Shown piece by piece: positions 1 to 64,000 of a DNA stretch of 64,000 bases. The notes beneath the pieces are model-generated. The model ran no database searches, had not been told where the DNA came from, and saw nothing but the letters and a program-made list of their open reading frames with translations. A program made the translations under genes and the position numbers. Numbering within the stretch: the stretch's first letter is position 1; every line of letters starts with the position of its first letter. Source of the DNA: Sedimentisphaerales bacterium (GTDB taxonomy: Bacteria > Planctomycetota > Phycisphaerae > Sedimentisphaerales > Anaerobacaceae); the NCBI GenBank assembly GCA_963708075.1, contig OY970194.1, forward strand, positions 1,504,001-1,568,000, read 5' to 3'.

Positions 1-90
1 AATTCTCTCGGCCCGCGTCAGGACATTGCGGTGCCGCACCAATGCATCTTTGAGTCTAAGTGAACGGTCAATTGACATCGAATCTTCTCC

Positions 91-1020
91 TTATCGAACT
101 TTCATGCCATAGGCATCGCTGAAATACTTCGGTGCAAACGATTCCGAGCCCGGCGGGGCCTTATACCCGCGGCCGAGCTCCTTTATTTTCTGCTTCGCCG
201 CATAACCATCCGTACCCGGATTCTCGGGATTCTCATAGTAAGGGGCGACAAGCATGAAGCCGCCTCTGTTGCCCAGCACGCTCGTGTTGATGCCTTGCTG
301 GGCAAGATAATTCCGCAACTTATCTACGGCGAGGATCTCCGTGTTGATACCATTCTGTCTGAAGTACTCCTTCACCGGCACCAGGTCCCTCTGCTCGGGG
401 TACTGGGCCAACACAATCACATGGTCGCCTTCCTCGACAGGCGCCACAGTCGTCGCGCCACCGGTATCCGGGGCCGCTGTTTCCCTTACCGGTGCAGGCG
501 CAGGAGTCTCCGCTCTGGCGGGACTCGGCTCCACCTTCGGAGCAGGCGCCTTGGCCTTGCCGGAGACGCTGCTATTGACTGCCGGCAGGCGGTACCGGTG
601 CTGCATCTGCCCAAGCCGAAAGGCGCCGAGCATGAGCAGGACGCTAACCAGCAGGACCGTAACGCCAATCGTATAGGGCAGCGAGATTTCGACCCGCCCG
701 TCATGGACCTGCACAGCCTTCGGTCGCAGCCGCGGCTGTACCGGGCGAGGCTGCAGCTCAGGACGCTCCACCGGACGGACCGGCTTGACTATCGGCTCAG
801 GCAGCTTCTCGGCCACCGGCTTTTCCACCGGCGGCCTCAGCGGCTCCACTTGCAGCTTGACCGGCTCTACCTGCAGCTTCGGCTCTTCCATCACCGGGGG
901 CTGGGCCTCCTGCCCGCCGTTGCCGGGATGCAATCGCTCTAAGATCCCACGCCGCCGATACTTAGCTTGCGTCTTGGCAATCGCTTCGTACAACGCCTTT
1001 TGTCCGGTATAGCGTTTCAT
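91..1020 (-). CDS. Hypothetical membrane-anchored protein (Pro-rich linker, one TM helix, C-terminal extracytoplasmic domain)
   Basis: ORF 91..1074; ATG at 1020 (MKRYTGQKALYEA) is the more plausible start; TM segment IGVTVLLVSVLLMLGAF; short tandem repeat KLQVEP. Confidence 0.7.
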   Translation of the reverse strand: MKRYTGQKALYEAIAKTQAKYRRRGILERLHPGNGGQEAQPPVMEEPKLQVEPVKLQVEPLRPPVEKPVAEKLPEPIVKPVRPVERPELQPRPVQPRLRPKAVQVHDGRVEISLPYTIGVTVLLVSVLLMLGAFRLGQMQHRYRLPAVNSSVSGKAKAPAPKVEPSPARAETPAPAPVRETAAPDTGGATTVAPVEEGDHVIVLAQYPEQRDLVPVKEYFRQNGINTEILAVDKLRNYLAQQGINTSVLGNRGGFMLVAPYYENPENPGTDGYAAKQKIKELGRGYKAPPGSESFAPKYFSDAYGMKVR

Positions 1021-1297
1021 AAACAGCAAGCTCCGTTCCAACCAGAGTCCTTGAACCAGCCCGGCGGCGAGCACTTCCGCCCCGGACGGCCCGTAACCGT
1101 ATCCTTATACCGGATTCCCCCCGCCCTTGCAAGGCAAAATTCATGGTGCTTAGTGTTAAACGGTACAAGGCAATAGGGGCAACCAATGGGGGTGGCAGCG
1201 GCAAGCGGAGCCTGCGGAGCTTGCCGATGGTGGTTCGTAGCGTGCCAGAGCCATCGGCAAGCGTGCGTACGCGTATAGCACCGGCAGATTTGACTGC

Positions 1298-1388
1298 GGG
1301 TGGCACGGGCAAACTTGTTGCCCGTGGGCTTTCGAATGGTCAAGCCCGGTCAAATGAGCACCGTTAAACGAGTTTGGCGGTGCCACCC
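1298..1388. repeat. REP-like inverted pair GGGTGGCAC...GTGCCACCC; partial copy at ~8082-8100
   Basis: gggtggcacgggcaaacttgttgcccgtg hairpin followed by inverted ...ggcggtgccaccc; gggtggcacgggcaaac recurs near 8082. Confidence 0.55.
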
Positions 1389-1540
1389 GGCCTGCGAGGA
1401 ATCCTACGCGAGACATGTACTGCGCTTGCTGCTGCCACCCGGATTTCGAGCGTATGAAGCCCGCTCCGCCGCAGGGTACAGTCGCGCCCCGCTACGATTG
1501 CCCCGCGATTCTCTTCTGGATCGACGAGAACTACCCGGGG

Positions 1541-4500
1541 CTACGGGTCTTCGGAGAACAGCGATCTCCAGTCGCCGAGCTCGTATTCGAACGTGTAGGA
1601 GCCCGGCCCGGCGTAGTCGAACAGGTGCAGGAGGCTCTCCTCATAGGGTTGCCAGGGCGGCTCACGTACGGTGCGGCGAGTGGTCCACGCGTTCGGGCCG
1701 ACCGGGATGGCGACGCCGTCGGATCGGGTCACCGCCACAAGCTTGAGCTTGCCCTCCGTCGGGTCCGGATAGCGAACGTAGAAAGGCCCGTCGGGCACGC
1801 CGACAACGGCCAATCTGATCTGGACATGGTCTCTGATTCTGGTCAGCTCATGGACCATGCGTACGAGCCCGGTCACCGGCTCCGGCCACACGGAACCATC
1901 GCTGAGGTAGACGGTGTCCGGAAGGCCATAGGTGTTGCGGCCCTCGTACGTAAGGAAGTCGCATGCACCGTCGTCGCCGAACCAGGTAGCCCGGACGGCG
2001 TGCTCCAACTCGTGGACGCTGACATTGCCCGCATCGAGCGGATACCTGCCGCCCAGCCCATCCATCTGGACGACCTCGACGTTCCAGCTCTCGAGCCTGC
2101 CCTCGAAAGACGACTGCATCACCCAGTGGATCACCTTCAGCTCATTGACTTCCATATCGCCAATTTTGATCTGGAGTGATGGACTCACGTCATTCGGTCC
2201 GATGCTTACGGCGACGACGTTGGGATCAGGCAGACGCTGGTTTGCGTGGTCGACGATCTTGGGCGGCGATGCAACGATCCAGACATCCTTCGCCGTGGCG
2301 TAGCCCTGATTGCGCACGATCAGACCCAGCGAGAAGGGTTTCGCCGGCTCCACCTCTTTCGTGAACGGGTCGTCGCCGTGAATCTGCCGCTCCAGGAAAT
2401 ATCTGGCCTCCACCTTCAGCGGCGGCAGATCGCTGTAATCGAGGACATAGGCGGCCGGCCCGCCGAAATCGAACAGATGCAGCAGGCTGCCTTCGTACGG
2501 CGGCTTGTCTTGTGCCGGAACGAATTGCCGAGTCGTCCACACATTCTCGCCGACGGGGATTGCGACGCCATCGGAGCGGGTCATGCCCTTCAAAGTCGAA
2601 ATGGACAGAGACGTGTCAGGGAACTGGACGTAGAAATAGCCTGCGGGAGCGCCGGGGATCGTCAGGTAGACGTGGTTTCCCAGGACCGCGATCCTGGAGA
2701 GCGTGTGCGGGATCGCCGTGACGGGATGGACGGAGCCATCGCTCAGATGCAGGGCGTCCGGCAAATGGGTGCTCGGTGAGTTCGTCAGAAAGTCCGGGAT
2801 TCCATCATCATTGGGGAGGACGGCCCGAACCACGTGCGACAATTCATGGATGGGCGTCTCACCCACCATAGCGAGCCGCTTGTCGCCAAGTGCATCGGCG
2901 TACATGAAGCCGGCCCTGTAATCGTCGAACCAGCCTCGCAGGGATGACTGCATGAGCCAATGAACCACCGTGTTGGCCTCGGGCCGGATGTCTCCCAGCC
3001 TGGCATTGAGCACTGGAGGAATCGCGTCACGTCCAACACGCGTGCCGACGATCTTGAAGTCGATTGGCCGCGCCTCGCCATCCTCGACAATCCTCGGCTG
3101 CGATGTGACGACCTGCACGTCGCTGGCAGCGCCGCAGCCGTGATTGGTCACCATCATGCCGAGCGAGAAAGGCTCGGCCGACTCGATGGCATCCGTGAGC
3201 GGGTCGTCGCCGGAAACATCACGTTCCAGGAAATACTTGACCGCCAGTTGCGGGTTCGGCAGCACGGTGATCGAGGCCGGGTACAGGACCGTGGTGAACG
3301 CCTCGCCATCGACCAGATAGGACAGCTCGCCGCTGACATCATAATGCTGCGGTTCCGCACACGCGGCGTTTATCGCGGGAGCAATGAGCCACTGGGCGGC
3401 CAGCGACCGGCCCGCCGGCAGAGCCCCGGCCCCGCTGATATCCTCGATCCCAGTCACCTGCGGCGCTTGGATGTCGAACAGGAACTCGCTGCGAGTACCG
3501 TCCTCATCGCGGATCGCCAAGGCGATTTTCATTTTCTCGAGAGGAATCGTGCTGCTGTTGTCCAGTTCGAGAGTGGCCGCAAACGGGTCGTCCGCGAGCA
3601 TGGTATTCCGGTCGATCCGGATCCGGACACGCGCTTCACACGCAGGACATCGAAGGGCCTGGTCCACCAAACCATTATCCTCCGCGGCGGCAGCCGCCGG
3701 GCCGGTGCCAACGATACCGTCGCCACGAGGCGGCTCGTAGCGGACCCCGGCCTTGGCGAAGAACGGAGTCGTGTACGGGAGATCGTCGTCGCCGCATCGG
3801 AGGCTGTAGGACAATACGTGCGTGCCGACCTCGCACTGGTTGGGGTCGCCGCACGGTCCGGATGCGCCGGCGGACAGGCTGGTGTTGTGAATGCGCACCG
3901 GCACCTCGACGGACGCCTTAGTGGGCAGGTCGATCGTATCGACGAGAGGAATGAACTCGAATCCGGCAACGTCCTCGAAGGTCAGTTTGACGTCTTGCGC
4001 GTCAAGGAGACCATCGTTCCTGAAAGTGTATTTGACGTCGGTGTCTCCTGCCGTCAAGTCACACAGGTTAAGCAGCAGCGGTTCCACAGTCACTACAGGC
4101 ACCGGGGCGTTTATCACAGAATCCGCTTCGACCTGGAAATCGTAACGACCCTCGGTCTGACCCGACAGGACCGTCCACTGGTAGGTGACCAGTCGCCGCG
4201 GGAGAAACGCCGTCAGTTGAGCCCGGCTCCCGGCGGCAATCCGCAGCATTGTTCGGGACGTCCCATGGCCGTCGGCATCCACCTCGACATTGTAGTGTGC
4301 ATCCGGCAGATCGGAGAACTCCGCCACGCCGCTGTCGTTTGCATCGGACGAGCCAACGATTTGGCCGGTCTGCGCGTCAACGACTTTGACATGGGCCCCT
4401 GCCGGCTTCGGCTCGCCTGGAGCGTAGAATGTGAGTTCATCCACGGCCGTGACAGTGAGACTGCCGACGGCGGCGGATACACAGTCAAAGTGAAACGGCA

Positions 4501-6583
4501 CTGTCACTTCGGCCTGGCCGTCGCCCACGACAAGACTGCCGTCGTAGAGGGCCAGGGACATTGCCGCCTCCGGCCTCAAGTGCAGCGTCACGGTGGCGCT
4601 TTCGTTCGGCTCCAGAGGCTCGATGTCCTCAGGCGTCACGAGCGACATCCACGCGGCGGTATCCGCTGGAAGGCAGACCGTCAGGGCATCGGTCGATGAG
4701 CCGCCGAGGTTCACCACCTCGAAGTCCACGAGGGTCTGATCGCCCCGCACCATGCCAGCCGTAATCTCACGCGGGTACGTCTGCAGGACGGCCGCAATCG
4801 GGACTATCTCCGCGTGCACGTGCAATGTCGCCACTGGCGTCTGTCCACGTGAAATGACTACATCGAACTGGGCATCCTGAACCGACGCGTCGATAGCCTT
4901 AACCGAGTACTTCAATGGTGCGGAGGCCTTCGGGCCGAGAGTGTTTGGGCAATTCGGCTCGATGACAAGATTGGTGGGCGCGTTCTCCACGCGTGCTGAG
5001 AGCCCGGAAAGCTCGACATCCCCGAGATTCCGAACCGTGACGCTTCTTTCAATGCGCTGCCCTGCCAGTACCCGGTGGTCCACTGCATTGGGCTCGATAT
5101 CCGCTCCGAACAGCAAGAACTCATCTTCGGACGGCTCATCCGCAACGTTCGGACGATCCGCGGAAACGAAGTACCGCCCCGCCTCTGTCCCGAACGGCTG
5201 CCAAACGGTCTTGAAGTGGCCTGATGCGTCCGTCGCTACTGCCGGCAGCTTCCGTCGTATCCCCTGGGTGGTGACATGGACGACAACGTCCACGTCAGCG
5301 GCGGGTGTGTCATCCACCCAGATCGCCTGTCCGGCGAAGGTTACGGGAGTCCCTGCGGGAGCTGCCTCCAGGTCCGTTTGCACCGTGGCGGAATAACCCG
5401 TCTCCGGTGACATCACGACGACAGTGATTTTCGCTTCGGCTGTCGCGCCGGAGGCATCCGTGCCCGAGAGAGTAACCGTGTATTTCCCTTCGGAAAGTGA
5501 CTTTTGAAGGATTTCGCCCGCGCCCCATCCTGCGTCAACATCGGGCTGGCCGTCGCTTTGCCTGCTGAAAGTCCATGTGTAAGTGAACGGCGGCAGGCCG
5601 TACGCGTGTGCAGCCTCAAATCGAATCATCTTACCTGCGACATGCTTGGCCTCTGTCGCGGGTGATGTGATGCTTACTGCGAAGGTTCCGTTGACAAGGA
5701 TCGTTCCATCAGCACCTCGATGTTCATCCGTGCCGTTGCCGTCCCCACCTCCCGACACCGAGAGGGTTCCACTGAATGTGGAGCTTGCGAAGTAGAGGGC
5801 GATTCTTCCGCCTCCCCCACCGCCCGCTCCCGCAACTGCAGGATTCCGATTCCGGCCGCTGTTGCCGCCGTTGGCGACAATGGCACCCGCGCCGGAAAGT
5901 CTGCCTGCTTCGAGGTAAATGGAACCGCCCGCCCCCCCTCCACCGGAACAAGTGGCCCACTCCGTCGCTTTGTTATCCGCCCATCCGGCGTAGGTACCTC
6001 CATCCATCCCGCTGGCAGTGATTCGCCCATCCAGACGGAATTCTCCCTCGGCAATGATCCGAATAAAGCCTCCGCCGTAGGCTCCGGGGGCAGAAATGTT
6101 CTTGTAAACGCCGGTCCCTCCGCAACTGCCGGGCCACAATGGGGCAGCGATACTGTCATATGTCTCCCCACCGATGGTACCTGCATCTCCGGCTCCGCCT
6201 TTGCCGCCGTGCCCCCCTCCGGCCGCATTCTTGCCATTGCCGCCCACACCCTTGCCGTCTCCTATGATGGCGCCGATCCCATCGAAATCGATGGATGCGC
6301 CGGCCTCGATGGTCACATTGCCCAGGACTCGGAGAAACGCGCCGCTTTCCTCGGAGCAGGTTAGCATTCCCCCGTTCGTGATGGTAAGACTGCTGAAAAC
6401 GTGTGCTCCGTTTATGATGACCGTGCAGCCACTTATGGTGATGTCGTCCCTGTCGTACCTGCCGTCGCCGGTCTTGATCGTCGTGTCCTTGGTCAACTCT
6501 GTCGCCCCGCACACCGCGGAACACGAACACAGTAAGGACAGAAGGAATGCCCGGGACATATCAAGGACCCACTTGCCTCTCAT
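1541..6583 (-). CDS. Large secreted multidomain protein (signal peptide, Gly-rich N-terminus, Ig/PKD-like domains, duplicated C-terminal domain)
   Basis: 1680 aa ORF; hydrophobic N-terminus; GGGAGGSI/GGGGGGRIA motifs; two similar ~280 aa C-terminal modules. Confidence 0.85.
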   Translation of the reverse strand: MRGKWVLDMSRAFLLSLLCSCSAVCGATELTKDTTIKTGDGRYDRDDITISGCTVIINGAHVFSSLTITNGGMLTCSEESGAFLRVLGNVTIEAGASIDFDGIGAIIGDGKGVGGNGKNAAGGGHGGKGGAGDAGTIGGETYDSIAAPLWPGSCGGTGVYKNISAPGAYGGGFIRIIAEGEFRLDGRITASGMDGGTYAGWADNKATEWATCSGGGGAGGSIYLEAGRLSGAGAIVANGGNSGRNRNPAVAGAGGGGGGRIALYFASSTFSGTLSVSGGGDGNGTDEHRGADGTILVNGTFAVSITSPATEAKHVAGKMIRFEAAHAYGLPPFTYTWTFSRQSDGQPDVDAGWGAGEILQKSLSEGKYTVTLSGTDASGATAEAKITVVVMSPETGYSATVQTDLEAAPAGTPVTFAGQAIWVDDTPAADVDVVVHVTTQGIRRKLPAVATDASGHFKTVWQPFGTEAGRYFVSADRPNVADEPSEDEFLLFGADIEPNAVDHRVLAGQRIERSVTVRNLGDVELSGLSARVENAPTNLVIEPNCPNTLGPKASAPLKYSVKAIDASVQDAQFDVVISRGQTPVATLHVHAEIVPIAAVLQTYPREITAGMVRGDQTLVDFEVVNLGGSSTDALTVCLPADTAAWMSLVTPEDIEPLEPNESATVTLHLRPEAAMSLALYDGSLVVGDGQAEVTVPFHFDCVSAAVGSLTVTAVDELTFYAPGEPKPAGAHVKVVDAQTGQIVGSSDANDSGVAEFSDLPDAHYNVEVDADGHGTSRTMLRIAAGSRAQLTAFLPRRLVTYQWTVLSGQTEGRYDFQVEADSVINAPVPVVTVEPLLLNLCDLTAGDTDVKYTFRNDGLLDAQDVKLTFEDVAGFEFIPLVDTIDLPTKASVEVPVRIHNTSLSAGASGPCGDPNQCEVGTHVLSYSLRCGDDDLPYTTPFFAKAGVRYEPPRGDGIVGTGPAAAAAEDNGLVDQALRCPACEARVRIRIDRNTMLADDPFAATLELDNSSTIPLEKMKIALAIRDEDGTRSEFLFDIQAPQVTGIEDISGAGALPAGRSLAAQWLIAPAINAACAEPQHYDVSGELSYLVDGEAFTTVLYPASITVLPNPQLAVKYFLERDVSGDDPLTDAIESAEPFSLGMMVTNHGCGAASDVQVVTSQPRIVEDGEARPIDFKIVGTRVGRDAIPPVLNARLGDIRPEANTVVHWLMQSSLRGWFDDYRAGFMYADALGDKRLAMVGETPIHELSHVVRAVLPNDDGIPDFLTNSPSTHLPDALHLSDGSVHPVTAIPHTLSRIAVLGNHVYLTIPGAPAGYFYVQFPDTSLSISTLKGMTRSDGVAIPVGENVWTTRQFVPAQDKPPYEGSLLHLFDFGGPAAYVLDYSDLPPLKVEARYFLERQIHGDDPFTKEVEPAKPFSLGLIVRNQGYATAKDVWIVASPPKIVDHANQRLPDPNVVAVSIGPNDVSPSLQIKIGDMEVNELKVIHWVMQSSFEGRLESWNVEVVQMDGLGGRYPLDAGNVSVHELEHAVRATWFGDDGACDFLTYEGRNTYGLPDTVYLSDGSVWPEPVTGLVRMVHELTRIRDHVQIRLAVVGVPDGPFYVRYPDPTEGKLKLVAVTRSDGVAIPVGPNAWTTRRTVREPPWQPYEESLLHLFDYAGPGSYTFEYELGDWRSLFSEDP

Positions 6584-6826
6584 TTTTCTCCTCTCGTAGA
6601 GAGCGATGCATCACCGTTCATCGCCTGCAAGGCGAACCTGAAATACTCCCGGCGGGCGGCTCGCATACACCATCAAAGATAGCAGGACCTGTCGCGTTTG
6701 TCAATTGCGGGAACTACGTAATTTTGAGGCAGGGGACCGCTTTTCTGACCCGAGTGCGGCATAGAAGAGCCATGCGCGATACAGGTCGCGACATCAAGCG
6801 CGGGCGATGGCACGCCGCTCGCTTGA

Positions 6827-7972
6827 TCACAAGGCCTGGAGCTGGATTTCGATCTTGATCCTGCCTTCGTCGAGGCGCTGGATGTCCAGTTCAAGAGTGT
6901 CGCCGACATCGTGGCTGTCGAGGATCTTGAAGAGGTCGCCCGTGCCTTTCACCTGCTTTCCGTCGATGCCGACGATGATGTCGCCGGGGACGATCTGGCC
7001 GTCTTCATCACGCGTCGTGGGGCGCAGTCCGGCCCTTTCGGCGGCGCTGCCTTCCATCACGGAAAGAACCAGGACGCCTTCCAGGCCGAGCCGCTTGGCG
7101 ACTTGATCCTGCGCGATGCTGATCCCGAAGCCAGGCTTGGTGGCGGCGCCGGTGCGGATGATCTGCGGGACGACGCGGTTGATAGCGTCGATGGGGACGG
7201 CGAAGCCGATGCCGGCATAGGCCCCGGAAGGGCTCAGGATGGCGGCGTTGACGCCGATGACGCGACCGGCGCTGTCGAGCAGCGGGCCGCCGGAGTTGCC
7301 CGGGTTGATGGCCGCGTCGGTTTGAATGACGCCCTGGATCGGCCGTCTCGTGGCGGCCATGATCTCCCGGCCCAGGCCGCTGATGATGCCCGTCGTCAGC
7401 GTCTGGTCGAACCCGAATGGATTCCCGATGGCGTACACTTTCTGGCCCACTTCGAGCTTCTCCGATGTCCCGAGCGGAATCGGCGGCAGGAGACTCTGCG
7501 GCGCGTCGATTTTCAGAACGGCGATATCCTTGTCCGGCTCGGTCCCGACGAGCAACCCGGTCCGCACGGACCCGTCCGAGAGAGTGACACGTGCCCGCTG
7601 CGCGTTCATCATCACGTGGTAGTTCGTGACGATGTAGCCGTTATTATCCCAGATGAAGCCGGAGCCGGCGCCCTGGGGGATCTCCAGTGCCCGGAAGTTG
7701 AAGAAGTCCGTTTGCTGTACGAGGCTGGTGATGAACACGACCGACGGAGAGACGGTCTTGAATAGCGAGATTGTGCTTTGCTCGTCCGCCGCCAGCTCGC
7801 CGCGAGCCGTAATGGCGCGGGGCTCAGCCCGCTCGTTATACAGGTCGTGGAGCCAGTCCTTCGCTTCGGAGAAAAGGAGCAAGCCAACCAGAAGCAGCAG
7901 GATAATCACGAGCCAGTTGTGCGGCTGGCCTTGCCCCGGGTACATGCGTCTCTCTTTCAGTTCCATAGCCAT
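6827..7972 (-). CDS. HtrA/DegP-like trypsin serine protease with PDZ domain
   Basis: GSGFIWD, TNYHV, DIAVLKI, IQTDAAINPGNSGGPL catalytic motifs; C-terminal PDZ (SAAERAGL...GDII). Confidence 0.95.
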   Translation of the reverse strand: MAMELKERRMYPGQGQPHNWLVIILLLLVGLLLFSEAKDWLHDLYNERAEPRAITARGELAADEQSTISLFKTVSPSVVFITSLVQQTDFFNFRALEIPQGAGSGFIWDNNGYIVTNYHVMMNAQRARVTLSDGSVRTGLLVGTEPDKDIAVLKIDAPQSLLPPIPLGTSEKLEVGQKVYAIGNPFGFDQTLTTGIISGLGREIMAATRRPIQGVIQTDAAINPGNSGGPLLDSAGRVIGVNAAILSPSGAYAGIGFAVPIDAINRVVPQIIRTGAATKPGFGISIAQDQVAKRLGLEGVLVLSVMEGSAAERAGLRPTTRDEDGQIVPGDIIVGIDGKQVKGTGDLFKILDSHDVGDTLELDIQRLDEGRIKIEIQLQAL

Positions 7973-8630
7973 TTTCTCGGTTCTCCACTCTTTGTTCGGG
8001 CCTCACGGGGTCCGGAATCATCGTGCGATTCTCTGGTCCTTCCATGGACCATGTGCACTGCGACCGAAGAGTTCATCGTTTGGGTGGCACGGGCAAACAA
8101 GTTGGATGCGTCCCATCCTCAAGATTTCACGTCTACCGCTGGGCTGTCCCAGGCATTGTCTCGTACAGGAGCATAAAGCCACCAATGGCACACCTCTACA
8201 GGCTTCTCCCTGATTTGAAGGCAGGTAATGACAACCCCCGGGGTCCCATGCAGGCGGCACGGAGTGATACACCACTTCAATAGTATGGTATCTCTCCATG
8301 GCGCCGAGGCGACCATCCCTCGCGTCAGCCAGTCCTATGCCCATCAAAGAGGAAAAAAAGAGAGAGCGCCGTCATTCAAGATGCGGGTAAACATGGCCTC
8401 TGGCTCGAAATTCGAGGACCCTACTAAAATAATAGGCATAGTGGGGAATTTTACTGATCTCCTGATGTCACTGTACCGTATAATAGTGTCAGCGAAGGGA
8501 CTCGCATGTCGGGTGAATTCCCATGCATGGACTGGGGTATTTGGGGTAGGTGAATGACCATCAGGAATCTGAGCTAACGAAGTCCGGCTGGATGCATGGC
8601 TTCATGTAGTCCCTGGGGAGGGCGCTGTCG

Positions 8631-10052
8631 ATGCTGTTCAACTCCTACACGTTTGTCGTGTTCTTTCTGGTTGTGCTGGCTGGCTATTACCTCACGCGGT
8701 CGTGGACAGCTCGAAAAGGCATCCTGCTGGCGGCCAGCTACGTGTTTTACGCCGCTTGGAATCCCCCATTCGTCATTCTTCTTTGGTTCTCCACGGTCGT
8801 GGATTGGCTTGCCGCCAAGGGCATACACGCCAGTTCCTCCCAGCGCAGGCGCCGACTGCTCATGGCGGTCAGTCTCGTGGCCAATCTGGGTCTCCTGGGA
8901 TACTTCAAGTACGGCGGATTCCTCGTGGACAATTTCCTTCTGCTGATGCAGGCCCTCGGCCTGCATGTCTCGCTGGCCACGCCGAACATCATCCTGCCGG
9001 TCGGCATCTCCTTCTATACGTTCCAGACACTGTCGTACACGCTGGACGTGTACCGCCGTGACATCACACCGCCGGACTCGTTCCTGGATTACGCTCTCTA
9101 TGTCACTTTCTTCCCTCAACTTGTAGCCGGCCCGATCATTCGCACAGCCGACTTCCTGCCCCAGTGCGCAGAGCCCAAGCCCTTCTCCGGCAGGGCCATG
9201 GGATGGGGGCTGTGCCTGATGCTCCTGGGACTCTTCGAGAAAGTGGCGGTTGCGGACGGCATCCTTGCGCCGATTGTCGAGGCTGTCTATGACACAACCG
9301 ACCGCCCCGATCTCATCAGCGCCTGGTGCGGCACGTTCGCCTTTGCCGGCCAGATCTTTCTGGATTTCGCCGGTTATTCGCTGGTTGCCATCGGAACCGC
9401 GTTGTGCCTGGGTTTTGTCATCCAGGACAACTTTCGATTCCCCTATGCGGCCGTGGGCTTCTCCGACTTCTGGGGACGCTGGCATATGTCCCTATCGTCA
9501 TGGCTTCGGGACTACCTGTACATCCCGCTGGGCGGCAGCCGGAAAGGCCCTTTCAGGACTCTCGCCAGCCTGATGATCACCATGCTGCTCGGCGGCCTCT
9601 GGCATGGCGCCTCCTGGACGTTCGTGATCTGGGGCGGCTTGCACGGACTCTACCTTGTGTTGGAACGAGGCATCAGGAAGATCGTCCCGTGGCATTTCGG
9701 GAGTGGATCCATCGCCCAGGCGCTGATTGCGTTGTTGACGTTTCTGCTTGTCTGCGTGGCGTGGGTGTTCTTCCGGGCCCATTCGTTCGGCCAGGCGTTC
9801 GATGTTACCGCCGCTCTGTTCGGGTTCGGCTCCCCTGAGGTTGTGCGTCTTTTGAAGCCCGAATCCGTCGTCCTGTCGGTCGCCGTGACACTCATTCTGC
9901 TGAGCGTGCATTGGTTCATGAGAGATGCCTCGATCGCGTCGATTGTCACCCGGGTCCCGTGGTGGGTCAGGTCGCTGGCATTGGCCGCCCTGGTGCTCGG
10001 GATCATCGGATTATCAGGAGAAGACCGTGCGTTCATCTACTTTCAGTTTTAG
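8631..10052 (+). CDS. MBOAT family O-acyltransferase (AlgI/DltB-like)
   Basis: MLFNSYTF start, LPVGISFYTFQ, FFPQLVAGPI, FWGRWHMSLSSWLRDYLYIPLGG, GLWHGASWTF, C-terminal FIYFQF. Confidence 0.95.
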   Translation: MLFNSYTFVVFFLVVLAGYYLTRSWTARKGILLAASYVFYAAWNPPFVILLWFSTVVDWLAAKGIHASSSQRRRRLLMAVSLVANLGLLGYFKYGGFLVDNFLLLMQALGLHVSLATPNIILPVGISFYTFQTLSYTLDVYRRDITPPDSFLDYALYVTFFPQLVAGPIIRTADFLPQCAEPKPFSGRAMGWGLCLMLLGLFEKVAVADGILAPIVEAVYDTTDRPDLISAWCGTFAFAGQIFLDFAGYSLVAIGTALCLGFVIQDNFRFPYAAVGFSDFWGRWHMSLSSWLRDYLYIPLGGSRKGPFRTLASLMITMLLGGLWHGASWTFVIWGGLHGLYLVLERGIRKIVPWHFGSGSIAQALIALLTFLLVCVAWVFFRAHSFGQAFDVTAALFGFGSPEVVRLLKPESVVLSVAVTLILLSVHWFMRDASIASIVTRVPWWVRSLALAALVLGIIGLSGEDRAFIYFQF

Positions 10053-11166
10053 CGAATGTCGCGAAGGCCCCTGGCTCAGGACGTGGCTTGTGGCGGCGGG
10101 GCTTATTGTGACGCTCTTAGCGGGCTGGGAATGCACCCTGCGAGGCTTGGGATACCGCCCGACGGTGGTGGATGATAAGGCCCTCTGGGCCGCACAGCGA
10201 GAGCGCGTGTACAGCGATGGTAACGAGAAAACCGTGGTGCTCCTGGGCGACTGCCGCATGCAACTTGGCTCCGTGCCGCAGGTGCTGGCGGAGCAGTTCC
10301 CCGGACATCGGGTGGTCCAGTTAGCCGTCGAGCAAACCAGTCCGGTGGCGACGCTGCGGGACCTTGCGGCGGATGAGCGATTCGACGGAGTGGTCATCTG
10401 CGGATTGAACGCCCGACTGCTTTGCGAAGACCTGTGGGATACACAGCAGCCATACGTCGACTACTATCACAACAAGTATACGCTGAATGAGAAGCTGAAC
10501 CGGCTCGTGTCGGTCATCTTCCAGCAGAGGCTGGCGATCATCCATCCGCAACTGCGGCTGGATGACATGCTCGTTCATCTGGTCAAGACGCGGCGTCTGC
10601 CATCGCCCTACTACATCGAGACCCGCGCGGATCGATCCCGCCTGGCGGACTACTCCGGCGTCGACATCGAGGCCCATCGGCAGTTCACCCTCGGCCGGGC
10701 CCAGTGGCTGTGTGCCCGGACGTTGCCCTCCTCCGTCAAGTGGGTGGAGGACGCTATGAAACTGGAGGAGTGGGTCCAGGCGATCCAGTGCCGCGGCGGC
10801 CACGTGATCTTCATCCAGTTCCCCACCACCGGCGACCATCTGCGCTACGACGAGTTCATGTTTCCCAAGGCCCAGTACTGGGATGCCTTCGCCGCAAAGA
10901 CCTCGGCATTATGCCTCCACTTCCAGGATGTGCCGCAGTTGGCTGATTTCGCATGCCCGGACTGGTCGCACCTGGACCGCGCGGACGCCCCCCGCTTCAC
11001 GCAGGAACTCGCCAGGGTGTTGGATGAGCGAGGGCTGTTCAAGGAGCCTTCGTGCACTACCGCCTGCGGGGGATCGGACGGCCCGCAGTGCTCCTGCTGC
11101 GACCACAGCAAGCCGCAGGGTACGCACGTGCGATGCACCTGCTGTTCTATCAGCGGCCCCTCCTGA
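10027..11166 (+). CDS. MBOAT-associated periplasmic SGNH-like protein (AlgJ/DltD-like partner)
   Basis: GTG at 10027 (MRSSTFSFS) overlaps the MBOAT C-terminus; N-terminal TM; LLGDCR (GDS-like) and DWSHL (DxxH) motifs. Confidence 0.75.
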   Translation: MRSSTFSFSECREGPWLRTWLVAAGLIVTLLAGWECTLRGLGYRPTVVDDKALWAAQRERVYSDGNEKTVVLLGDCRMQLGSVPQVLAEQFPGHRVVQLAVEQTSPVATLRDLAADERFDGVVICGLNARLLCEDLWDTQQPYVDYYHNKYTLNEKLNRLVSVIFQQRLAIIHPQLRLDDMLVHLVKTRRLPSPYYIETRADRSRLADYSGVDIEAHRQFTLGRAQWLCARTLPSSVKWVEDAMKLEEWVQAIQCRGGHVIFIQFPTTGDHLRYDEFMFPKAQYWDAFAAKTSALCLHFQDVPQLADFACPDWSHLDRADAPRFTQELARVLDERGLFKEPSCTTACGGSDGPQCSCCDHSKPQGTHVRCTCCSISGPS

Positions 11167-12571
11167 GGCCGGGGCTATCGGGCCATTGGACGAGGCTGTT
11201 CAGATAGTCCTCGATATTCGTGTAGCCGTCGCCGTCCTTATCCGCCGGACCATCGGATGCATCGTTCGGGTTCAGACCGTGCCCCTGCTCCCAGGCGTCG
11301 GGCATGCCGTCGCCATCACTGTCGCGGGGCACCGGCGCCGTTTTCAGCTCCGGCCAGCCGCCCACTTCGGCCTGGCTGTTGATGATGCGTCCCTTGCCGG
11401 TCTTGACGTCCTGGACGATCCGCCGATCTATGGCGTCACGCGCGGGCAGGCTCGCGCCGCCGCGATCCAGCACGAGATGGTAAGCATCTCCTGCCGACTG
11501 CGTCACAACCGGCCCCACATCGAATGGCTGAGATTGCTTGTAGGCTGCAATCTGCTCCGCCGTCCAGTCAAACAGCACCACGCTCCACGGATCCTCGGGC
11601 AGAACATGGTTGTAGTAATTCGAGGCAAAATACCCCCGGTTATAAGGGGAACCCTCCCGGTAGGCTTTGCCGGTGATGCTGGAATTGGGGCCCGGCACGA
11701 GGTAGTTGCAGACGTAATTGAGCTTTGTGACGCTCTGCGCATCGGCGTTGTAGCCGGCGTATGAGCCGTCCCAGTTGTAGATGACGTTATTGCGAAAATC
11801 GAGCAGCAGGCCATTCGGGTCCTTGTCGTACGTATTGGGGTTGTCGTAGTTGCCCGGTCGCGGGTTGCGGCCGCGATTGTGGGCGTACAGATTGTGATGA
11901 TAGCTGTAGCGCACGCCGTGAGAGCCGCGGATCAGCGATCCGAACCCGTGATTCTTCACGTTCAGAGCCTCCGTGATGAAGCACCACTGAACAGTCAGCT
12001 CGCTGAGCACGGGATCGCGCGTCGAGGACGAGAGCACTTCGTCGAGACTCCAACTCGCCGAGCAGTGGTCGAGGATAATATGATGTCCCGCGCCGATGCT
12101 GACGGCGTCGCCGCTGGTCCCCTCGTCGCCGAGCCGGCACCGCAGGAAGCGGATCACCACGTGGTCGGTCCCGACCACGAGCGTCGAATCACGCAGACAG
12201 ATTCCGTCGCCCGGCGCCGTTTGCCCGGCGATGGTGATGAACGGGTTCTCGACGGCCATGGACTTCTTCAGCCGGATCGTGCCGGAGACGTCGAATACGA
12301 CGATCCGCGGCCCTTCCGCGTCCACCGCCTCGCGCAGACTCCCCGGGCCGCCATCGGCCAGCGTGGTCACGTGGTACACCCTGCCCCCGCGCCCCCCCTT
12401 CGAATAAGCCCCGAACCCCTCCGCCCCCGGAAACGCCGGAACAGGCGCAGTGTCTTGGGACCGAATCCCGGCAAAAATGGGACCTGCGGGACTAATCGGA
12501 CCTGTGAAATCCTGTGCCTTCAAGCCGGGACCGGCACACAGGGCACTCACAATCGCCAGACATGTGAGCAT
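11150..12571 (-). CDS. Pectate lyase family protein (PL1-like)
   Basis: AFPGAEGFG, GGRGG, GPGSLREA, TIAGQTAPGDG, DHCSASWSLDE, RNPR, DSDGDGMPDAWE; RBS GAAAGGAG upstream of ATG 12571. Confidence 0.92.
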   Translation of the reverse strand: MLTCLAIVSALCAGPGLKAQDFTGPISPAGPIFAGIRSQDTAPVPAFPGAEGFGAYSKGGRGGRVYHVTTLADGGPGSLREAVDAEGPRIVVFDVSGTIRLKKSMAVENPFITIAGQTAPGDGICLRDSTLVVGTDHVVIRFLRCRLGDEGTSGDAVSIGAGHHIILDHCSASWSLDEVLSSSTRDPVLSELTVQWCFITEALNVKNHGFGSLIRGSHGVRYSYHHNLYAHNRGRNPRPGNYDNPNTYDKDPNGLLLDFRNNVIYNWDGSYAGYNADAQSVTKLNYVCNYLVPGPNSSITGKAYREGSPYNRGYFASNYYNHVLPEDPWSVVLFDWTAEQIAAYKQSQPFDVGPVVTQSAGDAYHLVLDRGGASLPARDAIDRRIVQDVKTGKGRIINSQAEVGGWPELKTAPVPRDSDGDGMPDAWEQGHGLNPNDASDGPADKDGDGYTNIEDYLNSLVQWPDSPGLRRGR

Positions 12572-12600
12572 TCTCACGGCGTCTCCTTTCAGAATATCCA

Positions 12601-13866
12601 CTATTCATGCCGCAAAGCGACAATTGGGTCAAGCCTTGCCGCTCTGGCGGCCGGATAGAGGCCGAAGACGATCCCGACGCCCATGCTGATCCCGAGCGAC
12701 ACGAGCAGGCTGACCGGCGTCACAATCGTCGGCATGCCCGCGAAATGTGTGATCAGCGTTGGGATGAGTAACCCGACGAACATCCCCACGAGTCCGCCGA
12801 GCGAAGACAAGACGACCGTCTCCATGAGGAATTGCCGGATGATCTGCCGCCGCTTGGCGCCGATAGCCCGGCGAATGCCGATCTCACGCGTGCGCTCCGT
12901 GACGGAGGCGAGCATGATGTTCATGATGCCGATGCCGCCGACGAGCAGACTGATTCCCGCGATGGAGCCGAGCACGATGCTGAACGTCCGCTTCGTCGCC
13001 TCCGCCTGGTGCAGCAGGGCCAGCGGGATGCTCATGCGATAGTCTGTGCGATCGTGAAATCGCCTGAGCATCTGCTCGATGGCCGTGGCGGTATTCTCGA
13101 CGCAATCGGTGGACGCCGCCTCGACGATGATCTGATGTAGCTCCACCTTCTCGCGGATGCGTGAGCCGGCGGCGCGAATCATGGTCTGGTCGCCGAACCG
13201 GCCTCGCGCCACGGAGAGCGGGATGTAGGCATCGATTTCGCTGTCGGGCGTCTGAACCGATCCGCCCTGGGAGTTCTCGCTCTGCACGATGCCGATGACC
13301 TCGAAAAATGCGCCGCCCAGCCGCAGAGGCTGGCCGATGCTCTCCCGCGTGGCCAGGAGCCGCCGCGCACTGTGCTCCGTCAGGATGACGACACCCGCAT
13401 GGGTCTCCACGTCGGTATCGTTCATGACCCGGCCGGCAATCAATGGCCGTCGCACCAGGCTGAACCACTCCGGCGTCGTGCCTACAAGCCGAAGGTCCAT
13501 CACCCGGTCGTCGAGTTGGCCCTCCTTGCGGACCAGTTTCACCGGCACGGCCCGGCGCACGTCCGGCAGCGTCTGCTCGATTCGGTCGAAGTCCTCATAG
13601 GTCAGCCCGTAGACGCTCATCCGGACGGCCCGGTTCTTGGCCGATTCGTCTTCAACGGGTTTGACGGACTGCACGATGATGTTGCTGCTGCCGAGCCTGC
13701 GGATGCGTTCCAGGGCGTCGTGGCTGGCTCCCTCGCCCACCGCCAGCATGGCCACGACGCTTCCGACGCCGAAGACGACACCGAGCATCGTCAGGAACGA
13801 CTGCAGCTTGTGCAGCAGCAGGTTGATGACACCCTGCTGGATTTCCCGCAGATACGTGGCACTCAT
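12601..13866 (-). CDS. ABC transporter permease (MacB/FtsX family)
   Basis: LTMLGVVFGVGSVVAM, ISLLVGGIGIMNIMLASVTERTREIGIRRAIGA, GLYPAARAARLDPIVALRHE. Confidence 0.95.
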   Translation of the reverse strand: MSATYLREIQQGVINLLLHKLQSFLTMLGVVFGVGSVVAMLAVGEGASHDALERIRRLGSSNIIVQSVKPVEDESAKNRAVRMSVYGLTYEDFDRIEQTLPDVRRAVPVKLVRKEGQLDDRVMDLRLVGTTPEWFSLVRRPLIAGRVMNDTDVETHAGVVILTEHSARRLLATRESIGQPLRLGGAFFEVIGIVQSENSQGGSVQTPDSEIDAYIPLSVARGRFGDQTMIRAAGSRIREKVELHQIIVEAASTDCVENTATAIEQMLRRFHDRTDYRMSIPLALLHQAEATKRTFSIVLGSIAGISLLVGGIGIMNIMLASVTERTREIGIRRAIGAKRRQIIRQFLMETVVLSSLGGLVGMFVGLLIPTLITHFAGMPTIVTPVSLLVSLGISMGVGIVFGLYPAARAARLDPIVALRHE

Positions 13867-15422
13867 GACGGGCTCTCCCCGCCCCGATTCGGCTCGGATA
13901 CCGCATTCGGTTCACTGGCCTCGGGATCCGCTTCACTGGAGGCCAGGGGCGGCGCCAGGCTGATCACCTCCCCGGCTTCCAACCCGCTGAGCACGTGCAC
14001 GAAACGATTATTGTCAAGGCCGATTTCCACGGGCTGCGGGACAAGCCGGCCATCCACAAGCACGTGCACGGTCGGCTGACGGTTGACGCGGGTTACCGCC
14101 TGGATCGGCACATACACGGCATCAGGATAGCGTTGCACCAGGATCTCCACGCGACAACTCATCCCGTTCCGAAGTGCCGGATCATTGGCATCCACCGCAA
14201 TCACCGTATTGTAGACCTTCAGGTTCGGGTTCGAGAACCAGTCATCCGAGTCAGGCAGCGGCGCAATCTGCGATACCCGGCCCGGGAACACTTTGCCCGG
14301 GATTGCGTCGACCGTGATCCGGGCGGGCAGCCCGACACTCACTTTCCGCAGATTCACTTCAAGGATCTTCACGTCCGCATTGAAGGTTGAAGCCGTCGGC
14401 AGGTAAATGATCTCTCTGTTCTCATCCACGATCGCCCCGCGCTCGATCTGTGGCTCATCCTCATCCCAGTCCTCTACGCTCGAGGCATACAGGGCTATGC
14501 CATCGATGGGCGCGCAGATGATCGCCTTGGCGACTTCCTCTTCGTCCCCTGTGAGCTCGTTTCGCTCGTCCTCGTAGCGGGCCCGCTGGGCTTTGAGCTC
14601 AGCCTGTGCTTGCGCCATGGTGGCACTGTGTTTTCGCTTGGCGCGCTCCAGGGCCATCTCGGCCTGCTTGACGTCGCTCTGGAGCTGCTCCAACTGGCGG
14701 GCGTACGTATAATTGGTCAGGAGCTCCTTGTCCGTTTCGGCAAGGCTCAGGTCAAGCTCCGCTTTTTTCGCCGTCAGCTCGTCCCGCTGGAGCTCCGACC
14801 GCGAGAGATACTTCTCCTCGTAGAGGGTCTTTGACCACCCGAGGATATCGTTGGCACGGCTGAGCTCCTGCGCGGCCAGCGTGATCTTGGACTCCGCGGC
14901 TTTCAGCAGGCGCGGGTATTCGCCCGCGACGTACTTCTGCAGGTCCTGCTGCGCGAATTTCCAGGCCAACTCCGCCTGGTCGATGTCCGCCTGGCCCTGG
15001 TTCTCGACGACTTTCAGGTTTTCCTCCGCGTAGACAAGCTGCGCCTCAGCCGTCTGCACGCGAATCCGCCGCTCGACCAGGAACTGCTCCAGCTCCGTGA
15101 CATCGAGCTCCACGAGCCGCTCCCCCTTCTTCACCTGCTTGCCTTCGTCCACGATGAACGTGATCTTGGCGTCGCGCTCCAGGTCGTTCCTGAGAATGAT
15201 CTGCTCGCGGGGATGAATCGTTCCCGACTCAGTGACGTTGATGGTCAACGGCCCGCACTGCACGATGCTAGTCGGCCCGATATCAGATGATGTGGATGAC
15301 CTGCCGCCTCTGCGCAGTACCGCCACGCACAGCAGGGCCAGGACAACAGCCGCCGCAATCAACGCCCAGCGAAGGGTACGATACTTGCTTGCCCCGTTGC
15401 CCGTGCCAGTGGATGCCCCCAT
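13863..15422 (-). CDS. Efflux periplasmic adaptor subunit (MacA/HlyD family)
   Basis: TM anchor, EGKQVKKGERLVELD lipoyl-like motif, long coiled coil, ICAPIDG, LRNGMS, VEIGLDN; GGAGG RBS before ATG 15422; overlaps permease start. Confidence 0.9.
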   Translation of the reverse strand: MGASTGTGNGASKYRTLRWALIAAAVVLALLCVAVLRRGGRSSTSSDIGPTSIVQCGPLTINVTESGTIHPREQIILRNDLERDAKITFIVDEGKQVKKGERLVELDVTELEQFLVERRIRVQTAEAQLVYAEENLKVVENQGQADIDQAELAWKFAQQDLQKYVAGEYPRLLKAAESKITLAAQELSRANDILGWSKTLYEEKYLSRSELQRDELTAKKAELDLSLAETDKELLTNYTYARQLEQLQSDVKQAEMALERAKRKHSATMAQAQAELKAQRARYEDERNELTGDEEEVAKAIICAPIDGIALYASSVEDWDEDEPQIERGAIVDENREIIYLPTASTFNADVKILEVNLRKVSVGLPARITVDAIPGKVFPGRVSQIAPLPDSDDWFSNPNLKVYNTVIAVDANDPALRNGMSCRVEILVQRYPDAVYVPIQAVTRVNRQPTVHVLVDGRLVPQPVEIGLDNNRFVHVLSGLEAGEVISLAPPLASSEADPEASEPNAVSEPNRGGESPS

Positions 15423-15473
15423 CGTGCCTCCTTCGACGTGACTTCGTTGCTGTTCTCTCTTCACGGAAGTATC

Positions 15474-15665
15474 CCCTCCGCCCCCGGAAACGCAGCAGAA
15501 ATAGGACCTATGGGACTCATAGGACTTATATGACGCTGCACCTGCAACCCGGGACCGGCATACAGAGTATCCAGAATCACTACACATTCAAACACTCTCA
15601 CGGCATCTCCTTTCAGAACACCCACCATTGTCGCCGCCCCGCGAAGCCCGGTCAAGCCCCGCCCA
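15474..15665 (-). pseudogene. Diverged duplicate of the permease-end / pectate-lyase 5' junction
   Basis: Translates VLKGDAVRVFECVVILDTLYAGPGLQ...PIGPISAAFPGAEG versus ILKGDAVRMLTCLAIVSALCAGPGLK...PAGPIF...AFPGAEG at 12416-12640. Confidence 0.75.
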
Positions 15666-15809
15666 GGCGTAAAGCAGCGAATACCCACCCAGATGGACGA
15701 GCGTGGATGTGCATGGACAACTGTGGACGCGGCGACCGCCCATAGGGCAGACCTTGCCCACCATTTCTCCTCCAGAGTGCAAGGGCAAGATGCCCTCGCC
15801 GCGAGTGGC

Positions 15810-16736
15810 CTATGCAAGTTCCGGCGGAGGCGCGGCTGTGGATGGGCTCCAGGCGCCGAGGGGGTTCGTGCTTCCGCACTCCGGGCAGGAGGTCGTTGCG
15901 AAACTGGCCTGGCAGTTCGGGCAGACGGCCCCGGTCTCGAACGTATCGAAGGTCTTGCCGCACCGGGGGCAGGCCCAGAAGGCGCCGGCCGGCGGTGCGT
16001 TCCGGCAGGTCGGGCACGTGAATCCCTCGCGCCGCGGCGCTCGCGCAACGCGCATCAGCCGCAGCGCGTATTGCAGCCCGCCCCAGCAGTTGAACAGAAT
16101 GAACAGGGCGATCACGCCGAGCCACAGATTCCGCGTTGCGAGAGCCAGCACCACGAGGGCTGCGACCCCGAAGAAGCCGAGGACCGTCACGACGGTCAGA
16201 CTCCAGGCACGCCCGAGCACGAACCATAGCAGCGAGCGCAGGATCTGCCCGCCGTCCAGGGGATACACCGGCATGAGGTTGAAAACCAGCAGGCCGGCGT
16301 TGACCATGGCGATCATGTCCACCAACCTGACCACATCCGGTACTACATTGGCGGCTCCGGAGAGGTGCAATAGCACGGCCAGCGCGATCAGCACGGGGGC
16401 CAAGGCCACGTTGACAAGCGGTCCGGCCGCGAGGCTCCAGAGGATGGCTCCCGGCCGCTCCGGCGGCTCCACAAACGCCACGCCGCCCAGCGGCCACAGT
16501 ACGATGCGATTCGCCCGGCCGCCCACCTGCCGGCATGCCAGCGAGTGCCCGAACTCGTGAAGCAGGACGATGCCAAACAGCGCCACGTACTCCAGCACGT
16601 TCCACACCGGCGATGAATACCACCCCGCCCGCTGACTGATCTCGTAATACGCCACAAGGAACCACGACCAGTGCAGGAACACATCGATCCCCGCCAGCCG
16701 AAACAGCCGAACCGAACCTTGGCTTGTCGCCGTCAT
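15810..16736 (-). CDS. Site-2 protease (M50) with C-terminal zinc-ribbon region
   Basis: HEFGH, AGPLVN, NLMPVYPLDGG; CPTC/CPRC/CPNC/CPEC. Confidence 0.93.
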   Translation of the reverse strand: MTATSQGSVRLFRLAGIDVFLHWSWFLVAYYEISQRAGWYSSPVWNVLEYVALFGIVLLHEFGHSLACRQVGGRANRIVLWPLGGVAFVEPPERPGAILWSLAAGPLVNVALAPVLIALAVLLHLSGAANVVPDVVRLVDMIAMVNAGLLVFNLMPVYPLDGGQILRSLLWFVLGRAWSLTVVTVLGFFGVAALVVLALATRNLWLGVIALFILFNCWGGLQYALRLMRVARAPRREGFTCPTCRNAPPAGAFWACPRCGKTFDTFETGAVCPNCQASFATTSCPECGSTNPLGAWSPSTAAPPPELA

Positions 16737-17346
16737 ACAATCCTTTCAATTCCCAAAGGGAAAGCCCCCGCCCCCGCCACCGCCCCAGACGTCCGGCTCA
16801 CCGGAGGAGTTCCGCCACCAGTATGGCGTCCAAAATCCCCTTGTCAACCCGCCGCACCCGCGCGGATGATGAGGGTGCATGACAGGATTGCGGCACAGCA
16901 AGTATGAGGTTGTGGGTGGCAGCGTCAAACGCAGCTTGGCGATGGCGTTCCTGGAATGCGGTGCAACGATCGTCAAGGCCTACAGCCTTGACGATGCCAC
17001 CCGGCCCAATTGCCATTCTTTGTCGTACACCCGATGATGAAACCGCGGATGAACCCGGATGAACGCTGATAACGGGCCGGGACACGGCAACGGCGACTCG
17101 TAGGGGCGACTTTCAAAACCGCCCATGCACCTTTCGATTCTGAATTTGTTTCGGATTTCGGCCTTCGTGCTTCGGATTTCAACAAGACAGGGTGTGCACC
17201 GCACACCGATTCCGTCTGAACCGCTGAATATCATCCGCAGACACCGTCCTGAGCGAAGCCGAAGGATCAACGCCGATTTGCGCAGATTCCCAACTGACAA
17301 CCGTCCCTCACTCCGCACTCCGAAATCCGCAATCAAGAAAGCACAT

Positions 17347-17793
17347 TCATCGTCCCGGCCTGATTCCTCCCGACGGACCCGGGCTGGGCGGCGGGGTTCG
17401 GCGGGTGAGCCGGTCCAACAGGTACTCCCACAGGAGTGGCCGACCTTGTGCAACCTCCACCGTGACCCAGTCGCGCATGCCGCTGTCGACGCCAACGCCG
17501 TGCTCGCTCACCCACTCGAATTTGCCGCGGCGCACCATGACGATGATCCAGTAGAAGCCCGGCCGTGAGAACTCCCGGTACATGGTGCGATTCCACCATG
17601 TGGAGTCGACCTCCACACAGCCGATGTGTGACAATTCCTCGCTGATCCGGGGAATGGATGGGGCCGTGTCTTCATTCTTCATTATTGGCGGGATACAGGG
17701 ATATCTTTCTCGCATCAGATCGCGGACTGCAGCGTGAGATTGATAGAGGACGTGGCCCACAGAACTGATGGAACCGCGAAATACGCAAACCAC
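17347..17793 (-). CDS. Possible small hypothetical protein
   Basis: 148 aa ORF with globular-looking composition between repeat blocks; start uncertain. Confidence 0.3.
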   Translation of the reverse strand: MVCVFRGSISSVGHVLYQSHAAVRDLMRERYPCIPPIMKNEDTAPSIPRISEELSHIGCVEVDSTWWNRTMYREFSRPGFYWIIVMVRRGKFEWVSEHGVGVDSGMRDWVTVEVAQGRPLLWEYLLDRLTRRTPPPSPGPSGGIRPGR

Positions 17794-18164
17794 ACGCGAG
17801 AGATGATTTCCGAACAGAGCTGCTCAACATGTCTCAACTCTCCCCGACTTCGCGCGGCCGCACTTTAGGCGAATCACTGGCCCGTCGAGGGTGATCTGGC
17901 TGACGGCCGGGCTTGCCTTCGCGTGGTTCGCGTATTTCGCGGTTAACAATCTTCCCTCTTTTCCCTTCTATCCTCACATTCCTTGTGGTTCACCGATGCA
18001 TGGGCGGGTTTGAAACCCGCCCCTACGAGTTTCGCTTCTTACGTTCGGCTATCAGTTCTCCGTGTGCTCGGTGCTCTGCGTGGTTGAAAACCTGGATTCT
18101 CGCCTGTGCGGAAATGACATCGATGGGAGATTGCCGCGCTTCGCTCCTAAGAAACTAACTGGCC

Positions 18165-18243
18165 GGGTGCCATGTCTACGCTTGCGTAGACATGTTCCAC
18201 TCGATGGGCAAGGCATGCTTACGCGAGCGTAAGCATGGCACCC
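18165..18243 (+). repeat. REPIN-like 79 bp double-hairpin element, copy 1
   Basis: GGGTGCCATGTCTACGCTTGCGTAGACATG...CATGCTTACGCGAGCGTAAGCATGGCACCC; near-identical copies at 33192-33270 (inverted) and 34876-34954. Confidence 0.9.
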
Positions 18244-18561
18244 AAACCCTCTGGTTTCTTCCCGACACCCGCCGCGCAGCGGCTGACCGACTCGCAATGA
18301 CATACGGTGGGGAAAATTTTATGCGGCGGTTTTGGAGGTGGGTCCGAGAAAGATTGGGGTTGGGGTCGATGATTCGGGAGTGGCGATGTCGCGACGGGGG
18401 GCCGGCTTGACTTCGGGGTGCGGGCGGGGTAGAATGAGGACACTGAATGGGGTGGACAAAGGCATCTCCTGTGCGACAGGCACAAGGTTTCCCACGGATG
18501 GCTCAGGTTTTGGGGTTTCTGTCGGCATCGTTTGGGGGCCGGGCAGAGGGCTAGGGGGGTA

Positions 18562-20385
18562 ATGAACAAGCAACGTACATACCTATTTGGCGGCTCACGC
18601 ATCGGCGGGCCTCGGGCACGAGCTTCCAGCGGCATCCTACGCTGGGTCTGGAGTTTCCTGACGATAGCCGTGCCGGGAAAGACGCCGTGGACTGCGGGCC
18701 TGATCGGCTTCGTGACATTCTTCGGCCTTGCGGGCGTTTGTGCGGCGGCCGAGTCCGGCGGCACGGCGGCTAAGGCCGCTCCACAGGCGACCAAGCCTGC
18801 AACCAGTAGCCAGGCGGCTGCACCTTCAGCGGGTCTCCGCGACCCACAGGCTTACATGCAGGAGCTGGCGGCGAAACTCCATCCATCGACCGACAAAGAT
18901 GTGCTCCTCAAGGGGACTGCTTCACAAGCGAACGGCTCTACTCAGCAAGGCCCGGCGACGGGGAAATCGCCGGCCGGCCGGGGCATGAGTCCATCATCGC
19001 CCGTCATCACGGCACAGGTGCTCCAGCCGGGACTCGACGGCAAGAAGGGCAAAGCGGCGGAGAAAGACACCCCTGCGCCCACGCGATTTATGTCTTTTTG
19101 GGATGATCCGTCGCTCAAGAGCGATCCAGGGGCGAACCTGATCATGGCATCGGAAACATCCGCGGCCGAAGAGAAATCTTCGTCGGCAGGACCGGTCGCC
19201 AATCAGCCGGCCCCGGCAACTCCGGCCGACCCGCGGGAGGAAATCCTCGGGCCGTTGGGCGTGACACTTGCTTCCATGAAGCCGGGGGTGACGCTGTCGT
19301 CGGACCCGAGCTTGATCCCGCCACCGGGATCCTCGGCGGCTAACTTCGCTGCGAAAGTGACGGCCGACGGTGCGACGCAGGCGAAAGTCGAGGACGAGAA
19401 AGAAGCCGAGAAAGCGGAAAAAGAACCCTGGTCCCTGGGAACGGACCTCGATAAGTATCGGGCTCACGCGGTCCGCGAGGGCTCGCGGGATTCCGGGCAG
19501 AATATCAAGAAGGCATTCGAGCGGGCGGGATTGACCCTGGAGGATGGGGCCAACGTGTTTTTGTTGGGGTATGCGTCGGACCGGGGACAGCCGTTCAGGG
19601 CCAACGATGGGAAGGGGCTGCTGGATGAGCCCGGCAAGGTGCCGCAGCGGGCGGGAGACGCGGTGGGCAATGCGGGCCTGGGGCTGTACTCTGTGGCGGA
19701 CCTGATTCTGCTCAATGGGCTGCGCGACCCGATGACGGCCGCCTATGGGGACAACCATCCGGTGGTCCGGCCGCTCGTGTTCACCGGGCGGATGGTCGGC
19801 GGGGTCTGGAAGACCACGGAAGAGGTCGGCAATGCGGTCACGTGGGGGTACTTTGACAATTTCACCGGGACCATTGGGCTGTGCATTGAGGATATTCTGG
19901 AGTTGCTGAAAAACGCGGGCGAGGCGGTGACGAATATCGCCAGGGCGCCGGTCCAGTTGGTCGCCGGGAAGAACGAAGGGACGGAGCGGGCGATGGACTG
20001 GGTGCTGCTGGTGCCCCTGGAGTTCATCAGCAATGCGACGGAGATGAAGGGCTTCGCGAATATGCAGGATTATCAGGCGGCGTTCGAGGATAAGGGCGTC
20101 ATCGGATCCGTGGTCGAGCTGGGTGGGTCCAGTTTCCTGGTCTATCGCGGCGCCGAAGAGCTCGCCGACAGGCTGGATAACAAACATCACCACCGGCGCT
20201 GCGCCACCGCAGAGCCCGACGATCCTGGAACTCCTGACGTGCCACCCGACCCGGGCACACCACCCCCGCCACCGCCACCGGATGTAGTCTTTCTCCTCGA
20301 TGGCATGTGGCCGGTAGAGGGCGGATCGCCGGGTGCGATTCTCATCGACGGAGTTTGGACAACGATTAAAACCTGGCGGGAGTAA
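18562..20385 (+). CDS. Hypothetical exported/membrane protein (low-complexity N-half, Pro-rich C-terminus)
   Basis: Long ORF with GC3 bias; hydrophobic segment AGLIGFVTFFGLAGVCAAA; no family recognised. Confidence 0.7.
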   Translation: MNKQRTYLFGGSRIGGPRARASSGILRWVWSFLTIAVPGKTPWTAGLIGFVTFFGLAGVCAAAESGGTAAKAAPQATKPATSSQAAAPSAGLRDPQAYMQELAAKLHPSTDKDVLLKGTASQANGSTQQGPATGKSPAGRGMSPSSPVITAQVLQPGLDGKKGKAAEKDTPAPTRFMSFWDDPSLKSDPGANLIMASETSAAEEKSSSAGPVANQPAPATPADPREEILGPLGVTLASMKPGVTLSSDPSLIPPPGSSAANFAAKVTADGATQAKVEDEKEAEKAEKEPWSLGTDLDKYRAHAVREGSRDSGQNIKKAFERAGLTLEDGANVFLLGYASDRGQPFRANDGKGLLDEPGKVPQRAGDAVGNAGLGLYSVADLILLNGLRDPMTAAYGDNHPVVRPLVFTGRMVGGVWKTTEEVGNAVTWGYFDNFTGTIGLCIEDILELLKNAGEAVTNIARAPVQLVAGKNEGTERAMDWVLLVPLEFISNATEMKGFANMQDYQAAFEDKGVIGSVVELGGSSFLVYRGAEELADRLDNKHHHRRCATAEPDDPGTPDVPPDPGTPPPPPPPDVVFLLDGMWPVEGGSPGAILIDGVWTTIKTWRE

Positions 20386-20411
20386 TTCCAGACAACACAT
20401 GTCAGCCAAAA

Positions 20412-20486
20412 TCGGGGCGAGTGGATTCGAACCACCGACCTCTTGGTCCCGAACCAAGCGCTCTAGCCAAGCTGAGCTACGCCCCG
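20412..20486 (-). tRNA. tRNA-Pro (CGG)
   Basis: Reverse complement CGGGGCGTAGCTCAGCTTGGCTAGAGCGCTTGGTTCGGGACCAAGAGGTCGGTGGTTCGAATCCACTCGCCCCGA; anticodon loop TTCGGGA; CCA not encoded. Confidence 0.97.
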
Positions 20487-20501
20487 GTCACCGAAAGGGT
20501 T

Positions 20502-20530
20502 AAGATAACATTATCGGCGAAGGAGTGCAA
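20502..20530 (-). promoter_or_regulatory. Putative sigma70 promoter of tRNA-Pro
   Basis: TTGCAC-17 nt-TATCTT just upstream of the tRNA. Confidence 0.55.
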
Positions 20531-20531
20531 G

Positions 20532-22923
20532 TTATAACAGGTTCACCGGGTCAATATCAATAGCAATTTTTACAGCGGGTCGAATTGGCTTGTCGGACCG
20601 GAGGATGGTGAAGAGCTGTCGCATGCTGCCGGCGTCGGGGGTCTGGACGATGATCTGGATGCGGTGGAATCGCTCGATGCGACTGATTACGGCGGGCATC
20701 GGGCCGCGGATTTTCGCGTGCAGCCGCTGCTGCTGGACGATGGCATCGAGCCGCTGCCGCAGGGCGTTGGCCGCCGCCTCCAGCTTCTCGTACTTCTGAT
20801 CCCGCAGCACAACGATCGCCAGCCGCCAGCTCGGCGGCAGGTCGCACGCCTGCGCGGTGCTTCATCTCCTCCCGCACGAACCCCTCGAAATCCTGCACCA
20901 TCGCGAACTTGACCGCCGGCTGCTCCGGAAAGTACGTCTGCACGAACACGACGCCCCTTTTCTCGGACCGCCCCGCCCTGCCGGCCACCTGCGACGTCAG
21001 TTGAAACGTCCGCTCATTCGCCCGAAAGTCCGGCATATACAGGCACGTATCCGCGCTGACCACGCCGACCAGCGTCACGTTGGGAAAGTGCAGCCCCTTG
21101 GCCAGGATCTGCGTCCCCGCCAGGATATCGATCTTCCCCTGCCCAAACTCCCTGAGCAGCCGATAGTAATCCTGGCTCGCCATCGAATCGCTATCCACCC
21201 GCGCGACCCGCGCCTGCGGGAACCTGCGTCGCCAGCTCCTCCTCCAGCCGTTGCGACCCGACGCCGATCATGGTCATCCGCTTGCCGCACAGCGGGCAAT
21301 CCCGCGGCACCAGCGTCTGGGCCATGCAATAATGGCACATCGCGTACCCCTGCTCCATATGCTTGCCCGTGACCGTAGTCATATGTCGCCGAGCGGCGTC
21401 GGCGTCTTGTGAAACGTCAGCGACGCATCGCAATTTCGGCACTGCAGCGTGTGCTTGCATGACGAGCAGAACACGAAATTGCTGTACCCGCGCCGGTTCA
21501 GCAGCAAAATCGCCTGTTCCTTTCTCGCCAGCATCTGCGGCAGCTGCTCCACCAGCGGCGCGCTCAGCAGATCCAGCGGATGCTCCTTCAGCGCTGCTGT
21601 CCCGCATATCCACCAGCCTCATCTCCGGCATGGGCAAGTCCATCACCCGCTTCGGCAGCCGCACCAGCGAAAAGCTCTCCCGCGTTTGGCAGTTGTGCAG
21701 CGTCTCCAGCGACGGCGTCGCACTTCCCAGCACGCAATGCGCCCCGGCAAGCTGGGCCCGTTTGATCGCCACATCCCGCCCATGATATCGCGGCGCCGTA
21801 TCCTGCTTATAGCTCGGCTCGTGCTCCTCATCCACGACGACCAGCCCCAGCGTTCCGACCGGCGCAAAGATCGCCGATCTCGCCCCGATGACCACGTCCG
21901 ATCTCCCCCGCCCTGATCTTCTGCCACTGCTGGTTTCGCTGACCCGGACGTCAAACCCGAATGCAGCACCGCGACTCGCTCAAACCGGGCACTGAATCGC
22001 TGCACCGTCTGTGCGGTCAGCGCAATCTCCGGCAGCAGCACGATCGCCGCCTTGCCCTTGCGCACGACCTGCTCGATCGCCCGGATATAGAGCTCGGTCT
22101 TGCCGCTGTCGGTCACGCCGTGCAGCAAGGTCACGCCGAATCGCCCGGTATCGATCTGCCGCGAGAGATGGTCCATCGCATTGCGCTGGTCCTCATTGAG
22201 CGTAACCTCCTCCGCCTCGCTGCTCATCCCCTCAGGCACGACCGGCAGATCCCGTGAGCACCTTCTTCTCCACGATCCGGATGACCTGCTCATCGGCCAG
22301 GTTCTTGATCGTCGCCACGCGGCAATCGGCCTCCGTCAGCAGTTCCTCCAGCCCGACCGCCGACTCCGGCGGAGACCGCCTGACGCTTCCGCAGTACCGC
22401 CACCAGCTTCCTTCTTCTTCGGCCCTTTGACCGCATCCAGGACTTCGTCCGACATGGCCAGGTAAACATACCGCCGCCTCTTCACCCCCGCCCCTCGCTT
22501 CACCGCCCCCGGCACCATCGCCGACAGCACCTGCCCCAGCGGGCAGACGTAGTAATCGCTGATCCACCCGGCCAGTTCCATCAACTGCGGCCCCAGCAAA
22601 GGCTCCTCATCCACCACGCGCCTGACGGACTTGAGCCCCCCGCCTTCGCCCTTGCCGCCAAAAGCCCTCTCCGCCGGCACATCCGACTCGACGCAAAAGC
22701 CCATCTCCAGCTTGTTGCTCTTGCCGAACGGCACCTCGACCCGCCGCCCCACCTCGATCGGCCAGAACTCGTCCGGCACAAGGTAATCGAACTCGGCGTC
22801 CGCCCCCGACGACTCCACCGCCACCCGGATCACATGCGAGCCGCAAGGCTCCTCAGCCTTCCGACGCGAGAAATCGTCCGACGTATCCACGAACAGACTT
22901 GACGTTACTTCTTTACCAGCCAT
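20532..22923 (-). CDS. priA: Primosomal protein N' (appears split by many indels, probably sequence errors)
   Basis: Fragments across frames: FDYLVP/RVEVPFG, LHGVTDSGKTELY, LLPEIALT, VDEEHEPSYKQD, LGSATPSLE, Zn-finger Cys pairs, GTQILAKGLHFPNVTLV, QVAGRAGRS, IDIDPVNLL. Confidence 0.92.
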
Positions 22924-23129
22924 AGCTTATAGCGTATTCCTAATACCTCCCGCCCGGGCGATAGAATACCGTTCCGCCCTGCCGCCAGTCAAGCAGAAGT
23001 TGCTCTTGACAGGCAATCGGATAGCAGCCAGGGAAATCGCCGGCTGTGCTACATGAACGAAGTGGACCTGGTGGACGAGGCAAAGCTGGCAGGGCGTCCA
23101 CCGAGTCCACTCCGTCCACATCATCAACC

Positions 23130-23220
23130 TACCTGCTCGATAAACATATCCGCCGCATGGAAAAGGACTTCCTCAAAGACGGCCGCCTCCGCGAACGAAT
23201 GACCCGGGCCCGCCTGGCAG
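23130..23220 (+). pseudogene. Relic C-terminus of a four-helix-bundle suffix domain protein
   Basis: YLLDKHIRRMEKDFLKDGRLRERMTRARLA resembles my recollection of the family consensus YLLDRQIxxLExxFLxEGGLRERMTRARL; flanked by GTGGAC/GTCCAC nonamer repeats. Confidence 0.65.
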
Positions 23221-23645
23221 GCGGACCCATCATTGGCTGCGCCATTTGGGTCCTTTTCGTCCCTTGTGTCCCTTGATTCACTCAGACAGAAACTCTCCTC
23301 TTCGAGAATTTGTCCCAATCTTGTCATTTTTCGATTGCCTACTCTCCGTCTGTCTGCCATCTTGCACCCACGGAAACACCATCGTGTTGTGAGGAATCGG
23401 GAATGTCCGGCACCCGTGAATTATCCAGGTTGGCAACCAGGTATGGTGCCCCTAATAAGGGTGGTCTGGTAAGCCGGCAGAGGCATTTGAAAGAGTTGGT
23501 GTCGACCAATGACTCCTCTCCGAATTGCAGAGTTCTTCATTCCACGATGCCCGTAAATAACAACGAGGCCAAATGCAGTGCGGAAGCCAACTTACGCGAG
23601 TGACGTATGTCTTATTCCGCAAGATCGCAGGAAAGGAGAGAGACT

Positions 23646-24788
23646 ATGCTTTATTATGTCGAGGGGAGCGCCATCCTCACCGAAGAGGAAGTTCTGGAGG
23701 CAAGAACGTTGGAACGATTGTCCACGTTCTATCGTGACTTGGCGGCAGGGAAGAAACCGAAACGGCTGGCTTTCTCGACCGGGGAACTGACGGCGGACAA
23801 TGCTGTTATGGGCCCCGGCCCCAAGGAGACAGCGGTCGAGTGGAAACCGATCGGCCTCGGCTTGCCGTTCACGGTGATGATCAGAGAAGTCTATACGGGC
23901 AAGTTTCCTCAGAAAGGGCTTTTCGGCGGCAAGAAAGGCTTCCTCATCACGTCCGCCATCAAGAGCATTGTCTTTCAGGGTGCGCAGCCGCGCGCGGTCA
24001 ACTACTTAGCGGAAGACATGTCCCCCCGGACACATACGGAGCGTCCCTCCGCAACGTCGCCCGGGACGCCCGTGGTGTTCTACTCGCCGGCCGTAATCGA
24101 AAGATCGTTAACCCTGGACCTCACAATGATATTCGACACCTTCCCTCAGGAGGCGTTCAATCAGGTTGCTGAGGGATTCAACGCTGCGGGGGCTATACCG
24201 GTCTTCCAGGTGTACAGCACCTACATTCTGGCCGCCGGGCAGCTTGTCAAACTCTTTGGAAGAGCAGGCGAGGCCATCTTTGATGGCAAGCCGGCGTTCT
24301 CCTCTTCCGACCCGCTCGACGTCTACCTGCCGGGCTCTCCTCCGCTTCGTGCGGGCTTCCGCCTGATTACCAGCGGGAATGTGGATTCTATCGACAAGGA
24401 TTTCCGCGCCAAGTACCAGATCAACGATCTGGGCAAGGTCGTGGATAGTTCCGGAAACCAATATGATGGCGACGTCCCCTACGTTGTGATCAGCGTTGAC
24501 GGCACTCTGCAGGAAGAGTTGACGTCTTTCGTCCCAAGCGCTGCCGGCACGGCGATCATGTCACGTTTCTTCGGCATCAAGGACGGACAACAACAGCCTG
24601 TGAATATGGTGATCGACGCGATCAAGCTGTACAATGACCTGGAATACCGCCGCGAGGTAGATCGGTTGGACAGGCGACTGAAAGAACTGCCCGCAGGTGA
24701 CCCGGACAGAGTGAACATCGAGAAAAGAAGAAATGCCATGGCCACCAATATCATCGAGGATCTCCTGAAACCCAAGGCAGAGGCATAG
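23646..24788 (+). CDS. Hypothetical cytoplasmic protein (~380 aa)
   Basis: Strong RBS GAAAGGAG before ATG 23646; intact ORF; no family recognised. Confidence 0.8.
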   Translation: MLYYVEGSAILTEEEVLEARTLERLSTFYRDLAAGKKPKRLAFSTGELTADNAVMGPGPKETAVEWKPIGLGLPFTVMIREVYTGKFPQKGLFGGKKGFLITSAIKSIVFQGAQPRAVNYLAEDMSPRTHTERPSATSPGTPVVFYSPAVIERSLTLDLTMIFDTFPQEAFNQVAEGFNAAGAIPVFQVYSTYILAAGQLVKLFGRAGEAIFDGKPAFSSSDPLDVYLPGSPPLRAGFRLITSGNVDSIDKDFRAKYQINDLGKVVDSSGNQYDGDVPYVVISVDGTLQEELTSFVPSAAGTAIMSRFFGIKDGQQQPVNMVIDAIKLYNDLEYRREVDRLDRRLKELPAGDPDRVNIEKRRNAMATNIIEDLLKPKAEA

Positions 24789-24879
24789 AGTCACTGCCAA
24801 GAGAATGAAAGCCGGCTTTTGAATCGACGGTGACGCAGCGAGTTCGTTTGGCCAGAGCCAGACGGACTCGCTGTCAAGC

Positions 24880-25062
24880 CATGGGACAGGTTACGCATTT
24901 CGGGAAGTCGCCGTGCAATGCTCACGACAGCTGCGTCTGCTACCAGAAACTCGAGGACAACATCGAATTCATAAAGACCAAAGGGATCTCCGCTTTCGTG
25001 AAGAGCCAGCAGTCGAAAGAGGAATTGATAGCCGCCATGCTGGACGAATTCAACGAAGGCCG
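24880..25062 (+). pseudogene. Truncated fragment resembling DUF3795-type proteins
   Basis: HDSCVCYQKLEDNIEFIKTKGISAFVKSQQSKEELIAAMLDEFNEGRS ends exactly where the direct repeat at 25062 begins; family call from recall. Confidence 0.45.
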
Positions 25063-25190
25063 ATCATCTTGGATGACATCACTTTTGATAGGGGTGCCGC
25101 ATTGTGGACAGACGATGGCGGTAATGGTACTCTCCGCGGCAGAACCGTGCTATCCGCTGTAAAGCGGCGGAGGGCATGGGGTCCCCAGAC
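25062..25190 (+). repeat. Diverged direct repeat, left copy (right copy 32221-32350)
   Basis: gatcatcttggatgacatcactt identical in both copies, with continued similarity (ccgcattgt...gacag...taatggtactctc). Confidence 0.85.
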
Positions 25191-25208
25191 TTCCGGGCCC
25201 GGACTGTG

Positions 25209-25811
25209 CTAGACTCGCCTCAGCCTGATCCCGGCATAGCCCAGCCCGAGCATACCAAGCAAAGCGGCGCCGGGGAGCGGGACGGGTACAGGAGCCGCCG
25301 GGAAGCTGAAATGGACGGGCAATTCGCCCAGCGCCTGAGGTATGGGATAGAACTGTCCATCGTTCGGATTGTACACCACAGGCCATGCATCAACGTGGAT
25401 CTCACCCAGCCCATGTGCCACGACATCATACGTCCCTCCGACGGGCACATCGGTCCCGGTGGGTCGTACCATCAGCATACAGGTAGCGATCTGCACGTCT
25501 GACATACCCGCATAATCGATAAAGTAATGGCTGGCGATGCTGGAAACATGTACGGCAATGACTGTCGAATCGTCGCCTGGCCCCACAGTCGCAGGATCTA
25601 TCGAAACGCTGTAGTTCCCGTTAAGGACGCCAGTCTTCGATATACTCGCCGAGAAGACCGCCTCGAAATTCGTGGTAATAGTGCCCAATGTTGCGCCGGC
25701 CAATGAGGTTTCGTCGACCCGCTGACAAACGATCTGTGAGAGATCGCCAAAGACAGGCCCGGCGGCCCATACGATCACAGTCGAAATCAGAAAAGCTCTC
25801 CCCAGTCTCAT
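25209..25811 (-). CDS. PEP-CTERM-like (VPLPGA) exosortase target protein
   Basis: Signal peptide MRLGRAFLISTVIVWAAG; C-terminal PVPLPGAALLGMLGLGYAGIRLRRV. Confidence 0.85.
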   Translation of the reverse strand: MRLGRAFLISTVIVWAAGPVFGDLSQIVCQRVDETSLAGATLGTITTNFEAVFSASISKTGVLNGNYSVSIDPATVGPGDDSTVIAVHVSSIASHYFIDYAGMSDVQIATCMLMVRPTGTDVPVGGTYDVVAHGLGEIHVDAWPVVYNPNDGQFYPIPQALGELPVHFSFPAAPVPVPLPGAALLGMLGLGYAGIRLRRV

Positions 25812-26487
25812 TTCCCGCTCCTCCAACCAAATGCTATGTCCGAGCACACTGGCCATGGGCGCAACAAACGGCCCACAGTCACGCAATGTCTCTGTGAATG
25901 CGCTCCATCAGGTGAGTCAATCCACGCATGCCCGCCGGCACTCCGTATGCCGGGGTCGCCCGTCCTTGGGATACTGCTCCGCTTTGCTCCCTAAATAGCC
26001 TCAATTGCCCAAATTGTCAGGTGACGGGTAGCCGATGTCAAGGAGAAAAATAAATTTCTGTGCACTTTTCTCGGATTCGTGGGTGACCCTACGCCCTCCT
26101 ATCAGGCCCCTGTCGCTCTGTTTTTGGTCCTTAACCAAGTTGGAGAAGGAATCAAGGCAGTCTGTCGGCGTATTAGAAGCTTAACGGATCGCAAATAATC
26201 ACTGATCAATTCAAGGGCCCGTGCCCGCCTCGTTGGGACACTTATTCCTTTTTTTCTCTTGCTCGCTCCGCGTCCGGCCGCCATAATGCCCCCAGAGAGA
26301 CACCCTTGATGAAGCTGCGACAATGCTTGAGGTCCAGCCGGCGTGGCCGGATGCGGTGAGGCTGTAATCAGCAGCATCTCCGCGAGATCTCGAGTCACGA
26401 GAGAAGACAAGACAGGGCAATGATGCGATGGGAGACTGTTGCGGTTTCCCTGGCAGCATGTATCAGCCCCATGCGGAGTGGTTTCTT

Positions 26488-28122
26488 ATGAGCATGACCA
26501 CGTTCGACGCTTTTCTCAGTTACAGCCGCAAGGACGGGAAGGAGGCTGCTGCGCTCAAGAAGGAACTTGAGCAGCGTGACCTGCGCATCTGGTTTGATGA
26601 GACTCAGATCGTGCCGGGAGATCGCTGGCAGTCGAAGATGGAGGAGGGCTTCAAGAACTCGAATGCCGTCCTTTATCTGTACGGGCCTTCGGGGACCGGG
26701 CCGTGGCAGGAGGTGGAGCGCTTCCTGGCGCTCACTCTGGAGGTCACGGAGAACAAGAGACTCATCCCCATTCTGCTCCCCTCCGGCAAGACTCCCGACG
26801 ACTTGCCCATGCTCCTGCGGGGACTGGCGTGCGTGAGCTTCGAGAAAAGTGTCTCCGAGCGCGGCGTGCTGGACAGCCTTGTCCATGCGATTACTGGTCA
26901 ACGGCCGGAATCTGCCAAACCGCCGCCACCAGAGCCGGTATCGCCGGAGCCGGTGCCGACGCGAGGCACGAAGGTTGACCCAGGGCTGCGTAGACAAGCA
27001 ATCAGGAACCTTGCGGGGGCGCTCGCATCAGGTCCGGTCACCTTCTTCCTGGGTCCCAACGCGTCACCCGGGCGAGACGACTCCTACCCTCCGTGTGCCA
27101 GTGAGGTCACGGGCCGCCTCATGCGGGAATCTGAGTTGATCAAGGACTGCCCCAAGAATCCCCCGTGCTTTCCCCGAGACGTGGCCTGCGACTACTTCTG
27201 CGTCCAGCAATCCAAGCAACTCCTCGAGGACGAGGTGGCCGCGGTGATCCAGAAACACAGTCGTCAGATCCCGCTTGTATACGAGAAACTTGCAGGCCTT
27301 CTGGCGAAGACGCTCCAGACGAGGGGCACCACTCAGCGACACCACAAGCATCCCCAGCTCGTGGTGACCACGAACTTGGACGTTCTCATGGAACGGGCTT
27401 TGTTGCGACAGCGGATTCCCTTCACCCGGCTCGTCGTGAACTTGACCGAGCGCACGATGGAGATCAACCAGTATTGGGAGGAACAGACACAGAACGGACC
27501 GGAGAAAGGCAAAATCGTGCTCGCTACGGATCTCCGCCAAGACGCGGGTGACGAGAAGCTTGACGAGTTCATCCGCGACCATGGGCGATCTCTTTTCGAC
27601 CCCAGCCACAGGGATGACGAGAGAGAAGGCGACAACTCGCCCGAGGGGCCGGAGGGCCAGCCGATCGTCAGCGAGTTGCCTCCACTCGATCCCGCGCCGG
27701 TCCTGATGAAGTACTGCGGTTCAGTGGACCTGCCGGGCACCTGTACCCTATCGAGCGAACAGGCAATGCAGATCGCTGCCGCGGGGGTGGACATGCCGTC
27801 AGGGATCGGGGCCATAATCAACAACACCCCTTGGCTCTTCCTCGGCTATGGACTTTTCGATCCGGAGTTGCGCCTCCTCTGCCATACCGTGCTGCGAGAG
27901 TCTCGGAACACCCCGGCCAGACAGCGCGACGCCCGCTATGCTGTCCTGCCCCACCCCGCCGACGATCCGTTCGACACGGCGCGCCAGATGGAAATCCCCA
28001 TCTGGGAAAACGTCAAGGCACGCTGGACCGACTGGCGCAGCGGCACGCACTTTGTCGAGTCGCGTATCGACACCTTTCTCGACGACCTCGTGAAGGAACT
28101 CTCCAGGGTGAGCGGCCAATGA
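26488..28122 (+). CDS. TIR domain - SIR2-like domain fusion protein
   Basis: TIR: FDAFLSYSRKD, IWFD, PGDRW, GPWQEVE, LIPILLP; SIR2-like: TFFLGPNAS, LVVTTNLDVLMERAL, LMKYCGS, LFLGYGLFD. Confidence 0.88.
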   Translation: MSMTTFDAFLSYSRKDGKEAAALKKELEQRDLRIWFDETQIVPGDRWQSKMEEGFKNSNAVLYLYGPSGTGPWQEVERFLALTLEVTENKRLIPILLPSGKTPDDLPMLLRGLACVSFEKSVSERGVLDSLVHAITGQRPESAKPPPPEPVSPEPVPTRGTKVDPGLRRQAIRNLAGALASGPVTFFLGPNASPGRDDSYPPCASEVTGRLMRESELIKDCPKNPPCFPRDVACDYFCVQQSKQLLEDEVAAVIQKHSRQIPLVYEKLAGLLAKTLQTRGTTQRHHKHPQLVVTTNLDVLMERALLRQRIPFTRLVVNLTERTMEINQYWEEQTQNGPEKGKIVLATDLRQDAGDEKLDEFIRDHGRSLFDPSHRDDEREGDNSPEGPEGQPIVSELPPLDPAPVLMKYCGSVDLPGTCTLSSEQAMQIAAAGVDMPSGIGAIINNTPWLFLGYGLFDPELRLLCHTVLRESRNTPARQRDARYAVLPHPADDPFDTARQMEIPIWENVKARWTDWRSGTHFVESRIDTFLDDLVKELSRVSGQ

Positions 28123-30221
28123 CAACAACGACTGGAAACGACTCCAATCTCGGTCCCTACAAAGGGCCTGACAGCTACGAGATACGCGATGCCCTGCTTT
28201 TCCAGGGTCGTGAGCGGGAGGCTCGCGATCTGGTTTCGCTTGTCCTGTCCGCACGGCTGTCCTTGCTCCACGCCGCCTCGGGGGCCGGCAAGACATCGCT
28301 CCTGAACGCCCGCGTGCAGCCCGGTCTTGCCGCACTGGGCTGGCTTCCGATCCGCGTGCGTCCCGGCTTCAACCCGGTTGAAGCCATCAAGGTCGAGACG
28401 CTCAAGCGAGTCTTCGTCTGTCCAGTGCTCGAAGTCCAGGCCGTGGAGCGAGCCCGCCATGAGCTTGGTCTCGCGGACGATGTGTATCTGGGTGATCTGC
28501 TGTGCAGGTACCGCGAACTCCCTGTCTCCGACGACCGCAAGCGCACACTGCTCGAACCGCTTCCGAGCCCTGTTCAAGGCTTCGGCAAGATCTCGCCGTT
28601 CTGCTGTGCATGGCTCCAGGAAATCATCGACGACGCCACGTTCGCCGATTACATACAAGCCGTCCTCGCCGAGAGTAGCGGACTCGACGGCAGGATCGGC
28701 GGCGACACGACGCTGGACGCGTTTGTGAAGTTGCTCTCAAGCCCGGAAGCCGACCGGTGCTACCGCACTGTGCTTGCGAAAGTGAACGTCCCCGCGATTG
28801 GGCTGGCGCCCTTCTTCGACAATCTCTTCGCCGTACATGGGAGTCGGCCGCCGAAGCTCTCCCTGGTGCTGATCCTCGATCAGTTCGAGGAGTTGTTCAC
28901 CCGCTTCACGGACCCCGGGCCGCCGCCGCCGGACGCGCCGGAAGAGCTGCTCAGGAGGCGTCGCGAGCAACCGGATTGGCGACTGCGGCTGCGCTTTTTC
29001 GAAGAGCTTGAACAGATCTACCGCAGCGGAGGATCATGTGAACGCAGCTCGAACAGCGTCCTGCCCATCCGGTATCTGATTTCGCTGCGCGATGACTACA
29101 TCGCAAAACTCGATCCATTGCGGAGGTTCGTTCCCGAACTCGATCGGTCAGCGTATCACCTGGAGATGCTCGGCCGGCAAGAGGCAGCCCTGGCGATCCG
29201 CGAGCCGGCAGACCAATACGGCTACCGATACTCCAACGAGCTCTTTCAGCGGATCATTGAAGAGCTCACGCGGGAGGGACGTTACATCGAACCCGCCCAC
29301 CTCCAGATGGTCTGTGACAAGCTCTGGCGGGAGAGCGGCCGCGAGCTCTCCCGGAGAGCATATACCGATGGCTCGAACGCCGGCGAGATGTCTGTGACCG
29401 TGTTGAACGATCTACAGGGGACGCAGGGTATCTTCGATTCCGTGCTGACCGACTTTCTGAACGCCAATCTCGCGAGCGACGCTCAGCGGAATGAGGCCAT
29501 CGAGCTTCTGGAACCCCTCATCACATGCAGCTACACGCGAAACATCGTGGAGCGGGATAGTCTGGTCCACGCGCCCTTGAAGGACGCCGGGCTGCGCGCC
29601 GAGATTCTGGAGAAGCTCGAACGCGGGCGGATCGTCCGCGTGGAGACCCGCAACGACGGCTACTTCGTCGAAATCACCCACGAGTTCCTCATCCCTGCGA
29701 TCATGAAGCGCACGCGTGCCTTGCGATCCAATGCACAGCACGCTCACCGGAGCACTGCCATCCTCAGCATGTCCCGCCTGAGGGACAGGAATCTGACCGG
29801 CAGAACCTCCAACCTGCTATCGGAGCGCGAGTACGAGGCCCTCGATGAGGTCAGGGAGGGCCTCAAGTGGCCGGACTGGGGCATCGAGGTCATGCTGCGC
29901 AGCGCGATGGGTGTCGGCGGAGGCCCCGAGGCCATCCTCTACTGGGCGAATCGTTTCGAAACCGAGTGCAGCGTGCCGCCGATCGACGACCTGCGCGAGC
30001 GCATGAAGAGTCTGGCCTCAGATGAGTGTTGGCTTAACCTCGAGGAGTTGGCGCTCCTGCTTGCCCATGACCGGAAAGCCCCGGACGCAACGCTGCCGAG
30101 GCGGGACTGGTCCGACAAGGAACTTGACCTGATCCTGCGCAGCATTCTTACGGGAGCCGATGAAACCCGCGAGGCAGACGTCATCCACTGGACATTGCGA
30201 CATGGAGACACGCATGCGTGA
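28119..30221 (+). CDS. nSTAND1-like P-loop NTPase
   Basis: PYKGPDSY...FQGRERE, Walker A AASGAGKTSLLNA, Walker B LILDQFEELFT, ISLRDDY, PAHLQMVCDKLW, VEITHEFL; ATGA overlap with upstream stop. Confidence 0.9.
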   Translation: MTTTTGNDSNLGPYKGPDSYEIRDALLFQGREREARDLVSLVLSARLSLLHAASGAGKTSLLNARVQPGLAALGWLPIRVRPGFNPVEAIKVETLKRVFVCPVLEVQAVERARHELGLADDVYLGDLLCRYRELPVSDDRKRTLLEPLPSPVQGFGKISPFCCAWLQEIIDDATFADYIQAVLAESSGLDGRIGGDTTLDAFVKLLSSPEADRCYRTVLAKVNVPAIGLAPFFDNLFAVHGSRPPKLSLVLILDQFEELFTRFTDPGPPPPDAPEELLRRRREQPDWRLRLRFFEELEQIYRSGGSCERSSNSVLPIRYLISLRDDYIAKLDPLRRFVPELDRSAYHLEMLGRQEAALAIREPADQYGYRYSNELFQRIIEELTREGRYIEPAHLQMVCDKLWRESGRELSRRAYTDGSNAGEMSVTVLNDLQGTQGIFDSVLTDFLNANLASDAQRNEAIELLEPLITCSYTRNIVERDSLVHAPLKDAGLRAEILEKLERGRIVRVETRNDGYFVEITHEFLIPAIMKRTRALRSNAQHAHRSTAILSMSRLRDRNLTGRTSNLLSEREYEALDEVREGLKWPDWGIEVMLRSAMGVGGGPEAILYWANRFETECSVPPIDDLRERMKSLASDECWLNLEELALLLAHDRKAPDATLPRRDWSDKELDLILRSILTGADETREADVIHWTLRHGDTHA

Positions 30222-32155
30222 CACACTGGCCCTGATCGAGGAATTTCTAAGTTCATCGCAAGCTACGCACATCCGCTGTAACGCGAGCACCGCGCTTGGG
30301 CGCTCTCCTCTGACCCTGCTGCGGATCATCGCGACCGCAGCAAGGCCAGTATGGAACGGCTGGCCCTCATCGCGGTAAGCGATCCGTCCAGGGAGGTGCG
30401 CGACCATGCGGTCGACATCCTCCGCCGCGCCGCTGCCGGCAACCGTGCGCCGGAGGTGGTGCAGGCGGCCGTGGAGAAGCTGAACGAGACAACAAAGCCT
30501 GACGTGCGGCGCCGCGTCTACTCGCTGCTTGGCCAACTGCGAGCAGAGGGTATCACAGGGGCCCCAAGCGGTTCTCGGGGCTTCACTCCGGCGGCTGAGA
30601 ATGATTGCCTCGATCAAGTGCCTCCCGGACGCGGAAGTGAAACAGAGCTTCCAGTGGCGCCCTATATGGCTGGCGGCTGCCGGCACGCTGCCGGGCGCCT
30701 TTGTTCTCGCTCTCCTGGCGTTCCTCTTCGCTGCTCCGCTGACGTCGGAGGTGGTGCCCGCGCTGCTCATTTTTTCGCCGCTCGTGGGTGCGGGTTCTCA
30801 GCCTTGTCGCTACGCAACAAGCCATCCCCATAGGACTGCACTACGACCGTCTTGCCGGCGGCCTGATGGCAATTGTCCGCGCCGTCATGTGGTCGGTCCT
30901 GCCTTCCTTTCTTCTGGCGGCATTCATGTTTTCTGAGGCCCCCTCTTCCGCTCGCGTGTTTCCTGTCTGTCTCGCCAGTGCCTTGACGCTACCCATCGTG
31001 CTGGCTTCGGTGAAACTCGGGTCACTTCTCGCTCACGGGATCACGGCAAGGCCGTGGATAGCCTTGGGTGTACATGCCGCATCGGGTACCGCAGTCGGAC
31101 TCATCACTACCCTCGCTCTCGCCTGGCGATACCCTTCTCTCACAGACGAGACGGACTGGCCAGAAGTGATCTACTTGTGCTGGGCGATCCTGAGCCCCGC
31201 GATCGTGGGTCTGGCCGTGGCCTTCGCCGATATTGAGAGTCGGTCCGTACCACCACGGCGCGGCGCGGGCTGGGCGCGCACCTCGGTCGTCGTTTTGTCC
31301 GGCCTGGTCTGCGCGTACCTCCTCATCAAGCCCATCGGGCTCCGCCTCATGGAGCCCGTCCCGAGAGAGGACCTCTCCACAGTTCTAGCCGGGCGGCCAA
31401 TGCGCCCCATCGAAACAAGATTCGACCGGATGCTCAGCACTGACTCCGTACAGATCCTGGTCAGCGACAAGGGCTTTCCGCTCCACCGTCTGGATGCGAA
31501 TAGAGAGCCGACCGTGCGCTCGACGGGCCCCGAGAAAGGCAGGAACTTGGTGCCAGTGCACAGACTGTCCATGGGCAGGGTCTTCTGGCTACTGCAACCG
31601 GGTCGCTACCTGCTGCGCCTGACCAGCGCATCCGGCACAACGGATCTCACGGATCTGTTCCCGAGGCTATCCAATCCAACGGCATCCAGTGATTACATTA
31701 GAGCCATCTCGCTGACGCTGAATCCTCTTGGCGCCCAGGAGATAAGCCGAAATCCGGAGGTCTCACCCCGCGAGGCAGATCCCAATGGAACTACAGTCGT
31801 GGTATGGAAAACCAACCCCAAGAGGTTGCCTCTCGATGTCTCGTTCGAAGTCAGCCTCCCGCGGCAGGATATCTATGTCAGTCTATCGGATCCCGATCCC
31901 GAAGGCTACACCTCGCGCCTACTAAGGGTGACGCTGCTGGACAGCCAGAAACGCGACGTTGCCAACCGGACCGACCCGCCCTCGTTTGCACGCAGACTCT
32001 CGGAACCGGGCAAGTACAACCTCGTAACTGATTTCTCTGATTCCACCTACCGGTATGTGCCAGACTTCCCGACCGAACTGATCCTTATTCTTGGCGTCGA
32101 CGAGGCAACTCTGCAACTGCTGGAGGCCGCGATAGAGGGACGGTCGGCACGATAG
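30214..32155 (+). CDS. HEAT-like repeat plus multi-TM membrane protein with C-terminal soluble domain (three apparent frameshifts)
   Basis: Contiguous ORF pieces 30214-, 30351-, 30529-, 30788-32155 joined by single-base shifts; DPSREVRDHAVDIL and PDVRRRVYSLLG HEAT-like units; roughly 8 hydrophobic segments; GGAG RBS and ATGCGTGA overlap. Confidence 0.7.
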
Positions 32156-32220
32156 CAGAGCAGCGCGGCCCTGACGCCCTTTTCGATGATTCGCGCGGTT
32201 CGTGGTTTCGCTTTGGCCCT

Positions 32221-32350
32221 GATCATCTTGGATGACATCACTTCTGATATGGGCGCCGCATTGTTGACAGGCGGTGACGATAATGGTACTCTCTCCACCG
32301 GAATCGTGCCGTCCGTCGTAAGATCGCCGACGGCACGAGGCGCTCAAACT
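32221..32350 (+). repeat. Diverged direct repeat, right copy; contains a TTGACA-17-TACTCT promoter-like site
   Basis: Similarity to 25062-25190; ttgaca ggcggtgacgataatgg tactct upstream of the beta-barrel gene. Confidence 0.8.
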
Positions 32351-32369
32351 GGGGTCGGGGAGATGCATC

Positions 32370-33113
32370 ATGATGAAGAGGAGCACGCTTGCCGGTGGGT
32401 TGGTCGTGTTGTTCATGTCTGGCGCCGTGTACGCCCTGGATCCGCTGGGGCCTCCCAAGGCCATTGTCGGCCGAAACAACTGGAGCCTGGGCGTCGACTA
32501 CGCCTTCAGCGACACGGACTCGGAGTTGAGCAACGTCGTCTTCGACGGCGCGCCTGTGCGCGATCTCCCAAGCAAGGGGTTCAAAGCCAACAGGGCATAT
32601 GCAACTCCGCGATATGGAGTGCTGGACAACCTTGACATATTTGGACGGATCGGGGCTATCGCTTTGGTGGAGTCCCCTATTTTGAGGCTTGAACCCTTCG
32701 TTGGGGATGTCGGATTAGCGTGGGGCTTCGGAGCGGCGATGACGCTCTATGATTCCGACCGGCTCGACTGGGGTGTCGTCGCACAATGGAGCCGGAGTCG
32801 AACCGAGGAAGACCAGTTTGGCATCACCGCGCATATTCACAGGGAGTTGGAGGTTGACTCGCTTCAGATCGCCACGGGCCCAACGTATCAGATCCGGGAG
32901 GACTTGGATCTCTACGGCGGAGGCTTCTATCATGCCCTCGATGGCGAATTCGAGGACCCATTGGCCCAGTTCGACATGGAGGAGGACAACTCCCTTGGCG
33001 GATTTGCGGGTCTGGACTGGGCGGTCAAGGAGGACGTTCACTGGTTTCTGGAGGCGCAGAGCACCGGCTCCGCTTCTGCCGCAGCGACCGGCCTCAAATG
33101 GCTCTTCCGATAA
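32370..33113 (+). CDS. Outer membrane beta-barrel protein
   Basis: Signal peptide, alternating beta-strand pattern, C-terminal GLKWLF. Confidence 0.8.
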   Translation: MMKRSTLAGGLVVLFMSGAVYALDPLGPPKAIVGRNNWSLGVDYAFSDTDSELSNVVFDGAPVRDLPSKGFKANRAYATPRYGVLDNLDIFGRIGAIALVESPILRLEPFVGDVGLAWGFGAAMTLYDSDRLDWGVVAQWSRSRTEEDQFGITAHIHRELEVDSLQIATGPTYQIREDLDLYGGGFYHALDGEFEDPLAQFDMEEDNSLGGFAGLDWAVKEDVHWFLEAQSTGSASAAATGLKWLFR

Positions 33114-33191
33114 ACCCGGCCCGCCCGGTCAGGACGATAGTCGGCCGACCTTCCGCTGGCGGCTCGTGTCGGGAGCAAAACGGGATGGTCT

Positions 33192-33270
33192 GGGTGCCAT
33201 GCTTACGCTCGCGTGAGCATGCCTTGCTCATCGAGTGGAACATGTCTATGCAAGCGTAGACATGGCACCC
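33192..33270 (-). repeat. REPIN-like 79 bp element, copy 2 (inverted)
   Basis: Reverse complement matches 18165-18243 with few mismatches. Confidence 0.9.
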
Positions 33271-33300
33271 GCTGCCCGGAATTCTGAGATCGTGGGGAAA

Positions 33301-33744
33301 CTACAGGTCGTGGAATTGAGTACGATGCCCGCAGGCATCCAGCAGGCGGGGCTGTTCGACGGCGCTCGGTTTCAGTTTGTCGGATGCGGCGACGCGGTGC
33401 AGGACGTAGCGGTAGGCCCGGCGGGCGAGGAATTTCGGGATTCGGTACTCCGCGGCGATGCACTTGATGAGGACATCCTCGGTCTGGCCCTCGGAGAGCT
33501 TGCGGCGAAGATCGTCGAGGGAGCGGACCTGCCGGAGACCCCGGTACACGGATCGCAGCTTCAGGAGCGTGAGAATCGGCCCGACGACGGGCCAATAGCC
33601 GAGCGGCCATCCGATGATGAAGACGATGAGCAGGGCATACTGGTTCCGCGGGCCATGGAAGAGAAGGTAGTAGACGGCCAGCGGCACGGTCGTGACGAGG
33701 CCGATCACCCAAATAATCGCGGCAAGGATGCCGTAGCGGATCAC
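33301..33744 (-). CDS. Small hypothetical membrane protein
   Basis: Two N-terminal TM segments; GAAGGGGG RBS before GTG. Confidence 0.65.
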   Translation of the reverse strand: MIRYGILAAIIWVIGLVTTVPLAVYYLLFHGPRNQYALLIVFIIGWPLGYWPVVGPILTLLKLRSVYRGLRQVRSLDDLRRKLSEGQTEDVLIKCIAAEYRIPKFLARRAYRYVLHRVAASDKLKPSAVEQPRLLDACGHRTQFHDL

Positions 33745-33895
33745 AGATGTCCCCCTTCGAATTCCAGTCTCTCAACACTGCGCGCTTCGCGTCCCCGGCG
33801 AGCGTTTGACCGCGGCCGGAAGCCGGGCGTGCGGCTATTTTCTCTTGCCCTTGCCAGCCGGTTTGGCCTTGCCCGCGTCAGGCTTGGCCGCAGGC

Positions 33896-34852
33896 TTATT
33901 GGCACTGCTGCCTGTGGTGGCGCTGCCGGGCGCATTGCTGCCGGGCTTGACGGTGTTGCCGCCGGAGCTCGCGCTGGGCTTGTCGGTACTGGCATCCGCT
34001 TTGCCGGTCGGCTTGCCAGTGGAGGACGACGAGGACGGGGTCGTGGTCGGAGGCTACGGGCTCATCTACGATGACCACCTCCTTGACCTGCCAGGGGTCG
34101 CAGCGGCGCACGAGGACGTAGTCGATCTTCGAGCGGGGCGCGACAGTGTCGAGCCAGCCATTTTCGAGCAGGACACTCATGGGCTCGCTGCCGGGACGGG
34201 CGTTGAAATCGCCGGCGAGGATGACGGGATAGTCGTGCTGCGCGGTCAGCGAGACGTTGCCTCGCTGGGCTTGCGATGACTCCTCGGCCGCCGGGTCCGG
34301 GAACAGCTCGCTGATGCGCCGAGTCTGCTGGATGCGGGTCTCCTCGTTCTGGTGGCACAGGTGCGTGCCGACAAAGGCAAGGGGCGGAAGGCCGGCAGGC
34401 TTGATCAGAACCTCCAAAGCCGCTCGCGGCTCCTGGCCCACCTGATACGGCAGCGGATGGATGGCGGTCTTTTCTATCGGGAATCGGGAGAGGATCGCCT
34501 CGCCGTAGCGGCCGCCCTGGTACGGCATGGCCTGACCAAACACGTGACGCATTCTGCAGAGCTTGCCCAGAAGCACCGCCTGATCGGCGCCGGAGACTCG
34601 CTCTGTCCCGTGGTCCACTTCCTGCAGGGCGACAATGTCCGGGGACAGGTCGTTGATGACCTTCGCGAGCCGGCGGTAGTCGAATCTCTCGTCCGTTCCT
34701 TCGCCGTGGTGGATGTTGTAGGTCAGCACACGAAGCGTCTTCGGGGACTGCGGCGTGACCGATCCGGCTTGGCAACCCGCCAGCGCGATCAGCCATGCCC
34801 CGATCACCACCGACACGACAAATACCCTTCGCTGACATCTCGGACCCATCAT
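33896..34852 (-). CDS. Endonuclease/exonuclease/phosphatase family protein (probable lipoprotein)
   Basis: LRVLTYNIHHG, DIVALQEVD, GTHL, ILAGDFNA, IDYV, ASDHDPV; LAGC lipobox. Confidence 0.92.
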   Translation of the reverse strand: MMGPRCQRRVFVVSVVIGAWLIALAGCQAGSVTPQSPKTLRVLTYNIHHGEGTDERFDYRRLAKVINDLSPDIVALQEVDHGTERVSGADQAVLLGKLCRMRHVFGQAMPYQGGRYGEAILSRFPIEKTAIHPLPYQVGQEPRAALEVLIKPAGLPPLAFVGTHLCHQNEETRIQQTRRISELFPDPAAEESSQAQRGNVSLTAQHDYPVILAGDFNARPGSEPMSVLLENGWLDTVAPRSKIDYVLVRRCDPWQVKEVVIVDEPVASDHDPVLVVLHWQADRQSGCQYRQAQRELRRQHRQARQQCARQRHHRQQCQ

Positions 34853-34875
34853 TTCTCCTAAGAAACCAACTGATT

Positions 34876-34954
34876 GGGTGCCATGTCTACGCTTGCGCAG
34901 ACATGTTCCACTCGATGGGTAAGGCATGCTTACGCGAGCGTAAGCATGGCACCC
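34876..34954 (+). repeat. REPIN-like 79 bp element, copy 3
   Basis: Matches copy 1; similarity extends into flanks (34855-35020 versus 18144-18310). Confidence 0.9.
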
Positions 34955-35023
34955 AAACCATCCCTTTTTGTCCCGACAACGACTGTGCAGCGGCTTGGTG
35001 ATTCACAATGACGTAAGGGAGTC

Positions 35024-35452
35024 TCAACCCTGCCGATGGTACGTGCCGTCCGCGCGGCGGCGCTCGGATTTTTCGCTGATCACCGTGCCCTCGCGCATGT
35101 CGAGGCCGATTCGCTCGACCAGCGTCTTGATGTAGTCCAGGTGCGGGCAAGGCGGGGAGTGGTAGTTGTCCTTGCACACGCAGGACGACAACTGCACAAC
35201 GACCTGCTCTTTCCTGATCCCCTCCTTCTTCGCGGCGGTCTTCAGGAACTTGGCGAGCTTGCGGTGCGTCGCCCTGCCGCAACATCCGCCGCACGTGATG
35301 CTGACGTACCGATAGGATTTATCCTTCGGATACTCGGCAAAGCCCCCGGTCCGCTCATGCAGGGCCTTTTCGCATAGATACCCCGGGCACCGCTGCTTGA
35401 CAATCTCGCACTGCACTATGACGACGTATTCTTTCCCGGCCAGATCCACCAT
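35024..35452 (-). CDS. CGGC domain protein (putative metal/Fe-S binding)
   Basis: IVQC, CPGYLC, TCGGCCG, LSSC, PPCPH motifs. Confidence 0.88.
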   Translation of the reverse strand: MVDLAGKEYVVIVQCEIVKQRCPGYLCEKALHERTGGFAEYPKDKSYRYVSITCGGCCGRATHRKLAKFLKTAAKKEGIRKEQVVVQLSSCVCKDNYHSPPCPHLDYIKTLVERIGLDMREGTVISEKSERRRADGTYHRQG

Positions 35453-35598
35453 CTTCAGCACTCCAACAGCCTCCCCCACCCGCCATAGAGTACAAACCAG
35501 CCCAGCCACCGTCAAGTCGCAGCGCAGCTCACCGCCTGCCCGGGTGCGGCCGGCAGCCGGTGGCGGATTCGAGCCGCGTTGCCGATCTTTCCCGGCGA

Positions 35599-36915
35599 TC
35601 AATACGAGCGGGCTATGTCATGGCCATGGTATGCGACCCGCGGCCGAGGCCGCAGCATGGTGTTGGCGCCCGCGGCAGGCTTGCGGCATTGGCTTTGTTT
35701 CGCAGGGTTCGCTCCGTTTGTAGTGACGCCGCCCGGCGTTCCTTTCGATGCCTCTGCGGTCACATGGCGAGCGGACGCGGCGGCCTCCATTGGCCTTGTT
35801 TGGCTGTCATTCCCTTGCAGCGGAACCTGCATCGTGGGCTCGGCAGACGCAGGATGAGCCGCACGTTGCCCATGCGATTCGGCCGTCGCCGCCAATTGGC
35901 TTTGTTTCGCATCGCCGTCCCCGTTGGTAGTGACGCCGCAAGGCGTTTCCGGGGGAGTATCGAGTTTCAAGTGTGACGTTTGAGGTGCAGGCTCGCCGCC
36001 GGGCGCTTCACACCTGGCACTGGGAGCCTCGTTCGATGCTCCTGCGGGCACACTACAAACGGACCCGGCCGCCTCCATTGGCTTTGTTTCGCACGATGGT
36101 TCGTCCTCCGACGCCGGGCCGGCCCCGCTTGACACTTCCTGCTCCGAGTGGCTTTGTTTCACAGTTTCGCAGGGTGGACTGTGCCCGCCTTCCGCCGTCA
36201 CAGATTGGGTTTGTTTCACATCGCCGTCCCCGTTCGTCGTGACGCCGCAAGGCGTTTCCGGTGATGCTGTTGCGGGCACACTACAAGCGGACTCACCTGC
36301 CTCTATTGGCTTTGTTTTGCACGGCGAGTTTGTCGGATCGGCGGGTTCGCCCTCGCAGGTCGGGAGGTGCCCGCCCTCTTGCTCTCGCAGCCGCTGCAGC
36401 TTGTGCAGATCGTTCAGGGTCCTGGACAAGCTGGCCTCGATCCGCCGCTCGTGAAGCATCAGGCGGTCCAGCACCTTCGCCTGGAGGCAGTCCCGCACGA
36501 CCACCCGGCCCACCAATAGACGCGGGTCGGTGTCCGGATCGCTCTGCATCTGCTCGATATCCTCCTCGGACACGAACTCGTCGAACTCCTCCAGGGACTC
36601 GGTGATCTCCCGCGTCAGCAGGTAGTCGAGGGCGACATTTTGCAGACGCTGGGCCCGCTGCAGCCGCCAGGAGAGGCTGACGATCCGCTCGGCAAACAGG
36701 GTTTCCATCTCCCCGAGCGGGGCCAGTTCCCCGAGCAGCCTGCGGCGCAGGAGCTCGAACTGCCGGGGGTCTTCCCCCGGGATGACATCCTGATGGGCCC
36801 CAAAGCCATGCTTGAGGGCGTTCTGGGCCACGATGGCCTTGCCCTGCTTGGTGCGGGGCCCGGTGGACTTTGAGGCATTGCGACGATTGGCGGCGACTCG
36901 TGCTTCACTGGTCAT
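35599..36915 (-). CDS. Hypothetical protein of the ANRRNAxKSTGP family with repeat-derived C-terminal tail
   Basis: MTSEARVAANRRNASKSTGPRTKQGKAIVAQNALKHG; C-terminal repeats CETKP/AKQSQ/TPCGVTTN. Confidence 0.8.
   Translation of the reverse strand: MTSEARVAANRRNASKSTGPRTKQGKAIVAQNALKHGFGAHQDVIPGEDPRQFELLRRRLLGELAPLGEMETLFAERIVSLSWRLQRAQRLQNVALDYLLTREITESLEEFDEFVSEEDIEQMQSDPDTDPRLLVGRVVVRDCLQAKVLDRLMLHERRIEASLSRTLNDLHKLQRLREQEGGHLPTCEGEPADPTNSPCKTKPIEAGESACSVPATASPETPCGVTTNGDGDVKQTQSVTAEGGHSPPCETVKQSHSEQEVSSGAGPASEDEPSCETKPMEAAGSVCSVPAGASNEAPSARCEAPGGEPAPQTSHLKLDTPPETPCGVTTNGDGDAKQSQLAATAESHGQRAAHPASAEPTMQVPLQGNDSQTRPMEAAASARHVTAEASKGTPGGVTTNGANPAKQSQCRKPAAGANTMLRPRPRVAYHGHDIARSY
35689..36323. 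repeat. Seven copies of TTGGCTTTGTTTCGCA-like motif within three composite units
   Basis: Copies at about 35689, 35790, 35896, 36078, 36149, 36205, 36306. Confidence 0.85.
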
Positions 36916-37359
36916 GGGAAGCCCTCCGAAGAATGTACGATTTAGGATTTATGATTTATGATTGGGCGTGGCCTCCAGGCCGATCTGGGCGCTCCGGCGC
37001 CCGGTGAGACTTGGTCGTCAGACCATATATAGAGACGCAGCCGCAGGGTCAAATGTTGCATGAATTTCTGTTACATACGCACAATACTTATAACTGGCGG
37101 TGGCAAAAGGACTTACGGCCTCGGATTTTGTTCGTGACGGGAGAGCGACAGGAAGAGTGCCGATCGGCCGGTCGACAGCGATGTATAAGTCCTTGTGGCG
37201 TAATGCCTTAGAGACTCTAACGGAATGAGCCCATTATGTCACCCCCGCGCAGGGCAAGCTTCGCGGGAATGACATATGGGCGCCATTGCCACGTCTTCAT
37301 TCTCGTGGAGCCCCTGAGGCTGTAGGATGGGCTTTAGCCCATGCGGATGATGGCGACCG

Positions 37360-38172
37360 CTACCGCCCGGATCGGGGATTCGAGCCGCCCGCCGGAGAAT
37401 TTGGCTCGCCCGCCTCCCGCCGCAGTCTGGGGTAGCCCTTGCCTTCGTCGATCTGCCAAATGTCCGCCTTGCCGTTGGTCGTCTCGTCCGTGAAGTCCCA
37501 GCCGGCGTCGAGGAACGTCTTGGCCGTCTGCATCTCGGCCGTAGTCTTGCCCGTCCCGCCCGCACTGCTCACCTGACCGCTGGTTTCGGCATCCCAGAGG
37601 CAGTCGCGAATGGTGCCCTGGGTCGTTCCCACAAAGCCTCCCACCAGTCCGCCGACCATCTGATTGCCCGAGACACTGCCGCCCTGCACGTAGCAGCCGG
37701 TAACGACCCCATCCTTGAGTTGGCCCACGAGCGAGCCGACGTTGTCTCCAGTGCTCGCTTGGACATCCGGCTCAATGAGGCCGAGATTCCTGATTTCTGC
37801 GTCTATCCCGTCGACATATCCAAAGAGCCCCACGTTGTCCTTGCTGGTGCAGTTGCAGGCCAAATGCGAAATCGTGTGTCCGTTGCCGTCAAAGCTGCCC
37901 GTGAAGGGCTTCTCCGAATCGCCTATCACGCGGATCTCTCCGCCCGCCTCACCAGCCATATCGATGTCGACCATGAGCCGGAAGTGGTTAGCCAGATCGC
38001 AAGGATCGACGCCGATGGCGTTCATGTGCTCGGCAGTCCATATCTGATAAGGATCGTCGGCCGTGCCGCTGCCACCGCCGTATTTAGCTTCGCCAGAGAT
38101 GGCCATGAGCCAGGCTGCAAGCAGTGGCAGCACTGCCCACACGAGGATTCGCGAGTTCCGCTCCGTTTTCAT
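37360..38172 (-). CDS. GLUG-motif secreted protein
   Basis: KYGGGSGTADDPYQI, FTGSFDGNGHTI, VGLFG, VGGLVG, GTGKTTAEMQ, FLDAGWDF, YPRL. Confidence 0.88.
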   Translation of the reverse strand: MKTERNSRILVWAVLPLLAAWLMAISGEAKYGGGSGTADDPYQIWTAEHMNAIGVDPCDLANHFRLMVDIDMAGEAGGEIRVIGDSEKPFTGSFDGNGHTISHLACNCTSKDNVGLFGYVDGIDAEIRNLGLIEPDVQASTGDNVGSLVGQLKDGVVTGCYVQGGSVSGNQMVGGLVGGFVGTTQGTIRDCLWDAETSGQVSSAGGTGKTTAEMQTAKTFLDAGWDFTDETTNGKADIWQIDEGKGYPRLRREAGEPNSPAGGSNPRSGR

Positions 38173-38317
38173 TTCTCAGCCTCCATCTCGCCGACACCGC
38201 CAAAAGACAACGCTGGCCTCCGGGCGTGTATGATAACCGCGTGCGTTAAGAACGCACCCTACACTTCACCAGCATACAGTATACCTGATGGGGACTGTGC
38301 CGGTCAACTATTGGGGT

Positions 38318-39540
38318 CAGGGCTATCGCATCTAAATGCCAAGGACCTTAAGCAGGTAGTCTCGGTCCCAGCCGGCTCGGAGGCGTTTGGCGGCGATGCC
38401 GCCCTTGGCCGTCTTCTCCTGCTTGAGCAGCATCAGGGCGATTCGACGCAATCGCGAGAAGTTCTCGGCGGCGTTGGCCACTCGGACTCGACTGGCGTCC
38501 TCATGGAAACTCACGTCCAGCGACCAGTGCAACTGGACCTCCACGGACCAGTGATGGCGAATCAATGTCCCCAGACGCTGGGCACAGTGTCCCGGATGGG
38601 AGCTGATGAAGTAGTGTCGCTTTCGTTCGCACTGGCCGTTGACCTGACGCTCTCGCTCGATGGCCGTGAGGCTGCCCAGACCCGGCCAGTCGTGACGCCC
38701 TTGCAGCCATCCCACATCGCTGGTAGTCCACACCCGGCGGGTTTCCAGTCGTCCATGGCCTTTTTCCACGGTTTCCCAGAAGTCCTGCTCGCCGGCAAAC
38801 CCGTGGGCGATGCCGTCCTCCATGTACATCCGGGCATCCTCGTACAGAGTCCCTTGGTTAGCCTTGAGGGCCAGCACATAGTCGCCGCCCTGATCGACGA
38901 TCTGCTCGGCGATCTCCTTTTGACAACCCATGGCGTCAATCGTGATGGTTGCCTCCTCCACGTCGAGCAGCTTGAGCAACTCCGGGATCGCGGTGATCTC
39001 ATTGCTCTTGGCATCGACCGCCCGTTGGCCGAAAGCCACGCAGTTCTCGTGGACCCAGGCACTGACCATGTGCAACGGGCCTTTGGCACGGACCCGATCA
39101 AAGCTGTTTCGCAGGGTCTTGCCGTCGATGGCGATGTGCTTGCCCCGGCTGCTGCCGGCCAGATCCGCCACAAACGCCTGCATGACCGCTTCAAACGCAT
39201 CCGGGTCCAGGGCGGCAAAGACCCGACCAAAGGTATCATGCGATGGAATGCCATTGGGCAGGTCCAGAAACGTGCCAAACCATTCCTCGTTGACGTTGCC
39301 GAACATCTCTACGTCCGTCCAGTGCTCAGCCCCGCAGATCACGGCACAGACGCCAATGACCAGAATATCCTGTAATTCATGCCGTTTCGTCCGCTCCACG
39401 CGAGGATCAGGAACCGCGGCAAAATGATCCCAAATCGACTTGCTCATCAAGAACGTATTCCTCTCTAATCTGAGTGTCTTGCTTCTGAGAAGAATACGAA
39501 ACCACACCTACAAAGGCTCAATTTAGATGCGATAGCCCTA
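38318..39540 (-). mobile_element. ISAs1 family insertion sequence, complete
   Basis: 19 bp perfect terminal IR agggctatcgcatctaaat (38319-38337) / atttagatgcgatagccct (39521-39539); 8 bp target duplication ATTGGGGT at 38310-38317 and 39541-39548. Confidence 0.95.
38332..39447 (-). CDS. ISAs1 family transposase
   Basis: [74 protein letters not shown]. Confidence 0.97.
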
Positions 39541-39599
39541 ATTGGGGTGACTTGTTTCGGATTTCGATATTCGTGTTTCGGATTTCCCGCGAGGCGGGG

Positions 39600-40281
39600 C
39601 TACATATCCGGGACGACTTCTACGGAGAGTTCGCCGGTGGGTTTGATTTTGAAGACGTAGATGAGACCTTCGCGGAGCTTGCGGTAGATGACGTTGCCGT
39701 AGATGGCCTTGATGTCGTGCTCTTTGAGTCTGTCGAGGTTGTTGGCGAGGTCCCAGATCTCGGTCCAGAAGAGCTGCTGGTGCTCGATGGGCAGGGTTTG
39801 GAGCAGGCCGGCGTATCGTTTGGGCTCGGCGCCGGGCTCCTCGATGGGGTAGCCGTCCTGCGGGGCCATGGTCTCGCCGTAGATGCGTCGCCACAGGTAC
39901 AGGGCCCTGGCCCGGCCGTCCATCACCATCTTGTCACCGAATGTGACGATCAGGGCATCGAAGTGGATGACATCGCCCTCGACCGTGTACTCCTTTTGCA
40001 GGATCTTGACGGTTTTGTCTTCCCGCGAGGTTCTCGACGAACCGGATGGTCGTCAGCGTGCGTCCGTTCTCGCTTCGCTGCGAGATCACCTTGGCGTAGC
40101 CGATCTGGTCCTCCTCGGTCAGGTTTCCGATCGCCTGCTTGAGCTGCTTGTTCTCGTTGAGCAGCTCGTGGATCGTCACCGCCCCGTGGTAGAGCCCGCG
40201 GCCCATGTACGCGCCGCCGGCAATCAGTACGGCCACAACGCCGAGGGCGAAGAATCCCGTTTTTCTACGTAAGTACGCCAT
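39600..40281 (-). CDS. Conserved hypothetical membrane-anchored protein (one apparent +1 frameshift at ~40032)
   Basis: Removing one base of GAGAACC joins ...TTIRFVE to TSREDKTVKILQKEYTVEGDVIHFDALIV...LYLWRRIYGE. Confidence 0.75.
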
Positions 40282-40451
40282 GCATTCCCATCTGCCTTCT
40301 TTAGCCGGTACTACGAGCCGCCGCCCCCGGAGGTTTTCATCGGCTCTGATGACTGAGTTTCTGCAAACTTTTGGCATTAGTGGTTGCATTATCGGCCGGG
40401 GGTCACTATATTCTACGACTCGAACATGGGTCGATTGAAGGGATGCAATCT

Positions 40452-41246
40452 ATGGTCAGGCAATGGTCTGTCGTTGTACGAATCGGCGTGTTGGTCGGCA
40501 TACTGGGGTTGTCGGGCTGCTACGAGCCTGAACCGAAGCCATCGATCACAGGGGAAGAATCGAGAGTCACATTGCCCCCGGCGCAGACACCGCCGGCACA
40601 GCATCAGCTTATGGGCAGGTCGGTCAACGGCCGGGCCATCATGGTCCAGGTCCTCGGCCGGGGCAGCGACACGGTATTCGTCATGGGCGCCATCCACGGC
40701 AACGAGCCGGCCAGCGCCACCCTGGTCGAGCGGTTGTCGGAGCACCTGCGGAGGAATCCCAGCCTGTTGGACGGCCGCCGCGTGGTCCTGCTGCCCGTCG
40801 CCAATCCCGACGGGTTGGCCGCCGGGACCCGGGAGAACGTGCACGGCATCGATCTGAACCGCAATTTCGAGGCCGGCAACCGCGTGGACAACGAGACGAA
40901 CGGCCATTCGGCACTGACCGAGCCGGAGTCCAAGGCCCTGCAGAGGATCATCAAGGAGTACAAGCCGAGCCGTATCGTCAGTATCCACCAGCCTTTAACG
41001 TGCATCGACTACGACGGCCCGGCCGGCGCGCTGGCCTCCCGCATGGCCCAGTATTGCGATCTGCCGATCAAGAAGCTGGGCGCCAGGCCCGGGTCGCTCG
41101 GCTCCTTCACCGGCGAAGAGCTCAAGATCCCGACTATCACACTCGAACTGCCGGAGACTGCGGCAAACCTGGGCGCTGCGGCATTGTGGGAGCAGTACGG
41201 CAGGGCCGTCCTGGCCGTGATCACCTACCCTGAACACCCCCTGTAG
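40452..41246 (+). CDS. M14 zinc carboxypeptidase (MpaA-like murein peptide amidase), lipoprotein
   Basis: IHGNE, ANPDG, GIDLNRNF, EPES, SIHQ, ITLELP; LSGC lipobox. Confidence 0.9.
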   Translation: MVRQWSVVVRIGVLVGILGLSGCYEPEPKPSITGEESRVTLPPAQTPPAQHQLMGRSVNGRAIMVQVLGRGSDTVFVMGAIHGNEPASATLVERLSEHLRRNPSLLDGRRVVLLPVANPDGLAAGTRENVHGIDLNRNFEAGNRVDNETNGHSALTEPESKALQRIIKEYKPSRIVSIHQPLTCIDYDGPAGALASRMAQYCDLPIKKLGARPGSLGSFTGEELKIPTITLELPETAANLGAAALWEQYGRAVLAVITYPEHPL

Positions 41247-41269
41247 ATGGAAGTGGATCTGGCCATTCC

Positions 41270-41330
41270 GTAGGGTGTGCAATGCACACCTTTTCATCCG
41301 TAGAGGAAGGTGTGCGGTGCACACCCTACA
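41270..41330. repeat. Inverted GTAG-type REP pair
   Basis: gtagggtgtgcaatgcacacc ... ggtgtgcggtgcacaccctac; related copies near 17189, 37322, 38240, 50667. Confidence 0.7.
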
Positions 41331-41436
41331 ACCATCTGCGCTCTGCCTGAGAGCCCGCCACAAACAAAGTCCGCGCGGGAAGCATATAAGTAGTAGGATG
41401 GTGGCAGGACTCCCGTTACAATCACCGTGAAAGAGC

Positions 41437-43515
41437 ATGGGCGTATACAGGCTGAACAATCAGTACAAGCCGGCAGGCGACCAGCCGCAAGCTATCGAGC
41501 GGCTTGTTGATGGTCTGCGCGAGGGCAAGAGATTTCAGACGCTGATGGGCGTGACCGGCAGCGGCAAGACCTTCACAATGGCCAACGTGATCGCGCAGTT
41601 CGACAAGCCGGTCCTGCTGATTTCGCACAACAAGACCCTGGCCGCCCAGCTCTATGAGGAGTTCAAGGAGCTCTTCCCGGAAAACGCGGTCGAGTACTTC
41701 GTCAGCTACTACGATTATTACCAGCCCGAGGCCTACATCCCGCAGCGCGACATCTATATCGAGAAGGATGCCTCCCGCAACTCGGACCTGGATCGGCTGC
41801 GGCTCTCGGCGACGACGAGCCTGTCCACACGCCGGGATTGCGTCGTCGTCGCGTCCGTCTCGTGTATCTTCGGGCTCGGCTCCCCCGAGGACTATAAGGC
41901 GAGCGTCGTCGCGGTACGCACGGGCGAGGCCTACGATCGCAATACCATGCTCGGACGCCTGGCCGACATCCAGTACACCCGTAACGACATCGATTTTCAG
42001 CGAGGCACCTTCCGCGTCCGGGGGGACGTGGTCGAGCTGCACCCGTCGTATGAGTCCTACGCCATCCGAATCGAGTTCTTTGGCGATCAGGTCGAGCAGA
42101 TCAACTACATCAATCCCGTATCCAACGAGATCCTCGCCGTCGAGCACCAGGTGTTCATCTACCCGGCCCAGCACTATGTCATGCCGGCCGAGAGGATCGG
42201 CTCGGCGGTCGAGGGCATCAAGGCCGAACTCGAAGGGCGGCTCCAGCAACTCCGCAGCGAGGGCAAGCTGCTCGAAGCCCAGCGGCTGCAGGCACGGACC
42301 ATGTACGACCTCGAAATGATCCAGGAGGTCGGCTACTGCAGCGGGATCGAGAACTACTCCCGGCACCTGGCGGGCCTGCCGGCGGGATCGAGACCTTATA
42401 CGCTCATCGATTACTTCCCGAAGGATTTCATCCTGCTGATCGATGAATCACACGTGACGCTGCCGCAGTTGCGGGCGATGTGGGCCGGAGACAGGAGCCG
42501 CAAGGAGGTCCTCGTGGAGCACGGATTCCGCCTGCCCAGCGCGCTCGACAACCGCCCCTTGCGATTCGAGGAATTCTGCGAGAGTTGGAACCAGGTAGTC
42601 TTCATCTCCGCGACCCCCGGGCCGTATGAGATGGCCAAGTGCGGCAACGAGGTCGTGGAGCAGGTCATCCGCCCCACCGGCCTGCTCGATCCCGAAATCT
42701 CCATCTTCCCGGCGGAGAACCAGGTTCAGCACCTGCTGGGCGAGATCGAAAAACGGGTCGAAGCGAACGAACGCACGCTTGTGACGACCCTGACCAAGCG
42801 GATGGCCGAGCATTTGGCGGACTATGTTGCCAAGCGGGGTATCCGCTGCCGGTACCTGCACAGCGAGATCGATACGCTCGAACGCATTGAGATCCTCCGC
42901 GACCTGCGCCAGGGCAATTTCGACGTGCTGGTCGGCGTGAACCTGCTGCGCGAGGGGCTCGACCTGCCCGAAGTCTCCTGCGTCGCCATCCTTGACGCCG
43001 ATAAGGAGGGCTTCCTGCGCAGCCAGACCTCCCTGATCCAGACGATCGGCCGAACCGCCCGAAACGTCAACGCCATGGTCTTGCTGTACGCCGACAGGGT
43101 GACAGATTCCATGCAGAAAGCCATTGACGAAACGAACCGGCGGCGTAAAATTCAACAGGCGTACAATGAGCAGCACAACATCACGCCGGAGACGATACGG
43201 AAAGAAATCCGCAAGAGCCTCACTGAGCAGATCAGAGCGCAGCGTGTGGCCCGCGAGGCGGTTCGCCTCGGCGACTCCGAGTACGACAAGGTGGAGATGG
43301 CCTCGCAGATCGAACGGGAGATGTTCGAGGCCGCCGAAGCCCTGGATTTCGAGCGGGCTGCCTCCTTGCGCGACCAGTTGCGCGAGCTGAAAGAGCTGCC
43401 TGAATTGATCGTCAGCAGCCGGACGAAGAGAGATGTCGCCAGAAAAACCCGGCGCGGCGCGGGGCCAACTCCTGACCGCCGCCGGCGCGAATACACGTTT
43501 TTGGGAACCGTTTGA
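41437..43515 (+). CDS. uvrB: Excinuclease ABC subunit B
   Basis: [54 protein letters not shown]-terminal UVR domain. Confidence 0.98.
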
Positions 43516-44388
43516 ATGAAGAAGCTGGATATCAAGCAAGTAAGGTCGCTGATCCAGATGGCCATGGAGGAAGATCTTGGCCGCGGCGACGTTACAACGG
43601 ACCTGTTGTTCCAGGATGGTGCACGGGCCAAGGCGATGGTCGTGACACGCGAGGAAATCGTCGTGGCAGGATTGCCCGTCGTGGAGGAAATCCTGCGGCA
43701 GTACGACGAGCGGCTGAAGATGACGGCCTACTACCGGGACGGCCAGTCGGCCCACGTGGGCGGCAAATTGGCAACTATCGAGGGGCCTCTGCGGTCCATG
43801 CTCAGCGTCGAGCGTGTGATGCTGAACTTTCTGCAACGGCTCAGCGGCATCGCGACAACCACGAGCCGATACGTTCGGGCGATCAAGGGGACGAAGGCCA
43901 GGATCTACGATACGCGGAAGACGCTGCCGGGCTGGCGGCAGCTCGAGAAGTACGCCGTGCGCTGTGGCGGCGGATACAACCATCGACTCGGCCTCTACGA
44001 CGGTGTGCTGATCAAGGACAACCATCTGGCCGGATTGGGCAAGGACTTCCCCGGGAGACTGCGAGAGGTCGTCAAGGAGGCCCGGAAGCTCAAGGGAGTC
44101 AAGTTCGTTGCGGTCGAAGTGGACCACGTGGACGACCAGTTGAACCACGTTCTGAAGATTCCCGGCATCGACATCGTTCTGCTGGACAATATGGGCCAGT
44201 GGCAGCTCAAGCACGCCGTGGAGATGCGAGACAAGATGTGCGGCAAGCATGCCAAGCCCTTGTTGGAAGCCTCCGGCAATATCACGCTGAACAATGTCTC
44301 GGAGATTGCCCAGTGCGGCGTGGACCGGATCGCCGTCGGCGCCATCACGCATTCCGCCGCCGCCGTGGACATAGGGCTCGACAGATAA
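43516..44388 (+). CDS. nadC: Nicotinate-nucleotide diphosphorylase (carboxylating)
   Basis: EDLGRGDVTT, ERVMLNFLQRLSGIAT, DTRKTLPG, HRLGLYD, IKDNH, LLDNM, EASGNI. Confidence 0.97.
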   Translation: MKKLDIKQVRSLIQMAMEEDLGRGDVTTDLLFQDGARAKAMVVTREEIVVAGLPVVEEILRQYDERLKMTAYYRDGQSAHVGGKLATIEGPLRSMLSVERVMLNFLQRLSGIATTTSRYVRAIKGTKARIYDTRKTLPGWRQLEKYAVRCGGGYNHRLGLYDGVLIKDNHLAGLGKDFPGRLREVVKEARKLKGVKFVAVEVDHVDDQLNHVLKIPGIDIVLLDNMGQWQLKHAVEMRDKMCGKHAKPLLEASGNITLNNVSEIAQCGVDRIAVGAITHSAAAVDIGLDR

Positions 44389-44399
44389 CACAACCGGAG

Positions 44400-44560
44400 G
44401 AAAAGCACGAAGCACGAATTCCGAAATTCGAAACGAGCACGAATGCCCAAATGACCCAAATTCAAAACCCACCTCCCGGCGCCGCGTCTGGAGCATTGGG
44501 AATTCAGTCATTTGGGTTTGTTTCGGATTTCGATATTCGGATTTCGAATTTCGAATTCGA
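44400..44560. repeat. Palindromic heptamer-repeat element
   Basis: Left arm gcacgaattccgaaattcgaaac, right arm gtttcggatttcgatattcggatttcgaatttcg; right-arm copies at ~17147 and ~39553. Confidence 0.75.
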
Positions 44561-44569
44561 GATGCATAC

Positions 44570-45382
44570 ATGCCAGCAGATGACCGGCTCGATCCGGATC
44601 TGATACAAGCCAATCTCAGGACCAGGCTCGTCGGGAGAAAGGTGCTCGTCTATGATTCCACGGCGAGTACGAACGACGTCGCCACCGAGTACGCGAAGAA
44701 TCTGGACCATGCCGGCCTTGTCGTCTTCGCGGAGGAGCAGACCGCCGGACGCGGACGCAGCGGGGCCAAATGGCACAGCGCCAGCGGCCAGAGCCTGCTG
44801 TTTTCCGTTCTCCTGATCGACTGCGGCGTCGGCAGCGAACTGCTCTCGCTCACTTGTGCCGTGGCGGTGGCCGAGGCCATCGGGCAGGTGGGGGCTTATC
44901 GTGCAGGAATCAAATGGCCCAATGACATCGTCCTCGCCGGCAGAAAGCTCGCCGGGATCCTCGTGGAAGCCAGAGCGGAAAATCAAAAATCAAACATCAA
45001 AAATCAAACTTGCACGGTCCACGTCATCGGCATCGGCATCAACTGCCATCAGACGCTGGAGGATTTCCCGCCCGAACTGCGCGAGACCGCCACGAGCCTT
45101 GACCTGGCCGCCGGCGCCCGATGCGACCGCGTGACCGTCGCCCGGCGGGTCCTCACCTCGCTGGACCACTGGCTCAGAGTCGCCGGCCGAAACGGAAAGC
45201 AGGCCACACAAACCTGGAGCCGCCTGAGCACGCAGCTCGGCCAGCGAGTCATCCTGTCCTGCAACCGCAAGCGCTTCACCGGCAACTGCATCGGCGTAGA
45301 CCCGGAAAAAGGCCTGATCCTGCAGCTCGACCGCGGCGGCATCCGAATGTTCGACGCCGCCCACACCCACATCGTCAAATGA
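44570..45382 (+). CDS. birA: Biotin--[acetyl-CoA-carboxylase] ligase
   Basis: STASTND, AEEQTAGRGR, IKWPND, KLAGILVE, GIGIN. Confidence 0.95.
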   Translation: MPADDRLDPDLIQANLRTRLVGRKVLVYDSTASTNDVATEYAKNLDHAGLVVFAEEQTAGRGRSGAKWHSASGQSLLFSVLLIDCGVGSELLSLTCAVAVAEAIGQVGAYRAGIKWPNDIVLAGRKLAGILVEARAENQKSNIKNQTCTVHVIGIGINCHQTLEDFPPELRETATSLDLAAGARCDRVTVARRVLTSLDHWLRVAGRNGKQATQTWSRLSTQLGQRVILSCNRKRFTGNCIGVDPEKGLILQLDRGGIRMFDAAHTHIVK

Positions 45383-45414
45383 CCACCACGTGGCGGGCCG
45401 GCAAGAAATAGTCC

Positions 45415-46504
45415 TCATTTTCCGGTAATATCAGGTCGCTTCAACAGAGCGTCCTCGTATGCCCGATTGAAGACATCGGAAGAACTCGGGCGAGCGGTGG
45501 CAGCACTCGTTGCCAGAAGGTGGCACAACACACACCTGTACAGGGCCGGTACCTGAAACCACAAGTTCCCCCAGTCCTTCCTGTGCACGAACTCATAGCG
45601 TTCCTTTGGAAGCGGATTGCCATGTGCATACTTGTTGCGGCTGTAGTAGAGTCGGGCATACACCTGCACAGGGAGGCTCACCTTCTTCCTGGTCTTCTGA
45701 GGCTTCTTCTCTCGTCCAATGTTCGCACACGTCTTGCGCCGAAGGCGATGACGCTGCCATAGGACCGCTGTAATCAATGAACTCACATGACTGTAGTGCA
45801 CGTCCCCTATCCCAGGATAGGCCAATGCCTCGAAGGCCGAGAACCCACAGAGAGAGAGCGACCCCAAAATCCACCTGCGCCTGCAGATTGACTATGGGCG
45901 CACGTAAAGCATAATATGCCAACTCAATCGAGCGGAATATGCGATTCCTGAACTGAACGTCGGCCCTTCGCCGATACTTGACCTCAAGAAGATTCAGCAG
46001 CCATACCATGAGCCATTCATCAGAGACCATGCGGACATGCTGCGGATGAATGACTGACGGGGTCGTAGACCCCGCAAATCCATCCACCTCCATCCATCCA
46101 GACACCTCAAACGGGGTTCGCCCAATCAAGTCCGTTCCGTCCGAAGAGACACTAACCGGACAAAAGTCAAACAGGTCCGTGCAATAGACACCCATTGGGG
46201 TGTTCATCATGTACTGCTCTGTGCGCGAATACAGGACAGATGACACCGCGATCGCGTTTCTGAAGGAGCACAGACGACGGGCATCCACCTTCGGCAGCGA
46301 CGCATCACGGATGACAATGGATGGCTGGACATGTGTCCCATCCGGTGCTCGGAATGCCGCCAAGTACTTGCCCATAACAGGATTCCCAGCTTGAAGCTGC
46401 CGGTAGCGTTCATCCTCGCTCCCTATCAAGGCAAGATCATCGATAGCAACAAAGCCTTTGATGTCCACGGAAGGAATTGTCATTACGTACTTGAACGTCG
46501 CCAT
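45415..46504 (-). CDS. Putative HEPN-domain (ApeA-like) protein, one apparent +1 frameshift at ~45842
   Basis: Removing one base of GGTTCTC gives LSLWVSAFEALAYP...LYYSRNKYAHG (RxxxxH); visibly lower GC than the flanking genes. Confidence 0.7.
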
Positions 46505-46762
46505 TTATTCCTCAAGTCGCTCGGTACGTGGAATTCCAGAATTCCCGTTACGCCTCGCCTATTTCAGCACACATAGTCTGTAGTTCCTCCCTATTGTAGG
46601 TGAAAGCCGCCGGGGAAGACAAGAGGAAGTTCGTGGAGCACCGCCGGATTGCCGCATCGAGACTATTGTGCCAAAGAAACCCAATTTGCAGGAGCAGGCG
46701 TCACACCGTGTGGGTATACTGACACGTCACAGATACAGGAACCAATGGGAAAGGGGTTCATT

Positions 46763-48460
46763 ATGAGCAGATCGGTATGGAGTCTCCTGACCAGCGTTGT
46801 TTGTCTGCCACTTGTGTTTGCAGCAGGCGCAGGGGCGAATGCCGCGCAGACAGGCGTCATAGGCAGTCCGGACTATCTCAAAGCGAGCGCCGAGGATGTG
46901 CAGGCGTGGCGGGAGTTGAAGTTTGGGCTGTTTGTGCATTGGGGGCCGGTGAGCCTTAAGGGGACGGAGATCGGGTGGTCGCGCGGGGGCGAGAGACGCG
47001 GGACCGGTGGCAAGGGCGAGATTCCTGTCGAGGTGTATGACAATCTGTATAAGCAGTTCAACCCGGTGCAGTTCAACGCGGACGAGTGGATGCAGATCGC
47101 CAAGGACGCGGGGATGCGGTATTTCGTGTTCACGTCGAAGCACCATGACGGCTTCTCCATGTTCGACAGTAAGCTGACGGACTACAAGGTCACGAACTCG
47201 CCGTTCAAGCGGGACGTGGTCAAGGAGCTGGCTGACGCGTGTCACAAGGCGGGCCTGCGGCTGGGTTACTACTACTCGCCCGTGGATTGGCACCACCCGG
47301 ACTATCGCACCGTGAACCACCAGCGATACATCGAGTACCTGCACGGCCAGCTTCGCGAGATCTGCAGCAATTACGGCAGGATCGACATCGTCTGGTTCGA
47401 CGGCCTCGGCGGCAGCGCGAAGGATTGGGACTCGGAGAACCTCTTTCGCGTGATCCGGCAGTTGCAGCCGCACGTCATTATCAATGACCGTGCCGGGCTG
47501 CCGGCGGACCACGACACGCCGGAGCAGACGATCGGCGGCTTCCAGCGAGAGCGGCCGTGGGAGACCTGCATGACGATCTGCCAACAGTGGGCCTGGAAGC
47601 CCAACGATCGGATGAAGTCACTCAAGGAGTGCATCCAGACGCTCGTGCGAGTCGTCGGCGGTGACGGCAATCTCCTGTTCAACGTCGGCCCGATGCCCGA
47701 CGGGCGCATCGAGCCCAGGCAGGTGGAGCGGCTCCACGAGATGGGCCAATGGCTTGGCAAGTACGGCCAGAGCATCTACGGCACCCGCGGCGGGCCATTC
47801 AAGACCACCGCCGGGCTTGCCAGCACGTACAGGGACAACGTGATCTATGTGCACATCCTGGAATGGCCGAGTGACACGATCACCCTGCCGGCCCTGCCGA
47901 AGCGCGTGGCCGATGCCTCGCTCCTGACGGGTGGAACCGTGAGCGTGCAGCAGACGGACAAGGGAATCGAGATTCAAGTGCCCGCAGGCAGCCGCCAGGA
48001 GATCGACACGATTGTCGCGCTGAAGCTGGACGGGCCCGCCGGCGACATTCCGCCGGTTGCGATGTCGTCCGGATCCCTCGCCTCCGGCAAGAAGGCCACG
48101 GCGTCCAACGTGTTCCAAAACAGCCCCGCGCATGGGCCGGAGAAAGCCTTTGACGACGATCCGGGTACTCGATGGGCCACGGATTCCGGCGTCAAGCAGG
48201 CCTGGCTCGAAGTGGATCTGGGCAGGCCCGTGACCTTCAGCCGGGTGTCGATCAGCGAGGAGTACGGTCGCGTCCGCCGGTTCGAGCTCCAGTACAAGGA
48301 CGGCGAAGCCTGGAAGACATTCCAGCAAGGCACGCGCATCGGCGACAACTACTCGCAGAGCTTCGAGCCCGTGACCGCCCAGCACGTCCGCCTGAACATC
48401 CTCGAGGCCACCGACGGCCCAACGATCCGGGAATTTCACCTGCCGCCGCCAAAGCCATAG
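46763..48460 (+). CDS. Alpha-L-fucosidase (GH29) with C-terminal F5/8-type carbohydrate-binding domain
   Basis: KFGLFVHWG, FNPVQFNADEW, TSKHHDGF, WFDG, PWETCMTI, NLLFNVGP; AFDDDPGTRW, WLEVDLG. Confidence 0.95.
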   Translation: MSRSVWSLLTSVVCLPLVFAAGAGANAAQTGVIGSPDYLKASAEDVQAWRELKFGLFVHWGPVSLKGTEIGWSRGGERRGTGGKGEIPVEVYDNLYKQFNPVQFNADEWMQIAKDAGMRYFVFTSKHHDGFSMFDSKLTDYKVTNSPFKRDVVKELADACHKAGLRLGYYYSPVDWHHPDYRTVNHQRYIEYLHGQLREICSNYGRIDIVWFDGLGGSAKDWDSENLFRVIRQLQPHVIINDRAGLPADHDTPEQTIGGFQRERPWETCMTICQQWAWKPNDRMKSLKECIQTLVRVVGGDGNLLFNVGPMPDGRIEPRQVERLHEMGQWLGKYGQSIYGTRGGPFKTTAGLASTYRDNVIYVHILEWPSDTITLPALPKRVADASLLTGGTVSVQQTDKGIEIQVPAGSRQEIDTIVALKLDGPAGDIPPVAMSSGSLASGKKATASNVFQNSPAHGPEKAFDDDPGTRWATDSGVKQAWLEVDLGRPVTFSRVSISEEYGRVRRFELQYKDGEAWKTFQQGTRIGDNYSQSFEPVTAQHVRLNILEATDGPTIREFHLPPPKP

Positions 48461-48613
48461 ACTGAGCACCCGGGACCCTTCAATATGCTTGCGCAGGCAC
48501 GTTGGCGACCCACAGGTTCACAGTTGCCGTTCGGGCGGCGGCGGATATACTGACGGGCCGTGAATGAGTGTCGGACCGCAAATCGTGTGGGCGAACTGGA
48601 CGAGGTTGGAGAT

Positions 48614-49993
48614 ATGGCAGAGAGATTCGATGTCGTCGTGATCGGGGCTGGGCCGGGTGGATTCAGAGCGGCAAGACGCTGCGCACAGCGAGGGGCTTCC
48701 ACGGCGGTTGTGGAGAAGGAGTTCGTCGGCGGGACGTGTCTCAATTGGGGTTGCATCCCGTCCAAGACGTTACTCGCTTCCGCGCATCTGCTGCTGCGCG
48801 CCCGGCACGCGGCGGACATGGGCATCGACATCCCCTCCGCCACACCGAACTGGGCCAAGATCCAGCAGCGGCGTGAGGCCATCATCATGGGTATCCGCAA
48901 GGGCATGTCCGGCACGATGAAGGCAAACAAAATGACGCACATCGAAGGACGGGCCACGGTCACGGCGCCCGGCCGAATCAGGGTCCAATCGAACGGCCAA
49001 ACCCGTGAGCTGGAGGCGGGCAAAATCATCCTCGCCACGGGGTCCGAGTCCATCGAGCTGCGGAGCATGCCCTTTGACGGTCAGACGATCATCAGCAGCA
49101 AGGAAGCCCTGTCCCTGCCGCAGATTCCGAAATCCATGCTTATCGTCGGCGGCGGCGTGATCGGCTGCGAGATGGCCTGTGCGTACGCCGCGTTCGGCAC
49201 GAAGGTCACGATCGTCGAGGCCTTGGAGAGGTTGCTGCCGATGGAGGATTCCTGGATCAGCCGAATCCTCGAACGGGAGTTCAAGAGCCTCGGCATCGAC
49301 GCCGTTACGGGCCGTAAGGTCATGTCAGTCGATAAGAGCATGTCCCCCACGAAGGTCAACCTGGATAATGGCCAGGTCATCCAAGCAGAGAAGGTCCTGG
49401 TCGCCGTCGGCCGGCGAGCCACGGTCGATAAGGAGACCATCGAGGCCCTGAAATTGGAGATGAACGGACCCCTGATCAAGGTCAACAAGAAGCTGGAGAC
49501 CAATGTGCCCGGCGTGTACGCGCTGGGGGATGCCGTCGGCACGACGTATCTCGCGCACGGGGCGACCGCCGAGGCGGAAGTCGCCGCCGCCAACGCCACG
49601 GGTAACAACGAGGAAATGCAGGACTATTCGCTGATCCCCCGCGTCGTCTTCACATTCCCCGAGGTGGCGTCGGTCGGCAAGACGGAGGAGAAATGCCAGG
49701 CGGCGGGCATGGACATCGCCATCGGCAAGGGCTTCTATCGCGCCAATGGCCGGCCCATCGCGGAGAACGAAACGAACGGCCAATTCCACGCCGTCCGTGA
49801 CAAGAGCATCAACGAGCTCGTCGGCATCAGCATGGTCGGCCATATGGCGACCGAATTCGCCGCCTTTGCCCGGACCTTGCTTGGCACCGTCGAGCCCATC
49901 CGTAAAATTACGTTCCCGCACCCGACGACCTCCGAAACCATCGAAGACGCCGTCCACGAAGCCTTAGGCGAGCTGCTCCTGGAAGAGTGCTGA
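48614..49993 (+). CDS. lpdA: Dihydrolipoyl dehydrogenase
   Basis: GAGPGG, GGTCLNWGCIPSK, ATGS, GGGVIGCE, YALGD, HPTTSE; clustered with lipB/lipA. Confidence 0.92.
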   Translation: MAERFDVVVIGAGPGGFRAARRCAQRGASTAVVEKEFVGGTCLNWGCIPSKTLLASAHLLLRARHAADMGIDIPSATPNWAKIQQRREAIIMGIRKGMSGTMKANKMTHIEGRATVTAPGRIRVQSNGQTRELEAGKIILATGSESIELRSMPFDGQTIISSKEALSLPQIPKSMLIVGGGVIGCEMACAYAAFGTKVTIVEALERLLPMEDSWISRILEREFKSLGIDAVTGRKVMSVDKSMSPTKVNLDNGQVIQAEKVLVAVGRRATVDKETIEALKLEMNGPLIKVNKKLETNVPGVYALGDAVGTTYLAHGATAEAEVAAANATGNNEEMQDYSLIPRVVFTFPEVASVGKTEEKCQAAGMDIAIGKGFYRANGRPIAENETNGQFHAVRDKSINELVGISMVGHMATEFAAFARTLLGTVEPIRKITFPHPTTSETIEDAVHEALGELLLEEC

Positions 49994-50014
49994 AGCTGTG
50001 GTATAATCGGCGGC

Positions 50015-50744
50015 ATGGATCAGACGGTGGACCAACGAGAAGCATGTGCTCTGCGGATTGTCGACTGCGGGCTGGCGGAGTATCGGCGGGTGCTGGAGCT
50101 GCAGGGGCAGTTGCAGGAACAGCGGCGCACCGGGCAGATTGGGGATACCGCGCTGATCGTGGAGCATCCGGCGGTGATTACCCTCGGGGCCCGGAAGACG
50201 GCGAATCGACTTCTGGTGAACGCTGAGGAGTTGGCCCGGCAGGGAATCGATGTTGTGGAGATTCGTCGCGGGGGCGGGGCTACGGCTCACAATCCTGGGC
50301 AGTTGGTGTTCTACCCGATTGTGCATCTGCAGGAGTTGCGGCTGGGGGTCAATGAGTATGTGCGGATGCTGGAGGCCATCGGGATGGAGTTGCTGGCCGG
50401 GCTGGGAGTGGAGAGCGCCAGACGCAAGGGATTCCCAGGCCTTTGGGTCGGGCAGCGGAAGATCGCATCCATTGGCGTGCGGGTCTCACGGTCTGTGACT
50501 TGCCACGGCATGGCCATCAACATTCGGAACGATCTGAGCATTTTCAACTTCGTGGTTCCATGCGGGCTGGACGGTGTCGTGATGACTTCCGCCCGGAAAG
50601 AGAACCGGCAAGGTGTATGACATGAGGCAGGTGAAGGAGCAGTTGACCGGCCTGCTGCATCGATACGTAGGCCGTGCGTCCTCGCACGACCCATCAGAAG
50701 CGGCGAACGGGGACGCTCGCCCTACGGGGACAAAGGAGTCATGA
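50015..50744 (+). CDS. lipB: Lipoyl(octanoyl) transferase (apparent +1 frameshift at ~50603)
   Basis: EHPAVITLG, RGGGATAHNPGQLVFYP, KIASIG, HGMAIN, VPCG; corrected frame KETGKVYDMRQVK ends in TGA overlapping the lipA ATG. Confidence 0.93.
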
Positions 50745-51602
50745 GTCCACAGAAACGAAAACTCCCGCCGTGGCTGAAGCGGCCTTGGCCGGCCGGGCAC
50801 AGCTTTCAGCATACCAGCGAAACGCTGCAGTCGCTGCACCTGGAGACGATCTGCACAAATGCGAACTGCCCGAATCGCGGCGAGTGCTGGGGCCGGGGGA
50901 CGGCGACTGTTCTGATCCTGGGCAACGTCTGCACGCGGAATTGCGGATTCTGCTCCGTGGCGACGGGCAGGCCCGAGCCGCCGGACCCGACGGAGCCGGC
51001 CCGATTAGCCCGGATGGCCGGGCAGATGAACATCAAGTACCTGGTCATTACCAGCGTCAGCCGTGACGATCTGCCGGATGGAGGGGCCGGCCATTTCCGC
51101 GACTGTATCAACGAAGTGAGGCGGCAGTGCCCGTCCATGCGATTCGAGATCCTCACGCCGGATTTCAGGAACTGCCAGGAACAGGCGCTGGATATCCTCA
51201 AGGACGCCCTGCCCTTCGTCTTCGCCCACAACGTCGAGACGGTCCCCTCGCTCTATCCAGTCGCCCGCGCAGGGGGCAACTACAGTCTCTCTCTTCGTCT
51301 GCTCCGACTGGCAAAGGGCCTTGACGGGACTCAGACGAAATCCTCGATCATGCTCGGTCTGGGCGAGAACCGACGAGCAGGTGGAGGGGGTCCTGCGCGA
51401 CCTGCGCAATGCGGGCTGCGACCGCATCACGATCGGCCAGTACCTCAAGCCTGCCAGAGATTCACTCGATGTGGTCGAGTATATCCCACCGGAGAAATTC
51501 GCTTGGTGGAAGAGCCGGGCCATGGAGATCGGCTTCGCCTGGGTCCTGTCTGCGCCATTCGCACGCAGCTCGTATTTTGCGGAGCAGGAAAACGCCCGAT
51601 AA
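50741..51602 (+). CDS. lipA: Lipoyl synthase (apparent +1 frameshift at ~51368)
   Basis: CTNANCPNRGEC, CTRNCGFC, TSVSRDDL, HNVETV, KSSIMLGLGE / next frame TIGQYL...ARSSY. Confidence 0.95.
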
Positions 51603-51823
51603 CGATTCTGCAGAGCGAGCACCCACCGCAATCCTCAACCCCTTGAGAGTCTTCACAGGCACATCGCAGTCCCTTGGACCGTATTGCCGAGGCTATTATC
51701 CATGATTTTCTCTGTCCCATAGCTTGTGCCATTTGGAGGCTGGCGGACTTTTCGTATGCTTTACTTGGACTATCGAAGTTCATGGGCTGTCATCAGTAAC
51801 TCCACTGTTCCGCAGGGGGGAAA

Positions 51824-53236
51824 ATGAAACGGGTCGAGTATCTCCCACATGAGGGCCGCCGGGGCTCTGCGCTGTTGCTTTCACTGGTCTTCATCGTCGT
51901 GTTCTCCGCTATGGCAATTGGCATGGCGAGCATGTCCGGCTCCAATGTTCAAGTGGCAAAGAACCAGCGAATGCTGGACAACACGCGAGGTTGTGCCGAG
52001 TCCGGGCTGGAGGTCCTTCGCTACTGGGTGAGCCGAGTGGAGTTGTCGGGCACGACGGCGCCGGGCCTGCGCTTCCAGCAGTTGGGCACCGCGCTGCAAA
52101 ACACGCTATCTGCGGCGGGCGTCACCAATATCACGCCGGTCTGCGACGGCAATGCGATCACCATCTCCAGCGTGACGCTTGGGTCGAGCAGCAACCAGAG
52201 CTTCACCGCCATGTTCAGCAAGATCAGCGACGATAACGTCCGGCTGGATGTCACGGGCCATTACGGGCCGATCACCAGGACCATCCGCACGAACTATATC
52301 TTCGACACACGGGCCAACAACGTCTTCGACTTCGGCGTCGCCTCCAGAGGTCCAGTCTCCCTGTTCGGCAATATCGATCTCACCGGCTTCAACATCAACG
52401 TCGAGTCGAACGCCTACATCGAATGCGATCCGCTGAGAACCGGCACCTCGCTGGCGCTAACCATCATCGGAAACTCACAGATCGCCGGCTTTGTGGATAT
52501 CGGCTATGCCGGGGCGTATGTCGACATGCAGGGCGGCCAGGCCAAAATCGGGAACATGACCCGTGATGAGGGGGCTGCCCAGCCTCCGTACACTGAGTAC
52601 GGCAAAGGGGGCATTGAATTCCCGGAGATGAGGCCCGATGTGTTCTACAGCTACGCCACCAACGTCCTGAGTCCCACGGCGAACCTCTCCGCGAATGCGA
52701 CGTATGACAATCTGCTCATTCCCCCGGGAAGAAACCCCACCTTCACAGGACACACCACCCTGCGGGGCATCATCTATGTCCAGACCCCGAACATCGTCAC
52801 GTTCTCGGGTGGTGTGAACATCACCGGGATTATTGTGACCAATGGCAGCGAAACTGATAATTCCGGCGCGAACCGGATCTCGTTCACGAGCAGCATAATC
52901 AGCTATCCGGTCAGTCAGTTGCCGCTGGAGCCGCAATTCGCGGGACTCCATGGTGAAACCGGCACGTTCATGATGACACCCGGCTTCAGGGCCACCTTTA
53001 CCGGCGCCTTCGACTCGCTGAGCGGTGTCATCGCCGCCAATGGCATCGAGTTCTCCGGCGGCGCCGGCGGAAACATCAATGGCTCGCTCATCAACTATGC
53101 CAGCAACACGATGGTACTTGGCGGCAACAGTGACCTGCGGTTCAACCGCTCGGGCATAGTGGAGCTGCCGGCCGGCTTCGTGCCTCGAATCATCCTGCGC
53201 TACGACCCGTCCGGGTACTCGGAAGTAACGCTTTGA
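51824..53236 (+). CDS. PilX/Tad-like N-terminal anchored exported protein
   Basis: RRGSALLLSLVFIVVFSAMAIG, AESGLE motif, beta-rich C-terminal region. Confidence 0.8.
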   Translation: MKRVEYLPHEGRRGSALLLSLVFIVVFSAMAIGMASMSGSNVQVAKNQRMLDNTRGCAESGLEVLRYWVSRVELSGTTAPGLRFQQLGTALQNTLSAAGVTNITPVCDGNAITISSVTLGSSSNQSFTAMFSKISDDNVRLDVTGHYGPITRTIRTNYIFDTRANNVFDFGVASRGPVSLFGNIDLTGFNINVESNAYIECDPLRTGTSLALTIIGNSQIAGFVDIGYAGAYVDMQGGQAKIGNMTRDEGAAQPPYTEYGKGGIEFPEMRPDVFYSYATNVLSPTANLSANATYDNLLIPPGRNPTFTGHTTLRGIIYVQTPNIVTFSGGVNITGIIVTNGSETDNSGANRISFTSSIISYPVSQLPLEPQFAGLHGETGTFMMTPGFRATFTGAFDSLSGVIAANGIEFSGGAGGNINGSLINYASNTMVLGGNSDLRFNRSGIVELPAGFVPRIILRYDPSGYSEVTL

Positions 53237-53719
53237 AACTTTGACTGTCTGTTACGAGAAGTCCAAATCGACGAATTGGCATAATAGAAGAGTGTGACAA
53301 TGTCTCATAGGCCTCAACAAAGGAACGGAATCATGCAGAGGGTATCCATGCGAACTCTGGCTCTATTAGTCGAGTTGCTGTTGGCGGTTGCCTCCCATCA
53401 GTACATGGCGATCACCAGGCCCAGCACAGGCGTCATGTGGCTGGCAGGCAACTGCGACACAAGCGAGTATTACCAAGGCGCCACACAGGCTCTGAACTGA
53501 GCCCCTAGGGCACGCCTTCCCATCATCATGCCGGCCGTAACGTCCCGCGCCCACGCGGCAGCGGGCGTTGTCTCACACTCAATCGCACCCACGGCCGGCA
53601 TGCCCTAACTCCACTCCCCCTGAACCATACCGCACGGAATGTGAAAGCATGGGCGAACACAACCGGGCTCGACGCCCATGACGCCCGACACACACCGGCA
53701 GCCGCTTTCTGATTGCCCT

Positions 53720-53748
53720 TTGACAGACGGTCCTGGATATGGTCTAAT
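53720..53748 (+). promoter_or_regulatory. Putative sigma70 promoter of carB
   Basis: TTGACA-17 nt-TCTAAT about 70 nt upstream of the start codon. Confidence 0.6.
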
Positions 53749-53816
53749 CCCGCCGAACTCGAGTGTGGCTTCCAGCAACCTTGATCCAAGGTTTGTCGCA
53801 GACAGGAGAAGACTCA

Positions 53817-57021
<3,205 letters not shown>

Positions 57022-57038
57022 CTGCTGACGCAACGGCA

Positions 57039-57083
57039 GTGGAAGTGCCCGGGATGGCGAAGAGCCAGACTGGGCACTTCCAC
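57039..57083 (+). terminator. Possible stem-loop downstream of carB
   Basis: gtggaagtgccc ... gggcacttccac 12 bp inverted repeat; no strong U-tract. Confidence 0.35.
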
Positions 57084-57199
57084 CCTTGCCTTTCCGATTT
57101 ACCGGTTCGCTGGGATGAACACCATCTCGCAGTCGAGCCATTTCTCATAATCTCCCGACAGATAGCCGGTGACTTTGTTTGACTTCGCATCGCGCAGGC

Positions 57200-57455
57200 G
57201 GTACTTCAGGCCGGGCACCCATCCAGATGACGCATGAGTTCTTCAACTTGCTGTGAAGCCAGGAGTCCCGAGAGTAGATCTGCGACAGCCGCACTGTATT
57301 GTTCGCACTGTGGATTCCTCGCTCATCCCTTTTCACGCCAAGCATCTCCCACAGTTGCCTGTGAGCCCGGCTCAGGCGGCCTGGACGGTCGCATGAGAGA
57401 CCCCGAGTATCTCGGCGATGCTTGCCGTGCGGCGGCCATCTTCGTAAAAGAGCTG
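57200..57455 (-). pseudogene. Relic ECF sigma factor region 4 plus zinc-finger anti-sigma N-terminus
   Basis: LFYEDGRRTASIAEILGVSHATV / RLSRAHRQLWEML, followed by CEQYSAAVADLLSGLL...ELMRHLDGCPA-stop (HxxxCxxC with last Cys codon TGA). Confidence 0.65.
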
Positions 57456-57750
57456 ATCTGTCTGCGCGTCCAACGCAGACTCCTGATTTGCGACTTCCCC
57501 GACTAGGACGAATACCGATGCCCGCCCTGACAGCTTTTTTTCAAGTTGCGAGCAAAATGTAAGTTCCTGCGTATAGAGTATAGCTGAACATGCCCGTGGG
57601 GTGGCAATGCCCAGGTCCGGACAAATTATTGACGATTGAGACCGATTATTGGTTAGGGACAGACGTATTCAGGTGCACGGCGTGCTTGAATCGGGACTTG
57701 GGAAATTGACCGTGAGTGATCACCATCACCAGTAATCGGTAGGTGAGTCG

Positions 57751-60345
57751 ATGGCGAGCTATTTGAAGAACGCAAGACTGCTTGATCAAAACAGACTGAA
57801 TCAGATGGTTCGGGACCGCATGGCCCGGATGAGATCGCGTACCCGTGAGGCCGTGAAACGGCAGGATGACAACGGCGGCACTGACTTGAATCTGCCGGAG
57901 GTCATCGCAATTCTGCCGATCCGCAACACGGTGGCCTTTCCGGGTACGGTGACCCCGCTGGCCGTGGGCCGTGAGTCGAGTAAGGTGCTTCTGGCGGACG
58001 CCGAGCACGAGGAATCACTCGTCGGCCTGCTGACGCAGCGCAAGCCCAACACCGACAAACCTGGCTTTGACGATCTCTACTCCATCGGTACGACTGCCTC
58101 CCTCGTAAAAGTCACGAGGATGCCGCATGGCTCGATCAACGTCTTCGCCTACGGCATTGCTCGCTTCCGAATCGTGGAACGCATTGCCACCAAACCCTAT
58201 CTGAAGGCAAGGATCGAGCTGCTCGACGTCAGAGTCAAGGTTACCAAGCAGCTCCAGGCTTTGATCGTTTCCGTGCGCCGTACGGCTGCCCGTGCGCTGG
58301 CGTTGAGCCCGAACATGCCGGAAGAGGCCGCCGTCATGCTTGAAAATATCGAGGACCCCTCTTCGCTCGCCGATTTTCTGGCGGCCAACCTCAGCATCAA
58401 CGTGGAGCAGAGACAGGAACTGCTCGAAGAGCTCGATCCGGTGGAGCGGCTGGAGAAGGTCTCCGTGATTCTGGCGCACCAGCTCGAGGTCCTCGAATTG
58501 AGCCACAAGATTCAGAGCCGCGTCAAGGAATCCATCGAAAAGAGCCAGCGGGAGTATTTCCTGCAGGAACAACTCAAAGCCATTCAGACGGAGCTGGGCC
58601 AGGGGGACGGTCGGACGGAAGAGTTGAAGGACTTGCGACAGAAGATCCTCAAGGTCAGGATGCCCAAAAAGACGGAGGAGGAAGCCCTGCGAGAGTTGGA
58701 GCGTTTGGGCAAGATCCCTGCGAGTTCCCCTGAATACAGCGTCATACGAACGTACCTCGATTGGGTCTGCGAGCTGCCCTGGTCCGTGCAGACGGAGGAT
58801 CAGCTCGACATTCAAAGGGCGGAGCGCATCCTGAATCGCGACCACTACGACCTGAAAAAGGTCAAGAGGCGGATTCTGGAACTGCTGGCCGTACGAAAGC
58901 TCAATCCACGCGGTAAGAGCCCTATCCTGTGTTTCATCGGGCCGCCCGGGGTCGGAAAGACCTCGCTCGGAAAATCCATTGCCCGCGCCATGGGGCGGGA
59001 GTTCGTGCGCATATCGCTCGGCGGCATCCGGGATGAGGCGGACATCCGCGGCCACCGGCGGACCTACATCGGATCGCTGCCCGGGCGCATCCTCCAGGAA
59101 TTGCGCAAGTGCGGCAGCCGCAATCCCGTCTTTATGTTGGATGAGATGGACAAGATCGGCGCCGATTTCCGAGGCGATCCGGCCAGCGCCCTGCTGGAGG
59201 TGCTCGACCCGGAGCAGAACTATACTTTTTCCGATCATTATCTCGATCAGCCGTTCGACCTGTCGGACGTCATGTTCATCGGGACTGCCAACTACGCCGG
59301 CCGGATTCCGTCCGCCCTGCTCGACCGGATGGAGCTTATCGACCTGCCCGGCTACACGGATTCCGAAAAGCTCAAGATCGCCAAACGCTATCTCGTTCCG
59401 CGCCAGTTGAAGGAGAATGGGCTGAAGAAGACGCAACTGACGATCAAGGACGAGGCGATCTCGTGTATTATCCACGGCTACACGCGTGAAGCGGGCGTGC
59501 GAAATCTGGAACGTCGCATCGCGGCCGTCTGCCGTGCCGTTGCGGCGGATATTGCCAAAGGGACGAAGCGGAACCGGACGATCACCTGCAAGGACCTGCC
59601 GCCTATCCTCGGACCGGCCCATTACGAGTCGGAGGTCGCCCTGCGGACAGGCATCCCGGGCGTGGCCACGGCCCTGGCGTATACCTCCGTTGGCGGCGAG
59701 CTGCTGTTCATCGAATCTGCCGCCGTTCCCGGCCGCGGGCAATTGCAGCTCACCGGCCAGATCGGCAGCGTCATGAAGGAAAGTGCGCATGCCGCCTTTT
59801 CGATCATCCGGTCCAACGCCAAGCGGCTGGGAATCAGAGACGAGTTGCTCACCAAGTTCGACTTTCACATCCATGTGCCGGCGGGCGCTGTGCCGAAGGA
59901 TGGACCCAGTGCGGGCGTCGCCATGTTCACCTCGCTCGTCAGCCTGTTGCTGCAGAGGCCGGCCCGGCCCGATGTGGCCATGACCGGCGAGATCACGCTA
60001 CGAGGCCTTGTCCTGCCCATCGGCGGACTCAAGGAGAAGGTGATCGCCGCCAAGCACGCGGGCATCAAGACGGTCATCGTACCCGAGCGAAACAGGAAAG
60101 ACATCGCCGAGTTGGGCAAGGAAGTCACAAAAGGCCTTCAATTTGCCTATGTCAACAACACTGCCGAGGTCCTTCAGATCGCCCTGGGCAGCGTTGATAA
60201 ACGACCTGACGGCGAAGCTCTCAGCCGGCAATCAGTGAAGGAGGTTCGGCAGGAACAGGCACAGCCACGGGAACGCGATCAGCAGGATCGCCGCAGCGAT
60301 CATGGCCAGCAGGAACGGCATGGACCCCCGGAAAATCGTCTCTAA
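57751..60345 (+). CDS. lon: ATP-dependent protease La
   Basis: LPIRNTVAFPG, QREYFLQEQL, DHYDL, GPPGVGKTSLG, IRGHRRTYIG, PKDGPSAG, GGLKEK. Confidence 0.97.
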   Translation: MASYLKNARLLDQNRLNQMVRDRMARMRSRTREAVKRQDDNGGTDLNLPEVIAILPIRNTVAFPGTVTPLAVGRESSKVLLADAEHEESLVGLLTQRKPNTDKPGFDDLYSIGTTASLVKVTRMPHGSINVFAYGIARFRIVERIATKPYLKARIELLDVRVKVTKQLQALIVSVRRTAARALALSPNMPEEAAVMLENIEDPSSLADFLAANLSINVEQRQELLEELDPVERLEKVSVILAHQLEVLELSHKIQSRVKESIEKSQREYFLQEQLKAIQTELGQGDGRTEELKDLRQKILKVRMPKKTEEEALRELERLGKIPASSPEYSVIRTYLDWVCELPWSVQTEDQLDIQRAERILNRDHYDLKKVKRRILELLAVRKLNPRGKSPILCFIGPPGVGKTSLGKSIARAMGREFVRISLGGIRDEADIRGHRRTYIGSLPGRILQELRKCGSRNPVFMLDEMDKIGADFRGDPASALLEVLDPEQNYTFSDHYLDQPFDLSDVMFIGTANYAGRIPSALLDRMELIDLPGYTDSEKLKIAKRYLVPRQLKENGLKKTQLTIKDEAISCIIHGYTREAGVRNLERRIAAVCRAVAADIAKGTKRNRTITCKDLPPILGPAHYESEVALRTGIPGVATALAYTSVGGELLFIESAAVPGRGQLQLTGQIGSVMKESAHAAFSIIRSNAKRLGIRDELLTKFDFHIHVPAGAVPKDGPSAGVAMFTSLVSLLLQRPARPDVAMTGEITLRGLVLPIGGLKEKVIAAKHAGIKTVIVPERNRKDIAELGKEVTKGLQFAYVNNTAEVLQIALGSVDKRPDGEALSRQSVKEVRQEQAQPRERDQQDRRSDHGQQERHGPPENRL

Positions 60346-61533
60346 GGGCACATCCCGCTCGATCCCGCTGACGACGTATACGCAGACACCCACGGGCGGC
60401 GTGATCGTACCCATTTGGGTGACCAGCACGATCATTACGCCGAACCAGATCGGGTCAAAACCAAGATTCGTGACGACCGGGTAGAAGATCGGGATCGTCA
60501 GCAGGACCAGTGCCAGTGCGTCGACAAAACATCCGGCGATGAGGTAGAACAGCACAATCAGCAGCATGATCGCCCACGGCGGCAGGGGCAAGCCTCCAAG
60601 CCAGGTCGCCAGCTCCATCGGCAGTTGGGTGATGGCCAGGAAACGGCCAAAGACCATCGCGCCGGCCACGATGATCAACACCATGACCGAGGTCCGCAGC
60701 GTCTCCATCAGCGACTGGATGAGTTTGGCAAACCCGAACTTGCGCCGCACCGCAGTGATAACGATCGTGCCGGCGGCGCCGATGGCAGCTCCTTCCGTCG
60801 GGGTGAAGATTCCGACGAACATCCCGCCCATGACGCCCGCAAACAGCAGCATCGTCTCCCATGTGCCGGTGAGCGAAAGGATTTTCGCTTTCCAGGAGGA
60901 GGACGGCGCCGGCGGTCCGAGTTCCGGCCGGCGAACGCACTGAACGTAGATCACGATGCAGAACAGCAACGCCGTCAGAATCCCCGGCACGACCCCCGCG
61001 ATGAACAGCTTACCGATGGACTCCTCGGTCATGATCGCATAGACGATGAAGACGACGCTGGGCGGGATCATCATACCGATAGTCCCCCCCGCCGCCACCG
61101 CCCCACAGCCCAGTTCCATGCTGTACTTGTACCGTTTCATCTCGGGCAGCGCCACCAGAGCCATGGTGGCCGATGTCGCGGGCCCTGAGCCGCAGATGGC
61201 GCCAAACGCCGTGCACGCGCCGACGGTGGCCATGGCCAGCCCGCCCGGCAACGGACCGAGCCAATGGTACGCCGCATCGAACAAACGCCGGCTGATCCCG
61301 CCGTGAAAGGCGACCTGGCCCATTAGCACGAACAGCGGAATCACCGTCAGATTGTATGAGGCGAACGTCTTGTAGAGTTCCGCCGTGACCATGCTCACGG
61401 CCGCATCAGGTGTCACGACGACCGCAAAACCCACGGCCCCCACGATCGCCATGGCGAACGCCACCGGCATGCTGCTGCACAGCAACACGACCAGCGCGAC
61501 GCAACCCACGATGCCAATCTGTTCCGGTGTCAC
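60232..61533 (-). CDS. TRAP transporter large permease (DctM)
   Basis: IPLFVLMG, AGGTIGMMIPPS, FTPTEGAA, DPIWFG, ITPPVG. Confidence 0.95.
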   Translation of the reverse strand: MTPEQIGIVGCVALVVLLCSSMPVAFAMAIVGAVGFAVVVTPDAAVSMVTAELYKTFASYNLTVIPLFVLMGQVAFHGGISRRLFDAAYHWLGPLPGGLAMATVGACTAFGAICGSGPATSATMALVALPEMKRYKYSMELGCGAVAAGGTIGMMIPPSVVFIVYAIMTEESIGKLFIAGVVPGILTALLFCIVIYVQCVRRPELGPPAPSSSWKAKILSLTGTWETMLLFAGVMGGMFVGIFTPTEGAAIGAAGTIVITAVRRKFGFAKLIQSLMETLRTSVMVLIIVAGAMVFGRFLAITQLPMELATWLGGLPLPPWAIMLLIVLFYLIAGCFVDALALVLLTIPIFYPVVTNLGFDPIWFGVMIVLVTQMGTITPPVGVCVYVVSGIERDVPLETIFRGSMPFLLAMIAAAILLIAFPWLCLFLPNLLH

Positions 61534-62042
61534 GGCTTCATCAACTCCTTTTCAGGATGCATAAACAGGTACAGAAGCACCGGGATCATCATGGCCGTGC
61601 ACACCGCCATCCAGTACGGCAGCCAGAACACCGGCCATTGCAGCGTCAGTGTCACCTGGCCGCTCGCCCTGAGTTCCCCCCCGTACTGGATGAACCGCCA
61701 CGTCAGGAAGCCAAACATGAGGATAGAAGCCCCTCGTATGATCGCATCCAGGATGAAGCGGCCTCGGCGAGAGAGCTTCTGGAGGACAAACTCGATGGCG
61801 ACGTGGCCCTTGTACGCTGTCGTGTACGGCAGGGCGCCGGCAATCATGATCGCGCTGAGCAGTTCGACGATGTCATAGGTCCCCTTCAGGGGGTACCCGA
61901 TGCGCCTTCCGACCACGTCCACGCAGGTCACGAGGATCATGATCACAATCGCTATCGCCGCTACTGCGGCCAGGAGATTGACGATCCGGCGCAGGGCAGA
62001 GGTATATCGCCCGTAGAGCCGCCCAAGAGTGGTTGTCTGCAT
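61530..62042 (-). CDS. TRAP transporter small permease (DctQ)
   Basis: Four TM segments, DVVGR, GHVAIE; between dctP and dctM. Confidence 0.92.
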   Translation of the reverse strand: MQTTTLGRLYGRYTSALRRIVNLLAAVAAIAIVIMILVTCVDVVGRRIGYPLKGTYDIVELLSAIMIAGALPYTTAYKGHVAIEFVLQKLSRRGRFILDAIIRGASILMFGFLTWRFIQYGGELRASGQVTLTLQWPVFWLPYWMAVCTAMMIPVLLYLFMHPEKELMKP

Positions 62043-62057
62043 TGACGGTGTTCCTAC

Positions 62058-63101
62058 TTACTGACCCGCGGGCTTCGAGGATTTGGCAATCAGGTCCTGC
62101 GCATCCTTCAGGAATTGCTCGCCCGGCAGCCCCCTCTCCCTGGCGGCGGCCACATAAGCGGCCAAGACCGGCTCGACAGCCGCCTTCCACCGCTGCTGCT
62201 CTTCGGCCGAGAGCGTGATAACCTCCCGCTGCAGACCCTTGACGAACTCACGCCCGTCGGCATCGGCCTTGTCCCACGCCGCGCCACTCTTGCTCACCCA
62301 CTCCCGGCTGACCTCCGTGAACACCTTCTGGATATCCGGCGGCAGTTTCTCCCACTTCTGCTTGTTCATCACGACGAACATCGCCGTCGTGTACCCGACC
62401 GCCGTCGCGTCGGTGACGCAACTGATGACCTCCGCCTGCCTCCAGCCCTTGAGGGTCTCAATGGGACACAGGGTCGCATCGACGACACCCTTCTGCAGGG
62501 ACTCATACGTATCCGGCTGCGGCATCGCCACCGGCGTGCCGCCCAGGGCCTCCACAATCTTCAAAGACAGGCCCGTGCCGCGGACTTTCATGCCCTTCAC
62601 GTCCTCCAGGGTCTTCACGGGTTTCTTGGAGGCCAGCAGCCCCGGCCCGTGCGCATGCAGGTACAATACGTGCGTGTCCGCCATCTCCGCGGGCTTGTAC
62701 TTCTCCACCAACTCCGTGGCCACCCGGGTCGCCACCATGCCGTTCGGATACCCAAGAGGCAAATCCAGGCCTTCCAGCAGAGGGAATCGCCCGCGTGTGT
62801 AGGCCAGGCAGCTCATGCCAAGATCCGAGATGCCGTTCACCACGCCCTCATAGCACTGATCGGAGCGAGTCAACGTCCCGCCCGGATAGGTCTTGATCTT
62901 GACTCGCCCGTTCGTCCGCTTCTCGACCTCCCGGGCCCAGGCGTCGGCCGTGACGCACTGAATGTGCGTCGGCGGAAAGAAAATGCTGTAGGATAGCTCA
63001 ATCACCTTCGGCTGATCCGGCGGTGACTGCTTGCAGCCTGAAAACACCACAAGGAAAGCCATGACAACGAACGCGCACCCAGATACATTCCACCATCTCA
63101 T
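62058..63101 (-). CDS. TRAP transporter substrate-binding protein (DctP), lipoprotein
   Basis: FSGC lipobox, [43 protein letters not shown]. Confidence 0.93.
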
Positions 63102-63298
63102 ATACAGTTCCATCAATCAGGTAGTCAAACTGGCCACGAACACCCACGGCAGGCCACCTGGGCATCATAATACCGGTGTTGCGCCGGAGATTCAAGCGCT
63201 GTCGCCCCGGACACCGGGATTTCCGGAAAAGACTCGGGGCGCCGTGCAAGGGTTTGCCCGGCGCCCCGAAGAGATACACGCTGACAGATGCGATGGCG

Positions 63299-64000
63299 TT
63301 ATGGCTCTTGAGGAGCTTCCACCGCAGCGGCCGAATCGCCCCTCGTGTCCGTCCACCGCATGAAGATGGCATCTTCACCGTCGACGATCACGGCTGGATC
63401 GGTCTGATCGGAATCATCGGATGTTACTGCGGTAACTTCAGCAGTCGTGAACGCATCGGTCGATGTGGCCATGTACACGTCCTGGTTGTCCGCCCGATCA
63501 TCCTGCCAGAGGACAGCGACGAGACCGTTCGGCTGCCGGCTGGCGGCGATGGCGGGATTCACCTGGTTGTCATTGGCATCGACGATCGCCTTCGGCGACG
63601 ACCACGCCTTGCCATCGAGCGAAACCGACGTACACACGTCCCAGTTGCCACGCGTGCTCTCCTGCCAGACGACATAGAGAACGCCTGCACCATCCACGGC
63701 GATGGCGGGATTGCAGTGATCGCCTTCGCCGTCGGTCACCTGGAACGTATCCTCGGCCGTTTCTACGCCCTCAGAAGTGCGAGAGACGTAGATCTGCCGC
63801 TGTCCGGCATCGCCCGCCTGCCAGGCGGACCAGGTGTTGCCTGTGCCGTCGCGTACGATGGCGGGCCTGCGCTGATCGAGATTGCTCTGATCCAGGATGG
63901 CCTCATCGGACACGCTGTTTTGATCCTCGCCGGCCGGCTCCGGAGCAATGCTCTGCATGGGAGCGGGCACCGAGGCCGCGGTATCGAACAGGTACGTCTG
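63299..64000 (-). CDS. C-terminal part of a protein with BNR/beta-propeller-like repeats (truncated at window edge)
   Basis: Repeated PAI(A/V)...xxWQ(E/D)...(W/Q)D(V/I)Y units; SLDGKAWS Asp-box-like motif. Confidence 0.75.
   Translation of the reverse strand, partial: QTYLFDTAASVPAPMQSIAPEPAGEDQNSVSDEAILDQSNLDQRRPAIVRDGTGNTWSAWQAGDAGQRQIYVSRTSEGVETAEDTFQVTDGEGDHCNPAIAVDGAGVLYVVWQESTRGNWDVCTSVSLDGKAWSSPKAIVDANDNQVNPAIAASRQPNGLVAVLWQDDRADNQDVYMATSTDAFTTAEVTAVTSDDSDQTDPAVIVDGEDAIFMRWTDTRGDSAAAVEAPQEP

Follow-up and report, generated by a model that had tools for sequence, protein, structure and literature searches.

A putative three-gene conflict operon combining a TIR–SIR2-like protein, a soluble nSTAND1 NTPase and a separate membrane protein

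In a 64,000-nucleotide stretch of DNA from a Sedimentisphaerales bacterium (the window), we identified a 5.7 kb operon encoding a TIR–SIR2-like protein (gene 1), a soluble nSTAND1 NTPase (gene 2) and a protein with HEAT-like, transmembrane (TM) and beta-rich parts (gene 3) (Table 1). Judged from sequence, it is probably a mobile conflict system, resembling an NLR cut into three chains, with an anti-phage, abortive role. A first-pass annotation had described three co-oriented, translationally coupled genes, and both overlaps are indeed present: ATGA at 28119 between genes 1 and 2, and ATGCGTGA at 30214 between genes 2 and 3. STANDs have the domain order effector–NTPase–sensor, which the gene order of the operon reproduces (PMC13581612). 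No named system was matched, PADLOC and NCBIfam giving partial TIR matches only, in line with the earlier remark that this architecture was not recognised as a named one, and our literature search found no description of the operon.

Table 1. Positions of the operon, its domains and its upstream repeat in the window
Feature	Position	Strand	Basis
Promoter-like repeat upstream of operon	26251..26367	+	sigma-70-like boxes, nhmmer
Gene 1, TIR–SIR2-like protein, 544 aa	26488..28122	+	ORF and Pfam
TIR domain, aa 9–121, catalytic Glu77 kept	26512..26850	+	Pfam TIR_2, alignment
SIR2-like domain, ~aa 165–544, Asn296 retained, Cys410 in place of catalytic His	26980..28119	+	alignments
Gene 2, soluble nSTAND1 NTPase, 700 aa	28119..30221	+	ORF, Pfam, AF2 model
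Helical insertion between Walker A and B, ~aa 101–245	28419..28853	+	spacing counts, AF2 model
Two tandem ~60-aa helical repeats, gene 2 tail (aa 560–620, 632–700)	29796..30218	+	hhalign
Gene 3, HEAT / 6–7 TM / beta-rich C-terminal domain, natural length 646 aa	30214..32155	+	
HEAT-like unit, gene 3 N-terminus	30214..30560	+	HEAT_2, L001 model
Membrane region, gene 3 aa 153–376	30670..31342	+	hydropathy, L001 model
Variable beta-rich C-terminal domain, gene 3	31343..32155	+	no family match

The TIR–SIR2-like protein and the NTPase

The first-pass reading of gene 1 as a TIR domain with its WxxxE motif retained, followed by a SIR2-like domain, was supported by Pfam matches to TIR_2 (aa 9–121, E 2e-20) and SIR2_2 (aa 396–499, E 1.6e-12). 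The TIR motif is WQEVE (W73–E77), and E77 is invariant in 88/88 homologues. The best PDB matches of the TIR profile were the Cat1 TIR and the NAD(+) hydrolase AbTIR, with the catalytic Glu aligned, and the gene 1 TIR is probably an NAD+ hydrolase effector. Relatives of gene 1 formed 104 clusters at 50% identity (E ≤ 1e-30), the majority full length (~520 aa).

The SIR2-like domain has the catalytic Asn (N296 in TTNLD, a TTNxD motif; N133 in DSR2) and is missing the catalytic His of KxHG, reading KYCG with Cys410. This is the position of the His mutated to Ala in PDB 9v12 compared with 9v0g. An excerpt of PMC10981675 reports that H171A reduces the NADase activity of DSR2 and that, in one structure, the DSR2 His is distant from the ribose. 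Among the homologues of gene 1, the His is kept in 37/88, whereas 51/88 have L, R, Y, C, Q or F at this position, and at least seven changes are forced on a quick tree; Asn and His are both kept in 21/88. K408, G411, S412 and E302 are invariant and D298 nearly so. Contrary to the first-pass reading, the SIR2-like domain is probably not a second NADase, since its catalytic His is a Cys here and has been lost repeatedly across the family. Because the His is lost and the TIR Glu is invariant, the TIR domain is probably the enzyme and the SIR2-like domain probably a docking or scaffold module. Gene 1 of two related loci (L001 and L005) retains both Asn and His, and an active SIR2 domain is thus conceivable for part of the family.

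In gene 2, nSTAND1 (PF20703) is the sole Pfam family (E 3e-35; 123 bits against a cut-off of 27.1). It begins within the first ~12 residues, there being no N-terminal effector, and the protein has no TM segment and no long sensor; Pfam found neither WD40 nor TPR. G57, K58, T59, S60, D254-Q-x-E-E258 (including E257) and the sensor Arg R324 are invariant in 105/105 homologues, and Walker A K58 is 196 aa from Walker B D254. These results agree with the first-pass description of nSTAND1 motifs, ~190 aa between Walker A and B and no WD40/TPR tail. The AF2 model (pLDDT 91) has an ORC/Cdc6-like AAA+ fold (best match 1w5s, Z 15.6, rmsd 8.3, 335 aligned), with EfAvs5 (9jap) a weaker neighbour (Z 10.6).

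Gene 2 has 249 homologues, and length is 544–741 aa in 116 of the best 120. The K-to-D spacing is 191–226 in 115/120 of them compared with 73–129 in 51 other nSTAND1 ORFs, and by this count an insertion of ~120 extra residues is diagnostic of the subfamily. The insertion is helical in the AF2 model, and its residues R142, P160, R164, L166 and R167 are kept in 97–101/105 homologues. The C-terminal tail (~165 aa) consists of two helical repeats that match each other (hhalign probability 97.8, E 1e-12), with no long repeat sensor on the chain. A complex prediction for gene 2 aa 1–545 with the gene 1 SIR2-like region (aa 160–544) scored 0.16 against a mark of 0.32.

The membrane subunit

Gene 3 is split in the window over four frame segments, three of them collinear with an intact 661-aa orthologue in L001 (29% identity over 642 columns, E 4e-55). 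Independent short-read contigs have one additional base after 30297 in 4/4 runs, and one base fewer at 30572 and at 30795 in run X2 only (X1 and X4 were without depth at both latter sites; X3 was without depth at 30795, with none listed at 30572). Since the short-read contigs lack the frame breaks, those near 30297, 30572 and 30795 are single-base assembly errors. Read through with X at each break, gene 3 yields 646 aa with no stop, the length that had been proposed after three single-base corrections; the short-read contigs agree, at two sites from one run.

HEAT_2 matches gene 3 in the window, L001, L004 and L005, with a weak match to the window's 30351 ORF (aa 4–65, E 2e-5, under the curated cut-off), and the L001 model is confident over this unit (pLDDT 87–92 at aa 11–60). 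In natural fusions of genes 2 and 3 the HEAT unit directly follows the NTPase, and it is predicted to be cytoplasmic, continuing the NTPase's helical tail. From hydropathy, six TM segments are clear at aa 153–376, with space for a seventh, and a low-confidence AF2 model of L001 gene 3 (pLDDT 53) has seven long helices at aa 140–363; from these two sources, seven TM helices are probable rather than six. Thus, several TM helices in the first-pass description stood, six of them clearly, and its HEAT-like units were upheld by the weak HEAT_2 match.

The C-terminal domain probably lies outside the cytoplasm, as topology predicted from the sequence suggests; the loop before the last TM has 4 K/R in 21 aa. 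Pfam and NCBIfam gave no match to this domain, its Atlas matches were unnamed and reached only 0.75–0.76, and its model has pLDDT < 50. For L001 gene 3, there was no usable Atlas match, and a fold search with the pLDDT 53 model returned generic helical repeats only. Database searches found no gene 3 homologues beyond the seed. Two of the fused forms, P0037 and P0060, do without the outer domain, which means that no external ligand-binding domain is needed.

Conservation and relation to known systems

Among relatives, gene 1 lies upstream of gene 2 in 3/3 loci with upstream DNA, and gene 3 downstream of gene 2 in 4/5 loci. L001 (a Candidatus Binatia MAG) and L005 have all three genes in the same order, L002 has genes 1 and 2 followed by the initial 20 codons of gene 3, L004 has genes 2 and 3, and L003 has gene 2 alone, with no gene 3 start within its ~250 nt of downstream DNA. 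The complete context is found in three loci only, window included. The search for conserved three-gene neighbourhoods proposed earlier thus found the order kept in L001 and L005 and partly in L002 and L004, and this synteny indicates that co-occurrence of genes 1–3 is not chance and that the operon is conserved. Fusions of genes 2 and 3 (P0037, P0058 and P0060) match window gene 3 at E 1e-5 to 1e-9, backing the split NLR-like layout of the first-pass annotation. A profile revealed a further NTPase and gene 3 fusion (P0064), which was not in its seed set; L024 carries SIR2, nSTAND1, HEAT and 4 TM on one chain, and P0110 has long HEAT repeats in gene 3's place. Between the window and L001, gene 3 diverges faster than gene 2 (29% compared with 47–50% identity), and this divergence, together with the replacement in P0110, is as expected of a sensor slot.

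The relatives have conflict-type neighbours: TPR-S-patatin and a lipase in L001, MoxR and vWA in L004, and EAD1-trypsin, trypsin and a metallophosphoesterase in L005. Around the operon in the window itself there is no defence island; 3/38 surrounding ORFs had partial PADLOC matches, every one to housekeeping-type domains. The priA gene near the operon is fragmented, as gene 3 is. The three-gene system is rare: the gene 2 profile matched 1/301 genomes in the sample of the window's phylum and 1/301 in that of the second seed genome's phylum (G301), in each case the seed genome itself (G000 and G301, respectively), and a plasmid search gave no match.

Upstream of the operon is a repeat with sigma-70-like boxes 17 bp apart followed by a conserved ~90-nt leader. 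It has 35 nhmmer matches in the genome, where it is common to SIR2, restriction, PIN, TA and nSTAND3 genes, and it also precedes the L002 operon; DNA homology between the window and L002 starts at window 26390. The consensus suggests a putative promoter, and the site was absent from the list of a promoter scan. Rfam had nothing at gathering score in 22900–33300, and a weak match in 26200–26500 (E 1.5) was rejected. A riboswitch or ribozyme reading was dropped because RNAalifold gave no consensus structure for the repeat.

The operon represents one variant of a SIR2-like to nSTAND1 pair that is widespread (61/77 loci, strict count) and whose NTPases are usually membrane-spanning. A TM segment lies within 250 aa in 48/53 other nSTAND1 ORFs whose tails reach 200 aa or more (6 of the 59 examined had shorter tails and were left out), compared with 4/120 proteins of the gene 2 subfamily, those four being fusions. 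In these relatives the membrane-and-sensor part comes after the NTPase, and WD40, TPR, FGE-sulfatase, pentapeptide or SH3 domains fill the C-terminal slot where gene 3 sits. The operon shares with this two-gene module the same pair in the same order, and in both the SIR2 His is lost where the protein carries a second effector domain: the His occurs in 18/27 SIR2-like partners without a second domain and 2/25 with one (Fisher p 1.3e-5, kin not being independent; 57 distinct rows from 61, with 5 cut by contig ends set aside). It differs in its N-terminal TIR, in a soluble NTPase that ends in two repeats and has ~120 extra residues between its Walker motifs, and in a membrane part encoded as a separate polytopic protein. 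The pair is a subfamily of this module, set apart by a soluble, insert-bearing NTPase with a separate HEAT/6–7-TM protein.

Single-chain Avs and NLR-like receptors have a fused N-terminal effector and a long C-terminal sensor, and gene 2 has neither. Avs1 (AVAST type 1) is likewise a STAND system with effectors partly on separate genes. It comprises three genes, with nuclease/protease partners and a STAND chain that carries a large cytoplasmic repeat sensor, and is not known to have a TIR, SIR2-like adaptor or membrane subunit, unlike our operon. Avs5 (AVAST type 5), as presented in excerpts of PMC11897194 and PMC12931631, shares a SIR2 domain and STAND NTPase but is one chain with a SIR2 effector and C-terminal sensor; here, there are three chains from ATGA-overlapping ORFs, the SIR2 His is lost, and a TIR and a membrane subunit are added. 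The nSTAND1 counter-invader systems (Kaur, Iyer, Burroughs, Aravind 2021; PMC8195603) have the same NTPase family (PF20703) and, in the excerpted text, links to TIR and EAD adaptors, with nSTAND1 fused to lectin-fold (FGS) sensors and carrying fused N-terminal effectors or EADs. Pfam found no EAD in the window's genes, although EAD1-trypsin adjoins the L005 operon and P0212 is EAD1-TIR-SIR2. Nor was there a Pfam match for a lectin-fold sensor (nSTAND1-FGS/NPCBM type) in the poorly modelled gene 3 C-terminal domain (pLDDT < 50). Unlike the operon here, the excerpted text of PMC8195603 describes no Walker insertion or separate HEAT-TM subunit. The SIR2 rows of its supplement (8/8 in file 1; the first 2 in files 3, 4 and 6) contain no SIR2-to-nSTAND1 operon, and accessions of Accumulibacter gene 2 homologues are absent from 12 of its 13 supplements (all except file 13) and from 7 supplements of PMC13581612 (large files excluded). 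That 2026 survey clustered only sensors of at least 400 aa, and its sensor analysis therefore does not cover a short-tailed NTPase whose membrane subunit is separate (PMC13581612).

Thoeris (ThsA SIR2 and ThsB TIR), according to part of 10.1101/2024.10.26.620412, also has TIR and SIR2 folds in one system; in our operon they are fused in gene 1 and a STAND NTPase is central. PADLOC gave no ThsA/ThsB match for gene 1, Pfam no SLOG or Macro domain, and NCBIfam ThcB4 scored 21.6 bits against a cut-off of 220. SIR2-HerA, in an excerpt of PMC11472057, pairs a SIR2 oligomer with a P-loop ATPase on another chain and so offers a precedent for an ATPase on which SIR2 docks; the ATPase here is instead an AAA+/STAND nSTAND1 with an ORC/Cdc6-like fold, not HerA/FtsK, and the SIR2 is degenerate.

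Proposed mechanism and alternatives

On balance, we favour signalling from a membrane sensor to an NTPase oligomer and then to NAD+ cleavage by TIR. Gene 3 would sit in the inner membrane and bind the helical tail of the NTPase through its HEAT unit. Its TM bundle or outer C-terminal domain would sense a change, such as a phage protein involved in entry or lysis, or damage to the envelope, freeing the NTPase for ADP-to-ATP exchange and oligomerisation. The oligomer would then recruit gene 1 via the non-catalytic SIR2-like domain, clustering TIR domains for NAD+ cleavage and arrest of the infected cell. The direction, with gene 3 as sensor, the physical contact and the defence role are what we infer here.

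Signalling could also run in reverse, along the lines of Thoeris systems that use membrane effectors: the NTPase insertion would sense a cytoplasmic invader, a TIR NAD-derived messenger would bind the SIR2-like pocket, and gene 3 would be the membrane effector, a pore or depolariser. The conserved, subfamily-specific insertion, the invariant K408, G411, S412 and E302 (as a ligand pocket might have) and the fused forms with 6 TM and no outer domain are consistent with this. However, conservation of the insertion points to a structural role more readily than to a variable sensor, gene 3 lies in the slot of the relatives' C-terminal sensor domains, where P0110 has plain HEAT repeats instead, and there is no SLOG or Macro domain by Pfam, making the reverse direction unlikely. 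Two active NADases, TIR and SIR2, clustered by the NTPase, would fit the kept Asn296 and the 21/88 homologues (L001 included) with Asn and His; this is very unlikely given Cys at the His position mutated in 9v12 compared with 9v0g, the replacement of the His in 51/88 homologues, and the lower NADase activity of DSR2 H171A in the PMC10981675 excerpt.

The operon might instead serve membrane signalling for envelope stress, predation or cell–cell contact, with a TIR nucleotide output and no anti-phage role. To our knowledge, membrane sensing is unusual among tested STANDs, and the window shows neither a defence island nor a PADLOC system match. STAND clades are also known to switch between defence and non-defence roles (PMC13581612). 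Against this, the spread is patchy with changing flanks (L002 homology from window 26390), L001, L004 and L005 have conflict-type neighbours, the upstream repeat is common to SIR2, restriction, PIN, TA and nSTAND3 genes, and Pfam found no transcription-factor output domain, so we regard this role as distinctly unlikely. The three frame breaks in the window could point to a decaying or chance cluster with gene 3 a pseudogene, but the chance of this is close to nil: none of the breaks appears in short-read contigs (from a single run for two of the three), which largely refutes decay, nearby priA is also fragmented, and orthologues are intact and syntenic.

Tentatively, and with some doubt, the favoured sensor-to-TIR mechanism may extend to a three-tier surface-receptor pathway: a seven-helix receptor with a swappable periplasmic domain, a HEAT-docked, detachable STAND switch and a pseudo-sirtuin adaptor delivering a TIR NADase. 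If true, NLR machinery would be gated from outside the cytoplasm, with a receptor–NTPase–effector logic like GPCR or Toll-like signalling, and the degenerate SIR2 fold would be a general effector adaptor of nSTAND1 NTPases. In the literature consulted, tested bacterial STAND receptors detect phage proteins through a fused sensor. Here, the parts lie on separate genes and natural fusions exist, so each step can be tested alone. If our model holds, the operon would be a compact test case for whether STAND immunity can be triggered through a membrane, and would allow a test of whether catalytically eroded SIR2 domains serve as adaptors between NTPase oligomers and interchangeable effectors (TIR, CHAT, trypsin).

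A conserved three-gene operon

All three genes of the operon lay where the first-pass annotation had placed them (Table), with the TIR and SIR2-like domains proposed for gene 1 matched (as TIR_2 and SIR2_2) and both the ATGA and the ATGCGTGA gene overlaps found in the sequence. Each gene occurs once in the 7.5-Mb genome. Among 8000 candidates scored, 249 relatives of gene 2 were recovered at E ≤ 0.001; the best 120 of these 249 showed 35–75% identity and were 544–741 aa long in 116/120 cases, with Accumulibacter, Acidobacteriota and Binatia among the named sources. Gene 1 gave 104 clusters at E ≤ 1e-30, chiefly full-length TIR-SIR2 proteins. DNA context was available for five loci of the gene 2 subfamily (L001–L005). 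The conserved three-gene neighbourhood, suggested earlier as a check, was indeed present: the trio is complete and ordered as in the window in L001 (a Candidatus Binatia MAG) and L005. In L002, genes 1 and 2 are followed by the beginning of gene 3, the overlaps being identical to those of the window; L004 carries genes 2 and 3 (its sequence excludes upstream DNA) and L003 has gene 2 alone, the gene 3 start being absent from ∼250 nt downstream. In three NTPase relatives (P0037, P0058 and P0060) the C-terminal extension is homologous to window gene 3 (E 1e-5 to 1e-9), and P0064 is a fourth such fusion by profile. The system is rare: neither of two phylum samples, of 300 additional genomes each, yielded it, and a plasmid search gave no match. 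Flanking DNA differs from carrier to carrier, which is consistent with mobility of the operon.

Three of the four frame segments of gene 3 align collinearly with the intact L001 orthologue. Short-read contigs from four runs in two studies contained one additional base after 30297 (4/4 runs) and one base less at 30572 and at 30795 (run X2), supporting the three single-base corrections called for earlier. Because the contigs differ at these positions (30572 and 30795 in run X2), the breaks are assembly errors; with X placed at the breaks, the frame is stop-free throughout. Several broken frames were also seen in nearby priA, probably further assembly indels. The claimed architecture of gene 3 was recovered, i.e. 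an N-terminal HEAT-like unit, a membrane region of six clear hydrophobic segments with room for a seventh (seven long helices in a low-confidence model of the L001 protein) and a beta-rich C-terminal domain that matches no known family. Since the HEAT unit is placed inside and four basic residues lie in the loop preceding the last helix, this domain is probably periplasmic. The fused forms P0037 and P0060 stop after the membrane region.

Features of the operon, its surroundings and related loci
Feature	Position (strand)	Size	Remarks
Gene 1	26488-28122	544 aa	TIR_2 + SIR2_2 domains
Gene 2	28119-30221	700 aa	nSTAND1 the sole domain match
Gene 3	30214-32155	646 aa when read through	four frame segments in window
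Promoter-like repeat	26251-26367	∼120 bp	120 nt upstream of gene 1
Promoter-like repeat, L002	L002:1041-1141		ahead of L002 operon
Direct repeat	25062-25162 and 32221-32321	101 bp	82% identical
PEP-CTERM-like gene	25209-25886 (-)
ORF	23607-24788 (+)	393 aa	lower GC (0.57), single copy, 1.7 kb upstream of operon
priA	∼20530-22923 (-)
tRNA-Pro	20412-20486
Transposase	38332-39507 (-)		DDE_Tnp_1 + DDE_Tnp_1_assoc; presumably ISAs1 family
Binatia NTPase gene	L001:7851-10048		frameshift-split near start
L024 genes	L024:733-3894 and 4857-9834		single-chain SIR2-nSTAND1-HEAT-4TM, then trypsin-SIR2 and an nSTAND1 ORF with apparent second P-loop domain and several TMs
Candidate second STAND locus	G000:C1:6596569-6603157		same genome; TIR ORF overlaps 1384-aa ORF with weak nSTAND1 match; adjoining ATPase gene on opposite strand

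The NTPase and its SIR2-like partners

Gene 2 matched nSTAND1, a class defined, with lectin sensors, in the available part of PMC8195603. The long Walker A-to-B stretch noted earlier is a property of the subfamily, spanning 191–226 aa in 115/120 proteins compared with 73–129 aa in 51 other nSTAND1 ORFs. Both Walker motifs and the sensor Arg were unvaried in 105/105 homologues. The AF2 model of gene 2 was confident (pLDDT 91) and, among solved folds, came closest to ORC/Cdc6-like AAA+ proteins (Z 15.6, rmsd 8.3, 335 aligned); Avs4, Avs3 and Avs5 ranked lower. Gene 2 has neither an N-terminal effector nor a TM segment, and its tail consists of two helical repeats of ∼60 aa each; on sequence comparison, this two-repeat tail and the Walker spacing define the subfamily.

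The first-pass annotation had regarded both domains of gene 1 as NAD+-related. This held for the TIR, in which Glu77 was kept in 88/88 homologues (chosen full-length rows) and aligns to the corresponding Glu of AbTIR, an NAD+ hydrolase, but less so for the SIR2-like domain, which keeps Asn296 and has Cys in place of the KxHG His. This is the residue that differs between PDB 9v0g (KFHG) and 9v12 (KFAG); H171A reduced DSR2 activity, according to the accessible part of PMC10981675. The His occurs in 37/88 homologues, Asn and His together in 21/88, and a quick tree gave 15 changes, at least 7 of them forced by well-supported branches.

A metagenome scan yielded 80 loci, which are not a random nSTAND1 sample since they were chosen by two motifs of our alignment. 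A SIR2-like gene lay directly upstream in 61/77 loci with an NTPase start (L001 included), and was absent there in 11/77; the other 5/77 had too little DNA for assessment. Outside the subfamily (L006–L081), 58/74 loci had this SIR2-like to nSTAND1 module, with variable effectors and sensors: across 54 chosen ORFs scanned, SIR2-like partners bore TIR, CHAT, trypsin or EAD7 domains, and NTPase C-termini bore WD40, TPR, FGE-sulfatase, pentapeptide, SH3, amidase or PPC. SIR2 His loss occurred chiefly where a second domain was fused: the His was present in 18/27 partners without one versus 2/25 with one (after removal of duplicates and exclusion of 5 truncated rows; related proteins are not independent). 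The TIR Glu was kept in 16/21 TIR-bearing partners (2 Asp, 3 unaligned). We infer that the SIR2 fold is the constant docking part whose catalysis is lost once another effector rides on it; L001 and L005, whose SIR2 domains retain both Asn and His, count against this reading.

In 48/53 general-module NTPases with tails of ≥200 aa, a TM is predicted shortly beyond the NTPase part, whereas 116/120 subfamily proteins had none, the 4 exceptions being the fusions. Thus, the window operon is the general module with its membrane part on a separate gene. One L024 chain, combining SIR2, nSTAND1, HEAT and four TMs, is an architectural parallel to the trio; the gene 3 profile gave no match to it.

The upstream repeat and its genes

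The promoter-like repeat has 35 matches in the genome, 34 besides that of the window (e.g. C1:5897052, 5900687, 6335666, 6892056, 6900400, 2913888 and 6578505), sometimes clustered. It has sigma-70-like boxes, a conserved leader and, often, an SD-like GAGG with ATG after it. It matched nothing in Rfam, showed no consensus fold and could be a portable promoter or cassette boundary. Many of the genes that follow are accessory, including two Dsr1-like SIR2, nSTAND3, type II RM, PIN, Gp49/RelE-like, DUF4145 and ParA-like genes; lectin, BNR and CBS proteins come after it as well. Scanning 41/57 candidate ORFs at the 30 other distinct sites, 9 sites led to a PADLOC match, 7/9 being defence-type proteins; among 38 control ORFs from the window, 3 had partial matches, all housekeeping-type (Fisher P = 0.025; P = 0.002 by our own sorting). 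This lends modest support to an accessory or defence role.

Neighbours of the operon in L001, L004 and L005 are conflict-type genes, which are absent around the window operon. The 101-bp direct repeat flanks the PEP-CTERM-like gene and the operon and is possibly a trace of insertion. The 393-aa ORF had no Pfam, PADLOC or NCBIfam match.

Known systems and a proposed mechanism

The system would work like an Avs/NLR receptor, but lacks the single-chain organisation of Avs, and it falls outside Avs5, Thoeris and SIR2-HerA as defined. The operon is not described in the available parts of PMC7159879, 10.1101/2023.09.22.558884, 10.64898/2026.10.19.760177, 10.1101/2024.10.26.620412 or PMC12700824, nor was a description found in a literature search covering few subscription papers and part of the supplements. 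In agreement with the first-pass annotation, which recognised no named system of this exact architecture, the operon is real and conserved, a STAND-centred conflict system without a name in the literature searched.

Other readings were weighed. Gene 3 might instead be a membrane effector acting after a TIR-made signal, which we consider unlikely. A non-defence signalling module, for which the lack of conflict-type neighbours in the window stands beside their presence at three related loci, is more doubtful. Two active NADases, TIR and SIR2, are a slim prospect given the Cys of gene 1, although some homologues keep both Asn and His. Decay of the locus is highly improbable beside the short-read contigs.

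The mechanism we consider most likely, by a little better than an even chance, has gene 3 as the sensor. The parts, their catalytic status and their linkage are established; we infer the contacts, trigger and phenotype. Gene 3 would hold the NTPase at the membrane by HEAT-to-repeat contacts until a trigger releases it to oligomerise with ATP, a step borrowed from STAND biology (available part of PMC13581612). The oligomer would recruit gene 1 via its pseudo-SIR2 domain, and the clustered TIRs would cleave NAD+, leading to cell arrest.
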